Origin: Amphiscolops sp. MND2022
Lineage: Eukaryota
DNA: 64,000 nucleotides
Direction of reading: 5' to 3'
Assembly: GCA_964187785.1 (NCBI GenBank)
Contig: OZ076409.1
Span: 69,318,001-69,382,000, forward strand
In this document: positions 1 through 64,000 of the stretch, piece by piece
Layout: each line of letters begins with the position of its first letter
How positions within the stretch are numbered: the first letter of the stretch is position 1
Notes under the pieces: generated by a model
Database searches by the model: none
Told to the model about the DNA's origin: nothing
What the model saw: the letters and a program-made list of their open reading frames with translations, nothing else
Position numbers and translations under genes: made by a program

Positions 1-799
1 GGCTATTTGTGAAGAGACATCTGTAGATTCACGTTAGAAAAGTTCCTTAAATTGATCCCAAAGTTGTCGGAAATATTTCCTGTTTTTGACTTTTTTGGTG
101 GAAGTATGTGCAAACATATATCAACCTGGGAACGCTCAAGTTTCTTAAACTTGCAAAGGACCACTCAGTTTCAAGCTTATACCATTTTCTCAGTGCCAAA
201 AATAATCCGAATAAATACTCATGATACTCGGAAGCCACTTTTTCCCAACAGGATTTTCAGAACGCCTTATTTTGATTTTTTTTCGGTAAAATCCTATGAA
301 GGCGGAACAAGTTTCATCTCACAAACTACCTTTTTTAATGCCGAAATCAGCTATGAAATCAAGGGGGTACGCTTCCACCAAATGAAAATTTCGGGAAGAG
401 GTTGATTTTCAACAGTCAATAAGAAACCTCATCAGTTCCACATGATTAAAAGTAACAAAGAGGTCACCCGTAAGACTCGGGAAACATATTTCCTTCACAG
501 AAAACCTCAAAAACTAAAAATTGCAAAAAATATTATTTTTCGAAAATTGTTTTCGAAAAAAATGAAAAATTTCACTCGCTAAGTCGCATAGTACCGAAAA
601 TACGAAAACTGGCCAACTATCGCAGAAATACTAAAATAAACGTGTTTCCTTTAAAACTGAGCAAAGATGAATCGAAGCTTTCTTTTCTTCGAACTTCTTA
701 GCGTTTTTATAGTGCATTAGTTATTCTTGAGCCTCAAATTTATGTAGTTGTAGAACAGTTCGGGGCGGAAAATATCTCGCTGCTCAGCGGGCGTCTTGT

Positions 800-976
800 T
801 TTAGATCTTATTCCCTTTAGATCTTATTCCCATCCTGAAATTTTAGATCTTATTCCCTTTGGATCTTAATCCCATTTTTACTTTAGATCTTATTCGCATC
901 AGATTTTATACTCGTCCTGAAATTTTAGATCTTGTTCCCTTTGGATCTTATTCCCTTTTTTGACTTTAGATCTTAT
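800..976. repeat. Degenerate tandem array of (T)TTAGATCTTATTCCC-type units
   Basis: About 8 imperfect copies of ttagatcttattccc read directly between 800 and 976. Confidence 0.85.
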
Positions 977-1635
977 AGTTAAGTAACTAAATAGTCAAGT
1001 GACTATAGTTTCTTGACTCACCACCGTAGTGATGGAGCGTGGAGATTTGGCAGAATTTGGAAAAAAAACGCAACACAGATGATGATTTTCCTCCCCATTG
1101 AAAATGTGGGTCGGAAAATAACAATATATAGGCGTTCAACGGCAGTGCCTTTGAATGGCTGCAGCGACATGTAGTGTTGAGCGCTGGAGCATCTTGATTG
1201 AGATAACCAACGGACAAAGCCTACCTTAAGAAGCGCAAAACGAAGTCCTTTCAAAAAACTAGGCAAAATCATGGCACAGAAAAATTTTTGCTGCAGTTTT
1301 GTTGTTTCATAGCTTGAAGTTATAGCTCCATTGCTTCAAGTTTGGAGAACAAGAAACCAGAATAGAATCAAACTACGGAAGAGCGAGACTAAAAAACCAC
1401 TTGACCTTTCAGCTACAAATAATGTGTTCTTTCTTAAACCTGCCTGCAAAACTGATATCTTGTAACCGCAGTATCTTTTTCCTCAAAAAAAATGGCAGCA
1501 CTCATTAAAGTTTGAACTATGAAACTTTTTTTAGAAAAAAAACAAGACGCCTGAGCTTAGCCAATAAACTACGAACAATCAGAAAAAGTCAAAAAATTGA
1601 AGCTTTTGAAAATTTAAATTAAGTTTATACCCGAA

Positions 1636-2295
1636 GTAGCGTTCGAAAATATTGCAACTCAATCACTCAAAATGACGAAATTCAAAACCAACTATTTTGC
1701 AAACCGTCACAAATACTGTCAACAACATAAGTTTCTCAGAATTTTTCAAAGTTTACAAAAATTTTTGTTTGAAATTTTTACGACCCATATTGAAAAAGTT
1801 GAAAGTTACAATTTTCATGAATTTTAATTGGAATTTGATTTTTTTCGATATTTGTGACGCTTAAATTCATTTTTTTGAAAAATGTTATTGGGACATTCCT
1901 CAGAATCTCCCGATCCAACTTAATTGTCCTAATTGAGAATTTTCATTGAAGCAGAAAAAAGCATTATATTTTGTGCTCATTAACACTGCAATACATGTAT
2001 ATAGATAGGAAATGAGAAAGGTATTTAGAAAATTGATGATTTTTATTTGAGTTCTAAAAGCATTTTCAATCGAATCATATCAGCAGCCTCAAGAGATTGA
2101 AGAACAAATGATTGACTGGAAATTTTCAAAAAATTTTCCAGCTGTGTGAAAATCGTGAAAATTTGTAAATTCGTAAAAAAATTCAAACAAAGATTTTTGA
2201 GAACTACAAACAGTTCTAAGAAACTTTCCTCACGGGTTTCAAAATATTTGGATTTGAATTTTGCAACACGTTAAGTAATGAAGTTGAAACGCTAC
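1636..2295. mobile_element. Degenerate foldback/MITE-like element with ~130-150-bp imperfect inverted arms
   Basis: 1636-1783 (gtagcgtt...aaaatttttgtttgaaatttttacga) is an imperfect reverse complement of 2171-2295 (tcgtaaaaaaattcaaacaaagattttt...aacgctac). True termini and TSD not resolved. Confidence 0.55.
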
Positions 2296-2915
2296 TAAAT
2301 TTTCGAAAAAACCTATCGTGTGTGTCTTTACACGACGCTCGCTATGCACCTTCAATTGAAAGCGGAAATCGAAAATTTACCTCCTCCTTGGTAAAACGCA
2401 ATTTACTTCGGACATAACGTCAAAATTCGGATAAAGCGCAATTTTTTGAACATCCGCTTCCTTTGTAGAAAAACACAATAAACTTTGGATATAACGTCAA
2501 AAGTTCGGATATAGCGTGCTGGGACAAATGGGGACGCTTGTTTTTGAACCTCTGCCTCCTCCTCAGTAAAACACAATATTTAATTTGAAATGGAGTAAAA
2601 AGTGGCGTTTTGGCGAATTTGTAAAAAACGCCTCACCGATTTTCATTTTCCTCCCCTACACAAGACATTATGGGGGGAATTAACAAGAAAATGTTAAGTA
2701 GCTAAATGTTTAGTTGATGAGTTCAGAGGTTCCTCATACTCAGGAAAATATTGACATCACTAGTAATTTTCCAACCGTGCCAATCGTTTCAGAGTTTTTT
2801 CTGGCAATTTGCACTAAACATGCTGAAGCAACACCCAAGCCCAATTGTTGACAACTGTTGACAATTGTTGATAACAGCGCAAACGACCAGATTTTTTGTA
2901 TGGCATGTGAAGCTG

Positions 2916-3273
2916 GATTATTTACAATTCAAACAGTTTAAAATTCAGAATCGACTCTTACATATCCACTGGAAAACACGAAAAGGAAGCTGCAACTCGA
3001 GTGCGAGAAATGACACTTACAATGACGCCAAAGCGAAACGAATTTGAGAACGAGCTGACAACTGCTTTGGTAATGGAAAATATTCCAATCGCGATCGCGA
3101 TTGGAATATTTTCCATTACCAAAGCAGTTGTCAGCTCGTTCTCAAATTCGTTTCGCTTTGGCGTCATTGTAAGTGTCATTTCTCGCACTCGAGTTGCAGC
3201 TTCCTTTTCGTGTTTTCCAGTGGATATGTAAGAGTCGATTCTGAATTTTAAACTGTTTGAATTGTAAATAATC
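2916..3273. repeat. Perfect spacerless 358-bp palindrome
   Basis: Centre ccaatcgcga|tcgcgattgg at 3094/3095; arms pair out to 2916/3273. The mirrored ORFs on both strands in the ORF track confirm the symmetry. Confidence 0.97.
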
Positions 3274-4349
3274 GAATGTTGAAGGTGAATTTTTGAAGCC
3301 ATCTATTGAAAACAATACGTGCAAATTACTTTCTAGCCAATCAACCTTACGTAAAATATACATGCTTAAAATATATCCCTGCTAGTATCTACAAGGACAT
3401 CGCACCAAATGGTGTAACTAAGAAAACAAGTATAAAACAAGAAAACAGAACAAAGTCCAAAGCCCCAAATCGACAGCATGGAGGCTGAATGAGGTTTTCT
3501 ACGTTTCAAAAAATTGCTGTTTTTAGAGACTATCTACCCAAAGTAAGCTACCGTTTGGTACAGCGAAAATTGGTTTGAGGTTTTGATTTTAAAATAATTG
3601 CCTCAAAATGAAACGCGACACAGCTAACAATTTTGACGAAAGAAAAAGGCCTTTCTCACAATGGACATTGCAGCAATAAAACATTTCTCAAAATATGGAA
3701 AATCTCGGCTAGCAATAAAAAACTCGAAAAAACTAGAATGCAAACAAATTCAAACAGTCAAGACAAATTTTTGTGTTGTTCCTAATTTTCTGCATGAAAT
3801 CTGAACCATATCGTCCCCCTTTAAAAACACTTTTTGGTGACCATTGTGTGTTAGTCATCTTCAATTCGGTTAAATGTTCGAAATTGAACTTTCATGTATA
3901 GAAATTGTCATGCACAAGGTTCTCCAATTTTCAAACTTGCTCCTCGAATTGATTGACTCTCTTAATTTCCGAAGAAGTCCGAAGAATTAGCAGTTTTGTA
4001 AAATTGTAACTTTGTAGAAAATATTTTATTTTGGGCCATTATCTAAAAAAGAGTCAAGAGTTATGCTTCATATTTCATCCAGAAAGATTTTTGCATAATG
4101 ATTTGGAAAACTTCTCAGTGCCATTACACATCTTTTTGTGTTTCCGAATGTATCTTTTTGTGTAACTGAATCTTGCTACACGTAATACCTTTAGACGTCA
4201 CTCTTGCCCCTAAAGCATCAAAGCCAAACAACGATAGGGAAATTATCAGAACCGCTTCTAATGTATCAGTAAACTCTGCAGTTTCAGATCGTTTCCGGAT
4301 TTTCCGCTGGTTATCCAGTGAATTCAGTTATTCGAATGTTTTTTTTTGG

Positions 4350-4505
4350 TGATTTTAGATCTTATTCCAGTGGTTTTATCAGTAGTTTCAGATCTTATTC
4401 TAGTGGTTTTTTCATTTCGGTGATTTCAAACATTATACCAGTGGCTTTTCAGTGATTTTCGATCTTATTCCAGCTGTTTTCCGGTGTTTTTAGATCGTAT
4501 TCCAG
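4350..4505. repeat. Degenerate tandem array of GATCTTATTCCAGTGGTTTT-like units
   Basis: Repeated gatcttattcc/gatcttattct/gatcgtattcc units; same core and orientation as the 800-976 array. Confidence 0.75.
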
Positions 4506-6747
4506 AGTTTGTTCAGTAATGACACATTTTGTAATGGGCACTGATGTGGAAACTTTTTTTTCCCAAATGTGATCCACCCCTGGCCACGATAAAACGTGTG
4601 ATGGCTACCGTGGTAACCACCGGTAGGGCTGCGAGTGGAAGTGCGCTGGCCAATGGTGGCTTGCCCTGGTTTGTCAGTACGGGTATGCAGTAATAATTTT
4701 TGCATTCATCACATTAATGTTTATTGTTCCCAATCAAACATGAATGCCGTGTTTGATCTAATTACGTCAGTTTAACAAAAAACGAACTAAAACGCGACTT
4801 TTTAATGAGACTTGTCATCATGGTTTTTTCAGTCCGGTGAAAGTGACAATGGAAACCTTACAAAATATTTTAAATTTCTATTAAATTTCAAATTGATTGA
4901 AATCGTGTTCCAATTGATATTTTGACATACGTTTCGGATTGAAAAGAATTTTGAGTGTTCTTAACTTTCGGAGTCGTGCAACTTCATCTCCGAAAAAAAA
5001 TTCAATATCCCAAAAAGGACCCCTTTTTGTTTTTTTATTCAGCGCTTTTTCTAAGAGAAAAGTGCCCGACTATTAGAGTGGCTATTTTTTTATTTTTTTT
5101 GTCAACCCCTAGACCTCGTTCTGTATGTACTACTTTTTGTGCACTGTGAACTTTTACCAAAAGTACTAGGTACTTGTTAATTTTGTGTATAAGAAAAAGC
5201 GAATTTAAGATCCTTTTTTTGATTTTTTTTTTCAGCACAGTGCAACTTTTTTCTGTAAAGTGGGTTCTCACTTCGGTTCTTTGATGTTTCTGTTGATAAA
5301 ACAAGAAGAAAAGCTTTGATGCTTTGTATTTCTGGCGAAAAAGCAATTTAAGGCTAAAATGTCCGAAAGTCCTCTCAACTAATTTAGGAGCCCAGAGGGT
5401 CCTTGCTTTAGACTTCTTGGCACTTGGAGTTTTTTGAATTTTCGTGAGAACCATATCTGAGCACATCTAAGATACATGAAACTTTTGCGTGTCACCAAAA
5501 TAGAGCTGTTCTTGGGTTGTTTGCTTCGAAAATTCAATCCGTTAAAACAGAGGGCTCTGTAAAATCTTTTCCTTCGACTTTTTTCTTTCCTGTGAACTTC
5601 TTCTTTACAGAGCTAAATGAAACCCTGCTCACTTCGAAATTCAACAAGTGTAAAAAATGAAATTGTCTCAGAACAAATTTTTCTGTCAAACGTGCCTTTT
5701 TGATCACGAGACATCCTCAATACAACGCACAAAGATCATTGCTCTAACTCAAAATTTTGTACGTGCAATTTTCTCATTTAATCCTAATTAAATTAGTTTG
5801 AAAAATGGAATTCGCTCCCGTTCTCGTTTCACTTTAAACACAATTCAATTTTTTCTAGTTCCGAAAAGTCCAGAGTATAGTCCGTGAAACATAGTTTTGG
5901 AACTTCCTGCATCATTATGGCAAAATGCGATCATCGCAAAACTTGCTTCTGATAACATTAAAAATCTGAAACTCCGAATACTTTAAAAGCAAATCCTTAC
6001 TGAAGGTTTAGGGTACTTACCAAAAACAGCAAATAGAGATGATGTGAATGCCATGTCAAAGCATCAAAAACATCGATGCATGCAGTCAGATATGTTCAGT
6101 TTTTGATTAAGCAGCTTTCCAATTGAGTTTTATACAATATAAGTTGTTACATGCTGTGCGCAAACTCAAAATCGGTTCAAAATTTTCAGCTTCTTATCGC
6201 ACATCAAGGCATAGTAGTTGATTTATTCTAATTCCATAGCTTTCATGATAGTTCTCAATAACTTTCATAATTCTAATATTGTGCGATTTTTGAATTTGAG
6301 CCAGAAGATTGTTTCTTATTTGAGCATCTCAGTTTTTCAAGTTGTTGAAGATTGCAGTCAAGAAATGATATTATGACGCACTTTTTGGATATAACTCACG
6401 AAGTGATACGTCAGAAAAACTTATTGACGCAATTCAATAGAAAGTGTGATACAATTCAAATATATACTCTTTTAAATTGGCTATGCTTCATAATACTCAA
6501 ACTTTTCAAACCAGTTCATCCATTACTTCATATGATTTTAACATCTGGATGAAATTAGCTCTGAAAATGGTTTCAAAAACTTTCGTCATATTGCTCAAAT
6601 TGACATTTTTGACAATTTACTCATTGATAAATTACCCACAAATTAAGATTCAAAATGAAGCAATAAAATGCAAGTCTGATACAAAAAAGTTGTTCCTCAT
6701 TCGAAAATAGATCCAAAAAGTGCCAAAAACTACTAAAAACAATGTTG

Positions 6748-7567
6748 CCCGTACTGGAAACCCACCGCAACCCACCGGTGACCACCGGTGTATCACCGGT
6801 GGCCACCGGTGGAAGACGTTCATAAGTTTCGATCCGTAATTCCACCGGTGGCCACCGGTGAAACTTTTTGAAAAAATCGAATTCAAAATTATTAATTCAA
6901 ATTTCGGCGCGTCAAATTTTTACGGTCATTCTTTTTTGGGTTTCATGCATGTTTTTACTGTTATATTGTTACTTCTTGATTTCTGAGGGTTACCTTAATG
7001 GCCCGGGTAGCATTAAGGGCGCTTTTCAGCACCGCGTATCCTGCAGCCGCAAGATAGGTAGGATTTTCACCATTTTTGGGGGTATTTTGTTAATTTTTCC
7101 ACCCGAAAACTAGATTTTGTAGTCAAATTATTTTAATAATTTATTAATTTTGGTGTATCCAAATTTTGGTGTACTCAAGAGTAGATTTCAATCCCATAGT
7201 TTTCGCAAAATTTGCGCTCTTTTTAGGCTTTTTGTTGCCTTTTTAGGTGATATTTCGTTAATTTTTCCACCCGAAAACAAGATTTTATAGGAGTATTATT
7301 TTCATAATTCATTGATTTTAGTGTATCCAAATATAGTGATATGAATTGTATTCACTAATAGATTTGAATCCTATGATTTCCACAAAATTTGCGCTCTTTT
7401 AAGGTGTTTTTGGCTGATAATTCGTTAATTTTTGCTCTATAATTCTATTAAACTTCTGCCGATTTTTGCTGGACCTGCATCATCCTTGTACCATCGGTAG
7501 AACAATCGGTGACCACCGGTGGAACTACGGTGACCACCGGTGGACTGCGGTTGATATCCAACCCGGG
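6748..7567. mobile_element. Non-autonomous TIR DNA transposon (CCC...GGG, 2-bp TSD; CMC/EnSpm-like) with CCACCGGTG subterminal repeats
   Basis: Left end cccgtactggaaacccaccgca and right end tgcggttgatatccaacccggg are imperfect inverted repeats; TG flanks both ends; clusters of ccaccggtg(g) at 6772-6860 and 7508-7542; internal ~170-bp direct duplication (~7090-7430). Confidence 0.7.
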
Positions 7568-8694
7568 TGGGTTTTTGAAAAACATAAAACACTGGAAATC
7601 AAGAACGGTGACTGTACGCTCTTCGGAGGTTGTCATGGGAAAAAGTTCTTTTTTTTGAAATTTTTTTGTAACTGTCATAAAAAGTTTGGCGATAGTTTTC
7701 CTGACCAAACTAGCTAGATTCACAATTTTTTGAGTTTGCAGCTAAACAACTGAATGTTCAGTTTTGTCAAAATTGGGGTAAAAATTCTTTTGATTGAGTT
7801 CTTTCTCCACGAATCCAGGGCGGTCTATTCCAGGGGATTAGTTGCTCCATTGAGATCACGTGATTTTCTGATCTCCCAGATTTTTCTTCCTCCATCTCGA
7901 GAAGGCACAGCTGAAAAGAGAAACAAGGCAAGTTTTCTGCTTCCAAAAGAAAAGTTTCAATGAACTAGGACTGTTACAAGCATGTATTTCTAACTGATGG
8001 GGTTGTTTTCCGGTTTGGGTGGAACTACGGGTTGTAGTTGAGGCTTTCCTGAAATGAAATGCAATTGGGCATCTTTCACCGATAAATTCTAGATTTTTGA
8101 GTTATAGGAAAGGCTACATAAGGTTCGCTGAGCACCGAGATGATTTCCGCCCTTGTTTATTTTAACAACTACAAATTTTTGAGTCCCAAGTGTCACCAAT
8201 ATATTTACCTAAACTTCAAAACTTGCACGAAAAGTTCAAAATTTAGTAAAATGTTGACATTTTGGGCTCTTGTTTCCACTCAAAGGACTTTTCATTTTTT
8301 AAAATCATAATTCTGAAAAAAAATATTTTAGAGAAAATTTCACAAAGTTCAAAAGTTATATTCAAAGGCGAATTTTGTTGATCATTTCAATATAGTCTGT
8401 AATAACCGGTTACGTTATATCTGCATACCATGTTTCATCCGAAATATTTCAGGTCATATGCGTTGTTGTATCAAACACTGCAAACTCAAATTTACAAGAC
8501 GCAAAAAACAGCCCTACGTTTGAGTTTCATTCATATACGTTATTTCGAGAAAAATTTTTCTATAGTTCAATTTGAAAACATTAAACGTCATCGATCGAAA
8601 ATCGACCCCATTGTTTTACTGACTGAAATTTACAAAAAAAATTAGAAAAAAAGGCCACTACAGTGACAGCTAGAAAAACTTGTTACTGTAAGAG

Positions 8695-8902
8695 TGTGGT
8701 AGAGCACTTGTTGTACAGCTTGATAAAACAAAAGTGTGAAAATATTTAATTACACTATTTATTAACAACCTGTCAAAAATAGTAAAAGTGGCAAAAGAAA
8801 ACAATCTGCCAATACAGACAGTTACGCCATTCAATACAGTTTCTCACACTTCATCTTCTTTCGTCTATCTAGTTCTTTAGCCAATTCAGCTAGACTATAA
8901 CA
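8695..8902 (+). repeat. 5' LTR
   Basis: tgtggtagag...gactataaca, repeated at 13809-14016. Confidence 0.97.
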
Positions 8903-10317
8903 TGGCGCTGCGCGCTGATGAAGATCATTCAAACTCCCCACTACCAGGACTGAATTACATCTGGCAGGATGCTGAAAAGTCCCCTGGATACGACTGGGAG
9001 CAATGGATTCAATTGTTCGAGGTCGCAACATTGGCAAGACACTCAATCTCAGTGTCCGAAGTGCTAAGGGAGGCTGACCAACAGAATCCACGTGCGGCGG
9101 CTCTGATGGGGAATTTAGAAGAAATCCCTGCAAAAAGGAAAGTCGTAAGTTTACTCTACATCTCAATTGGTAAAAATGCAAGAAAAAGGCTGATGGACAA
9201 GTTCCCGCGAATAAACATTCTACTGATCGAACTTCGGGAACTTATGCAAAATTGCACAGAATGCTTCCAAATTCAACGTAACCGGACATTAGATCGACAC
9301 ACGTTTCTTTCGAGAAAACAGAAACCGGCGGAGACACTAAATCAATTCTGGAATGCATTAAACGGACTCGCGGCGAGATGAAATTTCGGTGACCAAACAG
9401 AAAGCCTAGTTCACGACATTTTCGTTTTAAATATGGCAACTAAACAAGTACAAGAAAAGCTTTGCACAGAACCTAAAGAAACGCCAGCTGAAGCCCTACA
9501 ATTTGCGATAGCCTTTGAGGACGGGCTAAAACGCCAAAAATCGTATGGGTATATCAATCAAGAGCCCAAAGTAAAAGAAGAACCTATTTGCGCGATTAGT
9601 AGCAACAACACAAGAGAAAGCTGGAGATGCGGTGCGGGTAATTTCACCCTAGATCACTTAAAACGATGCAAGGCACCCGAAGCAATGTGTAACTACTGCG
9701 GGCGAAAAGGCCATTTAGAACGAGTCTGCAATCAGAAGAAAAAGGACACTTACCCAAAAAATGGCAAACCCAGAAGATTTGGCAACAGAGTGCAGTTGGT
9801 GGATCAGGAGGAAAGCGACAATGAAGACGAAGATGACTACATGGTGCTAAATGTTGAAGGAAGCGAAAATGATTCGAAACCTTTCTATATGGAAGGATTC
9901 AATAATGGCAACCGCTTCAAAACCATGATAGATACGGGCTCCCCTGTAACAACTTTCGGTTTGGACGAAACAAAATCAATCATGAAGAGGAAGGAGTTGC
10001 CAGTGCGGAAGATGATAGAAGGCGAGCGATACGTGGATTTCAATGGAAAACCACTGAAATTGCTGGGATATGACTTTTGCGAACTACAGGTGAATGACAG
10101 CTACATCAAAAAGGCGAGAATTCTAATTGCCCGAAGTGGATCGAAGTCGATAATTGGCAGAGAATGGCTAAGAACACTCCGATACAAGCTACAACCGCAA
10201 AAGGGTGAGTTAGAAGTAAATTCTATAGAGAAGAAAAGTGAACTAAGCGTAGAAACTAAGCAACTAGTCACCGACTTTCCCGAACAATTCAAAAGGCAAA
10301 GTAAAGTAAACATTTAA
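8902..10317 (+). pseudogene. gag: gag + aspartic protease (in-frame stop at 9379-9381)
   Basis: Zinc knuckle CNYCGRKGHLERVC preceded by a degenerate knuckle (SWRCG...H...C); protease motif MIDTGS; ORFs 8902-9381 and 9433-10317 share a frame and are split by one TGA. Confidence 0.9.
8903..8915 (+). promoter_or_regulatory. Primer binding site, tRNA-Ser-like
   Basis: TGGCGCTGCGCGC directly after the LTR; complementary to the ...GCTCGCAGCG-CCA type 3' end of invertebrate tRNA-Ser (one mismatch here; the sister element has TGGCGCTGCGAGC). Confidence 0.75.
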
Positions 10318-10323
10318 AAAAAA

Positions 10324-13300
10324 ATGAACTTGAAGTCAGAAGCGGAAGTAAGTCAACAAAGAGGGAGACGAATTCCAATCCAACTGCAAAAAGCAGTGGA
10401 TGAAGAAATTAGCCGTTTACTAAAGGAAGGTCTTATCGAAAAAATTGACGAAATAAAGGATGACGTATTCATTCAGCCAACAGTCATCACGGTCAAAAAG
10501 GACCGTTCAGTGAAAATTGCATTAGACGCTAGAGCGCTGAACAAAGCGATCGATGAAGATAAATACCAAATGCCAAATTTGGATAATTTATTAGATGTGG
10601 TCGCAGAAAAATTGGATACTGAAGAAGGCGAAGCGTGGTTTTCATCAGTCGATATGACCTACGCATACGGCCAAGTCCCCTTGCATCAATTAACAGCAAA
10701 ACACTGCAAATTTCAAATAATCGGTGGAGAATCCACCGGAACGTATCGGTTCGTAACAGGTTTTTACGGTCTGTCGGTTATGCCAACAGAATTTCAAAAA
10801 GTAATGGATAATTTATTAGCAAAATTTAAAGAAGTGTTCTTATTCACCGATGACATTTTAATCGTAACCAAGGGAACAAAGCAAAACCACATAGAGAAAG
10901 TGCGGGAAATTCTGAAAACACTGGACGCGGCAAAATTACAGCTAAAGGCAGAAAAGTGTAATGTGGCAAAACAAGAAATTGAGTGGTTGGGGTTTATATT
11001 GACAAACCACGGAATTTTGCCGGTAAATTCAAAAGTACAAGGAACTACAGAAAAACTACGACCGACAAATTTGAAAGAATTACGGTCATTCCTTGGCGCA
11101 GTAAATCAATTTAACAAATTCATTCCCGATCTGGCGGCAATTTGCTTTCCATTTAGGTCCATATTAAAAAAAGACGCGATATGGAAATGGACGGAAGAAC
11201 ACGAAAAAGCGTTTAAGAGAGTAAACGACGAAGTGAAAAAAGTAGCCAAGTTAACACATTTCAAACGAAATAAACCGCTTGGAATTATATGTGATGCGAG
11301 CAAACAAGGCTTGGGAGCTGTTTTACAGCAATGCGAGGAAAACAAATGGAAACCAATAGCATACGCGTCTAGATTTTTAACTGAATCAGAGTGTAAATAT
11401 TCAATTATTGAGTTAGAACTATTGGCGGTAGTATGGTCAATAGAACATTTCAAAAATTACGTGTACGGAGTCGCATTCGGAATGGTGTCGGATCATAAAG
11501 CCTTGCAAAGTGTGTTAAAATCGAACAAAAGTAATAAAACATTTTCTAGTAGGTTAACTAGATGGGTGGATAGGCTTTTACCCTTCGAATTCTCAATTGT
11601 ACATACCCAGGGAAGAACGCTAGGAATGGCGGATTACCTGTCAAGGCATCCGTCAGAATACGAAGGATCGGTAGCAAAAGCAGAAGAATTATTCAACGAT
11701 TGGTTTACGGTTAACGTAGTCAGAGAGATTACGCCAGAAATGAAGCGATTGGCAGATTGGCGTAAGCCAAACAAATCGCAGGAAAGTAAGAAAGTTCAGC
11801 ATACGCAAGCAAACAAAGTTTTGTCAATCCAAGTGCCTATGCAAATAGACAGCAAAGTTGAAAGAGAGAAAGCAGTTGACAAACAACTAATTGAAATGGC
11901 AGAAGCCAAAGATTTGACAAAATCAAAAATTAGCTCGGTTTACGTAAAAGCGATTGCTGAAAACGATCGGACAATTCAAAAAGTAATCAATCTCGTCTTA
12001 AACAAAAACACAGCTGTAATTGCTCGATTACCCCCACCGTGGAGGGAAAAATTTAATTCCTTTTCTGTGGATTCGAACGGTCTTTTAAATATGGACCACC
12101 GCCTCGTTATCCCCAAAGATATGCGGGAGAATATGCTCCGGGCCATACACTTTGGCCACGCAGGACGTGACGCAATGCTGAGGGAGGCCTCAGACGTCTG
12201 GTGGCCTCGCATCCATAGAGAAATTATCGACAAGGCGAGAAATTGTAGCGAATGCCGAGAAGCAGGTAAGAATTTCAAGTGTATAAAATCTCAAAAAGAA
12301 TTCGGAAAGTTACCACAAGCAAATCAGCCGAATGAGGAAGTTTCTCTTGATTTTGCCGGCCCCTTCCAAAACGCCAATTTAAAGAAAAAATACTTACTTG
12401 TATCAGTTGACAATCACTCAGGATGGCCGGATGCGCTATTTTTACCGAATCCCACGGCGGATAAGGTTATCGAATTTTTAGTAGAGTACATATCAAAAAA
12501 CGGTATACCAAAAAGAGTCCGGACAGACCCTGGAACCGCATTCAAAAGCGAAAAATTCAAAACATTTTGTAAAGAAAAACTGATAGAACATGTCATTTGC
12601 CCGGTAAGAGACCACCGGGGGAACGGAAAAATAGAACGAATGATTAGAACAATAAACGAAAGGCTAAGAACGAACAAAAAAATATTAATCTCAAAAGACA
12701 AAAACGGCATTTCAAATATCTTGTTTGCATTAAGATCGATCAGAAAAAAGACCAGACGGTAAATCTGCATTCAAAAAACAAAATGGGAGAAAACCAAATA
12801 CGGAAAAATCACGAATGATGGAAAAATGTATTTTAGAACAAGACCCACAATTCGAAATAGAACCCGAAGACTTTAGCGAAGAGGCAGACTCAACCATCTT
12901 GGTCAGGGAGAGAGTCAGAGGGACCAAGCTAGAAGGCGCCTTCAAAAAGGTGAAGGGAAAGATTGTGGGAGAGTCAAGCCACACCATTACTGTTTTACCT
13001 AAAACAGGCCATCAAGTTATCTACTCAAAAAGAGACGTGGCAGCAGGAAGTAAGCTAGCAAGTCCAAGCAAGAAGGCAAACGCGAACAAAATGGCAAAAA
13101 GTAAAAGAGAGGCAAGCGAGACAAAAGAGGCAAAATCGAATAAAGTGGCTAAGAAGCTAAAAACAGCAATATGTCAAGAGATGGGAATTAGCCACCAAAA
13201 ACAAGTGGAAGAAAACAAATCACCACATCATGAAGAAGAAGAAAAGACAACAATCCCGCCTGTGAAGGAAGAACAGGACAACGAAGAAAGTCTGACACAC

Positions 13301-13570
13301 AAGGATCAAGAAGAACAAACCGCAAACAGCGAAGATGAAATAGAAAGTGCCGAAAAGTCAACTCTTGAATCTACGCCAATCCAAGGCACAGTGAAATGGG
13401 AGAAATCCCGAACCTCATCAAGAGTAACAAAAAAGCCCGACAGATGGGGCAACAATGTCATGATAGCAAAGATCGAACCAGACTCTGCCAATGAAGAAGA
13501 AAACCTCCCCAGCGTGATGGAAATTCCTAACCCGAAGGAAAAACTGGCTCAGAAAGCTGAAAACTTTTAA
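10324..13570 (+). pseudogene. pol: pol: RT-RNase H-integrase, frameshift near 12750, charged low-complexity C-terminus
   Basis: RT FTDD (YxDD position), RNase H ICDAS...ELELLAV, integrase HFGH...CSEC, LDFAGP, RTDPG, GKIER; tail 12815-13570 has an SSRVTKKPDRW motif. Confidence 0.93.
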
Positions 13571-13797
13571 AACAAACATTTAACCAGTGCTAACGTACCA
13601 AACTTTTAAATACAGTTGGTTCTACTAATCGAAATCAATAAATTGTCTTTTTAGTTAAACTAGCCAAATTGTACCCTTGAGCTAGTCGTTGCTTTTCTGT
13701 TAATTTATAAACTGAATGTGAGTACCATTAACCCTATGGCGCTATTTTGAGATTCTTGAAGTACTTTGTAAATCGTTCCCCTTTCACCTCCTATTCT

Positions 13798-13808
13798 AGA
13801 GAGAGGAG
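13798..13808 (+). promoter_or_regulatory. Polypurine tract
   Basis: AGAGAGAGGAG abutting the TG of the 3' LTR. Confidence 0.9.
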
Positions 13809-14016
13809 TGTGGTAGAGCACTTGTTGTACAGCTTCATAAAACAAAAGTGTGAAAATAATTAATTACACTATTTATTAACAACCTGTCGAAAATAGTAAA
13901 AGTGGCAAAAGAAAACAATCTGCCAATACAGACAGTTACGCCATTCAATACAGTTTCTCACACTTCATCTTCTTTCGTCTATCTAGTTCTTTAGCCAATT
14001 CAGCTAGACTATAACA
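13809..14016 (+). repeat. 3' LTR
   Basis: 205/208 identical to the 5' LTR by eye; followed by TSD AAGAG. Confidence 0.97.
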
Positions 14017-14673
14017 AAGAGTCTTTGCAAAAACTCCTATTAAAAATAAAATGGATCGCTTGATATGGAAGTTCTAACGTGGAGGAGTAGGACCAGTCTG
14101 GGGTGGAACCTGTTTCTCTTCTCTAGCCATAGCAGTCACTGAGTTTTTGTTCAATCTCCCCACGTGCAATTTGTTGTCGGGACTAAAACAATGTGGATAA
14201 ATATAGAAAATTTGTAGTTGAGTACATGCACTTCCCTGATAATAAAGAAGTTCGCCGACATCTACATAAGTTGACAGAGCCATGGGTTGATTTAAAATTT
14301 ACTATAGAAGTTCATAGATTTTATACACAACTGATTGTCAATTAATTGTTAAAATAAGGGGCTCTATGGCCTCGTTTGATTTCGGTGAAGATATTTTTCA
14401 TCATGCAACAAGTGTACTTACGTCACTATATGCTGGATTGAAGATTTTTCATTTTAATCAAAGAAATGGAATCCAAACCTAGCCAAACTTATACTAATTT
14501 GAAACACAGCTCATACAATTTAATTTTTTTTTGCAAAAAGCAGTCTTTTTTGCAGTTGTATAAATTTTGAAAGCTTGAATTCGATATCGCTATTATTATC
14601 ATTCTCAAGGCAAAAGTATCAGAATATACTCAAAAAGTTGGCAATTACCCTCGAAGAAAGAGGTGTTGGCAAC

Positions 14674-14897
14674 TTACTCTTTGCTGGGAAAATATGACAC
14701 GCCTTCTCTAGATGGTCTGTAACAATCGAGTCTCCTCATGAAAGTGTAGAAAGCAAACACGATACCAATCAACACCAGCAGGGTGAGCAACAAAATTAGG
14801 GAGAGCACTACATTGCCCTCAGGGGTGTCAACCATCCAACTCTCCGTGCCATCTTCACTCTCCGGTGCGAAATCAGAACTGATGGGCGTGGCCTCCA
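14674..14897 (-). CDS. Cadherin-domain gene, transmembrane exon
   Basis: tttcag acceptor, phase 1 matches the upstream exon; hydrophobic VVLSLILLLTLLVLIGIVFAFYTFM followed by RR. Ends either at TAA (14674-14676) or at the overlapping gtaagt donor after 14678. Confidence 0.85.
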
Positions 14898-15849
14898 CTG
14901 AAACGTTGTACTATTTGACTTTAAGAAAATGCAATCAAAAGAGTTTGACTCAGGTACAAAAATATCTGATGAAAAACGCTTATTTCCTGAATTTGCACTG
15001 AGGACAAGTTACCTAGTTCATGAGTATCATATTGAGATGCTATTCGTAGATTTTGTAGGCTACTGAATCTTTTCGCTGAACAATTCGGTCAAGGTAAGAC
15101 GTCACCGCGTTTGAAAATCCATTCGCCAAGAGTTTCGAGCACAAAACTCAAATTGAACCAAGTTTTTGTATCGAGATTTTTTTTATTTGTCTTTGCGAAT
15201 CCCTGTTCACTCGTTCGAACTAAACTTCACAGCATAGAAATCTCATATATACTTTCCTGTATAAATGCTTTCCTATATAAATATAAGTTCTGTCCAAAAG
15301 TGTGTTATACAACAAGAATGTGATACATTTTTTTGGCTGGATAAAAACTTTAAACAAATGTTCTCGAACTATTTATGAGGGTTTTGATTACTACAACTTG
15401 CAATATATAAATCCATACTGTTAAAAGACAAGGAGTGAGAAAATTCAATTCGGGGGTTTGGAAAGAGTTTTTTACCTGCAATTGGAAGCTTAACAGAAAA
15501 AGGTTTTTTGAGGAAAGGCTATTTCACTTGAAAATTTTGTCAATTTCTATCTCCAGTTGATTTTGCTCTATAGGCTCACGACTATTGAATGAGAAATCAG
15601 ACTGCAACAATTCAAATTAGTATGAGAATGATGGGTGAGAAATCCAGTCGAATACCTTAACTTAAATTACCTACAGTTCCCAATCTAGGATACGACCATA
15701 ATCAAATCCGCAACTAAGACAGTTACGTTTGGCATAATTCCAGTTCGTTGAAGCTCCTACTTCAACCAAGTCACAAGTCTGGGTTTTGTCAGAAAATCTA
15801 CTCTGAGCTATAGTCAAAACAATATTCTATGGAAGTATCTTGTCATCGC

Positions 15850-16710
15850 GAGACAACACGCTTCTAGCTCTCTAACTTGGGTGTGTGTTTTTTATTCTAT
15901 TTCAATTCTGCCTCGTATTTGGCATTTTAGTTGTTGGGCGTCGGTATTTTTGAGTTTGCATGCTTTTACCTTCATGCTTACCCATTCGTTTCATGGCATG
16001 GCAAACACCACTAGGTATAGTTCAACTGAACATTCTTCGCCGCCAAGGACATATTGTTCAACAATTTGTCCAAAGTTAACATTCCATGACAGTTCAAGTC
16101 TCACAAGATGTTTATAATGTCGAGGGAATCGCTCAATGGACTTCAATTACATGGTGTACATGATCTCTACACGTGCGAGGCACTTTTCCGTCATTGTAAA
16201 AGCAGCTCGCTGCGAAATCTTTTGCCTAGTTAAAATGCATAAATTATGGTGCACACGACGCTGATTTACATGGTTTATTGAACGTTTTATCAGATAATCA
16301 GCTGTCGCCTTCTGAGATGACCTTCATGTTTACCAATGACGTCGAAGTTGTTTGTAATCATCCAAAGTTGCTACGCGCCAAGTTATATAGTTCTTGGATC
16401 AATCGTCTATGAGTCACATGATATGCGTTACCTTTGGTTACTTAAAGCAGGTACCCCTAGATGGGTTACAATTACATTTTCATCCACGTTAGTAAGCGAC
16501 TACGTTCGTGTTTGTAGTTCGTTTGAAGTATTACAAGACAAGATCAAATGCTTCTTCTCTGCCGGGCCCGAGCGTGCAGTCCCGCGTACCTTAGTAGAAT
16601 AATTCGTCTCGTGCAATGGGCTGATGGATGTAACTTTCACCTATTTTGCGTAGGGTTGGTAGGTGAACAAGGTAGGTGAAACAGGCAAGTTTCTTGAGCC
16701 TCGGATCAAC
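15850..16710. mobile_element. Possible highly decayed Penelope-like element remnant
   Basis: Minus strand near 15990-16030 reads TIPSGVCH (resembles YxIPCxxC of PLE GIY-YIG endonucleases); plus strand 16621-16705 has a degenerate hammerhead-like core. Weak. Confidence 0.25.
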
Positions 16711-17736
16711 TGGTGTCGTTTTGCATTACATTCGGGTTTGAATCAGTGTTTCTTAGTTTTCCTACGCGTGTCTTAGGGTCCGAAAAGATATGCAGGCGGT
16801 CTTCTATTCTTTGGCTTATCAATTTTTTACGTATAATATGGTTTATCCCTAACTTTGCCGACGCGCTCGAAAGGGGTGCCGACCTAGTGCACTTCCAGTG
16901 CTAATAGCCTGAGGTCAGTGTCCCAACTCGGCTCTAATTTCACAAAAGCGAGACACAACAGCTCATTTATACGTGTGCCAAATTTTGGGTCTCTACGATT
17001 GAAAGTTTTTGCAGAATGATTTTCCACGTTATAATCAGGCTTTTCAACTGTTTTTACCTAATCGACGAGTCTAGAGACATGATAAAAAGAGTTCTGTCTG
17101 TCGTCTGCGCTTTGCGCAAAAACTGTGAGTTTTTTAAAAAATGCCAACATCTTAAAATTCTACACACGGTTTTGGTTTTGGACCGTGAACGATAAGATTT
17201 CCTGATGCGCTGCAATAAAAAAAAGCGTAAAAAAGTGATCAAAGAGTTCTTTCAAGTCCAACGTTTCGAAAAACCCTATGCAATATAATTGTTGAAAACT
17301 TGAAATGAACCAAACTAAACGGTGCAAACTGCCAAACAGTTGCTCAGTAAAATGTGTTCTACCTGTAAAAAGACATCTTATAACAACGGATGGATCAAAA
17401 ATGAGTCAAGAATTTAAAGATGGTACTGCATTTAAAATTTCTCCAAAAAATCCGAAAAAGAAACCTATATGCTCAAACATGGGGGCGTGAATACCTTATT
17501 GGACACTTTTTGAGATTTCGTCGTTTCTTGAATGCCAGTTAGTGGGTGAGGCAAAGGGCATGGAACGATCCATGTAACCGTACAGTCACAATCCATATCA
17601 GAAATTCTTTTTCAAATAAAAGTGAAAAAGTTTGTTGAATTAAAAATTGTAACTTATCAAATAATTGAGATACTTTGAAAAGGATGGATTGGGATCAAGG
17701 TAATTTCACACTTTTTGTCATTTTAATGTATCTAAC

Positions 17737-17915
17737 CGTGTCTAACTCCAAAAGAAACGATTTGCGGAGACTGGAATAGTTCAGAAGGAGTTCCATCAGC
17801 GTACTCTCTAAAAGCAGCCAGCAATTCGTCAGCTTTTATGAACACTTTAGTCTGGTTCAGGCCGCTTTCTTTCAAAGTTAGGTCACTCTGGATGGCGTAA
17901 ACTGAAACTCGGACT
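17737..17915 (-). CDS. Cadherin-domain gene exon (membrane-proximal region)
   Basis: tttcag / gttaga splice sites; phase 2 to 1; VRVSVYAIQSDLTL...FGVRH. Confidence 0.8.
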
Positions 17916-18482
17916 CTGAAACACCAACTCAAAATCATAAACAGGTGAGGTTATTTGAGCATACAATACAATAAAAGCTATCAGATGCTTGTCAAACACT
18001 GGAAGGAGTGAAGCTTTGTTGCACCCCTCAATTTTTGTTCCTTCCATTCATTTTTTTCGACTTTGAAAAGTTGTAATCATTGGGATAAAATTTCCGAGAA
18101 TAACTTTCATTTTTTTCAGCGTACTTCTTTCGGAATCAGAGACTACCTACAAACTCAACCAAATATCACCAAGTGAAATATTCTACTCTGATGATACGGT
18201 CCTTTCGATGGAAATGTTTAGCTCACAAGTATTGAAAGACCATTTACGTTCTTTGTTTCCTCTAAAAATAGATTTAAAATTCCCCCAAACGATAACATCA
18301 TTAATGCTTTTATTCAAAACTTTAGTTAGGAAAATTGAAAACACGGGTTTTCAAATGAAACAAGATGCTTTAAATTCTGAAATGAAAAACACAAACTTCA
18401 AAAAATAGTTCATGTTAGGATTTGAGAAATGAATAAAAACCTTTCTCAGTTTAGGTTGAGAAAAAGTTAGGAAGAAGCTAAC

Positions 18483-18674
18483 CCATTTGAAATGACATTT
18501 TCTCTCAACGCATATCCGTTAACTTCGTAGATGAAGAACTTGTACGGATGCATGAGATCTTCAAGAGCCAGAATGAAGTTGTCCTTGTTGAAACTTGGGT
18601 AATCAATTCCACAGTACAAGTCTACCAAAACTACACTGGCGTCGAAAGTGTCGATTCGGATAGTTGCCATTTTC
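18483..18674 (-). CDS. Cadherin-domain gene exon (end of last repeat / membrane-adjacent domain)
   Basis: gacag / gttagc; phase 2 to 2; KMATIRIDTFDASVVLVDL... Confidence 0.8.
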
Positions 18675-18907
18675 CTGTCAAACACAATCAGCAAAAACAG
18701 AATTAAATAAAAAAACATTAATTCATGGTTAGAAATGAAAGTCTTGCGCGAGAGGATTAATAGGAATCAAACAATCTGAAAATTACTCAAGATGACATCA
18801 AAGTTTAGCCAGATGAAATTTACACTTGATCTTAATGGGAGTCAAATTTAACACCAGGCTTTGGAATTTTCAATTGCATCCACGATTGAGTCTCTAGTTC
18901 GGCTAAC

Positions 18908-19082
18908 TTTCCAATGTTCTGAGGTTGCCCAGGTTCCCCAGTATCAAACACGACTCCATATATGACATAAGTAGTGTCAGTGAGTAATGTTTGTCCCTTC
19001 GTGAACACATCTCCTGTGTCGGAATCTATCCCGAACTCCTCTGAAAATGACCCCAGAGCAAAGATTGGCACTGCGTTTAAGC
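18908..19082 (-). CDS. Cadherin-domain gene exon
   Basis: ctgcag / gttagc; phase 1 to 2; GLNA...FGIDSDTGDV...DTGEP cadherin motifs. Confidence 0.88.
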
Positions 19083-19336
19083 CTGCAGAACAAACAGCAG
19101 TTTGAAGAAATGGTTGAGAACAGTCAAATTCGAACCCTGCTTGATCTTATGTAGTTCGGAAATGCCGACAAAAAATTGAATATACAGTATTTTGTATCGT
19201 TACATGAGTATTTTTTAAAAAAATCATTTTTATAGTAGAGCCTTAAAAGAGATTACCGTTCAACATTGACTAGATGCAAATATTTTTTTATCATAGTTCG
19301 ATTTCGAAAGAAACAGAATTTGGACACCTGATTACT

Positions 19337-19391
19337 GGGACTCTTTTATGAGGGGACTCTTTTATGAGCACTGAGGGGACTCTTTTTTGAG
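19337..19391. repeat. Short tandem repeat (GGGACTCTTTTATGAG) x3
   Basis: Read directly from the sequence. Confidence 0.8.
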
Positions 19392-19944
19392 AGACTATTT
19401 TAAAATGTGAACATTGACAAACAAATTCTCAAGAAAACCACCTTTCAAACTTCTGTCTAAAAATCAGAAAACTCGAACTTTGGGAAGAAGTTTCCGTCGA
19501 ATTTTGGAAAGACATTTCCGTCGAACTTTTTAGAACAATAGTCACAGAGTGTCAAAAATGCCCAAGAGGAATAACTTTCTAGGCTCTTAACCGAAAACTG
19601 GAATGCGGATGTCTAGTCAAATAGAAAAAATAGAAAAAGTTGCAAAGCGACAAAAACCCTATTGGCCCTTTTTTGATCCTGTTGTGTTTTTTTTAATTAA
19701 AAGTGTGAAGTGTGAAGCCCTGAAGTGTGAAAAAATCAAAGGGAGATTTTCGAAACCTCTGGGTAGACTTTAGTTTTAGGGTTAACGCTGCTAAAATCTT
19801 AGACAAACTTTTTATTGCGAAAATTTGCACAGTGCTGAAATATTATATGAAGAGATGACGCTTTCGTCAAGTTAGACTAGGTAAATGTTTAAAAATTACA
19901 GCAATCAGTGGTTGCGAAGCGAAATCACGTACGTCTGCTTCCTG

Positions 19945-20494
19945 CCCTGGTTGGAACTGCTTGAACTATTAACATGTTTTTGTAGGTTACCAACCTAATT
20001 TTCCATGATTGTATAAAATTTTCAAAGAAACGTCCATGCAACAAAACTTCACTGATTCGATTTAATTTTATCAAGCTGCCTATAAGATGCATCCTAAATT
20101 TGGCGGCAATTTTGCGCCGGAAAGTTTTGCAGGTTTCATTAAGACACCGTTCTAATTTTCGAAGCAGCTGAGACCGTCATCAATTTTACCGCGCTTTCAA
20201 TGCAAATAAACTTCAGTCACATTATAAGTTTCAAAGTTACGTCATATTCAGCGTGCTATCTGACTAACGGTTATAACATAAAATACTTACATGAGAAACT
20301 TTGCGTGAAAACAAAGTGATCGCGGTGGTGAAGAAGTGGAAATGTTTTCAGTTTTAATGAAATAGTGGAAGCTGCATTGTAATCCTACAAAATGTTTCCA
20401 TGCAGGCTCCCGGAATTTTCCACGTTTTGTAAAAAAAAATTAGCCTGCATGTTTCCATTTAGCATGTAAAATTTTCAAGCAATCTCGACTAGGG
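19945..20494. mobile_element. MITE copy 1 (CCC...GGG, TSD TG)
   Basis: Imperfect TIRs ccctggttggaactgcttg / caagcaatctcgactaggg; TG on both flanks; similar along its length to the adjacent copy. Confidence 0.85.
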
Positions 20495-20502
20495 TGGCAC
20501 TA

Positions 20503-21055
20503 CCCTGGTTGGAACTGCTTGGACTTTTTACATGTTTTTGTACGTTACCAAGCTAAATTTCCATGATTTTATAAAATTCTTAAAGAAATGACCATGCATT
20601 AAATCTTTACTGATTCGATTTAATTTTATCAAGCTGCCTATAAAATGCATCTTAAATTTGGCGGCAATTTTGCGCCGCAAAATTTTGCAAGTTTCATAAA
20701 GACGCTGTTCTAATTTTGAAAGCAGCTGAGACCTTGATCAATTTTACCGCGCTTTCAATGCAAAGAAACTTCAGTCACACTATATGTTTCAAAGTAGCGT
20801 CATATTCAGCGTGCTATCTGACTAACGGTGATTACATAAGGACTTTACATGAGAAACTTACGCGTGAAAACAAAGTGATCGCTGCGGTCGGTGAAGAAGT
20901 GGAAATGTTTTGAGTTTTAATTCAAATAGTGAAGGCTGCATTGTGATCCTACAAAATGTTTCCATGCACGGTCCCGGAATTTTCCATGTTTAATAAAAAA
21001 TTTGCCTGCATGTTTCCATGCAGTATGTAAGAAGTTCAAGCAATCTCGACTAGGG
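20503..21055. mobile_element. MITE copy 2 (CCC...GGG, TSD TA)
   Basis: Same TIRs as copy 1; TA on both flanks. Confidence 0.85.
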
Positions 21056-21881
21056 TAATGAACACAAACAAACACATGCGTTACCTCCAGGCCAAAATGT
21101 ACTTTTCACCAGCATCTAGTAGTTTAAGGCAGAATCAAACTCATCAGGAATATCTTAACTTTGAATGACATCACTTTAAAAAGCATGTACGGCGCGGTGT
21201 GAGTCGTGCCTCAGTTATGCTCAAAATGTGCAAAATTCATCAAATAGTTAACGAAATTCTCAAAATGCAAACCTCTCACAATGCCACAAAACATTCGATA
21301 AAAACTTATTGGGCTTAGGAAAACTTCTTTCGAAACAGAAACTCAAAGCGAGAACCACCTTAGGGTTTAGAAAACTTGTCGCGAAATCTCAAAGAGTGTC
21401 GAAAAATCCACATTTAGCTTCATAACTCAAATAAAGTGTTTTCAATAAAATTAAGGACCGTTTCAATAATTTTGCCACTCTTCAAAACTTATCCGTTTTG
21501 AAGAATTTTTATCGTTACTTCGACCAAATTGAGAAAAAACCTCAAAATTATTATAAAAGTCGCGTTTCCGCTTCATCAAACGTCGATTAAAAGTCAGATT
21601 GAAAAAGATTAGCTCCAGCCTCCATCAACCAATAAAAGAGGGCAAGGTAACAGCAAAACTTTGGGAAATAACGAAGTGTTACAAATGTTTTTTTTCTCGC
21701 AAGAATAAACAATTTACAACAGACTTATCTAATAAGTACTTGGGCCATTGTATTCAGCTAAGCTCTATTCTTTTGAAATTACTACTGATACTTATTATCA
21801 ACGTATTATCACGCATATTTCGTTGCATCGTTGTCCTACAAGATATTTAGGGGTAGGTACTGAATGAGGTTCAACACTCAC

Positions 21882-22089
21882 CGCTGTCAAGATCAGTGGC
21901 AGACAGTGTCATGAGGTAACTTCTGTATTCCGTGTCGTATCTGGTGGCCACACTGAAGAATGTCTCGGTGAGAGCAGGCTCATTGTCATTCTGGTCTATG
22001 ATGTTAACCGTTACCAGAGTGGTGGCTGAAGTTTCTATCACTGACCCCCCAAAATTGTTGCGGTCAACACAATACACGTTGAATTGAAC
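21882..22089 (-). CDS. Cadherin-domain gene exon
   Basis: tttcag / gtgagt; phase 0 to 1; canonical VTVNIIDQNDNEP and LSATDLD motifs. Confidence 0.93.
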
Positions 22090-22204
22090 CTGAAAACTCT
22101 CATTTGGATACTCTTTGCAAAATCGTTCAGAGAAAAAGCTGTTTCATCAACTTAGAGGTTATGGACGAGAAAAAGAGCTTTTGTGTAAGACACTAAACCC
22201 CTAC

Positions 22205-22337
22205 TTGGTGGACAATTTCGTAATCGGGTGGTCTCAGTACTTGCAGTCTGCCTGTCACTGAGTCTAGAATGCCGACCTTGAAGTAATACCCTCCGTCATT
22301 GTCTGCTGCTGGTTTGTTGCTATCAATGGTGTATCTC
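22205..22337 (-). CDS. Cadherin-domain gene exon
   Basis: caacag / gtaggg; phase 2 to 0; TGRLQVLRPPDYE. Confidence 0.9.
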
Positions 22338-22751
22338 CTGTTGAAAAGGGTATTTGAAATTAACCAATTACAAGGGTCGAAACAAAAATCTGATGAAAAT
22401 TTAAAAAAATAATTCTTATGCCGTATTTTCCGTTTCTTAAACTGTTTTTCTTTCATTTTCAAAACTGCCGATTCGATCGAATACTAGTCTTGGTATTTGA
22501 TTAGCTCTGCAAAATTAGTAACGTTCCTCTGAAATTGTTTTTGTTTATTGTTAACTACAGACGGTCTAAAGACATTTGAGATTCGGGAACAAGTAGTTTC
22601 TGGAACATTTTTTGAACAACCAATAGTTATCTATTGTTCATATTTTCAGCCATTTCGCTTTTAGAATACTTTCAGCCAAATCATTTCGCGGATTTTTATC
22701 AACTTGAAAACATATATGTTAAAAATATTTTCAGAATAAAAATCTTTTCAC

Positions 22752-22948
22752 GTGATGACGTCAGCGACACAGTCATAGAGATCTTGACAAGGCATATCGC
22801 CCACAACTGTGTCGAAGGGCGCGTTTTCGTTCACACTGAAGGTGAAGGCCTCTTCCATCTCTGCCTGATACTCGTTCACGTCTCTCAGCAGCATGGAGAG
22901 AGTCACTGTGTTGGTCGTCTCCAAGCCCGTGTCGTCCACTCCAACCAC
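22752..22948 (-). CDS. Cadherin-domain gene exon
   Basis: ctgcag / gtgaaa; phase 0 to 2; LRDVNE...FSVNENAP. Confidence 0.9.
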
Positions 22949-23283
22949 CTGCAGTTCCAAATAAAGATCCTTACCTTATCTTTACCTTGAATCTTCCATT
23001 CTAATCGGAAAATTTCCTTTTTTGGTGCATGATCTTTACGTGTTTCACAATGTCCAAGCACGAAAAAATTCGCGAAATTAAAATTAAAATGTCTCGCAAA
23101 GCTGTTTGTAAAGTTTTTAGAGCTTTCTACGAACTTTTTTCATATGTAGAATTTCGCCAACCGATTTCAAGCCAGATTACAGAGTGAAATGAGTAATTTT
23201 GTTCATACGAGTTATTATTGAAGTAATTCACTTTTTAGGAATCATTGTTTACTAGAACGTTTGCGAAATTGTTCTCAACTCAC

Positions 23284-23378
23284 ATTCATGTGAAAACTGT
23301 AGTAGTTGAGATTCCAATTCTGCGCCTTGCATAGTTTTTCGTAATCAATCTCATTCACTTGATAGAGATAATATTTAT
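23284..23378 (-). CDS. Cadherin-domain gene exon
   Basis: tttcag / gtgagt; phase 1 to 0; EIDYE motif. Confidence 0.85.
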
Positions 23379-23932
23379 CTGAAACAACAAACAAACTTGA
23401 CTCACAAACTTGAGTCAATTGTTGAATAGAAGCTTTGGCTGAAGAGGAACTGCAACTTTGTACAGCCACTTTCTTGAAAAATTTTCTCCAAACTTAGCAT
23501 AATCTTTCTACAAACTCAAATGGTACGGCTAAAAAAATTATGCTTTAGTGAACGTTCAAAATTACCGTGTATTAAAGAAAAGACTGTATATTTTGTGTAG
23601 TTTTGCAGAAATTCCGCATTATGTAATGCCGAACAGTACATTTTGTGTTATATTTCGAGAGCGGAAACATTCCATTGTTTTGCGGGTGCTTCAAGTTGTG
23701 GAAGCAAATTTCTGGTGAAAAGAAAAGATTCTAGAATGGCAAGCATTAAATGAAAGAGAAAATGCTAAATTTTCTCACAAAAGATAATTTGTCTGGAATT
23801 TATATAATTATATAATTTATCCATGGATTTTTGGAAATAAAAATTTTGGAAATAAAAATTTGGATGCATATATCATAGAAAATTTCATAACCTAGATGAT
23901 CTTTTGTAATAAAATGCCGAAATTTCACTGAC

Positions 23933-24167
23933 TAGTTCCGGGGTTGGACTTTATTTCGAAATAGGGTTCCATGATGTTGGTGTCCTTGAATTGGAACGTA
24001 GCGACACATGTAGTCAATGGGTTGTCTGGACTGCAGTCTGGGTCGTAGTACTGTCTGGCTGCCAGGTAATCGCCCAGGTCAGCGATATACAGTCCGTCAG
24101 TGGCCACAGAGGGAAACTGGTTCGTGGATGGAAGAGATGCCTCGTTGATGAAGATGCTAGGGTTTCT
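23933..24167 (-). CDS. Cadherin-domain gene exon
   Basis: gtctag / gtcagt; phase 0 to 1; IFINE...YYDPD. Confidence 0.78.
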
Positions 24168-25221
24168 CTAGACCACAAACATATAGTTGATGGAATTATG
24201 CCAATCTTCAATGAGAAATCGAGTAAATTTTAATGCACTATTGAAAGAAAAGGCTACAAAAATTTCTATTTTTGTAAAAGTACTCTGTTGGCTGAATTTT
24301 TGAAAAGAATGCAACAAATTTCTAAAAAAAAATAATTGAACGAAGTTGTAGTGAGTGCTTCATTTTTCTGACTATAAACAATCAGAAGGATGAAATAGAT
24401 TTCAATTATGAGAATTCGTCAGGCAAACAATTTGTTCGAATGAATACTATTTCCGGATAACCTATACATTACGTCAAGTCAGCTCTTCCATATCAGAGTC
24501 TCCCTCTATCATGACGAGGACGTCTTAAGTCTGGATCCCACTTAACACTCGAACGCTCAAAGTCTCATTATTAAGCTCAAGGTGACTTTTATGAAATTCT
24601 GATTGACTTCAGAGTGCCAAAAATTGGAAAAGCATCTTTTGCGCTCAAAAAATTGCACTCAGTGACGATCAAGCGACTGCTCAAAAAAGTGGACCATTCA
24701 GTGAAGTCTGTGGTCTGACACACAACTTGCGACTTTAATAGTCGGGTGCTTTTTGTTACAGACAGCGCCGACTAAAAAGACACCCCACGCTAACATGCCA
24801 TTAGAACCAAAAAACACAGTGAAGCGAAAAAACGTGTCACTACAGAGCAAACGCTTGGAGTTAATATGGTTGATCTGGAGAAGCGCTAAGTACGAAATTC
24901 GAAAGAACACGTTCAATCTGTCAAATCATTTTAAGGGTATTTACAATTCAATTCAACCTGGATACTTTGACGTATGAATTATTCACTCAAGCATGAGTTT
25001 TTCGAAATTCAGGAAACGGCATAAGTCGATGACTCGTTCAATGCTAAAATAGCGCATTTTTTTTAAAATGCTAAAATTCAGTTTCTGCGAAATATTTGAA
25101 AAATCTCACAGTGCCGACAAACACCTTTTGAGAATAAAAAGCTATTTCCAAACTAAAAGTAATTAAAACTTATTAAGTGGGACCCTGTAGTGAAAAAAAT
25201 TATGTAGAAGTCGCACAAACC

Positions 25222-28200
25222 GAACTAACAGAATACGAATTGGAGGATAACTGTAAATTGATGATGAATTCAAAATGTTATCGTACTGTCTCTTTTTAAA
25301 AAGGCCTACGCAAAACTTTCTCAAACACGTTTGAGACTTAAGCTTGGTACAGGTACTTTTTTACTAACAATTTACATTCTTGTTCATTTAATCCTTCACA
25401 ATCTACTGCATTTCCCCGCTTAGGTTTCGAGGCACAAGTTTACAGCCATCATTAATATAACACAAATCAAACTAATAAACAGTTCGCTACTTAGCGTAGT
25501 AGCTTGAATGTAAACCTCACTTCAGTAGCCTCTCGTTTCTTGTCAATCTTCATCAAGATCTTGCAGGGATTCTCGCCGGTTTCTTCGTAGCGACATCCCA
25601 CACCAATTCCTTCTTTTTCAGGGATTCGCGCATTTTCGGGGTAATATTCTTTTCCCTCTTCTTTTTCACCCATATTCTATTCTTTTGTTCACTCGCCTCC
25701 TTCCTTTCATCCTTGGTTTCTGTGGTGTTGGATGATATCTTGGTCGAATTGGTGGAACAGCGTGTGTCTTCCTCAAAGTCGAACACCAACTCTGTGGATC
25801 ACACCTTTCCCCCTCTGTTCCTCGTCTTTGTTATTTTGGCGGCGTGTTCTTCAATTTCGCTTGAACTAGTTGATTCTGATACGTTTCCTTTCGTCTTTTT
25901 GTTCTTCCATGTTTTTCATTTCGCTCTTTTGCAGGATTTACCACGTCCCTTTTAGAGAAGGTCTTCATCATTCTGGAAGATTCAGGCATTATTGCAACGT
26001 GTGGGCTGTCTCCTTGATTTTCGCCGTTTGTTTGGTGAAAGCCGATTCCAGCTTTGACCCCTTGGCTCTTTCACTGACCAAAACGGTCGAATCCAATTCG
26101 TCTTGGAATTCGGAAGGTTGGAAATCCAAGTCCGTGTCTTGTGCTGAAATATCCGTTAATTTTTCACTGTCTTCCCCTCTTTTCCCTAATGTTTTTAAAG
26201 GATTCTGCTATCTTTCTTCTTACTTACTTTTAACCTAAATTCTTAATACAGGACTTCTGAGAGTTCAGACTTGTCATTCGATAAGATTGTTTGCTTGTTC
26301 GCCCTCGGTCGTTCATTAATCGTTCTAATGAGCCGTTCAGTTTGTCCGCTTCTTCTATGATCTCTCACCGGACAAGTTATATGCTCTATTTCGAATTGTT
26401 TACAAAACCCAGTAAATACTTCACCATTGAAGATAGTCCCTGAATCCGTGCGTATTTTCTTTGGGACTCCGTTTTGAGTGATGTATTGTTTTAAAAGTTC
26501 CAATACTTTCGTTGTTGTTGGGCGACGTCGAAATTTCTCAACCGGCCAGCCGGAGAATTGGTCGATGGACACTAGCAAATACTTTTTTCCATTTTTTCGC
26601 ATTTTCGAACAGACCAACAAAAGTTAGCCCTACATCCTAAATTTGCTCGTTTGCTTCCGGTGTTTTTCCTATTTGTTATTTTCTCAAAGTAAGTTCCACG
26701 TTCTTACCTTTGGACACACTGTTCACAAAGCCTTACTTGATCTATGACCTCGCGGTGGATGCGGGGCCACCAAATCTCTGCTATCATCGATAGCATCGAG
26801 TCGCGGCCAGAATGGCCATAATGCGTGTAACCAGTCGATTTTGTTATAAGTTGTTACCAAGATGATCACTTTTGAATTACCTTGTCAGCGACGTAATTAG
26901 CCGTTAACAGCTTGGATTAAGCAGCTTGGTTGATGGACTTGACTCATCTTACAAGTACGCGAGGTATTACTACAAAAAATCGTACTCGAATTGCGTTTGT
27001 CCCGCTTTCTGATTTGCTGCTTTTCGGTAGCATTGTTTTTGCGATTGACGGTATTACTTTCGTTCACATTTTTCGGCGGCTTGTGTTGATTGCTTGACGT
27101 GTCACTGTTTTCTAAAACATCATTCAAACTAATTACACTATTTACAGTGAAACATTCATTCCAAATGGTTACCGCTCTTACCGATGCTCCTTGTAGCTTT
27201 TTGAGGTGTCCGGAAATGAAACCCGCCATAACTTCAAAATCAAATGGGAGTAACCGGTCTACGCATCTTGTCAATCTGCTAGAGATTGTTTTATTTCCCC
27301 TGTTTAGTTTTAGTACTGACATCAATGCTTCATGATCTGAAATTGTTTCAAACTGTACACCATATACGTAGGTTTTACAATGATCAACCGCCCAGAGTTT
27401 AGCCAATAATTCCAATTCATCTATAGATTATTTTGCTTCCAAAACACTTGAAAATCCTAAATTTTGGCTTCCACTCGCTATTCCTCTGACCTTGTTAAAA
27501 ACTGCGCCTACACCTTGCTTGCTAGCATCGCATGTTATTCGAATTTCTTTGTTTTTAATTTTCACTAACGCTTTTTGTGTTCTCGGTCCCAATTCTAATC
27601 AGCGTCTTTTTTCAAAATTGTTCTAAACGGAAAACTGTTTGCCGCTAGATTTGGTATAATTTTATTGAATTGATTGACTGCTCCTAGAATTGAGCGTAGA
27701 TGTTTCAAGTTAGTCGGTCGAAACCTATCGCTTATTCCCTGACTTTTCGGAAAATCTGGGAGACACCAGTTCTTGTGCGATTATACATTTCTCTGCCTTT
27801 AATTGAAAATTTTTCTCATCCAAATTTTTCATTACTTCCCTCACTTTGTTCAAATGCTCATGCTTGGTTCCTTTTATTACAACTAATATGTCATCTATAT
27901 GCAGAAATAAACTGTTTATAATTGTCAAGGTGAAGCCCTTCAATTTTTGAAATTCATTTGGCATTACTATGAGGCCGTGAAACGCCGTTGTAAAGCAGTA
28001 GGTTCCCGTTGATTTTCCCCCAACAGTTTGAAATTTGAAATGTCTTTTTGTTAATGCTTGTAAAGGAGTTTTATCGTATGCGTATGTCATGTCTACAGAC
28101 GAATACTAGGCATGCCCTTCGCTCACTTCTAATTGCTGGGCAATCATGTCCATTAAACTAACTAGGTTATGCACCTGGTATTTAGCTATAGGCTGATTTA

Positions 28201-30135
28201 GCGCCCTCGCTTCCGAAGCCGTTCCAAAGATTTATCTTTTTTGACAATTTTTGTTGCTGAATAAACACATCATATTGGATCTTATCAACGTTCTCAACAT
28301 GCCGCGACTTTAATAGTTTTTCAATTTCTATGTCCACCTGATTTTTAATATGAATTGGTACTCTGCGGCTCTTTTGTTGTGTATTTTTTACATCATCTTT
28401 TATTTTAATTTTCATTTCGTAATTTTTCACTTGGCCTTTCCTTGTAAACAATTTTGGTAATTCCCATACTAACTGCTGGAACTCGGCACTTTGCTTTTCT
28501 TCGGGATTCATCTCACATATTCTTGCCTTACATTTCACAACTTGCGTGTTTACTTCACACTCATCTCTTTCCATCGGCTGCGTAATTTGGTAGCGGAGAG
28601 CAACTACCCAATCAAGGTCCACTATTGATTTTCCGGAGTTAGTCGCAACTAACACTCGAGCTTTCGACACGGTCACGCGTGCTACCTCAAGTCGCACAAT
28701 TTGTAACCAAGTAGCTCCAATGGATTCTTATTGTAGTCGACGTACCTCTCAACCTCGATCATGTTTCTGATTACCACTTTTCATTCTCCGACGATTTTTG
28801 TAGGACGCGCTTTGTGAATATAGCGACTCGGGAACCAGTATCGAGAATCGCTCTGAAGTATTGTCCGCACATATTCCTTCTCATATAAAACTGTTTGCTG
28901 CCTTTCCCGTCTACTTGTAACACTAGTTGCTCCTCGTCTTTTCCAGATTCTTCTTCTTCATCCGATTCTTCAATGTAATTTACTCTTCGCCTTTTTTTGC
29001 ATTTTTCGTTGCATCATCTTCTTGTGTTTCTGCGGAAACTTCCTATTGCAACATTTTTCAACGTGCCTAATTTTTTAAACTGAATATACAACAATGGTTT
29101 TTAGCCAAACAGAAATTTGCATGTTCCATCGTGAAGTTCGCTTCCTGCATCTGTAGCAGTCTCTGGGGTCAAATTTTTCCACGGCAAAGACCGGTTTACT
29201 CTTTACTGCTATTTTTATAGTTTCGCATGTTTGCGTTCCAAAAGGTTTTCGGCGTTTCACCCCCTTCTCAAATGCCATGGCGAACTCCATATCTGCTTAC
29301 AACTCCGGTCTGCTTCCTTGGGCTCAGTACAAAGCCTTCCTTGTACGTTTTTGTTACTCATGTGCAGTAGAAACATGTCAAGAACTAGGGTTGTTGTAGT
29401 TTCCCCAAGTCACACATTGCCGCTGGGCCTTTTAGAGCATGCCAGAATTGAAATAATGTCTCGCCAGGTCGTTAAAGCCCTATGAAGAATAGATGGCGGT
29501 CTAAAGTTCTTTTTCTTTTTTTTTTCGAAAACAGTCATTACCCAATGATATTAGCTGCTGAGCTTTTAGATCCCATAAGGCAGTGTGTGGGTGCTTATCC
29601 GTGAATTGTTTTCTTGCTGCCTCACCCGATGCCAAGTACTACGTTACGCTAATTATCTTTTTGTTTCCAGGCTCTTCGTCGAGTTCCCCCATTAAGTTCT
29701 TGACCCTGGTACAGTGCTGAGTTAATTCTCGTGTTAACTCGGTGATGGAAATGGAATATTTGCCCATCATGGCTACTTGAAAAAGGTCCATCCACTTGTC
29801 CCAATTTATTAATGTGTTGGCAGTCGCGTTGTTCCATAACACTGGCAAACCCAGGAGAAGTGATGATGAAGATGGTGACGATTGGCAGCCTGAAGATGAT
29901 TTTTCGGCTCGCAGCGCCATGTTAACGTGGAGCTCAAGAACTAACAGAATAGGAATATTGTATTACAGAGGATAACTGTAAATTGATGATGATTTCGAAA
30001 TGTTATCGTAGTGTCTCTTTTTAAATAGGCTAACGGAAATGATTCTCAAATAGGTTCTAGATTTGAGCAAAGTACAGGTACTTGTTTACTAACAATTTAC
30101 ATTCTTGTTCATTTCATCATTCACTATCTACTAGA
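25222..30135 (-). mobile_element. Old, heavily decayed Mag-like Ty3/Gypsy element in a cadherin intron
   Basis: Diverged LTRs (~25222-25410 and ~29920-30135), PBS TGGCGCTGCGAGC directly after the 5' LTR, PPT AGCGGGGAAA (25411-25420), and fragmented gag/RT/RNase H/IN ORFs collinear with the 8.7-14 kb element (MALRAE..., MTYAY, LHIDD, IRTDSG). No TSD recovered. Confidence 0.9.
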
Positions 30136-30368
30136 CTCATATTACTTTGCAATCCTAATGAAACGTAGAAAAATAAAAGGGAGAAACCTTTAAATCATTT
30201 TTTCACTCTTTAGACGTTAGATTGTATGTGTTATGTGTTATTCTGGTCACTTCGACTGGATTGAAAAAAAACAACAAATAGACACTACCTTAGTCGGATT
30301 TTGTTCCATATAGCTTTGATTAAAAGCCCGGTAAGTGAATTACCAAAAAGGCATCAGTTTTAATTAAC

Positions 30369-30446
30369 CAACGTTTTCGTTGAAATAGAATCTGCTGGAG
30401 GCCGGAGTTGCGTCTTGGTCGGGATAGTTGATATTCAATTCGTAAG
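30369..30446 (-). CDS. Probable small cadherin-gene exon
   Basis: acacag / gttaat; YELNINYPDQDATPASSRFYF with a DxD motif; neighbouring exons not fully resolved. Confidence 0.4.
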
Positions 30447-31168
30447 CTGTGTTTTTAGGCTAAAATGAATAAAAAGCACTTTCTACATAGAATATTGAGA
30501 TAACTATTCAACTTTTAACATTTTAACGCTTTTGCGCCAAATTTTCGAATTTTAAAAAATAGAAATCAAAATGAAAAAAATATTAACTCGAATATAAATT
30601 ATAAACGTTTACGACAAGGAACATCATATGGGTTGGTTTCCAAAAAGTTATTTTTTTGTGATTTCTAACAATTCATGTAAAGCTAGCTTGAAAAAAAAAA
30701 GAATTTCGAAAACATGGAATTTGGAATAAAAAAAGAACGTTTTTCATTAAAATGATTAGCTTTTGAACCTTGAAAACTCGCTGATCAGGTTCTTACCATC
30801 GAGGATGACATTTGAGTTTTGAGAACTTTCTGCCAGAAATAAAGATGGTAGCAGCTCAACGTGTTTTAAATAAGCTGGAAGTTTCATTCAAGTTGTAACG
30901 TCAAAAAGTTTGTACTCATGCAGAATTCGAACACCGTCCTCCTCTTTAGGACACTTTGTAATCACTAGGACGATCTAACCACTAGACCAACTGTCAACTT
31001 TTTCGGCCTCCTATCCGTTTTGGTCACATTCATATCTCGCTTGAATAAACGTAACCTGTGATTGTAATAGTCGTTTGAGTTTAATTCCAACTAAAAGAGC
31101 CGACTAAACATGAAACCTATGGAACAGACCAAAAGACTCCTCGGAGGTACGAAAATAGAAGCTCTTAC

Positions 31169-31394
31169 TCTGAGTCGCCAGGGGCACGGGAATCGAACTC
31201 GTTGAACCAGGGTATCTCCGGTTTATCCAGGATAGACAAAGTGAGAGTGGCGGTGGGACTGGTTTCAAGAGGGGTGCCGTTGTCATCTACCACTATGGAT
31301 AGCAAGAACTCGTTGCACTCACCCTCGTAATCAAACTTGGCGTTGACTGAATCAGTCTGCAGTTTCAGGAAATTTCCAGTGCCCGTAGTTTCCT
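31169..31394 (-). CDS. Cadherin-domain gene exon
   Basis: taccag / gtaaga; my translation gives KFDYE...VDDNGTP...TATLTLSILDKPEIP (a frame not shown in the ORF track). Confidence 0.85.
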
Positions 31395-32374
31395 CTGGTA
31401 AAAATCACGCAATCTTGTCTCCGCGTTCATTTCACAAGTTATGTGTTAAAAACTGCGATGGAAATTTGGTAATGAAATGAGGTGAAGAGCATAAAAACAC
31501 TGGTAAAGTTTTATAATTCCATTTCCTGTCAATCTGTTACCAGGTTGGTTTTTGCTTGGTTTCATGGAAAATTATCAACAAAAAATTATCATTATGAAAT
31601 CTAAAACCTGTTGTTGTCTTGCAGAACGAGTTTTTTTGCTATTACCGTTTTTTGCATGGAATTGCTTTTTTCAGGGAAAATTACTCAAGCTGACCCTTAT
31701 GAGTAAACGTTCCATGTGTCTTTCTTCCATATGCATATCATTTTTTTTCTCATAGAACAAAAAATGTCTTCTGCAAATCAAGCAATGATATAACTTGGAA
31801 TGCCTTTTTATTGCGGAATCGTCCTTCTGACAATAACTGTTACGAGCTGGGAATTGCAGGTCAATAACCGCTTAGATTCGGAAAAAAACAGGCTCATGGA
31901 TATTGTCAGGGGCTGTTTCTTTAGAATTCTCAATGCTGAAAACTATATAGAAAACCTTTTGGCGCCAAAGCGGTTTTTTATTTGAAAACTTTGAAAAAAA
32001 GTCAAAGGGTGAATTGAAGAAAAATTAAAAGAAAGTTGAACAGCTCAGAAAAAAACGAGAGAGGGGACCGACTCTTTGATCTGTTTTTGGAATTAAAATA
32101 GAATTGTAAGAGTATCAAAATTGCGGATCATGAGGAATTTTTGTAAAAAAAATATTTTGGTAATTTCGGTCGGGCTGAAAGCAAAATCGACAAAAAACGG
32201 AAAAGATGATATTCGGACTATATTCCCTATAGCACCATCAAAGAATCATAATTCAAAATGTGCAGAATATTCAAATAGATCTCAGCAATTGTGTTGGTCT
32301 TTTGGTTGCAATCATTGAAGCAATTTGATAAGAATTGATTAATTCAAGTAGAATAATTAATGACTCTTGCCTAC

Positions 32375-32564
32375 GAATTTGAACCATGTGGTAGTAGTGG
32401 CATCAGAGCAGCTGTTGTCAACAATCCGGGCGCTGTGGGTCTGGGGTGTGGTAGTGGGGGGCTCCGGAACATCCACTTCTGAGACAGTCAGGGTGAGGAT
32501 GTCTGTATCTGGGGGTAAGGCTATTGCCTGCCGTGTATGTGGGGTAGAACTCTTGAAGAAACAC
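32375..32564 (-). CDS. Cadherin-domain gene exon
   Basis: aactag / gtaggc; GC-rich island reading DTDILTLTVSEVDVPEPP. Confidence 0.7.
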
Positions 32565-33599
32565 CTAGTTAAATTAAAAATAAAAGTAGAACAGAAACAT
32601 CTTCAGGTCATGAAATATGACCACAAGAGAAAAGTTCATAGAGAAAAGAAGGTACGGTACGCCTGTCGAGAAAAACGAAGGATGGAGCACTGTGAAAAGT
32701 AAACATTTGAGAAGTGGAATGACAACTTACGTTTCACTGAAAAGTAACACAAACCACACGAAGGTCCTAAAAATACGATCCTAAAAACTTCGAGAACTAG
32801 TTTTGTCCAGGACTTGGAAACACTAAAAACTAAAAACCTCAGGCGCAATACTCGAACAAAGTATTTTCGAGTATACTTTCCATTGTACTTTTCAATCTGT
32901 ACTTGCTGCAAATAACGCCGAAAAAACCAGCAGTTCCAACATTACGAAGACCTCTTGGACGACATAGTGTTTGGGTGGTCTCAAACAATGATTTTCTAGA
33001 ACATAAGGGCACATCCAAAACAGATAAAGTACGCTTAGATTCAATAATAAAAGAAAAACACTTCCGAAAACAAAGCACACTACCTTATCTGAAACCTTTG
33101 TAAGTGTTCCAATATAACAATCTGTATTAAAATCACCCAATTAGGACGTTGAAAATGCACAGATGTTTTTCGAGTCTACGCCTATCGAAGCCTAATTGAA
33201 ACCAAAAGAGATCACATCAATGAGGAAAATGACGTTCAAGGAGGTTTTATTGATCAGTTTCAGAACAAAAATAGTTTGTTGTCATAAATTTAGCCGATGT
33301 GACCATCGATAGATAAATTTTAATCGAAGACGAGAAATTTTGAAAATTTTGAAATTTTGGAGAGATTGAAAAAAGATGCACATTTTTAGACAGCGCATTT
33401 TAACAAAATAAGCGCGAATAAAACAGTGGCAATTTTTTTCGTTTTTTTTCGTCAAACAAAAGAGTGTATGGGTAATGGACACTTTTTACAGATCTACTAA
33501 ACTACAGGACCGACCAGCGTGAAAGCATCTAAGTCAGTGCCAAGTTCATTTATTTCATTGTAAACCTAACATACAAAACTGGAAAAACTAAAAAGTCCC

Positions 33600-34565
33600 T
33601 TTTTCGATTTTGTTTTCGGTACTGTGACACTTTTTTCGAAAATTTTTCATTTGTTAACTTTTTTGATATTTGCAAGATATTGCATGTTAAAAAGCCCAAA
33701 AGGTCCCCCTTCTATATTTTTCAGCATTGTGAGACTTTTCGAAATTATCATTTTTGTCTTAAAATTAGGTCTTTTCAGTGGCCCAGCCGAACGTTTGAGG
33801 TTATATCCGAAATAATGCGTTCCAATAAAGAGTCGAGGCAATGTTCGAAAAAATTGCGCTATATCCGAAGCTTCGACACTATTTCCGAAGTATAGTGCGT
33901 TTCACTAAGAAGAAGCGGAGATTCATTAATATTGCGCTATATCCGATTTTTATAGAAACGGCGTGTTCTCTTTACAATGCGAGTTTTTTTCTAATTTGTT
34001 TCCACTGAAGCCCCCTCTCAATTTTTAGTAGAAACAACGTTTTGCGAGCATAGGCGGTTGCTTTGGTTTTCGGCACTATGCGACGTACCCAGTCTTTCCA
34101 GATTTAAGGGGAACTTCTGAATATTTTTTAATCCTATGGGACTGATGAAAGGTTTCTCAATAATTGTGCAAAAGACCTACAGCTTTTTCTCGACACTGTG
34201 CAACGTTTTTTTCCGAAACAGTTCTCTTCCGGTAAAAAAGTTCCTCTCGAATTGTTACAAAATTTTTGGCTCGAAAAAACGCGTTTAGCGAAATTATTAG
34301 GTCTCCTTTTGGTTTTTTGGAACTTTGAGACTTTTCCGAAATGAAAGAAAGCCCAAATCAATTGCCCCAAAGAACTGTGTTTTTTTTGTAGTTTCCAGTT
34401 GGGAGAAAAGTAGTTTTCGAGTTTTGTGCCTATACCTATGAGTATTTTTGGCACTGGAAACTTGAACAAACTTTCGCAACTAACCTTTAGTTCTCAGAAT
34501 GCTTTTGAAACTTTGTGCTTTTTGAACCCTAAGTGTAGCGCCGACTTCAGACGCTCCCGTTTTGT
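33600..34565. repeat. Fragments of an abundant dispersed repeat family
   Basis: Recurrent motifs ttttcggcactatgcgac / aagtcgcatagtaccgaaa and gcgctatatccgaa also occur at ~580, 2400-2520, 25100 and 40480. Boundaries approximate. Confidence 0.5.
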
Positions 34566-35451
34566 TACCCATTACAATGTCTTTTGAAGTCCAATGGTCT
34601 GCAAATTTTCATTAGTAACAGCCTAACTATAAATTGGGGGAAAACACACATATAAATTGCTTTTAAGCCACCTTCTGAGAGATGAAATCACTCTCTTGGA
34701 TTGGTTGAATAAGAATACAAAGGTACGCTAATGATATGAGGTTTGTCAGAATTCCCATAGCCAAAAATATTGCCTCGCATTTATCAGCCTTGATAGTCAA
34801 CTTGCTGAATTCAAACTAGATGGATGAAGTTACCATGTCATTTTCAATTGAACGATCAGTATGTTTTCGGGCATTGATATTGTTTTCATAATCAGCATGA
34901 TTTTTGTTATGTTGTGTTTACCTTTCTTGCACTAAACTATTCCCATCTATCAGTCATGTATTTTCTCATTGGATGATTGATATTTCGTCGCATTTGGAGT
35001 TTTTCCATTTGTTGAGCAATTCCATTTAATCGAGGGTATGAAAAGCTTCCTAAAGATCAGTTAAACTGGCTTGCCCGTCATTTTTTTGTCATTTTTTTTT
35101 CTAATGAAATCAGTTATGGCAGTGATTGCAAGACATTTTTTCTCTAAAGCCATTTTGCATCGAGGTGAGAAGTTTGAATGCTTGACAATTCGTTTTAGCC
35201 CTTTTTAGAATTTCGACGTTTTGTAGAACACTTGTGGAACTTTTTTTGTTACTTCGACCCGATTGGTAGAATCCGAAAAGGGCGCCGATATAGAAAAACA
35301 AAAACCATTTTAAGTGTCCACCTGTGAATTAGCAATTATCTCCGTTTCTTTCTTCTTCGTTTTCTTCCTTTTCTAATCGATCGCGTTGAAAAAACTCTAG
35401 TAAAACCAGTTTAATGCTTGCGTTTTATTCCATAAACAGCAATCAACTTAC

Positions 35452-35630
35452 GACTTGCGGCAAATTGGTGATGACGGGAGCTTCGTTGACATCCAGTATG
35501 ACAACTGCCACTTCGTTGGGACTTGTGTCTTTCTGTTTAGGAGTGTACGCCGTCACAGTCAACGTGTACTCGTCAACTGTCTCGTGGTCATTGTTCAAAG
35601 TGATCCCACTTGCCCAGCTAATCTCACCAG
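35452..35630 (-). CDS. Cadherin-domain gene exon
   Basis: ctccag / gtaagt; phase 1 to 0; TGEI...DHETVDEYTLTVTA...ILDVNEAP (my translation). Confidence 0.92.
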
Positions 35631-36074
35631 CTGGAGAAAAAATTTCAAATATTTCCCGTCCAGATATCGCAACCAGTCAATTGGGGTTCACTTTTGATGT
35701 GAAAAATTAACTAGTTTCGAAGGTGACATATAAAAATATGTTCATACATTCCATTCCGCACTCTTCGATTTACAGCTCATATCATTTTCTCGTTTTCTTT
35801 CCGACACACATTTGACGTTTAGTGTGTACCTTGCGTTTCGAATGTGAGTATGATGGTTAGAATGGTTATGATGGTATGATGGTTAGGATTTCGGACATAA
35901 ACTTTCGTCTCGAAATGAAGTGTGAGTTTAAACTGAACTGTCAACCAATCAAAAAGTCTAACACATTTTGAGCCGTCAAACTTCAAAACAAACTTTGCTG
36001 AGAAAAAACTTACATGAAGGATTCAAGTTTCATGCCCAATATGTCTAACGTTGTCCTCGAAAACAAAAACTTAC

Positions 36075-36386
36075 TATCTTCGTCAATAACGAATTTGCTA
36101 GCACCCGAGGCCGGGGCTACAGCCAGGTCAAACTTGACAGGGAAACCAGCATTAGGGGTTCCATCAGTGCAGGTAGTGATCAATTGCCCAGCCACGCTCT
36201 CATCGTTTTCTTCATACTCCAGGTTAAGAACGGGGTTGCAGTTTGTGTCCGGAGGTACGTCATCTTCGTTCAGAAGCTTTATCAAGAGTTCTTCTTCGTC
36301 GCCAGAGATTGCAGCCGATACTTTGCATGTTTCTTCCGTTGGTGGCGTGGTCTCGAAATCTGGTGTATTGGGTGCGTTGTATTTCA
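36075..36386 (-). CDS. Cadherin-domain gene exon (most 5' exon I can support)
   Basis: tttcag / gtaagt; phase 1 to 1, joins 35630 in frame; PDFE...IKLLNEDDVPP...FVIDED. Confidence 0.85.
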
Positions 36387-37018
36387 CTGAAAAATAAGGG
36401 ACCGAAAGATACCATTCAAAGTAAGCGTGAACTTAAAAGTCACATGTCACCAAGGTTTTCCACGATGGCATTGTCTCATTTCCTACTGATGATAAAATGT
36501 TGTTTGAGTGAAATGGAATTCTACTTTTCAGTCTTCACTAAAAATCGAAGAAGTTTTTCAAATATCTTCTTGGATATAACCTATTTTCTTCAACAACTGG
36601 CAAAATTTCCAACTCCTGAAAATCACTTCTTTACGTATTCTTTCGATTTTCAAGATTTCAGTGGACAGTTTTCACAAAGATGTTTATAATGAAATCAATT
36701 GAAAAAAGGTGATTTTCGCGTTTCGGTTTAATTGTGGGGAGATAGTTGCCAAAAAGTGGCAAAAGAAGCAAAGTAAAAACTTGACGTTTTGCAGAAGCTT
36801 TTTCATGAAATTTCCTTCTCTTCAATCCCTCGAAAATACTCTCAATAGAAAGCTAACTGCCTTAAAATCTTCAGCCGTAAAATCTTCAGCCCAATGTAAA
36901 TTTCAAGTGTAAAGTTGAATTTTTTTTTCATTGACTGATTTGAATCGTTTGAAAAACATGAATTCCACCTGTCAATGATCATGATTTAGAAAACATTCAT
37001 TGTCGAGACTGAGAGTGA

Positions 37019-38943
37019 GCCAGGTTTACAGGTTAATAATCATGACATCACCATGGGGAATCATGCCTTTCCATCAATGATTCATCCATGATTCATGGGT
37101 ACGCCATGCCGAGAATCATTCCATGATCATGGAAAGATATGTAACGTCATCCTTTGATCAACGAAATTTTGGCAAACTTTGAAAAATTCGTTCAAACTGA
37201 CGTGGCACTTGAACATGGTTTTGGCAAAGTACCTGTCAGCAGAAATCATAGAGACAGCAAGAGAAGTGCCCCGCGAAAAGAGAACGAGAAAGAACGCGTG
37301 TCCAAGCACGAATTGGTCAAAAGGACAGCAAAAGTGCCTATATCCACGGTGTTTGCCTGCTGAATCACGGTTTTGCAGCACTGATCCGGAATGTAGCATG
37401 ACGGCTTAATTGCAGTACCCGCGCCCGGGTGTTGTGCCCAGCTCGAGCGCTGGTGCCATGCCGCCCGGAATACCACCCACTTTGCCAAAACTGGACTTTA
37501 TTGTAGTAATTGACCAATTGGTTGATTAATTATTAGCTCGAGGGCTACTCTTACAATGTGCTTTTACGCAGATTCCCACTGGTGAAATTCAGTTCTGAAC
37601 TACCTTGTTGTTTTTATGAGCTATTTACGCGGTAGTTGTGAGAAGAAAGCACAATTCCTGTGCTTTTTAGCAGTTACAGACTGGTATCAGGCCAGAGAGC
37701 GTCCCTAGAGACGGTTCCCCCTCCTCGGGACCGGCTATCTTCAGGAGGACAAAGTGAGCTGATATCATGGTGGTCTGTCCCGGACCATATCCATGGTACC
37801 AGTTCCTCCACTCCAATGTTACGATACAATCGCTTAGCGCTTGCCGTTACAATACCCGGGTCGACCCTCCATGGATATCTTAGTAAGATATCTCATGGTA
37901 AGATCTTGTCAAGAGAGCCATGTTCCCAGATTTTGCAGATTTGCAGAACTGTTAGACATTAAAATTTTATGTGAGGTATAAAGTTTAATTGAGGAGTCCT
38001 TAAGCTGTTTATTTATGCACTGATTTAATTGTTCTTTCAATTGCAAAACCGTCGTCAACAACGGCGTAAGAAAAACATCGAGCTGAATCATTGCCCAAAC
38101 CGTGACAATGACCACCATTTCCAGCAGTTATAAGGCTGCTGAAAGAGGCTCAAATAATGACGGAGATGTGAATTTACAAAAAATTTCCGGATTTCTTAGT
38201 GTTCCCTAAGTAACTTTCCGAGAATAGCTCTGCACGTTTTCGAGCATTTTTCTCCGTTTTTGGATTCGACAGGAGTGATATACTTTCTGAAAAGTTTTGA
38301 AAAGCACTTGAAATGCGCTTTCATTTGGTACATTCGCATTTCTCAGTACGGAGTTATTAGGGTTGAGTACGATGAAGTAAGAATTTGGTAAGATCTTGCG
38401 AAGACAGCCAAGATGCTAGTAAGAGGATCAACAAGGGTATTCAATGAATCATGGATGATCATGGATGAAAAATCAAGGTGCCATGGATGATCACAGGTGA
38501 AAAACCATGGATTATCACGGATGAAAAGGCTTAAACCCTTTTTTATTTTGTAATAGAGAATGGAATATAAACGTGAACTAAATTAGTACTTCCATGTCTA
38601 GAAGTGCAAGATGTGTACTTTTGCAAATCGTACCAAACTTTATTTTACATAATTACAACGTTATGAATCTGATCCCATATTTTTGCGGGAAACTTTTTGG
38701 CAAACAAACTCCGTTTCTTTCGACCGGTCTTGAATAATTTTTGCTGAAAAGCATAAATTGTCATAGACCTGCTAAAAGCTTCCATAGTTAACAAAACATG
38801 TAAGTTTTCTGTCATGGATCATCATGGATGATTCATGGGTTCTCATCATAGACAAGATCATGGATGATTAGTCATGATTCGAATGAAATGCCATGAAAAA
38901 GCCATGATCCTGGATGGGAATGAGCCATGGTGGTCAATCTGGG
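37019..38943. mobile_element. Non-autonomous TIR element with CCATGA/TCATGG subterminal repeats
   Basis: Dense (t)catg(a/g) arrays at 37040-37130, 38445-38520 and 38810-38930; ends gccaggtttaca / tggtcaatctggg with GA on both flanks (left CCC degenerate). Confidence 0.6.
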
Positions 38944-39296
38944 GAAGCACTTTCCAACCCTACGGGTCCCTGCCTTTAGAACCAACAGTAGTCACGAAAA
39001 GGAACAAGAAAAATTGAGGGTGGAAGTTGTGAAAACGATGAAATAGCATATACACAACTAAAATAGCATGCATACGTCACAAATAATTTTGTGTGTGCAA
39101 GAAAAACAGAAAAGCATATCTTATGTTCCGTACTTTATTAATGAATCCACAGATTTTGTTCACTTTTCTAACAACGTGAGAAAAATGATCACAAAAGTCA
39201 ATTTGCTGTCAAACTTTTGGCCTAAATACATAAATGTGTCAACTGGATTACATTGCCATATAGTATTGACAGTTTGATCGCTTACATCAATGACAT

Positions 39297-39979
39297 CCCA
39301 TGTTGAGCCCTCCCTGCGAATCTGTACAGATCCTGACAGATATTCCAGGATGTATCGAAAATAAATTAGTCGTAAATACAGTTTTGAAATTGAAATTAGT
39401 TGTTAAAAAGTGCTTTAAGAGATAAACACGTCACCTGATTGAAGGTATAGAAAACAGTTTCTCTGCGAATATGTACAGAACTTTACAGAGTCGCGCAGAC
39501 TCCACAGAAACAATTCAGATACTATAACAGCTTTTCTATTAAATTAACATCCGCCAAGAAAAGCCCCAGCCTAGTCTGAAGAACATGTGTGGAACATGAG
39601 TGGGGACACCGCAGCCACATACACAACATTTTTTTATTTTTTGATGTGTTATATTCATTGTTTCATAGTGAAATTTTCAAACTTTCTGATTTTTTAAAAA
39701 GAGTTTCTTAGGTCTCCGCCAACGATGTCAAGAGACCTAAAAATATTTAAATTTTTGAGGGCACTGTTCTGAAATGGCTAAAATACTTGGTAAAGAATAC
39801 TTTAGTTAAAGAAGCGCGAAAAATCAGTACATTGTTCGGTTATAAGCTTTGAAAAAAATTCCCTGAAAAATCTGTACAGAAAATCTTAGAACATCTGTAA
39901 AGATCCTTGCAGATCTGCAGTTGTCCTAACGTAGCAGTGGCACGATCTTTACAGAGCCTCAAGGAAAACTCAACATGGG
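39297..39979. mobile_element. MITE (CCC...GGG, TSD AT) with TGTACAGA subterminal repeats
   Basis: Perfect TIR cccatgttgag / ctcaacatggg; AT on both flanks; internal ctgtacaga / tttacagag repeats. Confidence 0.85.
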
Positions 39980-41635
39980 ATGTCATCTGAAAAATGGATA
40001 TGTAGATTCAGTGGTAAAATGTTTTTGGTGTATTGTTGATTTAGTACAAAAACCATGAAGATACAGACCCACGTTTGAGTCATGATGAGCACCTACTAAA
40101 TGTTTCAGGTTTTGTATATCTTATTATTATATTAAATTCAACCTCTGAATTTGTGATGAAATAAACTACTCGGAAAAGTTTTTGATGTTTCGGAAACAAG
40201 CTTTTGTATTGTTTTTAGTCGGCGTTTTTCGCAAAAGAAAAGTGTACAACTATTTCAGTGACTGGTTTTTTCTTTCTCTTCTTAGGAATCACACAGAAAG
40301 GGCCCTGTTGTTGTTCGATAGGTTCAACTAAACAAACACCAAAGTTAGTGCAAATGTCCCGTAACATTTTCGCCTTTTAAACGCGACGATACTGAATTTT
40401 TTCAATTTTTTCAGCACTGAGAACATTTTAGAAGAAAATTTTATTACAATCAGAAAATTTTATAAGGATCGAAGTTATTGTGCTATATCCGAAGTCCGAC
40501 ATTATACCCGAAGTAAACTCCGTTTCACTACATAGGATGCCGAGCTTCGAAAAAGTGCTCCCATATGGCGCAGTACGCTATATACGACTTTTGGAGCATT
40601 TTCCAAGCACAAAGGGCATCCTTTGGGTGTTTCAACATGTTTTGTGAGGTTTTCATTCACTCATTTCAAATACAAACGACTCGTCAGTTTTTGACGTACT
40701 TATCGCAATGCCCAAATGTACAACGTTTTTTGAAATATCTCGATTCAGAGTAATAGCGTTTTACCAATCTTTGGTCCGTTTCAGAAATTTTCTGCAGCTG
40801 GTCTGTTTCTGACTGACCTTTGGTGGTTCACCCTTAGCTTGGTGTTATCCTTGTTTCCTTCGCCCACGATTTTCCGGAAAAACCTCTGTCGAAGCCGTGA
40901 AGCAAACTTTTGTGAGAGGTAATATCGACTTCGTTTGTGCAATTTTTTGCGAATAATGGCGGAATGAGCGCCCTTCGTTGAAACAAAAGGAGATTTTGCA
41001 CTCAATGACTAGCTTTTCGCTCTGTAATGGTGTTTTTCGGCGGAAAACCGAACAGCGCTAAAGTGACTGGCTGTCTTTGCAGGCTACACATCAAGTTTCT
41101 GTTTCATCTTGTTTACCACAAATGTCGCGCTTGCAAGAGCGATTCCCGTCAACATTTTGGTACAATTCACAACAAATCTACGAAAACCACTGGCTATCAC
41201 AGTCATAGTTCAAGGTCTTACTGTCACTGCAGAGATGGAATTGTGTACTACCTCAATCCATTGTCTCTGGCTACACTACCCATGCCTACTAGTTAACTTC
41301 CTCTGAATAACCCTTCTAATGTTCCACCAAACGCATTACTGTAATATCGTCTCCAAGCTTTGCTGCTCGGCAAATATCGAGGTGCACGTCCACAATATGA
41401 GGTCTGGCACAACAGTTAATAATATCATCCAAAGGGGCTATCATCAAGAAGCTATCTTCCTAAAAAGAATTTGGCACAACAGAAAGCGATCCACTTCAGT
41501 GGCACTAGTGGTTCCGTCAATGTAACGGTGCGATTGTCTCAGCGCCTTCCACCGACGAAGTAAAACTTACTTATTTTCAAACAGGCTTCTTGTAAAGAAA
41601 CCACTGCGAATGCCCAGTTTGCCTATTGTGCCACA

Positions 41636-44600
41636 ATGCCCAACGACGCTTTGAATACAAACAAGTTCAGCCAAATACAGACCGCCGTGAGTTCCTATTT
41701 GGACAAAAATTTCAATCCCACTGTCCACCTGTTAGAATGCATAACAGTTACATTATTAGCTGTTCTTATGATTGAAAACATTCGTGACTTTGTGTCAACG
41801 AAAATTGAGAGAACGCTTAACAACCTTAGCAATGCATTGGACTCAAAACTTTCTCAAAATGACATTAAACTAGACGCGATCAACTCAAAAAACGTCAACT
41901 TTGACCGAAACATTCATCATTTAACAAAAACTGTCGACGAATTCAAAACTGAACATGAATTGCTGGAACATAAAAAAACTGTATCCAATCTGAAACGGTG
42001 AACCTACACCACGAATTAGGCTCTTTGCCCAACTTTACAAAGTTGGAAGAGCAAAAGAATGTTAATTCGAATGAAGTTCAACTGCTGAATACCGAACTTG
42101 ACTAACCCATGATTGACCTACTTACGAGCGATGTCCGGGGACATGTGGAAGAACAACTTAGACAAACCCGGGCAGAGATACACAACCTTTTAACGATATA
42201 GTGAAGAAAAATCAGCTGCAATTAGAATCGCAAAGGATGGAATCAAACACCAAGACGATGTCGATGGACGCCGAATGTCGAATGGAAATGATGGAACAAT
42301 ATTCGCGGAGAGACTGTCTCATGATTCTCGGACTGGAAGAAGTACAAGGAGAAAATACAACTCAGAAGGTTGTTGAATCTGCAATGGGCACGAATTTGTC
42401 AGCTGACGAAATTTCTAAAAATCATTGATTATTTACTCGAAATAGAACCATGGAGAAACTAGACCTGTAATAGTCAAGTTAATTAGGCGATCAGTGAAGC
42501 AACAAGTCTACAATTCGAAGCATTTACTGTATCATACGGAAAGTCAATTTCGGGTGTATATCAAAGAACACTTGAATAAGGAAAGAGCTAGAGCTATATA
42601 CCCCATAAAAAAGCAGGTTTTGAAGTGACGACCGACGAATGTCGTATCAACTATAAAAAAGACCGTGAAGTTCGGGTCATCATTCCAGTATCTGATCTCC
42701 AAAGTAAACTAAACTGGGAGACGTCAGCAATGATGAAAGTGCTCTCTTAGTAGCAACTAAAAACACATCCACTTTTCCTGATGATGAAGTCAATGTAGGA
42801 CTGAGGATTCTTTTTGTAAATTTCCAGGGTTTGATCAGTAAAATAAAACTTCAACTGACACAAGACACTGCGCAGAAATATAAATGTTATTGGTTTTTCC
42901 GAAACACGAACTAACTGCTTTTCGGAAGATGAATTCAAAAACTTTGACATTGTTATTGGTGTTGATGAAAACAAATTGCGGTTTCGTCACGATTTAGCGT
43001 TGCTAGTCAAAAGTGACCTCTCACATAAATTTGGTGAAACAAACTTGGAACTATGGGCAAAAATTGATTCTGAAGGGGTAACTTATCTTTTTGGAGTTGT
43101 GTATATGTTTTGTGAGAGCTTCAAACAATGAGAAAATGATATGTTTGAAACTTTTTCTGAAGATTTGATGGGATTGAAAACACTGAACGTCAATGTTTTT
43201 GTCATGGGAGATATCAACGCCAGAATGGGAGAGATGTGTGACAACATTTGCTTGGACGATGAAACCCCTGCGTTACCAGTACGGGAAAATAAAGATGAAA
43301 AAGTAAACAATAATGGTAGACAATTACTATCTAATTTTACTGAAAAAGATTGACGAAGAAAATCTTGGTGAACAACAAACTCAAAGTTTTTTCAATCTCC
43401 TCGTCCTTCTATATGCTGAAGATACTATCATACTAACTGAGAGTGACGAAGATATGCAGAAAACACTGCAGACGGTATCTGATTGCTGTAAAACTTCGAA
43501 ACTGAAAATCAATTGCGATGAAACAAAATACATGCTTTTTTTCCCGTGGTGAAGTCCGCAATGCCTAATCAATGTGTATAAACGGGTTTGTTATCAAGCG
43601 CGTAGATAGTTTCTGTTTCTTGGGTGTTGTTTTCAAGTATAACAACACCTTCCAATTAGCAATAAAAAATAATGTTTGCCAAAGCAAAGAAGCTCTTTTC
43701 AAATTCATATCTGAAAGAGCGGTCCATAATCTTTCCGTGGTATCAAAACTGCACTTGTTAGACTCGCTGATTGTACCTATACTCATTTATGGATGAGAAG
43801 TATGAGGATACGGACATCTGGATCAACTGGAAGTTTTCCAACGAGGTTTTCTCAAAAATGTTCTACAGGTTCGTAAAGAACACCTAACTCGATGGTACAT
43901 GGGGAAGTGGGACAATTGGAAATCCTGTATCAAGTCTGTCACAGATTGATATGATTCTGGAAAAGACTTACTTCGTCTCCAACTAATTTTCCCAATCGTC
44001 TCTATAACTGCATCAAATCATGTGGGAAGACAGACATGCGGCTTGAACGAATACAGAAAATTCTAATAGCGAGTGGAGTACCTGCAATTTTTGAATATCC
44101 AGCGCATATATCAGAACCACACTTGATGAGACTGTTGAAAGCACAATTGGGGGACGCTGCTATTCAATCTCGGCGAACGTCCTTGAGCGAGAACACTCTT
44201 TGTAAAACATATTCTTAATACAAATTCAAATACGGCGTAGAAAATACTTGATCAACTCGAGACAACCTGGCCGAAACGACATTAGTAGGTTCCGATGTGC
44301 TTCTATCGTGAATGCACATACAAGACAAAAAATTCTAGGAACAACCTAAACGCATTGTCTCCTTTGTAACGAGGAAGGGCTGGCGGACGAATATCATTTA
44401 CTTCTAGTTTGTAAGAGCCTAAAGTCGGAGCGAGAAAAATATTTGGTGGAAGAGTTTTATAAGTACCCAAATCTTCTTTTGCCAAATAAGTTGATGAACT
44501 TGAGTTGCAACCTCCAAAGTATATAAATTATCCAAGTTTTGGAAACTTATTACCAACTTCTTCCGCTGTAAAATGCCTAATCTGTACTTTGTGAGCCCGA

Positions 44601-44643
44601 GCAAGGCAACGAGTATGAATTCAAATAATCATTCTTTCATTCA
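41636..44643 (+). mobile_element. Decayed non-LTR retrotransposon (LINE; CR1/L2/RTEX-type), internally deleted
   Basis: ORF1 remnants (EQYSRRDCLMILGL, RPVIVKL), APE endonuclease motifs (VIGFSET, VMGDINAR), abrupt jump near 43350 to RT C-terminal motifs (LLYAED, FCFLGV, VPILIYG), ATTC-like tail near 44630. Confidence 0.85.
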
Positions 44644-45259
44644 GCTATTCTGAAACCGTTTTGTCACTAATGACAGGCAGTCTTTTGGCCTTAAACTATG
44701 AACGAGTTATGTCAAACGCTTCGCTCAGAGGCCAAACGATTCATCCTCTTCAACAAACAAATTAAGCAAGGTCGATGAACACAGCGCAACGAAACCTATA
44801 TGATCCAAAAAAAAAATTTGATATCAATGGCGGATTGAAACAGAAAGCAGCGGCACATGGAAGAAGGAAACCCCTTTCCAGCGAGCCCAAAACTGATGAC
44901 GTTGCTTTTTCTACCGCTTCTCGAATCGTCCATGCTGATAAACTTCGTAGGACATAGCTAGCGAGTGCGGTTGAGGGATGGGGCTGCGCCAATACAATCT
45001 TTCGGTGGCGTATTAATGCGTGTAGACCGTATAGCTCAGTGAGGCAAGTAGAGAATTCTGCAAAAACTAAAAGGTCAATGATTCATAACGTATAGATGAA
45101 AATGCATCTAGGAATTAGTCATTTATACCATCCTTAAGGAGAAGACAAAATTAGATATTTATATTGTTATTTCAGGCTAATTTTTTCATTTCTGTTGGGG
45201 CCGTATTCAAGGTTGTCTCAGAGTATTTTCGAAGTAATACCCAAAACATACAATTTTTT

Positions 45260-45330
45260 CCGGGATAGGATTTGAACCCTGTAACTCTTGTTGCGAAGCC
45301 TAGCGCGCCTCCTATTTGGCCAATCTGCCT
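45260..45330 (-). mobile_element. tRNA-derived SINE head / tRNA pseudogene
   Basis: Minus-strand A-box TGGCCAAATAGG and B-box GGTTCAAATCC at tRNA spacing; no clean cloverleaf. Confidence 0.55.
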
Positions 45331-45597
45331 TGAAATTAATTGATTTTTATTTGCTTTTAACTTTCTGAAAGGAAGCCGATTCGGTAATGAATATTTTCGG
45401 ACAATTTTTCCTCGCGTATAAAACTCAATTGAAAGTTCGGTTAATTGCTCAGTTTTCTTGCTTGAGAATATTTGGAAATTCAAAGTTTTGATAAAGTCTC
45501 CATTTTAGCTAGATGTCTTGACGAGCAAACAATCGTCACAAGAAAAAAGTTTCCTCGGTCATTTACAAAAGCAATTTGGCTGCAGCATATTTTCATT

Positions 45598-45897
45598 GGG
45601 GAACATGGCGTAGTGGTTAGAGCATTCGGCCTGTACTGGGGCGGTATCAGGTTCGAATCTCTCTCAACTCACCATTGTTGGTCCTTAAGCAAGTCCTTCA
45701 TCCCTAGCTCAGTGGTATGGTCAATGACAAAAAATAACGCATTGGGCGGAGAAAAGCAAAACAAAAAGAGCAACGGTGAGCAGTCAGACCCTTGTGACCT
45801 TGAGCAAGTCACTTTGAAACCACAGCTTCAAGTCCACCATTACTTGACCCCTTGGCTGCAAATACGGTACCATAGCTTGCTATGGGGAGATAGTACC
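45598..45897 (+). mobile_element. tRNA-derived SINE remnant(s) with CORE-like segments
   Basis: A-box TGGCGTAGTGG (45606), B-box GGTTCGAATC (45650), CORE-like GTCCTTAAGCAAGTCCTT (~45681) and GTGACCTTGAGCAAGTCACTT (45794). Confidence 0.65.
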
Positions 45898-46076
45898 TGT
45901 CGCGATTTTCGCTATTTATAGAGTTTGTTGAACACTCTCTAGACCTCAGGCTACTATTTTCCCGTGTAAAAATGTTCTAGAACGATTTTCCCATGTTTTC
46001 TGCGAATTTCCTACTTCGGCGTTCCATTGTAGCCCACTGGACCTTCGGTCCTTTAATGTGAAATCGGTCGACCTTG
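45898..46076 (-). repeat. Displaced ~180-bp fragment of the element's own gag
   Basis: Near-identical to 54323-54505 (gctatttatagagtttgttgaa...aatcggtcgaccttg). Confidence 0.93.
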
Positions 46077-46120
46077 ACGGTTTCACGCACTTTTCACTCT
46101 CTCTTCAGAGTGATTTTCAA

Positions 46121-46152
<32 letters not shown>

Positions 46153-46155
46153 TCG
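46077..46155 (-). rRNA. ~79-nt fragment of 28S (LSU) rRNA, not a functional gene
   Basis: Minus strand CGAGACCGATAGTGAACAAGTACCGTGAGGGAAAGTTGAAAATCACTCTGAAGAGAGAGTGAAAAGTGCGTGAAACCGT matches the conserved eukaryotic LSU segment between expansion segments D1 and D2. Confidence 0.92.
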
Positions 46156-47916
46156 CTGGACCAATGCCCCTACGCAGCTTATGGAATCCAAAGCCCCCCC
46201 GTTTTGAAGAGCTGTCTCTGAAGACCATAATGCATAAGAAGGGGTACAGTGTGTTCGGAAAAATAGACTTCTTCTCGGTTGTGCAATTTGTCATCGTGTG
46301 TCTGGGAGGCTGTCTAGATCAGGACTGGATGTTGGTGTCCCCTGAATTGTCGAAGGTTGGTTGGAGACTTTGTTCTTTGCATCTAGCTCCTAGGATTTTA
46401 GACGGAGCCCTTCTTTTGTTTTCAGGCAATTAGATCATGCCAATTGGACATCAATGGTCTACCAGTCCTCTGCCAAGAACTGTTGCGTCACAGGAGCAAA
46501 GTGGTTGCTTTCTTGTCGAAAAGCACCCCTACCCAAGAAGGCACAGGAGTCCGCAAACAAGTAAGAGTTCTCTGGCTCCTTAGACCTACGGTCCAATGCA
46601 GTACCTCAACTGAGTGTTTCTTTTCAGCCCCAGAGCTTAGAATGGTCTCTTGTTTACGACGACTTCTTTCCGAGTAGACTCGAGTTGTTCTACCGATTAG
46701 TGCGCGATTGTTAGTGTTACCATTCATAGTTTCGCCATATACTATTGGGTTCAAAGTTTTCACTCTTTCTTTTATCGTCACCAGCAGTTTCACCACCAAT
46801 CTCAAGCGGCGCCGTGATCGAGGCTTCCATGTGTATCGAGAGCTAGGTCAATAACTCTTCAAGCTGGGCAGACGTTGCGTCAGTTCCAGCAGCATTCCTG
46901 AAGAAAATGATTTTCCCGGGGTCTACAGTCTCGTTATGGCTGACACTAAGGCTCTGTCAGTAGCTGACTTCCTGTCCCGGTCCAAATTGAGCGAAAAACT
47001 AGCAACTGCATGCAAGCTGAAAGCGGAAGCCGAGATGAGTGAGAAGAAAAACGAAAAGCTGACTCTAGCTGAAGTTACAGAGAACATTAAAGCTGATTTT
47101 GGACGCACTGCTCGTAGTTATGTAGTCACCCTATTCGGCACTGCTCAGAAGCTCCAGAGATTCACCAGCGATATAGTGAGAGGACTGGGTTCTTTTGATT
47201 TGGACGTGATGTTGGTCGACCCAATATCTTTGGCGACCTTTTGTTTCAAGGAGTTGTTTACCAGTTTCCGTTTGCGAGGTGTCTTGCTGGCAGACGAAGA
47301 GACGATTTACTTCGAAGAGTATCTCTCATTTCTTGACGAACTCCGCAAACTTCACCCCAACATCTCCTAGCCAAAACTGCTTATTCCTGACGTTATTGAG
47401 TTTGTGTGTGGACAGGAATCCTACAGGTCTCGGTCTTATCTCATGAGGATTTTCAGACTCAGTTGTCTTTGTCTAGATGATCCTCGTGTCTCCTTTCCCC
47501 CTGTCAAGTTTGGGACAGTCCATACTGATGACCCAAAAAGTCCAATGTTCGATGTTGTTACACCATTGCAATCGTACCTCAGCAATGTTGCCCGCGGGGT
47601 AGAAGTTTTCACCTCAGAGTCTTCGATCTCCAAGTTTCTCGCTCTGGAACCGACTTTTGGGTCAACTGGGCTAAGGGACATATACAGTCCCTGGAGTGAC
47701 TTGGATAAGTTTGGATGGGCTGAGATCAATGACGTCATCAATAGTGTGACGCCCAAAGGCCCGAAGGTCTCCGCCGCAGAGGATGCCCCTAGTACCAGTA
47801 AAGCCACATCGTCTTTTATGGTGCCAAAGCCAGGGAAGAGGCGTAGTCACTTGATTTCAGATGAAGAGCTAAACAAGTCCGCTGAGCGTTTAAATGCTAG
47901 TTTAGATAAGTCTTAA
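46155..47916 (+). pseudogene. 3' part of the antisense hAT-transposase-like accessory gene (copy A, 5'-truncated)
   Basis: Duplicate of 60505-62263; phase-0 introns 46356-46425 (gttggt...tttcag) and 46561-46627 (gtaaga...tttcag) join the ORF fragments. Confidence 0.7.
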
Positions 47917-48102
47917 TTGTACCATATGTACAATTGTCATTTTAGTTTGTTGTACAGTGCTTCTAAAACTTTTCGTATAGACACTTTGGGATTATATTTA
48001 GTGTTCAGTTATTTACTGTATTCTTTGTCTTTTATTCAGTCAAGTCCCGCAAAGATATTATTCTGCAATTGTTTAATCGGGACAGTTAATTTACAATTCT
48101 GG

Positions 48103-51100
48103 CTAATATCTGTATTCGTCGGTGTAGTTGGGGGTTGGGTTAGGTCGTAGGTTAGATTTTCCTCCCCTGGGGCTTTCGTTTTCTACAATCATATCGTCTT
48201 CATCATCTAATACTTCGGGCACGATAGTATCACTCCCTCCTGACGATTGTTGATCGTCAATCCCATCATTTATGCGTTCTGAACGTGTTTTTTCAAGCGG
48301 AGCGAATTCATCATTTTCTTGTGGCCCGGTGGACCTAAGGTCCACGTCGGTGAAAATTTCGTCTGGCGCTCTGGCGTTATTTTCTTGAGGCCCGGTGGAC
48401 GTAACGTCCACGTCGGTTAAAATTTCGTCCGGCGCTCTGGTATTGTTTGCGTAATCATTAGAAGTGTCTAGCGCTTCTCGACATGTAGGAATTGCGGTTT
48501 CTTCAGTGGAATTGGGAAATTCACCAAATATGGTATTCCAAGTGATGACATATAGGTCATCTTGCGGAATATAAATTTCATTGTCCGGTTGCAAATTCCC
48601 TTCCGGTCTGGTGTCTTGTAGGACTGTGTTCGGTTCATAATTGCGTAGTCTGATGCGGTGTAAAATTTGCGTTTTGTTAGAATTCAGTTTTCTGACTATA
48701 TAGTTTTCATTTGGCAAGACTTTTTCTACAATATAGGGTCCTGTCCATCTGTATTCGCGAAATGGAATTTTCGATCTCTGGTGGTCGGCGATAGGTTGCA
48801 GTATAAAACAGTAATCGTTCTGTTTCAAGGGGGCCGCTTTGGCCTTCCGGTCGTAATATTCTTTGTACTTCAAATAGGATTGCATAATGTTTTTCTTTGT
48901 TGAATCAAGCAAAATTTGCGTCCGGCGCTGCAATTCATCTGCAAAGTCTGTAGTTGGTAGGACTTTCGGGTTTGGATTAAGGCCCAATTTGTGATCCAAT
49001 ATATTATACGGAATTCGTCCGTGAAATATTCTAGATGGTTCACAACCTAGGGTAGCGTGATAGGTCGTATTATAATTTAATACGGCTAAAGGCAAATATT
49101 TGTGCCACTGTCGCCTGTAGTCCCCTGAGGCCATCTTGAGGTTTGTTTTGAGACTGGCATGGGTACGTTCTAATTTGCCAATTGTTTGCGGGTGTTTTGT
49201 AGTTGCGCATTTTATGTGAATTCCGAGAATTTGAGCTACTTCGGCGACCAGTCTGGACGTAAAAGCCGTCCCTTTATCCGTGATCAAGGTAGTAGGCAAA
49301 TAGGTATGTTTAGTCATTATGTCTATAATAACCTTTGCCGTGTTTGTGGCCGAAGCGTCAGTAACTGGATATGCAAAAAGATTTCTTGAAAACAAATCCA
49401 TTGCAGTTATGATGTTTTCATAACCTCCGCTGGGGGGCAGGTTCGGTAACAAATCAATTTGAATTGCATCTTCCGGACCTAAGTCCCATTCAGGCAAGTT
49501 AAGCAATTCGGGAGTTATGGATGAGTTTGGGACTCTTTTATCTTTAATGCAAATTTCGCATCCTTGAACCCATTTTTTAACAATTTTTGCAATGCCAGGG
49601 TAGTAATATTTTTGGCGATTTTCGACGAGCATCTTTGGATATTCCAGGGTGTTTATTAGCTTTGCCGTGTAGGGATTCAAGTAGTTCATGTACCAGATGT
49701 TTAGGTAAAAGCACTTGATTGTATTTGACAGCTCCTGTTTCCTCAAAATACTGTCTAGTAATAATTTCATCCATAACGGACAGTCGGTCCATTTGGCGAC
49801 AGTAATGTTGGTAACGAGTATCTTGCAGGAGGATGGTCTCAGAATAACTTTCTTTCAGTATTTTTAGGCGCAATTGTTGCAAAATAACGTCGTTGTTTTG
49901 CTCCACTGCTATAGAGTTCGTGTAGGATAGTTTTTGAAGCGTGGAGAGTTTGTGATAGTCACTTTTGTGTGTAGTAAATTTTTCGAATGAAATATCAGGT
50001 AATTGATTTGATGGATGGTCCCTAGCGTCTTTTTTACGCTGTAAAATTTGTTCTTCCGTCTCGTCATCATCCTCTGTATAGAAGATTTGTTCCTCTTCCG
50101 AAACTCCGGCCGATTGGACATGTAGTTCGATCGGTGTTGTAGGAATATCTTCTCTGATTCTGAGGATTAATTTCTCTTTTGAAGAGATCTCCAGACGCGA
50201 CAGGTTATCAGCCGCTGTGTTGTTTTTTGCCGGGGATGTGTGCTATTGTGAAGTTGAACTGGATCACATAATCACAAGCATTCGATAATGTCGGCGGAAT
50301 AATTTTAGTTTGAAAAAATTGTGTGACGGACTTGTTGTCTGTGAGTATAATCACCGGTTTTGGGGTTCCCCAAAAGATATGTCCAAATTCCTTGAAGGCA
50401 AAGAAAATTGCTAAGAATTCCTTGGCATAGATGGACATTTTCAATTGGGTAGGACTAAAGGTCTTGGATCCATAAGCTACTGGTGCGAAAGTTTTCCTCG
50501 TAGAAGTGTACTTCTCGAGTGGATCGTCTTCGATGAGAACTGCGTACCCTGCAGCCGAAAAGCTGGCATCGGTCATAAGGGCTATTTGCTTGTTTGGTAA
50601 GGGTTGTTTGAGTGCCAGTTCGCAACATCGATCAAGAGCCTTGTTTATCTCGGTAAATTTTTCCAATAGGTCCGGTGTTACCAGGACTTTTTCATCTTTA
50701 GTGAGCAGTTTGAAAAACGGCGTTAGTTTTTCTGATAGTCTTGGGATGTAGTTTCGGTAGTAGTTCAAAAATCCCAAGTAACGCTGTAGTGCTTTCTTGG
50801 ATTTCGGGAATTTCGTATTTTCTAGGAAATTTTGGACCCGTGGTCTCTGCGGCTTCACTCCAGCAGGAGTGATGGTGCGTCCCAGAAAGTCGATTTCCGT
50901 TGCGCCAAAATGGCATTTATGCATCGTAAGCTTGAGACCAGCGTTTTGCATGCATTGGAATGTGGCCCTCAGGTTGTTGATGAGTTGTTCAGCATCGTTA
51001 GCAGCAATGCCAATATCATCAACATATTGGGCGCATTGGTCTGCTTTGATGACTTTGTCCAAGTATTCGCGCATGAAACTAGAGAAGGCCGATAGGGCTC

Positions 51101-53202
51101 TGCTGAGACCCTGTGCCAATCTTCTGTCCGCGAAAATTCTGCTGGCAAAATTGAAAGCAAGCATTTCAATGGACCGTTGGTCCGCCATTTGTAGGCAATG
51201 GTAAGCTTGCGAACAGTCCAATTTACAGAATAGCTTTTTCCCAGCCATGTGTTGGGCCGCGTCTGTAAGCGTACTTACTGGATGGTTATTGTTGATGTAA
51301 TCATCCGATATCAAGTTGTTTATTTTACGCAAGTCGACTAAAAGTCGCAGTTTGCCATTGGGTTTCTTTCGTGCAAAAATGGGGCTTGCGTACTTAGAGA
51401 ATGGGAGTGTTGTAATGATCCCATAGCGATGTATCGAGGCTAGTTCCACAAGGATGTCTTCTTTGAGGTTAATTGGGGTTGGTAAACTTTGACTGTAGGC
51501 CGGAGAGTGGTCTTTCGGGGTCAATTTGACCTTGAAGTCTTCGTTCATGCCGATATCAAATCGATGTCTTGCGAATATATCATGGAATTCAACAAGTAGG
51601 TCTTCTATGCGGGCTATTTCAGCAGGTTGAAGCATAGAGTCTGTCCAATCAAAATTGGATAGGAATTGACGTCTCGACTCAGAGTAGTCCTGAGGATTAC
51701 GTTTTTCCAATTCCTGGAGGTTGATCAGTTCTGACAAAATCCGTTTTTGAATCGGGGTATGATGCTGAGGGTCCCCAGGGTCCTCTGGTGTTGGAAACCA
51801 GTAGTTTTCCTTGAAGTCCTCAGGCTTAGTAGATTTGATCAAGCTGCTTGCATAGTAAGCAGCGTTTTCAGGATTGTCCCGCAAAAGGTGTGGTCATCGG
51901 GTCAATAGGTTTGACATATTTCATCTGTTCCGGTGTAAGGACAGTGAAATTAGCAACTTGTGTACCTCTTTTGAGGGTATGGGGACTGTCGGTAAAATTG
52001 TTCAGGTGAACGGATACTTGACCATTGGTCAATGTGACTAGAGCAGCGCAGAAAGCAATATCGCCATCATCCGTAAGGGTGTGGCTCGGTTGAAGGATCC
52101 CGGTAACTGTAGTATCCTCGTACAGTTGTGAAGCCATGAGGACCCAGTGTCGGTCACTAGGTGGGATGGTTACATCCTCTCTAATGCAAATGGGTTCCAT
52201 GAAATTTGTATATTTGTGAACTGCAGTTTTGAGCTGCATTGAGAAGAAAAGATAATTTAGGACGCCTTGTCGCATGTCCAGAATGGTGTTATTCCTTTGA
52301 AGGAAGGAAAGACCAATTAATGGACTGGTGAGTTTCTCCATCACTATAAAGATTTCATAGAAATCTATGTCGCCGACTTCAAATTTCAATTCGACGGTGC
52401 TTTTAGGATTTTCCAGCTGTTCGTTTGCAACCATTATTTGGAAGTTGGGAGCTGGACCCTCTTTAATAATAGACTGAGGGGCTAATAATCGGATTTTACG
52501 TAGATCAGCTTCAGGGATTGCGCTAGATAGAGCTCCCGTGTCTACAAGGCCATCTAGTGTTAGTTCGCCAAAATCCATTGGAAAGTAGAGCATTCGTTGT
52601 TTGTATTTGACGCCAAGATTGGTAGCCAGCGGCACGTAGTCCGGTTCCCCTGTTCTGGTGACCAGGGTGCTCACATAGCGTGCCGCAACGGCTGTGGCCA
52701 AGGAGACCTGTGGTCCCTCATGGTGAAAGTCATCACCGACATTGGAGTGAGTGGTTTGATGGACGGGCTGTGCGCCATGTTGCCATGTGTCAACTCGTGC
52801 TTTGGTAAGAACTGTATTTAGGGCTTGGTCAGTTTCAAAAGAATCTGGTTCTATATTCGAGTTCTGTTTGTTAAAATTGTGGTAGAAGTACAGATGATGT
52901 TGATTGTAGCAGTTAGCCTCCCAGTAGGGGTCAAAACCATAGTCGGGGTCAGGATAGTATGGGTTATAGTCATCAATGAGGGGTATAAGTCGTTAAGTAG
53001 TAGTATCAGTTTGTAGTCTGTTGGACATAGAGTCCAAAGTGGTAAGAAAATTAGGTGGAGTTTTCATCTGCTGGTGCCAGTCAGCTGATGAACTTTCTTT
53101 AAGAGCTGTATAATACTCAGTGTAATATATATTTGGAGGGTCTGATATTATGTACTGTCGTACACGGAGTTTTTCATGTATTTGGAGTCGCGGCAAATCT
53201 AG
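48103..53202 (-). pseudogene. pol: pol (PR, dUTPase-like linker, RT, RNase H, integrase with GPY), several frameshifts/stops
   Basis: LVDTGA; LRLLVDLR, KLDCSQAY, QYVDD; MTDAS; H...H/CEIC zinc finger; QIDL, ITDKG, GKLER; WTGPY. Confidence 0.95.
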
Positions 53203-54962
53203 TTTTTTGGATTCTTTAAGATGGACGTGGTTTGTGTATTTTTCGCGTCTTCTTGGCTGGTGGACTTATCGGTGGCCGTGGTGTCATCCAGTTTAAGGTT
53301 TTTGGGCTTGAGGTGGGCTCCAGCGCCTTTCCAACATCTTTCCGCCGGGTGGTTCGATTTGTCGCAAGTTGGACATTTTGGATATTCTTTCTTGGTATCC
53401 TGTCCGTCGTTGCGGCGTTGTTCCTCCTTTCTTTTAAGTTTGCGGCAATCGTCTTTGACATGTCCAGATTTCTTGCAATTGTTGCAAGTAATGTTTGGAT
53501 CAATGCCATAGGAAAGAAGGCCAGTTCCCGGTCGTGTTGCTGTAGGGGCAGTGGACATTGTTGGTACTGGAATGTCGTCCCCCTCCTCAAGTCCATTGAG
53601 CTCAAGTTCTCGTTCTAGATGGGTGACATTTTCCTCATAGGTGGCGTTTTCAAGTCTAGCCATATTGACGGAGCGTTTCATTTTTGGAGGCAACTTGGCA
53701 TAGATGAGACTATCGATCATGGCTTGGGCGTTCTCGCCAAACGCTTTTTCAGCTCCTTGGTTTAATTTTTGAAGGAAGTCGGGTAGTTTCATGGTGTTTG
53801 GATCAAACACCAATCTGTGCCATTTGTGTTTGGCGGTCGCCTGGGACTCAGGTTTGACGTATTTCCGACGAAATACAGCTAGAATGTCTTCCAATGTTTG
53901 CCTGTTTGCCGTATTGATGTTACGGAAAGTTTGTAGGGCATTTTTTCGCAACAGTGAATGAAAATGATTGATTTTCATTGTTTCGGTCATATCAGGTTGC
54001 ATTTTTATCATTGTGTGAAAGAGATCTTCAAAAAGTTCGAATTTCTCTGATTTGCCGTCGAAAGTCAGTGTAGTCGTGCTGACTGGGCGTACCATCAGTG
54101 TTTGTGCTGATGGACGGTTGTTCATGCCGACTAGTACTTCTGCAAGACGGTTAATGGGATCAGAAGAAATAGTTGGTGTTGTGGTCTCAGGGACCTGGGG
54201 AATTGTATCCTGAGACTCGTCATTGTTGGAATTTTGACGTTGCAGGGGATCTCGAGATAGCATGGGACGTCCAGTGAGAAACTCGGGAACCATATGTGGG
54301 GTAGGTTTGGCTCCTGTCACCATGTCGAGATTTTGTTTGCTATTTATAGAGTTTGTTGAACTCTCTCTAGACCTCAGTCTACTATTTTCCTGTGTAAAAC
54401 ATGTTCTAGAACGATTTTCCCATGTTTTCTGCGAATTTCCTACTTCGGCGTTCCATTGTAGCCCACTGGACCTTCGGTCCTTTAATGTGAAATCGGTCGA
54501 CCTTGGGCTAGGATGTGGCCCGTTGGACTCCCGGTCCACCATGGTGAAAATAGGTCTCCCCTGCATTTCTAGTGAATTTTGGATGGAAGGAAGCACTGTA
54601 TTTGTTATTGCAGCTGTAATTGCTTCCTTAATTTGGGAATTCACACCAGTTTTATTTTCATTGAGTTTTCTAGACATTTGATTGGAAATTTCCTCGCTTA
54701 TCAACCTAGAAGTCTCAATTGTGATTTCACTGTTTTCCCTGCTGTTGGTATTAAGTAAGGACCTAAAATCTTCTATAACATTTGAGCTTTGTTGTGGTCA
54801 GCTAGACCCTGAGTCCAAATTCACTTCATTTTCACTAACATTATTCTCTTCATCTTCTCTAGAGTAACTTCCAAGCATTATGTCAACATTTTCTACATCG
54901 GACAGCATGTCTAACTGTCTAGAACGACGTTCTTTAGCCTTTTGCTTTCACGTGGAAGGCAT
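53199..54962 (-). pseudogene. gag: gag with two CCHC knuckles; two in-frame stops near the 5' end
   Basis: ATG at 54962 is in frame with ORF 53199-54704; TFDGKSEKFELFE, CNNCKKSGHVKDDC, CPTCDKSNHPAERC. Confidence 0.9.
53202..53208 (-). promoter_or_regulatory. Putative -1 ribosomal frameshift heptamer A AAA AAC
   Basis: CCA AAA AAC TAG at the gag stop; the -1 frame continues as LDLPRLQIH into the pol-side ORF 52993-53196. Confidence 0.75.
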
Positions 54963-55140
54963 GAGAAGGGGATTTGAGTTTCACAGTCAATTGTAAATAT
55001 CAACTAACAAGATAATCCAAATCAACAAAGTATGTATCAGCAGAGTTTTAAACTCAAAGTTCAGTATCGTGACAATATTATATCGACTTGTTTGTATCAA
55101 GATTGTGAAAGTTTCTGTCCCAGCTCTCCAGTGTTCCCGC

Positions 55141-55148
55141 TATTTATA
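55141..55148 (-). promoter_or_regulatory. Candidate TATA box upstream of gag
   Basis: TATAAATA flanked by GC-rich bases, ~180 bp upstream of the gag ATG. Confidence 0.4.
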
Positions 55149-55460
55149 GTTTGGGTGGGGTTACACACAGAATTATGCGGGTCATGGTTCTAAAAATAGC
55201 AATAGATGGGGTTTTAGGTCAGTACTAGGGACATTACGTCACTATTTCATCATGTTTGTAAGGACAAAAATAGCATCAAAGAGAAGCGGCTAAGGGTTGT
55301 AGCTGGAGATTATGATGCCATATAAATATGCATGGAGGAATATTATTATGCCTGAATATGCTATTTACATGTTTATATTTCCAATAATAACACTTCATGT
55401 CATTAGAATAATCACAAACAGCGTGATTGGCAATTACGCCAAATCGGACGTAACGTCCAT

Positions 55461-55472
55461 GCGGCGTCACCA
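55461..55472 (-). promoter_or_regulatory. Candidate PBS (tRNA-Trp-like)
   Basis: Minus strand ...TATACA AT TGGTGACGCCGC; resembles the Trp PBS TGGTGACCCCGA and follows a CA + 2-nt spacer. Confidence 0.5.
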
Positions 55473-55474
55473 AT

Positions 55475-55956
55475 TGTATAGTTAGTTCGATTTGATTGGT
55501 TAATATAGCACTCGACGTTGCGTACAATCAGCCACAACAACAGTACATTTGAACACGTTTCCTTACTGCGCTTCAATTGCATTCTAATACATCATTCAAA
55601 TTGATCATTTTACCTTGCTAATTCCAATTCATTTGGTACATTACTATTTCAACAATAATCAACAGGTATATCAAGCACAAACTAACTATAATATTAAGCA
55701 ACGGTAAATTACATAAAGTAGAGTGTTTTGTGATTAGTTTTAACACAATTGTTTGATGAGGCCGTATCGACCTAAGGTCCTTTATGTTTTGGACGCAGTT
55801 CTTCTATATTTGCCTCAATTTGAGTGAGGCCGTCCGTACCATCGGTCCATTGTTGTCAAACCTTCTAAATAGGGAGTACTCCTGGCGGGGGGTTAGATAG
55901 ATCGTCTACTGAAGGGATTTGGTAGTAATTGCCGTCACAGGCGGCAGCCTGCGACA
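55475..55956 (-). repeat. Candidate single LTR shared by the two tandem units
   Basis: Bounded by the candidate PBS and a purine run AGGGGGAG|TGT at 55957-55964; TGT...ACA ends. No second copy in the window, so unverified. Confidence 0.3.
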
Positions 55957-56851
55957 CTCCCCCTGGGACTAGAATCACACTGCCGGCTTTCATTCCGGCT
56001 TGAAAAGCATTTCTCCTGCGAATCTTTTGAATGTAATTTTCCTCAGGGATGTGTGTTTTCTCTAAATATCCCAAAGTAATCTCTTCTTGAATAGCCGCGT
56101 AAGACTTACCACACACTGTACATCCTCCATATTGGATATAGTTGGGGGTTCCACAAAATCCGCTCGCACTAATTGTCATCCCGGAAATGTGGGGGTTTTT
56201 AATCCATTCACTTTCCTGACCTTGTTCTTCAGGGTATTCGCCATAATACTGTGCGACTGAAGGCCCTTGTTCCTCTAACGGTGGTGACAATGGGGAATAA
56301 GGTACTGGTTCCAATCCACTACACTGGGCAATCTGGTGCCGCGAGTCTCCCTCTTTATATGTCCGTTGGGGTGGGTTCCCAACAAACCATTCAATCAGGC
56401 TATCGGATGGATCCGTGGTTGACGCCACTGATCCGGGTTGTCCATATTGCGATTGAGTTAGGTCGTACTCGTTAGCATCAAATTCAGTCGTCATTGCGCG
56501 TCCTCCTGCTAGTTGTGGTGAGAACATCGGGTTTTCTCTATAGCACGCTATAATTTCAATATCACTGTCGCACCCATCGTCTTGTTGAGAGTCATCTGGT
56601 ATAGAAAGCACGTCCACTTCCATATCCTCGTCAGAAGAATTAAAAACTTCGCTCACTAGCGGTCGGATGAATTCTTCTACAATAAATTGTAGTGACATCT
56701 CAGCTAGATATCTTTCCAGAATAAGATTTTGGCAATTTTCAATTGTGTTGCTTGATCGTAGTAAGGATTTGAGTTGAATGATTTGCTCTAGCCCGGCAGA
56801 CCTCAGGTCCCCTTTCAATAAAATTGCGGGAAATTTTAAGCGGGGTAACAT
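55865..56851 (-). CDS. Orphan accessory ORF (acidic/Pro-rich, CxxC motif GCTVCGKSY)
   Basis: Uninterrupted 328-codon frame within the repeat unit, same strand as gag-pol; true start may be the later Met (MSLQF...). Confidence 0.7.
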   Translation of the reverse strand: MLPRLKFPAILLKGDLRSAGLEQIIQLKSLLRSSNTIENCQNLILERYLAEMSLQFIVEEFIRPLVSEVFNSSDEDMEVDVLSIPDDSQQDDGCDSDIEIIACYRENPMFSPQLAGGRAMTTEFDANEYDLTQSQYGQPGSVASTTDPSDSLIEWFVGNPPQRTYKEGDSRHQIAQCSGLEPVPYSPLSPPLEEQGPSVAQYYGEYPEEQGQESEWIKNPHISGMTISASGFCGTPNYIQYGGCTVCGKSYAAIQEEITLGYLEKTHIPEENYIQKIRRRNAFQAGMKAGSVILVPGGVSQAAACDGNYYQIPSVDDLSNPPPGVLPI

Positions 56852-57821
56852 AACCTGGAGTTTCCTCAGATTTTCCTCGGATTCCTTTTAAGTAAAGTTA
56901 TAAGTTTTCACAAATAGTAGCAGAAGTCAGCTGAAAAGCTTTTCAATTGGTCCTTGAAGGCCTATCATCGTGTTTGTCTAACAACTAGTGAGTTGTTAAT
57001 TGCCAGTAAGAGTGTTTACCAATGTAAAAGACAGGTAAAGAATAATTCGATCAAAGACCGACTGTCCGGCAGGCCTCATTCAAGATAAGACTAATGACGT
57101 TTCATTAACTAATAATTCGCATGAATGAATAACTAAATATGGTAAAGGAGATGAAAACTGTGAAGAACGTAACTGAGTTGTACCTTTCAATTGCGAAATA
57201 AAGTGAAATTTCATGGCTTTCACTGGCAGGTTCAAGACATGAGAAATGTGATAATGAAATGAAATGATGGTGAATGGTAACTAATTGTTAATGTACTAGC
57301 CACGACATTTGTAATTTAGCGTCTCATAAAAGTCTCAATAGTATTAGTTAGACTGTTAGTCTAGTTGGGTAAAAGAGCGTAGACAGGTGAGTATTGTATT
57401 GTGAATGATATACGAATGGAAGTATAAGTGCTTGAGGTACAGTAATCCCAACCGTCGTCATTTCTCTAACTACAAGTTACTTTCACTGGTTACTTCATCG
57501 ATTCGTTCAAGGCGCTTCCCTCATCATCGGAGTGAACAGAACACGAGGACCTACAGTATCCCTGGCCTCAACCAATTGTTTATCCAGATTCTTTAACCTG
57601 AGCAGGTTACAAACGCATCCCCTTCGACAGCTATTCCAAGCAAGAAATCTGCTTCCCCACTATGGAGATAGCATCAGGTTGGTTCTTTAAATGTGTCTAA
57701 GTTGAGCTTGATCAGGGTTCAACTTTTGACTAGATTCACTTCCTCCATTTTAAAATGTTTTCACGTTGAAACATTACTTCGAACATAACTTACTTCCGGA
57801 AGATTGTCAAAATGCGGCAAA

Positions 57822-60800
57822 ATGGATTCATATTCAGGAAGTACACCGCGTAAATTTATCTCTTTCTATTTAGAACAAGAGACTAACGGCCAACAAACTC
57901 AGAAATTAGCTGAGGTTGAAGAGACTGACAGGAACGAATTTTCAATCCCTGATACTGCTCATGATTTTCCAACCAGCAGTCAACAATCGTCGAGTGAAAT
58001 CAAAGACAACGAGGTCAGACAATTACAGGCTCCCGACCCCTCGCACAGCAACAGTCGAGTAATAGCAGAGGGCAAGGACATTGAGCTCTGCCCGTCTCAG
58101 ACATCTGAACTTCCCAAGAAGGACCAGCCAATGACTGAAGCCATGGACACTGAGTGCAACCAGCCTCAAACATCAGAACTTCCCAAGAAGGACCAGCCAA
58201 TGATTTTAGCCATGGACACTGAGTCCAGTCAGCCTCAGATTCATGAAGCCCCTTCCAGTAGCCAGCATGTCCAAGCAGAAGTTGTGCAAATTGGGATTAG
58301 CCAAGATCAGACTCCAACAGAGGTTTCGCCTTTGTCTAAGCTGCTTTGTTCTGACGGAAGCGAATCAAATGAGAGCTGCCAGGCATTTTTCACTCGCAAA
58401 ATGCAAGAACTTGGTGCTGAGACCAACGAGGAGGGAACCCTAGCAGACCATGATGCCTCCCAGAAGGAGAGTGAAAGTGAGTTAATAACTGTCTTTCCTG
58501 GCCAAGAGCAAAAGGAGGGACCAGACCGACAGTTTCATCAGGTTCCTGCTGTAGCATTCTTAGAAACTGTTACAGCGTACTCGGCTTCAAGCAATTCCTC
58601 TGCCATTGGGAATTCTAAGAAAAGAGCCAAATTAGTACGACCTGCTACTCCCTTGCGCCCAACTTTGCAGGACGATATCCAAAGTGAGCTTTCCATAGCT
58701 TCTTCCACAACATCTATTGGTCTCCATCATGGCTTTGGTGAATCAGAGCAACCGATCCGAATGGGTAGCAGTTCTGATTATGGGCTTGAGACCGATGCTG
58801 AGTCATCTAATGCAGGTGGTTCTACCATGGCTGTTGCCCTAACTTCCGGGAGATACAATCCCTTGATCGAAGTCGACAAAGCCTCCAGTCAACCAGCAAG
58901 TTTACCTACTGCTCCAACTGGTAAACCTGAGCCGCTAAAAGTCAGTAGCCGAGCTCTATTGAAAGAGTATTTTGCTAAAACTGAACCGGTTGAGTTGCTT
59001 CGAGGTCACTCTACCATAGCCTTGACTGAAGATCAGATATCTAGCGTACTGAGGGTCGTAGCCGATGAGACTGCCAGGGCTTCTTACGACATGCTCGAGA
59101 ATCTGGTATACCGCGCCAGCAGGCTTAGCTTAAACACCTCGGTACCAGGCAGGAGAGTCTCCAAGAAGTCCAACGTACGTAGCCTTTCGCAGGGATCTGA
59201 TCAAGGCGAATCCGAAACTGAAGCGGGAAGTGACACTAGTGGTGGTATCCGTAGTGATGACGACTTCGGGAGTATTGGCTACCCTTATGAGCACTCCGAA
59301 ACTGAAATAATTGGCAGACCACCTACTGCACAGCTCATTCCTGGGTGTGGCTCTAATGACCAAGCGTCCCCTGACTTAGAGTTCAGCGTCAATAGTCCAG
59401 GATCTCAGACCCTTGCAGCGCTACAAAGAGAAGCCTTGCAGGATCAGAGTTCACGTCGGGGCAAGCCCAGCAACCGACGCATTCCCGCATCGAGAGGACG
59501 TACTAGGAGGCCGATTACTCGATCCTGTAAGATCATGAAGGAGGCGTTTTTTAAAGGTATGGAGTGGACGAAGACTTTTGTGTCAGGGCCAGTCGATCCG
59601 CGATGGAACCCTTACAAATTTTTTTGCCAAATTTGCAAGGCAAACATATCAATATAAGGAAAGGGAGCCCGAGAAGTCTTGCGACACCACTCAACCGAAA
59701 AGCACTTGAGGAAAGACCAAAGGTGGAGGTTCGAGCATCTATCCAAGGTAGTCCCAGTTACCCGCAAAGTTGTGCATCAAGTCAGGGGTAAAGACGGCAA
59801 ACTCCTCACACCTTACCAGCTGGAGTTAGAATACCCAAAGTTCAAGGATGTACCGTTGGTGGATATCGGCAAGAAGCTACCATTTTATGACGAGTTCATG
59901 GCGGGTACTGATTACATGGCATCTTCTTCGGGCGACCGGGCAAAAACTCAGATTTCCATTCTGTGCCGATTTCTCACCCATTATGGGGATATTGATGTGC
60001 TCAAAGTATTCTGGAGCGACGTGGGTGTGATTGTGAACCACCAGGCACTGTTCACAGACTTCGATTGGAGCAGGGAAAGACTTTCAGTTAGTATTTTTAC
60101 TTTACTCAGACGGGTACATTGTTAGAGTATTGTAGTGGACCTAAGGTTCTTTCAGCCTCATGCTACGCGAGGTCGCCTTACTAGTTAAATTCTGACATAA
60201 AAGGCAAGATTGTGTTATAGGTCATCTTCCATCACCTATTCCTTGAGATGATGAATGACATTGGAAGCCATGTCGTCGCTGCCTCTGAGTATTCATTGGA
60301 ATTCGCTCAAGAAGGAGTTTTCCTGTTGGTATTTATCCGATATTGGCCTGATGACCAAATGTGTAGGGTCCTCTTGAAAAGGACCGGACGTCTCCTCGGC
60401 CTCACTCAAGCTGCGGTTAGGCTTGTTTCCAACGTCATGGGCATATTCTCAACGAAGCCCCACTTAGTCAGTTGTACTGGAACAACGCACCGAACTATCG
60501 TCTTGCTGGACCAATGCCCCTACGCAGCTTATGGAATCCAAAGTCCCCCCGTTTTGAAGAGCTGTCTCTGAAGACCATAATGCATAAGAAGGGGTACAGT
60601 GTGTTCGGAAAAATAGACTTCTTCTCAGTTGTGCAATTTGTCATCGTGTGTCTGGGAGGCTGTCTAGATCAGGACTGGATGTTGGTGTCCCCCGAATTGT
60701 CGAAGGTTGGTTTGAGACTTTGTTCTTTGCATCTAGCTCCTAGGATTTTAGACGGAGCCCTTCTTTTGTTTTCAAGCAATTAGAACATGCCAATTGGACA

Positions 60801-62263
60801 TCAATGGTCTACCAGTCCTCTGCCAAGAACTGTTGCGTCACTGGAGCAAAGTAGTTGCTTTCTTGTCGAAAAGCACCCCTACCCAAGAAGGCACAGGAGT
60901 CCGCAAACAAGTAAGAGTTCTCTGGCTCCTTAGACCTACGGTCCAATGCACTATCTCAACTGAGTGTTTCTTTTCAGCCCCAGAGCTTAGAATGGTCTCT
61001 TGTTTACGACGACTTCTTTCCGAGTAGACTCGAGTTGTTCTACCGATTAGTGCGCGATTGTTAGTGTTGCCATTCATAGTTTCGCCATATACTATTGGGT
61101 TCAAAGTTTTCACTCTTTCTTTTATAGTCACCAGCAGTTTCACCACCAATCTCAAGCGGCGCCGTGATCGAGGCTTCCATGTGTATCGAGAGCTAGGTCA
61201 ATATCTCTTCAAGCTGGGCAGACGTTGCGTCAGTTCCAGCAGCATTCCTGAAGAAAATGATTTTCCCGGGGTCTACAGTCTCGTTATGGCTGACACTAAG
61301 GCTCTGTCAGTAGCTGACTTCCTGTCCCGGTCCAAATTGAGCAAAAAACTAGCAACTGCATGCAAGCTGAAAGCGGAAGCCGAGATGAGTGAGAAGAAAA
61401 ACGAAAAGCTGACTCTAGCTGAAGTTACAGAGAACATTAAAGCTGATTTTGGACGCACTGCCCGTAGTTATGTAGTCACCCTATTCACCACTGCTCAGAA
61501 GCTCCAGAGATTCACCAGCGATATAGTGAGAGGACTGGGTTCTTTTGATTTGGACGTGATGTTGGTCGACCCAATATCTTTGGCGACCATTTGTTTCAAG
61601 GAGTTGTTTACCAGTTTCCGTTTGCGAGGTGTCTTGCTGGCAGACGAAGAAACGATTTACTTCGAAGAGTATCTCTCATTTCTTGACGAACTCCGCAAAC
61701 TTCACCCCAACATCTCCTAGCCAAAACTGCTTATTTCTGACGTTATTGAGTTTGTGTGGACAGGAATCCTACAGGTCTCGGTCTTATCTCATGAGGATTT
61801 TCAGACTCAGTTGTCTTTGTCTAGATGATCCTCGCGTCTCCTTTCCCCCTGTCAAGTTTGGGACAGTCCATACTGATGACCCAAAAAGTCCAATGTTCGA
61901 TGTTGTTACACCATTGCAATCGTACCTCAGCAATGTTGCCCGCGGGTAGAAGTTTTCACCTCAGAGTCTTCGATCTCCAAGTTTCTCACTCTGGAACCGA
62001 CTTTTGGGTCAACTGGGCTAAGGGACATTTACAGTCCCTGGAGTGACTTGGATAAGTTTGGATGGGCTGAGATCAATGACGTCATCAATAGTGTGACGCC
62101 CAAAGGCCCGAAGGTCTCCGCCGCAGAGGATGCCCCTAGTACCAGTAAAGCCTCATCGTCTTTTATGGTGCCAAAGCCAGGGAAGAGGCGTAGTCACTTG
62201 ATTTCAGATGAAGAGCTAAACAAGTCCGCTGAGCGTTTAAATGCTAGTTTAGATAAGTCTTAA
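57822..62263 (+). pseudogene. Antisense, intron-containing accessory gene: disordered N-terminus, BED-like zinc finger, hAT-transposase-like remainder (copy B)
   Basis: ~610-codon open frame running into FFCQICKANISI*GKGAREVLRHHSTEKH; phase-0 intron 60087-60220 (gttagt...ctgac...ttatag) joins RERLS to VIFHHLF; YSLEFAQEG...LVFIRYW resembles hAT FSLxxDE...LxIFIRY; further introns ~60706-60775 and 60911-60977. Confidence 0.7.
58097..58240 (+). repeat. 69-bp in-frame tandem repeat (QTSELPKKDQPM..AMDTE..QP)
   Basis: Two copies visible in DNA and protein. Confidence 0.85.
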
Positions 62264-62449
62264 TTGTACCATATGTACAATTGTCATTTTAGTTTGTTGT
62301 ACAGTGCTTCAAAAACTTTTCGTATAGGCACTTTGGGATTCTATTTAGTGTTCAGTTATTTACTGTATTCTTTGTCTTTTATTCAGTCAAGTCCCGCAAA
62401 GATATCATTCTGCAATTGTTTAATCGGGACAGTTAATTTACAATTCTGG

Positions 62450-64000
62450 CTAATATCTGTATTTGTCGGTGAAGTTGGGGGTGGGGTTAGGTCGTAGGTT
62501 ATATTTTCCTCCCCTGGGGCTTTCGTTTTCTACAATCATATCGTCTTCATCATCTAATACTTCGGGCACGATAGTATCACTCCCTCCTGACGATTGTTGA
62601 TAATCAATCCCATCATTTATGCGTTCTGAACGTGTTTTTTCAAGCGGAGCGAATTCATCATTTTCGTGTGGCCCGGTGGACCTAAGGTCCACGTCGGTGA
62701 AAATTTCGTCTGGCGCTCTGGCGTCATTTTCTTGAGGCCCGGTGGACGTAACGTCCACGTCGGTGGAAATTTCGTCCAGCGCTCTGGTATTGTTTGCGTT
62801 ATCATTAGAAGTGTCTTGCGCTTCTCGACATGTAGGAATTGCGGTTTCTCCAGTGGAATTTGGAAATTCACCAAAATTGGTATCCCAAGTGATTACATAT
62901 AGGTCATCTTGCGGAATAATAATTTCATCGTCCGGTTGCAAACTCCCTTCCGGTCTGGTGTCCTGTAGGACTGTGTTCGGTTCATATTTGCGTAGTCTGA
63001 TGCGGTGTAAAATTTGCGTTTTGTTTGAATTCAGTTTTCTGACTATATTGTTTTCATTTGGCAAGACTTTTTCTACAATATAGGGTCCTGTCCATCTGTA
63101 TTCGCGAAATGGAATTTTCGATCCCTGGTGGTCGGCGATAGGTTGCAGTATAAAACAGTAGTCGTTCTGTTTCAAGGGGGCCGCTTTGGCCTTCCGGTCG
63201 TAATTTTCTTTGTACTTCAAATAGGATTGCATAATGTTTTTCTTTGTTGAATCAAGCAAAATTTGCGTCCGGCGCTGAAATTCATCTGCAAAGTCTGTAG
63301 TTGGTAGGACTTTCGGGTTTGGATTAAGGCCCAACTTGTGATCCAATATATTATACGGAATTCGTCCGTGAAATATTCTAGATGGTTCACAACCTAGGGT
63401 AGCGTGATAGGTCGTATTATAATTTAATACGGCTAAAGGCAAATATTTGTGCCACTGTCGCCTGTAGTCCCCTGAGGCCATCTTGAGGTTTGTTTTGAGA
63501 CTGGCATGGGTACGTTCTAATTTGCCAATTGTTTGCGGGTGTTTTGTAGTTGCGCATTTTATGTGAATTCCGAGAGTTTGAGCTACTTCGGCGACCAGTC
63601 TGGACGTAAAAGCCGTCCCTTTATCCGTGATCAAGGTAGTAGGCAAATAGGTATGTTTGGTCATTATGTCTATAATAACCTTTGCCGTGTTTGTGGCCGA
63701 AGCGTCAGTAACTGGATATGCAAAAAGATATCTTGAAAACACATCCATTGCAGTTATGATGTTTTCATAACCTCCGCTGGGGAGCAGGTTCGGTAACAAA
63801 TCAATTTGCATTCATCTTCCGGACCTAAGTCCCATTCAGGCAAGTTAAGCAATTCGGGAGTTATAGATGAGTTTGGGACTCTTTTATCTTTAATGCAAAT
63901 TTCGCATCCTTGAACCCATTTTTTAACAAGTTTTGCGATGCCAGGGTAGTAATATTTTTGGCGAATTTCGACGAGCATCTTGGATTTTCCAGGGTGTTTT
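62450..64000 (-). pseudogene. pol: Integrase end of pol, second tandem copy (partial)
   Basis: Near-identical to 48103-49654; frameshift near 63812. Confidence 0.95.

Follow-up and report, generated by a model that had tools for sequence, protein, structure and literature searches.

A 28S rRNA patch in a three-LTR Ty3/gypsy array of Amphiscolops sp., probably left by an early reverse-transcriptase template jump

The window studied here is a 64,000-nt stretch of contig OZ076409.1 of Amphiscolops sp. MND2022 (positions 69,318,001 to 69,382,000), numbered from its first letter; positions beyond it are given as genome coordinates. A 24.2-kb array, in the order LTR stub, 28S rRNA, partial unit, LTR, unit, LTR, sits inside a SINE of a young and abundant kind. 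The left part of the SINE lies at 45598..45897 (plus strand), and the SINE continues past the array from G000:C1:69388116 onward. The array is bounded by a target site duplication (TSD), GTACC, at 45893..45897 (plus strand) and, beyond the window, at G000:C1:69388116-69388120. Both copies of the word have C at the fourth base, where T stands in all nine SINE paralogues examined; the duplicated word therefore belongs to this very site. The stub begins exactly at the LTR terminus TGTCG, at position 45898. The original prediction held that the left end had neither LTR nor TSD, and that the array had been fixed without integrase, by target-primed or break repair. Neither view survives. The outer ends are integrase-competent, with TG...CA termini and a 5-bp TSD around the whole array, and we conclude from the LTR terminus and the GTACC duplication that integrase inserted the array. 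Other family copies likewise show 5-bp TSDs.

The stub (45898..46076, minus strand) is the U5-side end of an LTR, that is, the outer 183 nt of the 3' LTR with its terminal CA in element sense, and in a self-comparison of the window it matches 54323-54505 at 95%. The same match had earlier been read as about 180 bp of gag. The match holds and the gag identity does not: the segment is LTR nt 1-183 and, because the gag frame begins inside the LTR, an LTR end was mistaken for gag. Beyond the 28S patch is the partial internal region of unit 1 (46159..54322, minus strand), with gag-PR-RT-RNaseH-IN broken into several frames. Element sequence does follow the rRNA, as had been proposed, with 46143-49654 equivalent to 60494-63999 at 97.8%. 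Missing from unit 1 are 6.0 kb that correspond to 54506-60508, among them the polypurine tract and the greater part of an LTR; the host piece thus replaces element sequence and does not merely interrupt it. At its right edge unit 1 has a primer-binding site (54311..54322, minus strand), whose 12 nt are the complement of the tRNA-Leu(CAG) 3' end with CCA added. The complete middle LTR follows (54323..55956, minus strand; 1634 nt, TGTCG...CGACA), adjoined by a polypurine tract (55957..55970, minus strand). The unit 2 internal region (55957..64000, minus strand) continues outside the window, where a second primer site and then the right LTR (G000:C1:69386479-69388115) follow. Unit 2 also carries, at G000:C1:69383772-69383928, a fold-back inverted copy of 130 nt and, after it, a 27-nt filler with a local template, as well as 96-nt and 250-nt deletions. 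Elsewhere the window holds a perfect 358-nt palindrome (2916-3273), 211-nt direct repeats that are 98.6% identical (8692-8902 and 13806-14016) and a 558-nt tandem pair (19942-21056).

Comparison with DNA beyond the window and with other copies defined a family of elements of about 16 kb with 1.64-kb LTRs bounded by TGTCG...CGACA. Primer-site/LTR junctions of the wider family number 435 in the genome. Pfam domains lie on the minus strand in the gypsy order, PR-RT-RNaseH-IN after gag; RVT_1, RT_RNaseH and rve score above the Pfam cut-offs and the protease just below. The element is, judged by its sequence, a Ty3/gypsy LTR retrotransposon, with TG...CA LTRs, a tRNA primer site, a polypurine tract and a 5-bp TSD. 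It shares with that group the order gag, protease, RT, RNase H, integrase, and differs from it in its 16-kb unit, its opposite-strand accessory frames and a gag frame starting within the LTR. The gag ATG is at LTR nt 640 of the middle LTR, and a TATA-like box at nt 826. In the window the gag frame apparently opens about 640 nt into the LTR (54323-54962), so that part of the LTR is coding and the gag frame takes in the primer site. The frame from nt 640 is open into gag in two of the four copies checked. The element RNA likely starts near LTR nt 800. A reading of the stub as natural strong-stop DNA is not favoured, since the TATA-like box and the nt-640 frame would put the RNA start at about nt 800. 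An AATAAA at LTR nt 334 was dropped as a polyadenylation signal, being present in one of 58 LTRs.

Three accessory frames accompany the gag-pol genes, at 46855-47916 (plus strand), 57789-60571 (plus strand) and 55865-56887 (minus strand); the two large ones, 46855-47916 and 57789-60571, are antisense to gag-pol. The accessory frames are retained in distant relatives at 35-60% identity, and one has a zinc-finger-like motif. They match no Pfam family above its cut-off. Their best atlas match scored 0.83, to a group with zf-BED in 18% of its members, which we treat as a lead only.

The 28S patch (46066..46158, minus strand) is identical to the animal's own rDNA at 91 of 93 bases, in agreement with an earlier call of about 79 nt of 28S rRNA; 46077-46142 is rRNA alone, with no element overlap. 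It has one private change, at 46113. Against Rfam LSU_rRNA_eukarya the patch matches on the minus strand with E 0.029, under the gathering score, at which the whole window gives zero matches; the rDNA source loci of the same genome are LSU rRNA by Rfam. The Rfam strand and the strand of the ORFs and domains agree, which upholds the earlier statement that the rRNA piece is sense with gag-pol on the minus strand. The patch is without intron, tail or other RNA-only mark, and its orientation and context bear indirectly on an RNA template.

At the left joint (46066..46075, plus strand) the LTR and 28S share a perfect 10-nt overlap, GGTCGACCTT, which contains the palindrome GGTCGACC. The base after GGTCGACCTT is G, as in 58 of 58 LTRs, where rDNA has A in seven of seven copies. 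A shared ccttg at 46072-46076 had been suspected at this joint; there is indeed a shared word, longer than proposed, and the final G belongs to the element. In the rRNA-acceptor orientation GGTCGACCTT is the longest exact word common to LTR nt 1-800 and a 2.9-kb 28S probe, and it is one of ten such words of at least 9 nt. Among random LTR/28S joints, a perfect overlap of at least 10 nt arose in 9 of 2,000,000. The right joint (46143..46158, plus strand) is a 16-nt imperfect overlap, with one bulge and one mismatch, with element 60494-60508, and in the chimera it carries the rRNA letters. Imperfect microhomology had been described here, correctly. This joint ranks first among 254 3'-anchored sites in the 15.8-kb unit, with a score of 10, the next best scoring 7. 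Microsimilarity is beyond chance at both switch points. Against a jump, a better unanchored 28S/element match (17/18), about 10 nt further along the rRNA, went unused, and no pause hairpin or RNA structure at the jump site was supported (z = -0.77).

Both overlaps retain the letters of the left parent, from which we infer a strand growing from left to right. Minus-strand cDNA of a retroelement starts at the primer site, as is established (in the part of PMC6894440 that treats it). Given a primer site at each full LTR, such cDNA would start at the outer end of the stub and run along the plus strand of the window, and left-to-right growth is the direction of minus-strand cDNA from the primer site, on an rRNA-sense template. 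A left-to-right template jump had been predicted, and both joints fit it well. The first template had been taken as internal gag; it is instead the U5-side LTR end adjoining the primer site.

We asked how old the parts of the array are. The two full LTRs are separated by 31 differences in 1634 sites (1.9%). Over about 7.7 kb, compared with eight other copies, unit 1 has 78 private substitutions, unit 2 has 73 and 16 are shared, a divergence of about 1% per lineage, the same as that of the LTR pair. The stub, middle LTR and right LTR have no private change in common in 183 columns, the left outer LTR being comparable over 183 nt only. The equal ages of the units and the LTR pair, and the lack of a common private LTR change, indicate that the tandem arose with the insertion. 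On these ages we reject late unequal crossing-over as its source. The private substitutions of the stub (3/179) and the patch (1/82) fit the insertion age and cannot date the joining event. The units also differ at 44 diagnostic sites in one subfamily haplotype block (49751..50352, minus strand): 44 of the 61 sites with both alleles in other copies cluster in this block of about 600 nt, inside which unit 2 matches another subfamily. The block suggests two different templates; later gene conversion could be an alternative.

We consider it probable that reverse transcriptase left its template early, bridged via 28S rRNA to a second element RNA, and that the product was integrated directly. The weights given to this and to the competing readings are judgements and were not computed. 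In the first step, cDNA started from the RNA 1 primer site would extend for 183 nt. Its 3' end would then pair with 28S rRNA through 10 nt and a terminal G:U wobble, and 82 more bases would be copied. The new end would pair imperfectly 6 kb inside RNA 2 and be extended across pol, gag and primer site up to the 5' end of that RNA. An ordinary first strand transfer to the unused 3' end of RNA 1 would follow, and a whole second unit would be copied. Each packaged RNA would serve once, with the tandem resulting from the error. In the fifth step, the least supported, the plus strand would give a plain far-end LTR through a transfer that departs from the usual course and takes place at the inner primer site. 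After a standard second transfer both ends would carry the same 10 kb; this duplication is absent, so a non-standard route is needed for the far LTR. The far-end LTR might also come from a plus strand on another cDNA, or from an early deletion between repeats. Last, integrase would place the 24.2-kb product into the SINE. One process thus covers stub, patch and tandem.

The 28S junction is found in one of the 67 LTR ends examined, some of which are duplicates of one insertion; it is not part of the family consensus. Two of the 67 ends leave the LTR at nt 183-185, the present array and a copy at G000:C2:54560111-54572708. The latter is independent, with its own TSD, ACTAG; its left LTR ends at nt 185 and joins the interior via a short overlap and an 8-nt filler, and it is without a polypurine tract. 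A third apparent stub (L134) proved to be a 143-nt deletion. It is doubtful, though worth stating, that the palindrome GGUCGACC, which lies some 180 nt away from the primer site, marks a recurrent early exit of minus-strand cDNA, and that 28S rRNA, by carrying the same word, serves as a bridge to the second packaged RNA. If that were true, premature first-strand jumps bridged by host RNA would be a direct cause of three-LTR tandems and of subfamily mixing. Another three-LTR array, with one TSD and no patch, lies at G000:C10:59364408-59396250, and the copies at C2:15698019-15716348 and C1:9032267-9048753 have internal jumps and duplications.

Among the 18 copies compared, the closely related ones, to which the assessment of private stretches was confined, showed no private insert of at least 20 nt besides the patch and the 27-nt filler of unit 2. 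Three rDNA stretches, a probe that lacks the 3' portion of 28S and a large part of 18S, were blasted against all fetched family loci and found just this patch and a scrap on C7. The C7 scrap (G000:C7:55153642-55153779; L039:1410-1550) comes from nearly the same 28S region and sits, antisense to gag-pol, in a distant relative. It is older, is broken by about 30 nt and adds about 150 nt without large loss, like a plain insertion. The original prediction also offered the jump as a route by which the family could capture foreign genes. The present data lend this extension no support: the route copies RNA in sense, the large accessory frames run antisense, and close copies hold no other foreign insert of at least 20 nt.

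Copied primer tRNA has also left traces. The tRNA-Leu 3' end plus CCA has 16 exact matches, which are five clustered genes, one match after another type of end, and ten primer copies. The ten copies, 22-44 nt long, abut a TGT start, and eight of them are beside family-related proteins. Three fragments are cut off at 44 nt, immediately 3' of the base that follows the anticodon, a position at which a methylated G would block reverse transcriptase. Examples are at G000:C2:43014665 and C7:20817642 (L218-L224, L230-L232), one of them joined straight to integrase sequence. The copies probably record faulty plus-strand transfers in which the primer was read through. Their place at TGT starts indicates that aberrant transfers with copied host RNA get fixed in this genome. 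A long tandem of tRNA-Leu-like 3' ends, with hundreds of matches spaced at about 240-300 nt, runs from G000:C8:35587800 onward.

Pieces of 28S are also dispersed in the genome. Among the 43 listed 28S matches (40 of 84 candidates scored), 34 are short scraps outside long rDNA copies, which indicates that rDNA or rRNA pieces enter the genome via other routes. Family-like proteins lie within about 4 kb of 7 of 31 scrap loci (30 fetched loci and the C7 scrap). The C7 scrap shows that repair-type capture of 28S is real in this genome. A repeat of about 990 nt at six or more loci (L177-L181, L183; e.g. G000:C10:37617522 and C6:21315679), 93-99% alike, opens with about 145 nt of 28S, ragged at the 5' end and joined on the 3' side at a single fixed point. 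It is possibly a 28S-headed non-LTR or SINE-like element. Several rDNA copies break 15-19 nt beyond the 28S joint of this repeat, a break that we take to resemble the R2 insertion site. The same 28S piece (probe 123/135-327) occurs in five copies inside a repeat that they share (G000:C4:84337172, C5:22627695, C6:73916265; L171-L173).

With 28S scraps dispersed in the genome, it is possible that the joints come from later DNA repair instead of a reverse-transcriptase jump. On that view a three-LTR tandem that had inserted intact would later have lost 6.0 kb at a double-strand break, which was then bridged, by microhomology-mediated repair, with 82 nt taken from rDNA or an rRNA cDNA. 28S scraps are common here, one of them an antisense insertion inside a relative, templated fillers lie within the same array, and a three-LTR array can exist without a patch (the C10:59364408 region). 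The fillers in the unit 2 fold-back and in the C2 copy resemble the scars of a repair polymerase. Repair from the left broken end would, moreover, yield the same strand direction. We nonetheless regard later repair as unlikely: two rare events would be required at one locus, and neither the sense orientation nor a break just past the start of cDNA synthesis would be explained. Further, a second copy breaks 2 nt away, a coincidence that a rough estimate from about seven LTR breakpoints puts at a few percent.

A second alternative is that a defective cDNA or circle made by reverse transcriptase (stub, 28S, partial unit) recombined via its 183-nt LTR end into a resident copy. Such recombination would avoid the odd second transfer and account for the two templates, and tandems of Tf1 are reported to form independently of integrase (PMC11042837). 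The crossover would, however, be confined to 183 nt though 8 kb of homology was available, and the equal ages of the units and the LTR pair mean that it must closely follow insertion. We judge this very improbable. As for the raw data, contigs from one read run (share 0.05) reach the SINE and rRNA parts only, leaving the element uncovered. A contig running from 45895 into the far flank was rejected as an empty allele, since SINE paralogues read identically, and neither an empty allele nor a second assembly of the locus was among the matches listed (two listings of 40). An assembly or library chimera of an LTR end, an rDNA read and an element copy is scarcely credible: although the joints are without a spanning raw read or second assembly and rDNA is a deep repeat, the stub, patch and unit 1 have private changes absent from the other copies examined, the TSD and SINE close correctly 24.2 kb apart, and unit 1 is a distinct copy that requires a left end.

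In sum, the early exit from the template, bridged by 28S rRNA, is the reading we prefer. The array is one broken copy showing a known type of copying error, a variant of LTR-mediated capture (patch repair) that is real in the assembly; no gene capture or function is shown. If our reading is right, one locus records the primer, the early exit, the rRNA splint, the second genome, the transfer and the integration. It would also mean that elements with a short stub at one end can still integrate, and it would connect host-RNA patching with three-LTR tandems, which are usually treated apart.

Several known systems resemble the array in part. As described in the main text of Tan et al. 2016 (PMC5131818), LTR-mediated retroposition uses short shared sequences at the switch points (median 6 bp), and there, as in our reading here, a host piece replaces part of the element through a double template switch followed by insertion by integrase. 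The donor here is rRNA, a word absent from that main text, and here the first switch would be inside the LTR at the start of the cDNA and the product is a tandem. In retroviral patch repair, as treated in the relevant passages of PMC4997597, packaged non-coding RNAs such as 7SL are patched into recombinants; a jump between non-homologous templates is splinted by a third one that shares microhomology by chance, as we propose here. The present case differs in being a germ-line fossil of a gypsy retrotransposon with a 28S splint. Our literature search found no rRNA patch in an LTR retrotransposon, older virology papers and supplements being outside its scope. An rRNA patch may already be described in the primary patch-repair papers, and we claim no priority. 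The third likeness is to three-LTR complexes (Sabot and Schulman 2007, PMC1950507; plants, PMC11899658), in which the middle LTR is shared and one TSD marks one event. The array agrees with them in its single TSD, its like outer LTRs and units of the same age as the insertion. The passages on such complexes in these two papers leave the mechanism open or involve no host RNA, and the plant survey (PMC11899658), in the part concerned, leaves the origin of the tandems open. Unlike those complexes, the present array has an outer LTR reduced to a 183-nt stub that an rRNA bridge joins to the rest, and this would give the tandem a concrete cause. What is new is in the detail: the rRNA splint, a jump made when minus-strand synthesis had barely begun, and the tandem outcome.

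Follow-up and report, generated by a model that had tools for sequence, protein, structure and literature searches.

How does a Ty3/Gypsy retrotransposon come to carry, antisense to its own genes, a spliced gene that resembles a DNA transposase, and what might this gene do for the element? The question is raised by a 64,000-nucleotide stretch of the genome of Amphiscolops sp. MND2022 (GCA_964187785.1, contig OZ076409.1), hereafter the window, for which an earlier note had claimed a plus-strand gene of ~4.4 kb at 57822-62263 that runs convergent with pol. We indeed confirmed such a gene between pol and the 3' LTR of the element, convergent with an integrase frame that ends at 62450 on the minus strand. 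The host element shows the LTR hallmarks of Ty3/Gypsy, i.e., direct LTRs with TG...CA ends, PBS, PPT and a short target duplication, and the order gag, PR-RT-RH-INT was found in copy A and also checked for copy B and relatives. It is ~16 kb long with LTRs of 1.63 kb and target duplications of 5 bp, the latter in 11 of 11 tested whole elements; among three distant-clade elements, the target duplication was resolved in one. The 14.35-kb repeat unit described before corresponds to the LTR plus internal region of this element, and the label "giant" does not hold since ~16 kb falls under the 20-kb bar for such elements (PMC6431247). Copies A and B form a single ~24-kb composite with one common LTR and one 5-bp target duplication around it, which sits just left of 45898; the 5' LTR of copy B lies ~6.1 kb beyond the window end (Table 1). 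A second accessory frame carries a C-x2-C motif and has no Pfam match.

Table 1. Features of the composite element and of its antisense gene, with positions in the window.
Feature	Position	Strand	Remarks
Composite left end	45898..46142		LTR piece 45898-46076, ~66-bp LSU rRNA fragment, then copy A
Copy A gag-PR-(dUTPase-like)-RT-RH-INT	46143..54322	-	
Copy A, 3' portion of antisense gene	46143-47916	+	
Common LTR	54323..55956	-	3' LTR of copy B = 5' LTR of copy A
Common LTR flanks	PPT just above 55956; PBS just below 54323	-	
Second accessory frame	55865..56887	-	340 aa; sense to pol; kept in distant clades
Exon 1	57822..60086	+	conserved N-terminal peptide, long low-complexity region
Exon 1, later parts	~58945-59135 (helical block)	+	block conserved, then zinc finger and post-finger helical domain
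Finger, C-x2-C...H-x4-H (BED/C2H2-like)	59560..59730	+	best-conserved portion of the antisense gene
Intron 1	60087..60220	+	phase 0
Exon 2	60221..60705	+	RNase H-like core
Intron 2	60706..60775	+	phase 0; acceptor non-canonical in copy B
Exon 3	60776..60910	+	
Intron 3	60911..60977	+	phase 0; one palindrome inside, at 60933
Exon 4	60978..61059	+	
Intron 4	61060..61127	+	phase 1
Exon 5	61128..62263	+	all-helical; aligns weakly to Hermes 345-609
Integrase end of copy B pol	62450..64000	-	
GAC-N5-GTC, all sites	54323..64000		18 sites, 7 of them in the common LTR (54469 to 55769)
GAC-N5-GTC, in LTR	54469, 54526, 54805, 54901, 55230, 55447, 55769		
GAC-N5-GTC, beyond LTR	56799, 57056, 57351, 58215, 59358, 60382, 60933, 61221, 61316, 62679, 62745		

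The gene consists of five exons and four introns. Three of these introns had been named before and lie exactly where they were placed, all in phase 0, and the corresponding intron ends in copy A (46356-46425 and 46561-46627) are canonical as claimed, but the fourth had been missed; together, the exons hold about 1,367 codons, slightly short of the ~1,400 aa proposed. The N-terminus is long as described, and its Ser/Glu richness is just moderate (24% S+E over 560 aa). Across diverged copies, GT-AG borders are kept in 36 of 36 cases for intron 1, in 34 of 36 for intron 2 (with a canonical acceptor in 14 of 15 copies other than B) and in 30 of 33 scorable copies each for introns 3 and 4. Intron 3 is precisely absent from the remaining three copies, which are distant, and intron 4 is precisely absent from two and non-canonical in one; intron 1 is missing from an external homologue (P0018) that is otherwise collinear with the antisense protein, such that introns 1, 3 and 4 are each precisely missing from some relatives. 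We note that intron 4, the hAT-like C-terminal half of the protein and the element-wide palindrome described below all go beyond the earlier note.

The copy B gene is broken by stops at 59655 and 61718 and by frameshifts near 60545, 61755 and 61945, in line with the few lesions reported before, and at six places in total if its intron-2 acceptor is counted. This damage could point to a neutral passenger or to an independent hAT transposon nested in this particular Gypsy copy, yet the stop at 59655 is private to copy B (0 of 36 other copies) and neither the place nor the orientation of the gene changes across 55 of 56 sampled copies, with a truncated copy as the exception. In detail, the gene is convergent with integrase in 20/20 and 15/16 copies sampled gene-first, present in 20 of 20 copies sampled integrase-first (17 with all exons), and still traceable as remains in three neighbouring Gypsy copies with an RT just 67-70% identical. 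No inverted repeats of at least 10 bp were found between 56887-57830 and 62256-62460, and the duplications flanking whole elements are of 5 bp. With no TIRs around the gene and its fixation across the clade, a nested hAT was rejected. A median pS of 0.80 against a pN of 0.28 (903 pairs of gene copies) and a dN/dS of 0.10 in 10 unsaturated pairs further argue against a passenger and show that the gene evolves under purifying selection, so that we regard this pair of explanations as having practically no chance. The claim of a spliced antisense gene as a fixed part of this Gypsy element is thus borne out, and the gene also has homologues outside the Amphiscolops genome.

The proposed hAT/BED ancestry found partial support. 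The finger and the YSLEF...IRYW and VSCTG blocks are present as described, and structure predictions for two natural open frames (alignment A5), which do not reach into exon 3 or the last part of exon 2, back an RNase H-like core behind the finger, with a pattern of three strands, helix, strand and helix in exon 2 (pLDDT 72-91 over 441-540) and best structural matches that are mostly RNase H-like. Residues 134-262 of the Hermes transposase (8edg) align to 424-551 of this model (Z 5.9, rmsd 5.4, 120 aligned), the longest alignment among the 50 matches listed, and Hermes 345-609 aligns to 1-292 of the exon 4+5 model (Z 5.1, rmsd 7.0, 191 aligned), at rank 2 of 48,161. Both alignments are collinear with the antisense protein, though both Z values are below 8 and level with unrelated folds, and the exon 4+5 match lies below the bar for helical folds. 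Among language-model atlas neighbours, with scores below 0.9 for all named families, those named for exon 2 are all hAT-type RNase-like families (0.82-0.87), and for the finger the neighbours named are zf-C2H2_12 or zf-BED (0.88-0.89).

Sequence profiles were less forthcoming. Pfam scans of the antisense protein gave no hAT-family match above noise, a weak zf-BED match in 2 of 63 members (best E 0.0099) and no match for exon 4+5 in 87 members; no hAT match came from PDB sequence searches, and no Foldseek match to the models reached E <= 0.001. HHalign against hAT proteins of the same genome, with shallow profiles, was negative in 8 of 8 comparisons, and DUF4371 had no match in the own genome nor in the controls, which makes this profile uninformative. 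L108 had a single other match in the genome, longer homologues of exon 4+5 (700-2000 aa) were not found, which counts as weak evidence, and a JGI metagenome scan yielded 81 pattern matches of which none was confirmed.

The lack of a hAT profile match, together with generic RNase H-like folds that score at least as high as Hermes, leaves some room for a different RNase H-like source, either another DDE transposase with a helical insertion or an already domesticated host gene of the ZBED/FAM200 type, and a captured host gene would be in line with the four introns and the dead site. Against this, Hermes is alone among the structures listed in aligning to the two halves of the protein in the right order, and its alignments are the longest; hAT-derived families are the atlas neighbours of two distinct parts of the protein, and a domesticated ZBED-type donor would itself be hAT-derived. 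We therefore consider a source other than a hAT transposon rather unlikely and, based on the weak but collinear Hermes matches and the language-model leads, a hAT origin of the antisense gene probable.

Whatever its source, the protein is in all likelihood devoid of cleavage activity, as predicted from an apparently lost DDE triad. With a register set by eye against hAT ORFs, the position of the first hAT Asp is occupied by A/V/E/I, as the earlier note had anticipated, and that of the second by S/T in 44 of 45 sequences; an ER-x-[FW]S motif looked for in exon 5 is absent. A Glu that precedes the hAT Asp position by two residues is conserved in 42 of 44 sequences, and the alignment ranges of HIV integrase on the predicted model could place this residue at the catalytic site, so that one carboxylate may survive.

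A possible target of this protein is found in the element itself. The palindrome GAC-N5-GTC occurs about twice per kb over the whole element, with 36 sites in copy B as opposed to none over 13.9 kb of flanking DNA downstream and none in the window's other Gypsy element, and in 29 of 36 copies no palindrome ranks above it. Inside pol there are 11-15 sites compared to ~2 after synonymous resampling (5 of 5 tested), i.e., 5-7 times more than the synonymous-codon expectation. In seven distant copies its place is taken by a GCC-N5-CGG / GCC-N6-GGC motif (10-15 sites, 2-2.6 expected) that was confirmed on held-out parts. Both motifs are present in L073 and in the LTRs of L071 and L080, neither was found in three RT-distant copies, one sub-family has no sites across 3 kb of the antisense gene, and one flank holds 15 GCC-type sites. 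Regular spacing of the sites was not significant (6 copies, P 0.05-0.39), and the CpG o/e of the elements gave no sign of a methylation decay to escape from. The motif and the finger covary at the level of clades only, of which there are about two, and a residue-level code that links finger to motif found no support; L076, which combines a distant-type finger with 13 GAC sites, breaks a simple code of this kind.

The same L076 leaves space for another reader of the palindromes, which could be the 340-aa protein, a host factor or, if the sites act as short RNA stem-loops, Gag, while the antisense protein would work elsewhere, e.g., in tethering integrase to its targets or in handling genomic RNA. 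Along these lines, the 340-aa frame is likewise conserved to distant clades and has a C-x2-C, the motif class tracks both RT clade and accessory clade, and pairing at inner positions of the palindrome slightly exceeds expectation (123 versus 102) with an excess of G.T over A.C. Yet no more than three base pairs are fixed, sequence rather than pairing is conserved, and outer positions pair about as often as expected by chance (104 versus 92), all of which is more easily reconciled with a DNA site than with a hairpin. A general host site is disfavored since neither the flanks nor the other Gypsy of the window have the motif, and among GAC-clade copies the finger hardly varies whereas the rest of the antisense protein diverges. 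We consider it unlikely, though well worth keeping in mind, that the palindromes have a different reader.

If the antisense protein does bind these sites, as predicted, it might also repress its own element and control copy number rather than activate it. The anatomy and motif evidence would look identical, and the LTR and its surroundings are rich in sites (one copy has 17 in 3.4 kb). Conversely, copies of the clade are young and very numerous: all scored integrase matches (150 of 150) are 93-100% identical, with many of them in open gag-pol frames of ~1,700 codons, and LTR pairs of the distant clade are 99.5-99.8% identical. Moreover, sites at synonymous positions within pol suit a coating of the entire element, and we thus find self-repression quite improbable.

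We favor, with a probability of about 0.5, that the antisense protein is a dead hAT derivative that binds the palindromes typical of its clade across its own element and thereby keeps this element active. The gene would be driven by a promoter of its own between 56890 and 57822. Its introns would persist because the genomic RNA reads the gene backwards and carries them in reverse through retrotransposition, and their rare exact losses would arise by copying of spliced antisense RNA; both persistence and exact loss rest on established retroelement logic. There is an even chance that two fingers read the two GAC half-sites by analogy to the BED domains of Hermes, which bind a quasi-palindrome cooperatively (PMC10368747). 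More tentatively, the long N-terminus might recruit chromatin or transcription cofactors, and an element coated in this way would be expressed or shielded from silencing. It is similarly conceivable, if somewhat doubtful, that an LTR retrotransposon clade domesticated an entire DNA transposase to serve it as a sequence-specific chromatin factor with VANC-like anti-silencing function and has the binding site of this factor written throughout the element. The site would have been placed even via synonymous codons of pol, motif and protein would diverge together between sub-clades, and a class I element would have evolved self-recognition independently and from a class II enzyme.

The domestication of transposases is usually described as capture by the host. 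Here, the captor is likely another mobile element, and the captured gene has been kept with its introns under purifying selection in an abundant and young clade. The dispersed palindrome offers a precise and testable target for the class of antisense accessory ORFs and, if the predicted binding is true, a retrotransposon marks its own copies and shapes the synonymous codons of pol by a code at the DNA level. In practice, genes of this kind would be missed or misannotated as zinc-finger genes of the host.

Compared to known systems, the protein resembles Hermes and other hAT proteins as well as ZBED/FAM200/GTF2IRD2, in the descriptions available to us, by the same order of an N-terminal zinc finger, a helical region, an RNase H-like core and a helical C-terminal half, the last as a weak match. 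Unlike hAT elements, the antisense gene appears to lack an intact DDE triad and has neither TIRs nor an 8-bp duplication; unlike hAT and ZBED proteins, its product has an N-terminal extension of ~570 aa and a sequence too diverged for Pfam; and unlike a free hAT or a host-fixed ZBED gene, it is carried by an LTR retrotransposon. VANC of the Mutator-like VANDAL elements is an anti-silencing protein for which binding and demethylation were shown, with non-palindromic motifs mainly in non-coding tandem repeats (excerpts of PMC5735166). What the Amphiscolops element shares with it is an element-encoded accessory protein along with a short motif specific to the family, which is densely present in the element (introns included) and varies from one family to another, but the motif of the Amphiscolops element is a spaced palindrome across retrotransposon coding DNA, its protein is unrelated and the binding is predicted. 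Similarly, PMD-A is a domain family common to plant retrotransposons, DNA transposons and host chromatin regulators (excerpts of bioRxiv 10.1101/2024.09.27.615353); the spread of the domain family across retrotransposons, DNA transposons and host proteins is alike, though the domain is a different one, PMD-A is not transposase-derived, and Pfam scans found no PMD in the antisense protein.

The closest architecture is that of plant Retand/Tat Gypsy elements (Grande, RIRE2) with their antisense TRP28 (Transposase_28, PF04195) ORFs, which in the sections of PMC11963269 at hand occupy a long region between pol and 3' LTR in nearly all copies, are predicted to bind DNA, and have a proposed regulatory role with a function stated as unknown. 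The view that no standard Gypsy architecture looks like this one must thus be tempered, since Retand elements typically carry an antisense ORF in the region from pol to 3' LTR, and such an ORF is present in most copies of both. Pfam scans found no TRP28 in the Amphiscolops gene, which differs by its four introns (the word "intron" is absent from the main text of PMC11963269), ~1,370 codons and an architecture of finger, RNase H-like and helical parts; Retand is described with tandem arrays, whereas the Amphiscolops palindrome is dispersed inside pol. Within titles and abstract openings, no hAT-derived or spliced antisense gene in Gypsy was found, though an earlier description may exist in subscription journals, Repbase or supplements. 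As judged from these sources, antisense accessory ORFs as such are already known from Retand, and it is the spliced, hAT-like version and its palindrome that are new.

The antisense gene between pol and the 3' LTR of copy B is a real feature of its Gypsy element, with five exons and ca. 1,367 codons. We indeed recovered the three introns named in the earlier note at their positions and detected a fourth, so that the count of three was too low. Across 36 diverged copies picked by the finger exon, intron 1 (77 to 153 nt) is GT-AG in all and intron 2 in 34, while introns 3 and 4 are each GT-AG in 30 of 33 copies (scorable ones for intron 3), intron 3 being precisely absent in three and intron 4 precisely absent in two and non-canonical in one. 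P0018, a homologue from outside this genome, runs collinear with the gene over the site of intron 1. Identity to three diverged copies is 71% to 83% in exons and 36% to 71% in introns. Over 903 copy pairs, median pS is 0.80 and median pN 0.28; dN/dS across copies, proposed earlier as a check on the gene, is 0.10 from 10 unsaturated pairs (maximum 0.205), with higher and noisier values of 0.07 to 0.39 by single short exon, and exon 5 entered this test with its first 110 codons only. The window's own gene copy is broken at six places, including a stop found in none of the 36 other copies. The first ca. 15 residues and a helical block further inside are kept even where finger identity of homologues is 42% to 48%, amid low-complexity sequence that otherwise cannot be aligned; both are candidates for cofactor binding.

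The finger exon has at least 150 scored matches in the genome, with 72% to 100% identity among the matches listed. A convergent integrase lies within 10 kb in 35 of 36 copies selected by the gene (L073 is truncated), and, on the question raised earlier of whether the gene always sits beside this pol, all 20 copies taken down a list of at least 150 integrase matches have it in antisense orientation, 17 of them with all exons. Gene remains also occur in three chance neighbours with 67% to 70% identical RT, and the LTR pairs of three distant-clade copies are 99.5% to 99.8% identical. That the gene is an independent hAT element nested in the retrotransposon has a negligible probability, as no inverted repeat of at least 10 bp flanks it. 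Among 1.84 billion representative sequences, 363 proteins matched at E <= 0.001, and the 10 looked up were unnamed ENA proteins. One of these 10, P0015, reaches no more than 57% identity in this genome, so that other species likely have the family too. Within the main clade, the RT tree conflicts with that of the accessory gene (e.g., for L057 and L060), suggesting module exchange. Four copies (L057, L058, L059, and L060) pair near-identical RT with different accessory-gene lineages, which suggests frequent recombination between sub-families that have the palindrome in common.

The host element is ca. 16 kb long with LTRs of 1.63 kb, as judged against 14 other copies in this eukaryotic assembly of 1.07 Gb, and a Pfam domain scan found gag, protease, RT, RNase H, and integrase in Gypsy order together with a weak dUTPase-like match (E 0.0088). 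All 11 copies with ends tested have 5-bp target duplications, and since a single one bounds the whole composite of copies A and B, these were likely inserted as one unit. A ca. 66-bp large-subunit rRNA piece (Rfam score under the gathering cut-off; top model bacterial LSU) bridges an LTR piece and the truncated copy A, which suggests a template switch onto rRNA in reverse transcription. The same LTR breakpoint (equivalent to ca. 54505–54507) in two independent internally deleted copies, the window's and c6 (L025), hints at a template-switch hotspot or an RNA 5' end. The gag frame starts within the LTR and crosses the primer-binding site, and its LTR-encoded part shows 70% protein-level conservation in another sub-family. 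On the same strand as pol, a second accessory frame (340 aa) extends into the 3' LTR and has a C-x2-C motif; it has no Pfam match, and pieces 29% to 43% identical were found in distant clades. Two further copies (c7 and c9; L030 and L036) adjoin long arrays of a ca. 47-bp satellite.

Features of the window
Feature	Position	Strand	Remark
Perfect DNA palindrome	2916–3273		358 bp
Compact separate Gypsy	8692–14016		LTRs ~211 bp (98.6% identical); no accessory gene or GAC-N5-GTC palindrome
Tandem duplication	19942–21056		~555 bp, 88% identity
Composite of copies A and B	45898 to ~6.1 kb beyond window end
LTR piece of deleted copy	45898–46076
rRNA piece	46077–46142	-
gag to integrase frames	48103–54797	-
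LTR	54323–55956		common to copies A and B
gag frame across LTR	54323–54797	-
Second accessory frame	55865–56887	-
Accessory gene	57822–62263	+
N-terminal residues	57822–57870
Internal helical block	58945–59135
Stop	59655
Intron 4	61060–61127

In profile searches, Pfam gave only weak zinc-finger matches, zf-BED in 2 of 63 members, and nothing relevant on exon 4+5 in 87 members, and HHalign found no significant match between the accessory protein and the genome's own hAT ORFs. Several hAT families here (L101–L114) have long open transposase frames in which the catalytic motifs are canonical, but the accessory gene matched none of these families. The AlphaFold model of P0018 has an RNase H-like core and mostly RNase H-like structural matches (Z up to 7.1), with the hAT transposase Hermes only at rank 16 in a wide search, yet with the longest alignment (Hermes 134–262 to model 424–551; a weak Z 5.9, rmsd 5.4, 120 residues). 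For the helical exon 4+5 model, Hermes comes 2nd of 48,161 structures (345–609 to 1–292; likewise weak, Z 5.1, rmsd 7.0, 191 residues). Because these two weak matches keep order and spacing, the hAT ancestry claimed earlier is probable despite the missing profile matches, and protein-atlas neighbours point to hAT too (named families score <0.9); a non-hAT origin, compatible with the negative profile searches and a question apart from the protein's role, seems doubtful. In a register set by eye against this genome's hAT ORFs, the first-Asp position is A/V/E/I, in agreement with the proposed loss of this catalytic residue, and the second is S/T in 44 of 45; the ER motif looked for in exon 5 is absent. 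The protein is thus predicted with good confidence to be catalytically dead. A Glu two residues ahead of the first-Asp position, conserved in 42 of 44, may be a shifted carboxylate, which the alignment to HIV integrase and the catalytic numbering of that enzyme could place at the active site.

Copies of the main clade are dotted with GAC-N5-GTC. There are 18 sites in 54323–64000, where 2.5 are expected and no more than 7 came up in any of 200 simulations, and 18 more in the remainder of copy B, with 0 in 13.9 kb of downstream flank, 0 in the window's other Gypsy, and 5 in window positions 1–45897. Over 200 kb of 20 copies we counted 408 sites versus 26 to 87 for other spacers, numbers that are not independent because these copies are related. 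GAC-N5-GTC ranks first among palindromes in 29 of 36 copies. In all 5 copies tested, pol has 11 to 15 sites where synonymous resampling gives ca. 2, with a smaller excess in the accessory gene (3–7 versus 1–2.5). The other seven copies, a distant sub-clade, carry GCC-N5-CGG (10–15 versus 2–2.6 expected), a motif picked post hoc and then checked on held-out LTR and gag parts, where GCC-N6-GGC reaches 24 versus 2.2 (LTRs counted twice). L076 and L073 show mixed features, contrary to a clean motif code, and three RT-distant copies have no motif. The flank of one distant-clade copy (L116:3133–7000) has 15 GCC-type sites, partly accounted for by likeness to a related LTR over ca. 290 bp only. Outside the three fixed bases, pairing hardly differs from chance, which speaks for a DNA site rather than an RNA hairpin.

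With a probability of roughly 0.5, the antisense gene would encode a DNA-binding factor, a dead transposase, that coats the element carrying it via the dispersed palindromes and supports the activity of that element, a reading adopted because Hermes BED domains and VANC proteins offer precedents. Binding of the palindromes by another reader appears unlikely, and self-repression by the protein more unlikely still. In Hermes, the BED domains cooperate in binding a quasi-palindrome, with a helix placed in its major groove (PMC10368747), and VANC proteins lift silencing and recognise motifs that are specific to a family and dense within the elements encoding these proteins (PMC5735166); VANC-like self-recognition or anti-silencing can be put forward here only tentatively. 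Extra ORFs downstream of pol have been reviewed (PMC6431247), and PMD domains were found in retrotransposons (bioRxiv 10.1101/2024.09.27.615353). The accessible part of PMC13547354 describes no such gene, and the literature searched, outside Repbase and closed journals, listed no Gypsy clade with a hAT-like antisense gene that is spliced or with a palindrome spread over the whole element. The earlier remark that no standard Gypsy architecture is like this one needs tempering as to placement: plant Retand elements generally have antisense ORFs, of unknown function, in the same interval between pol and the 3' LTR as here (PMC11963269).
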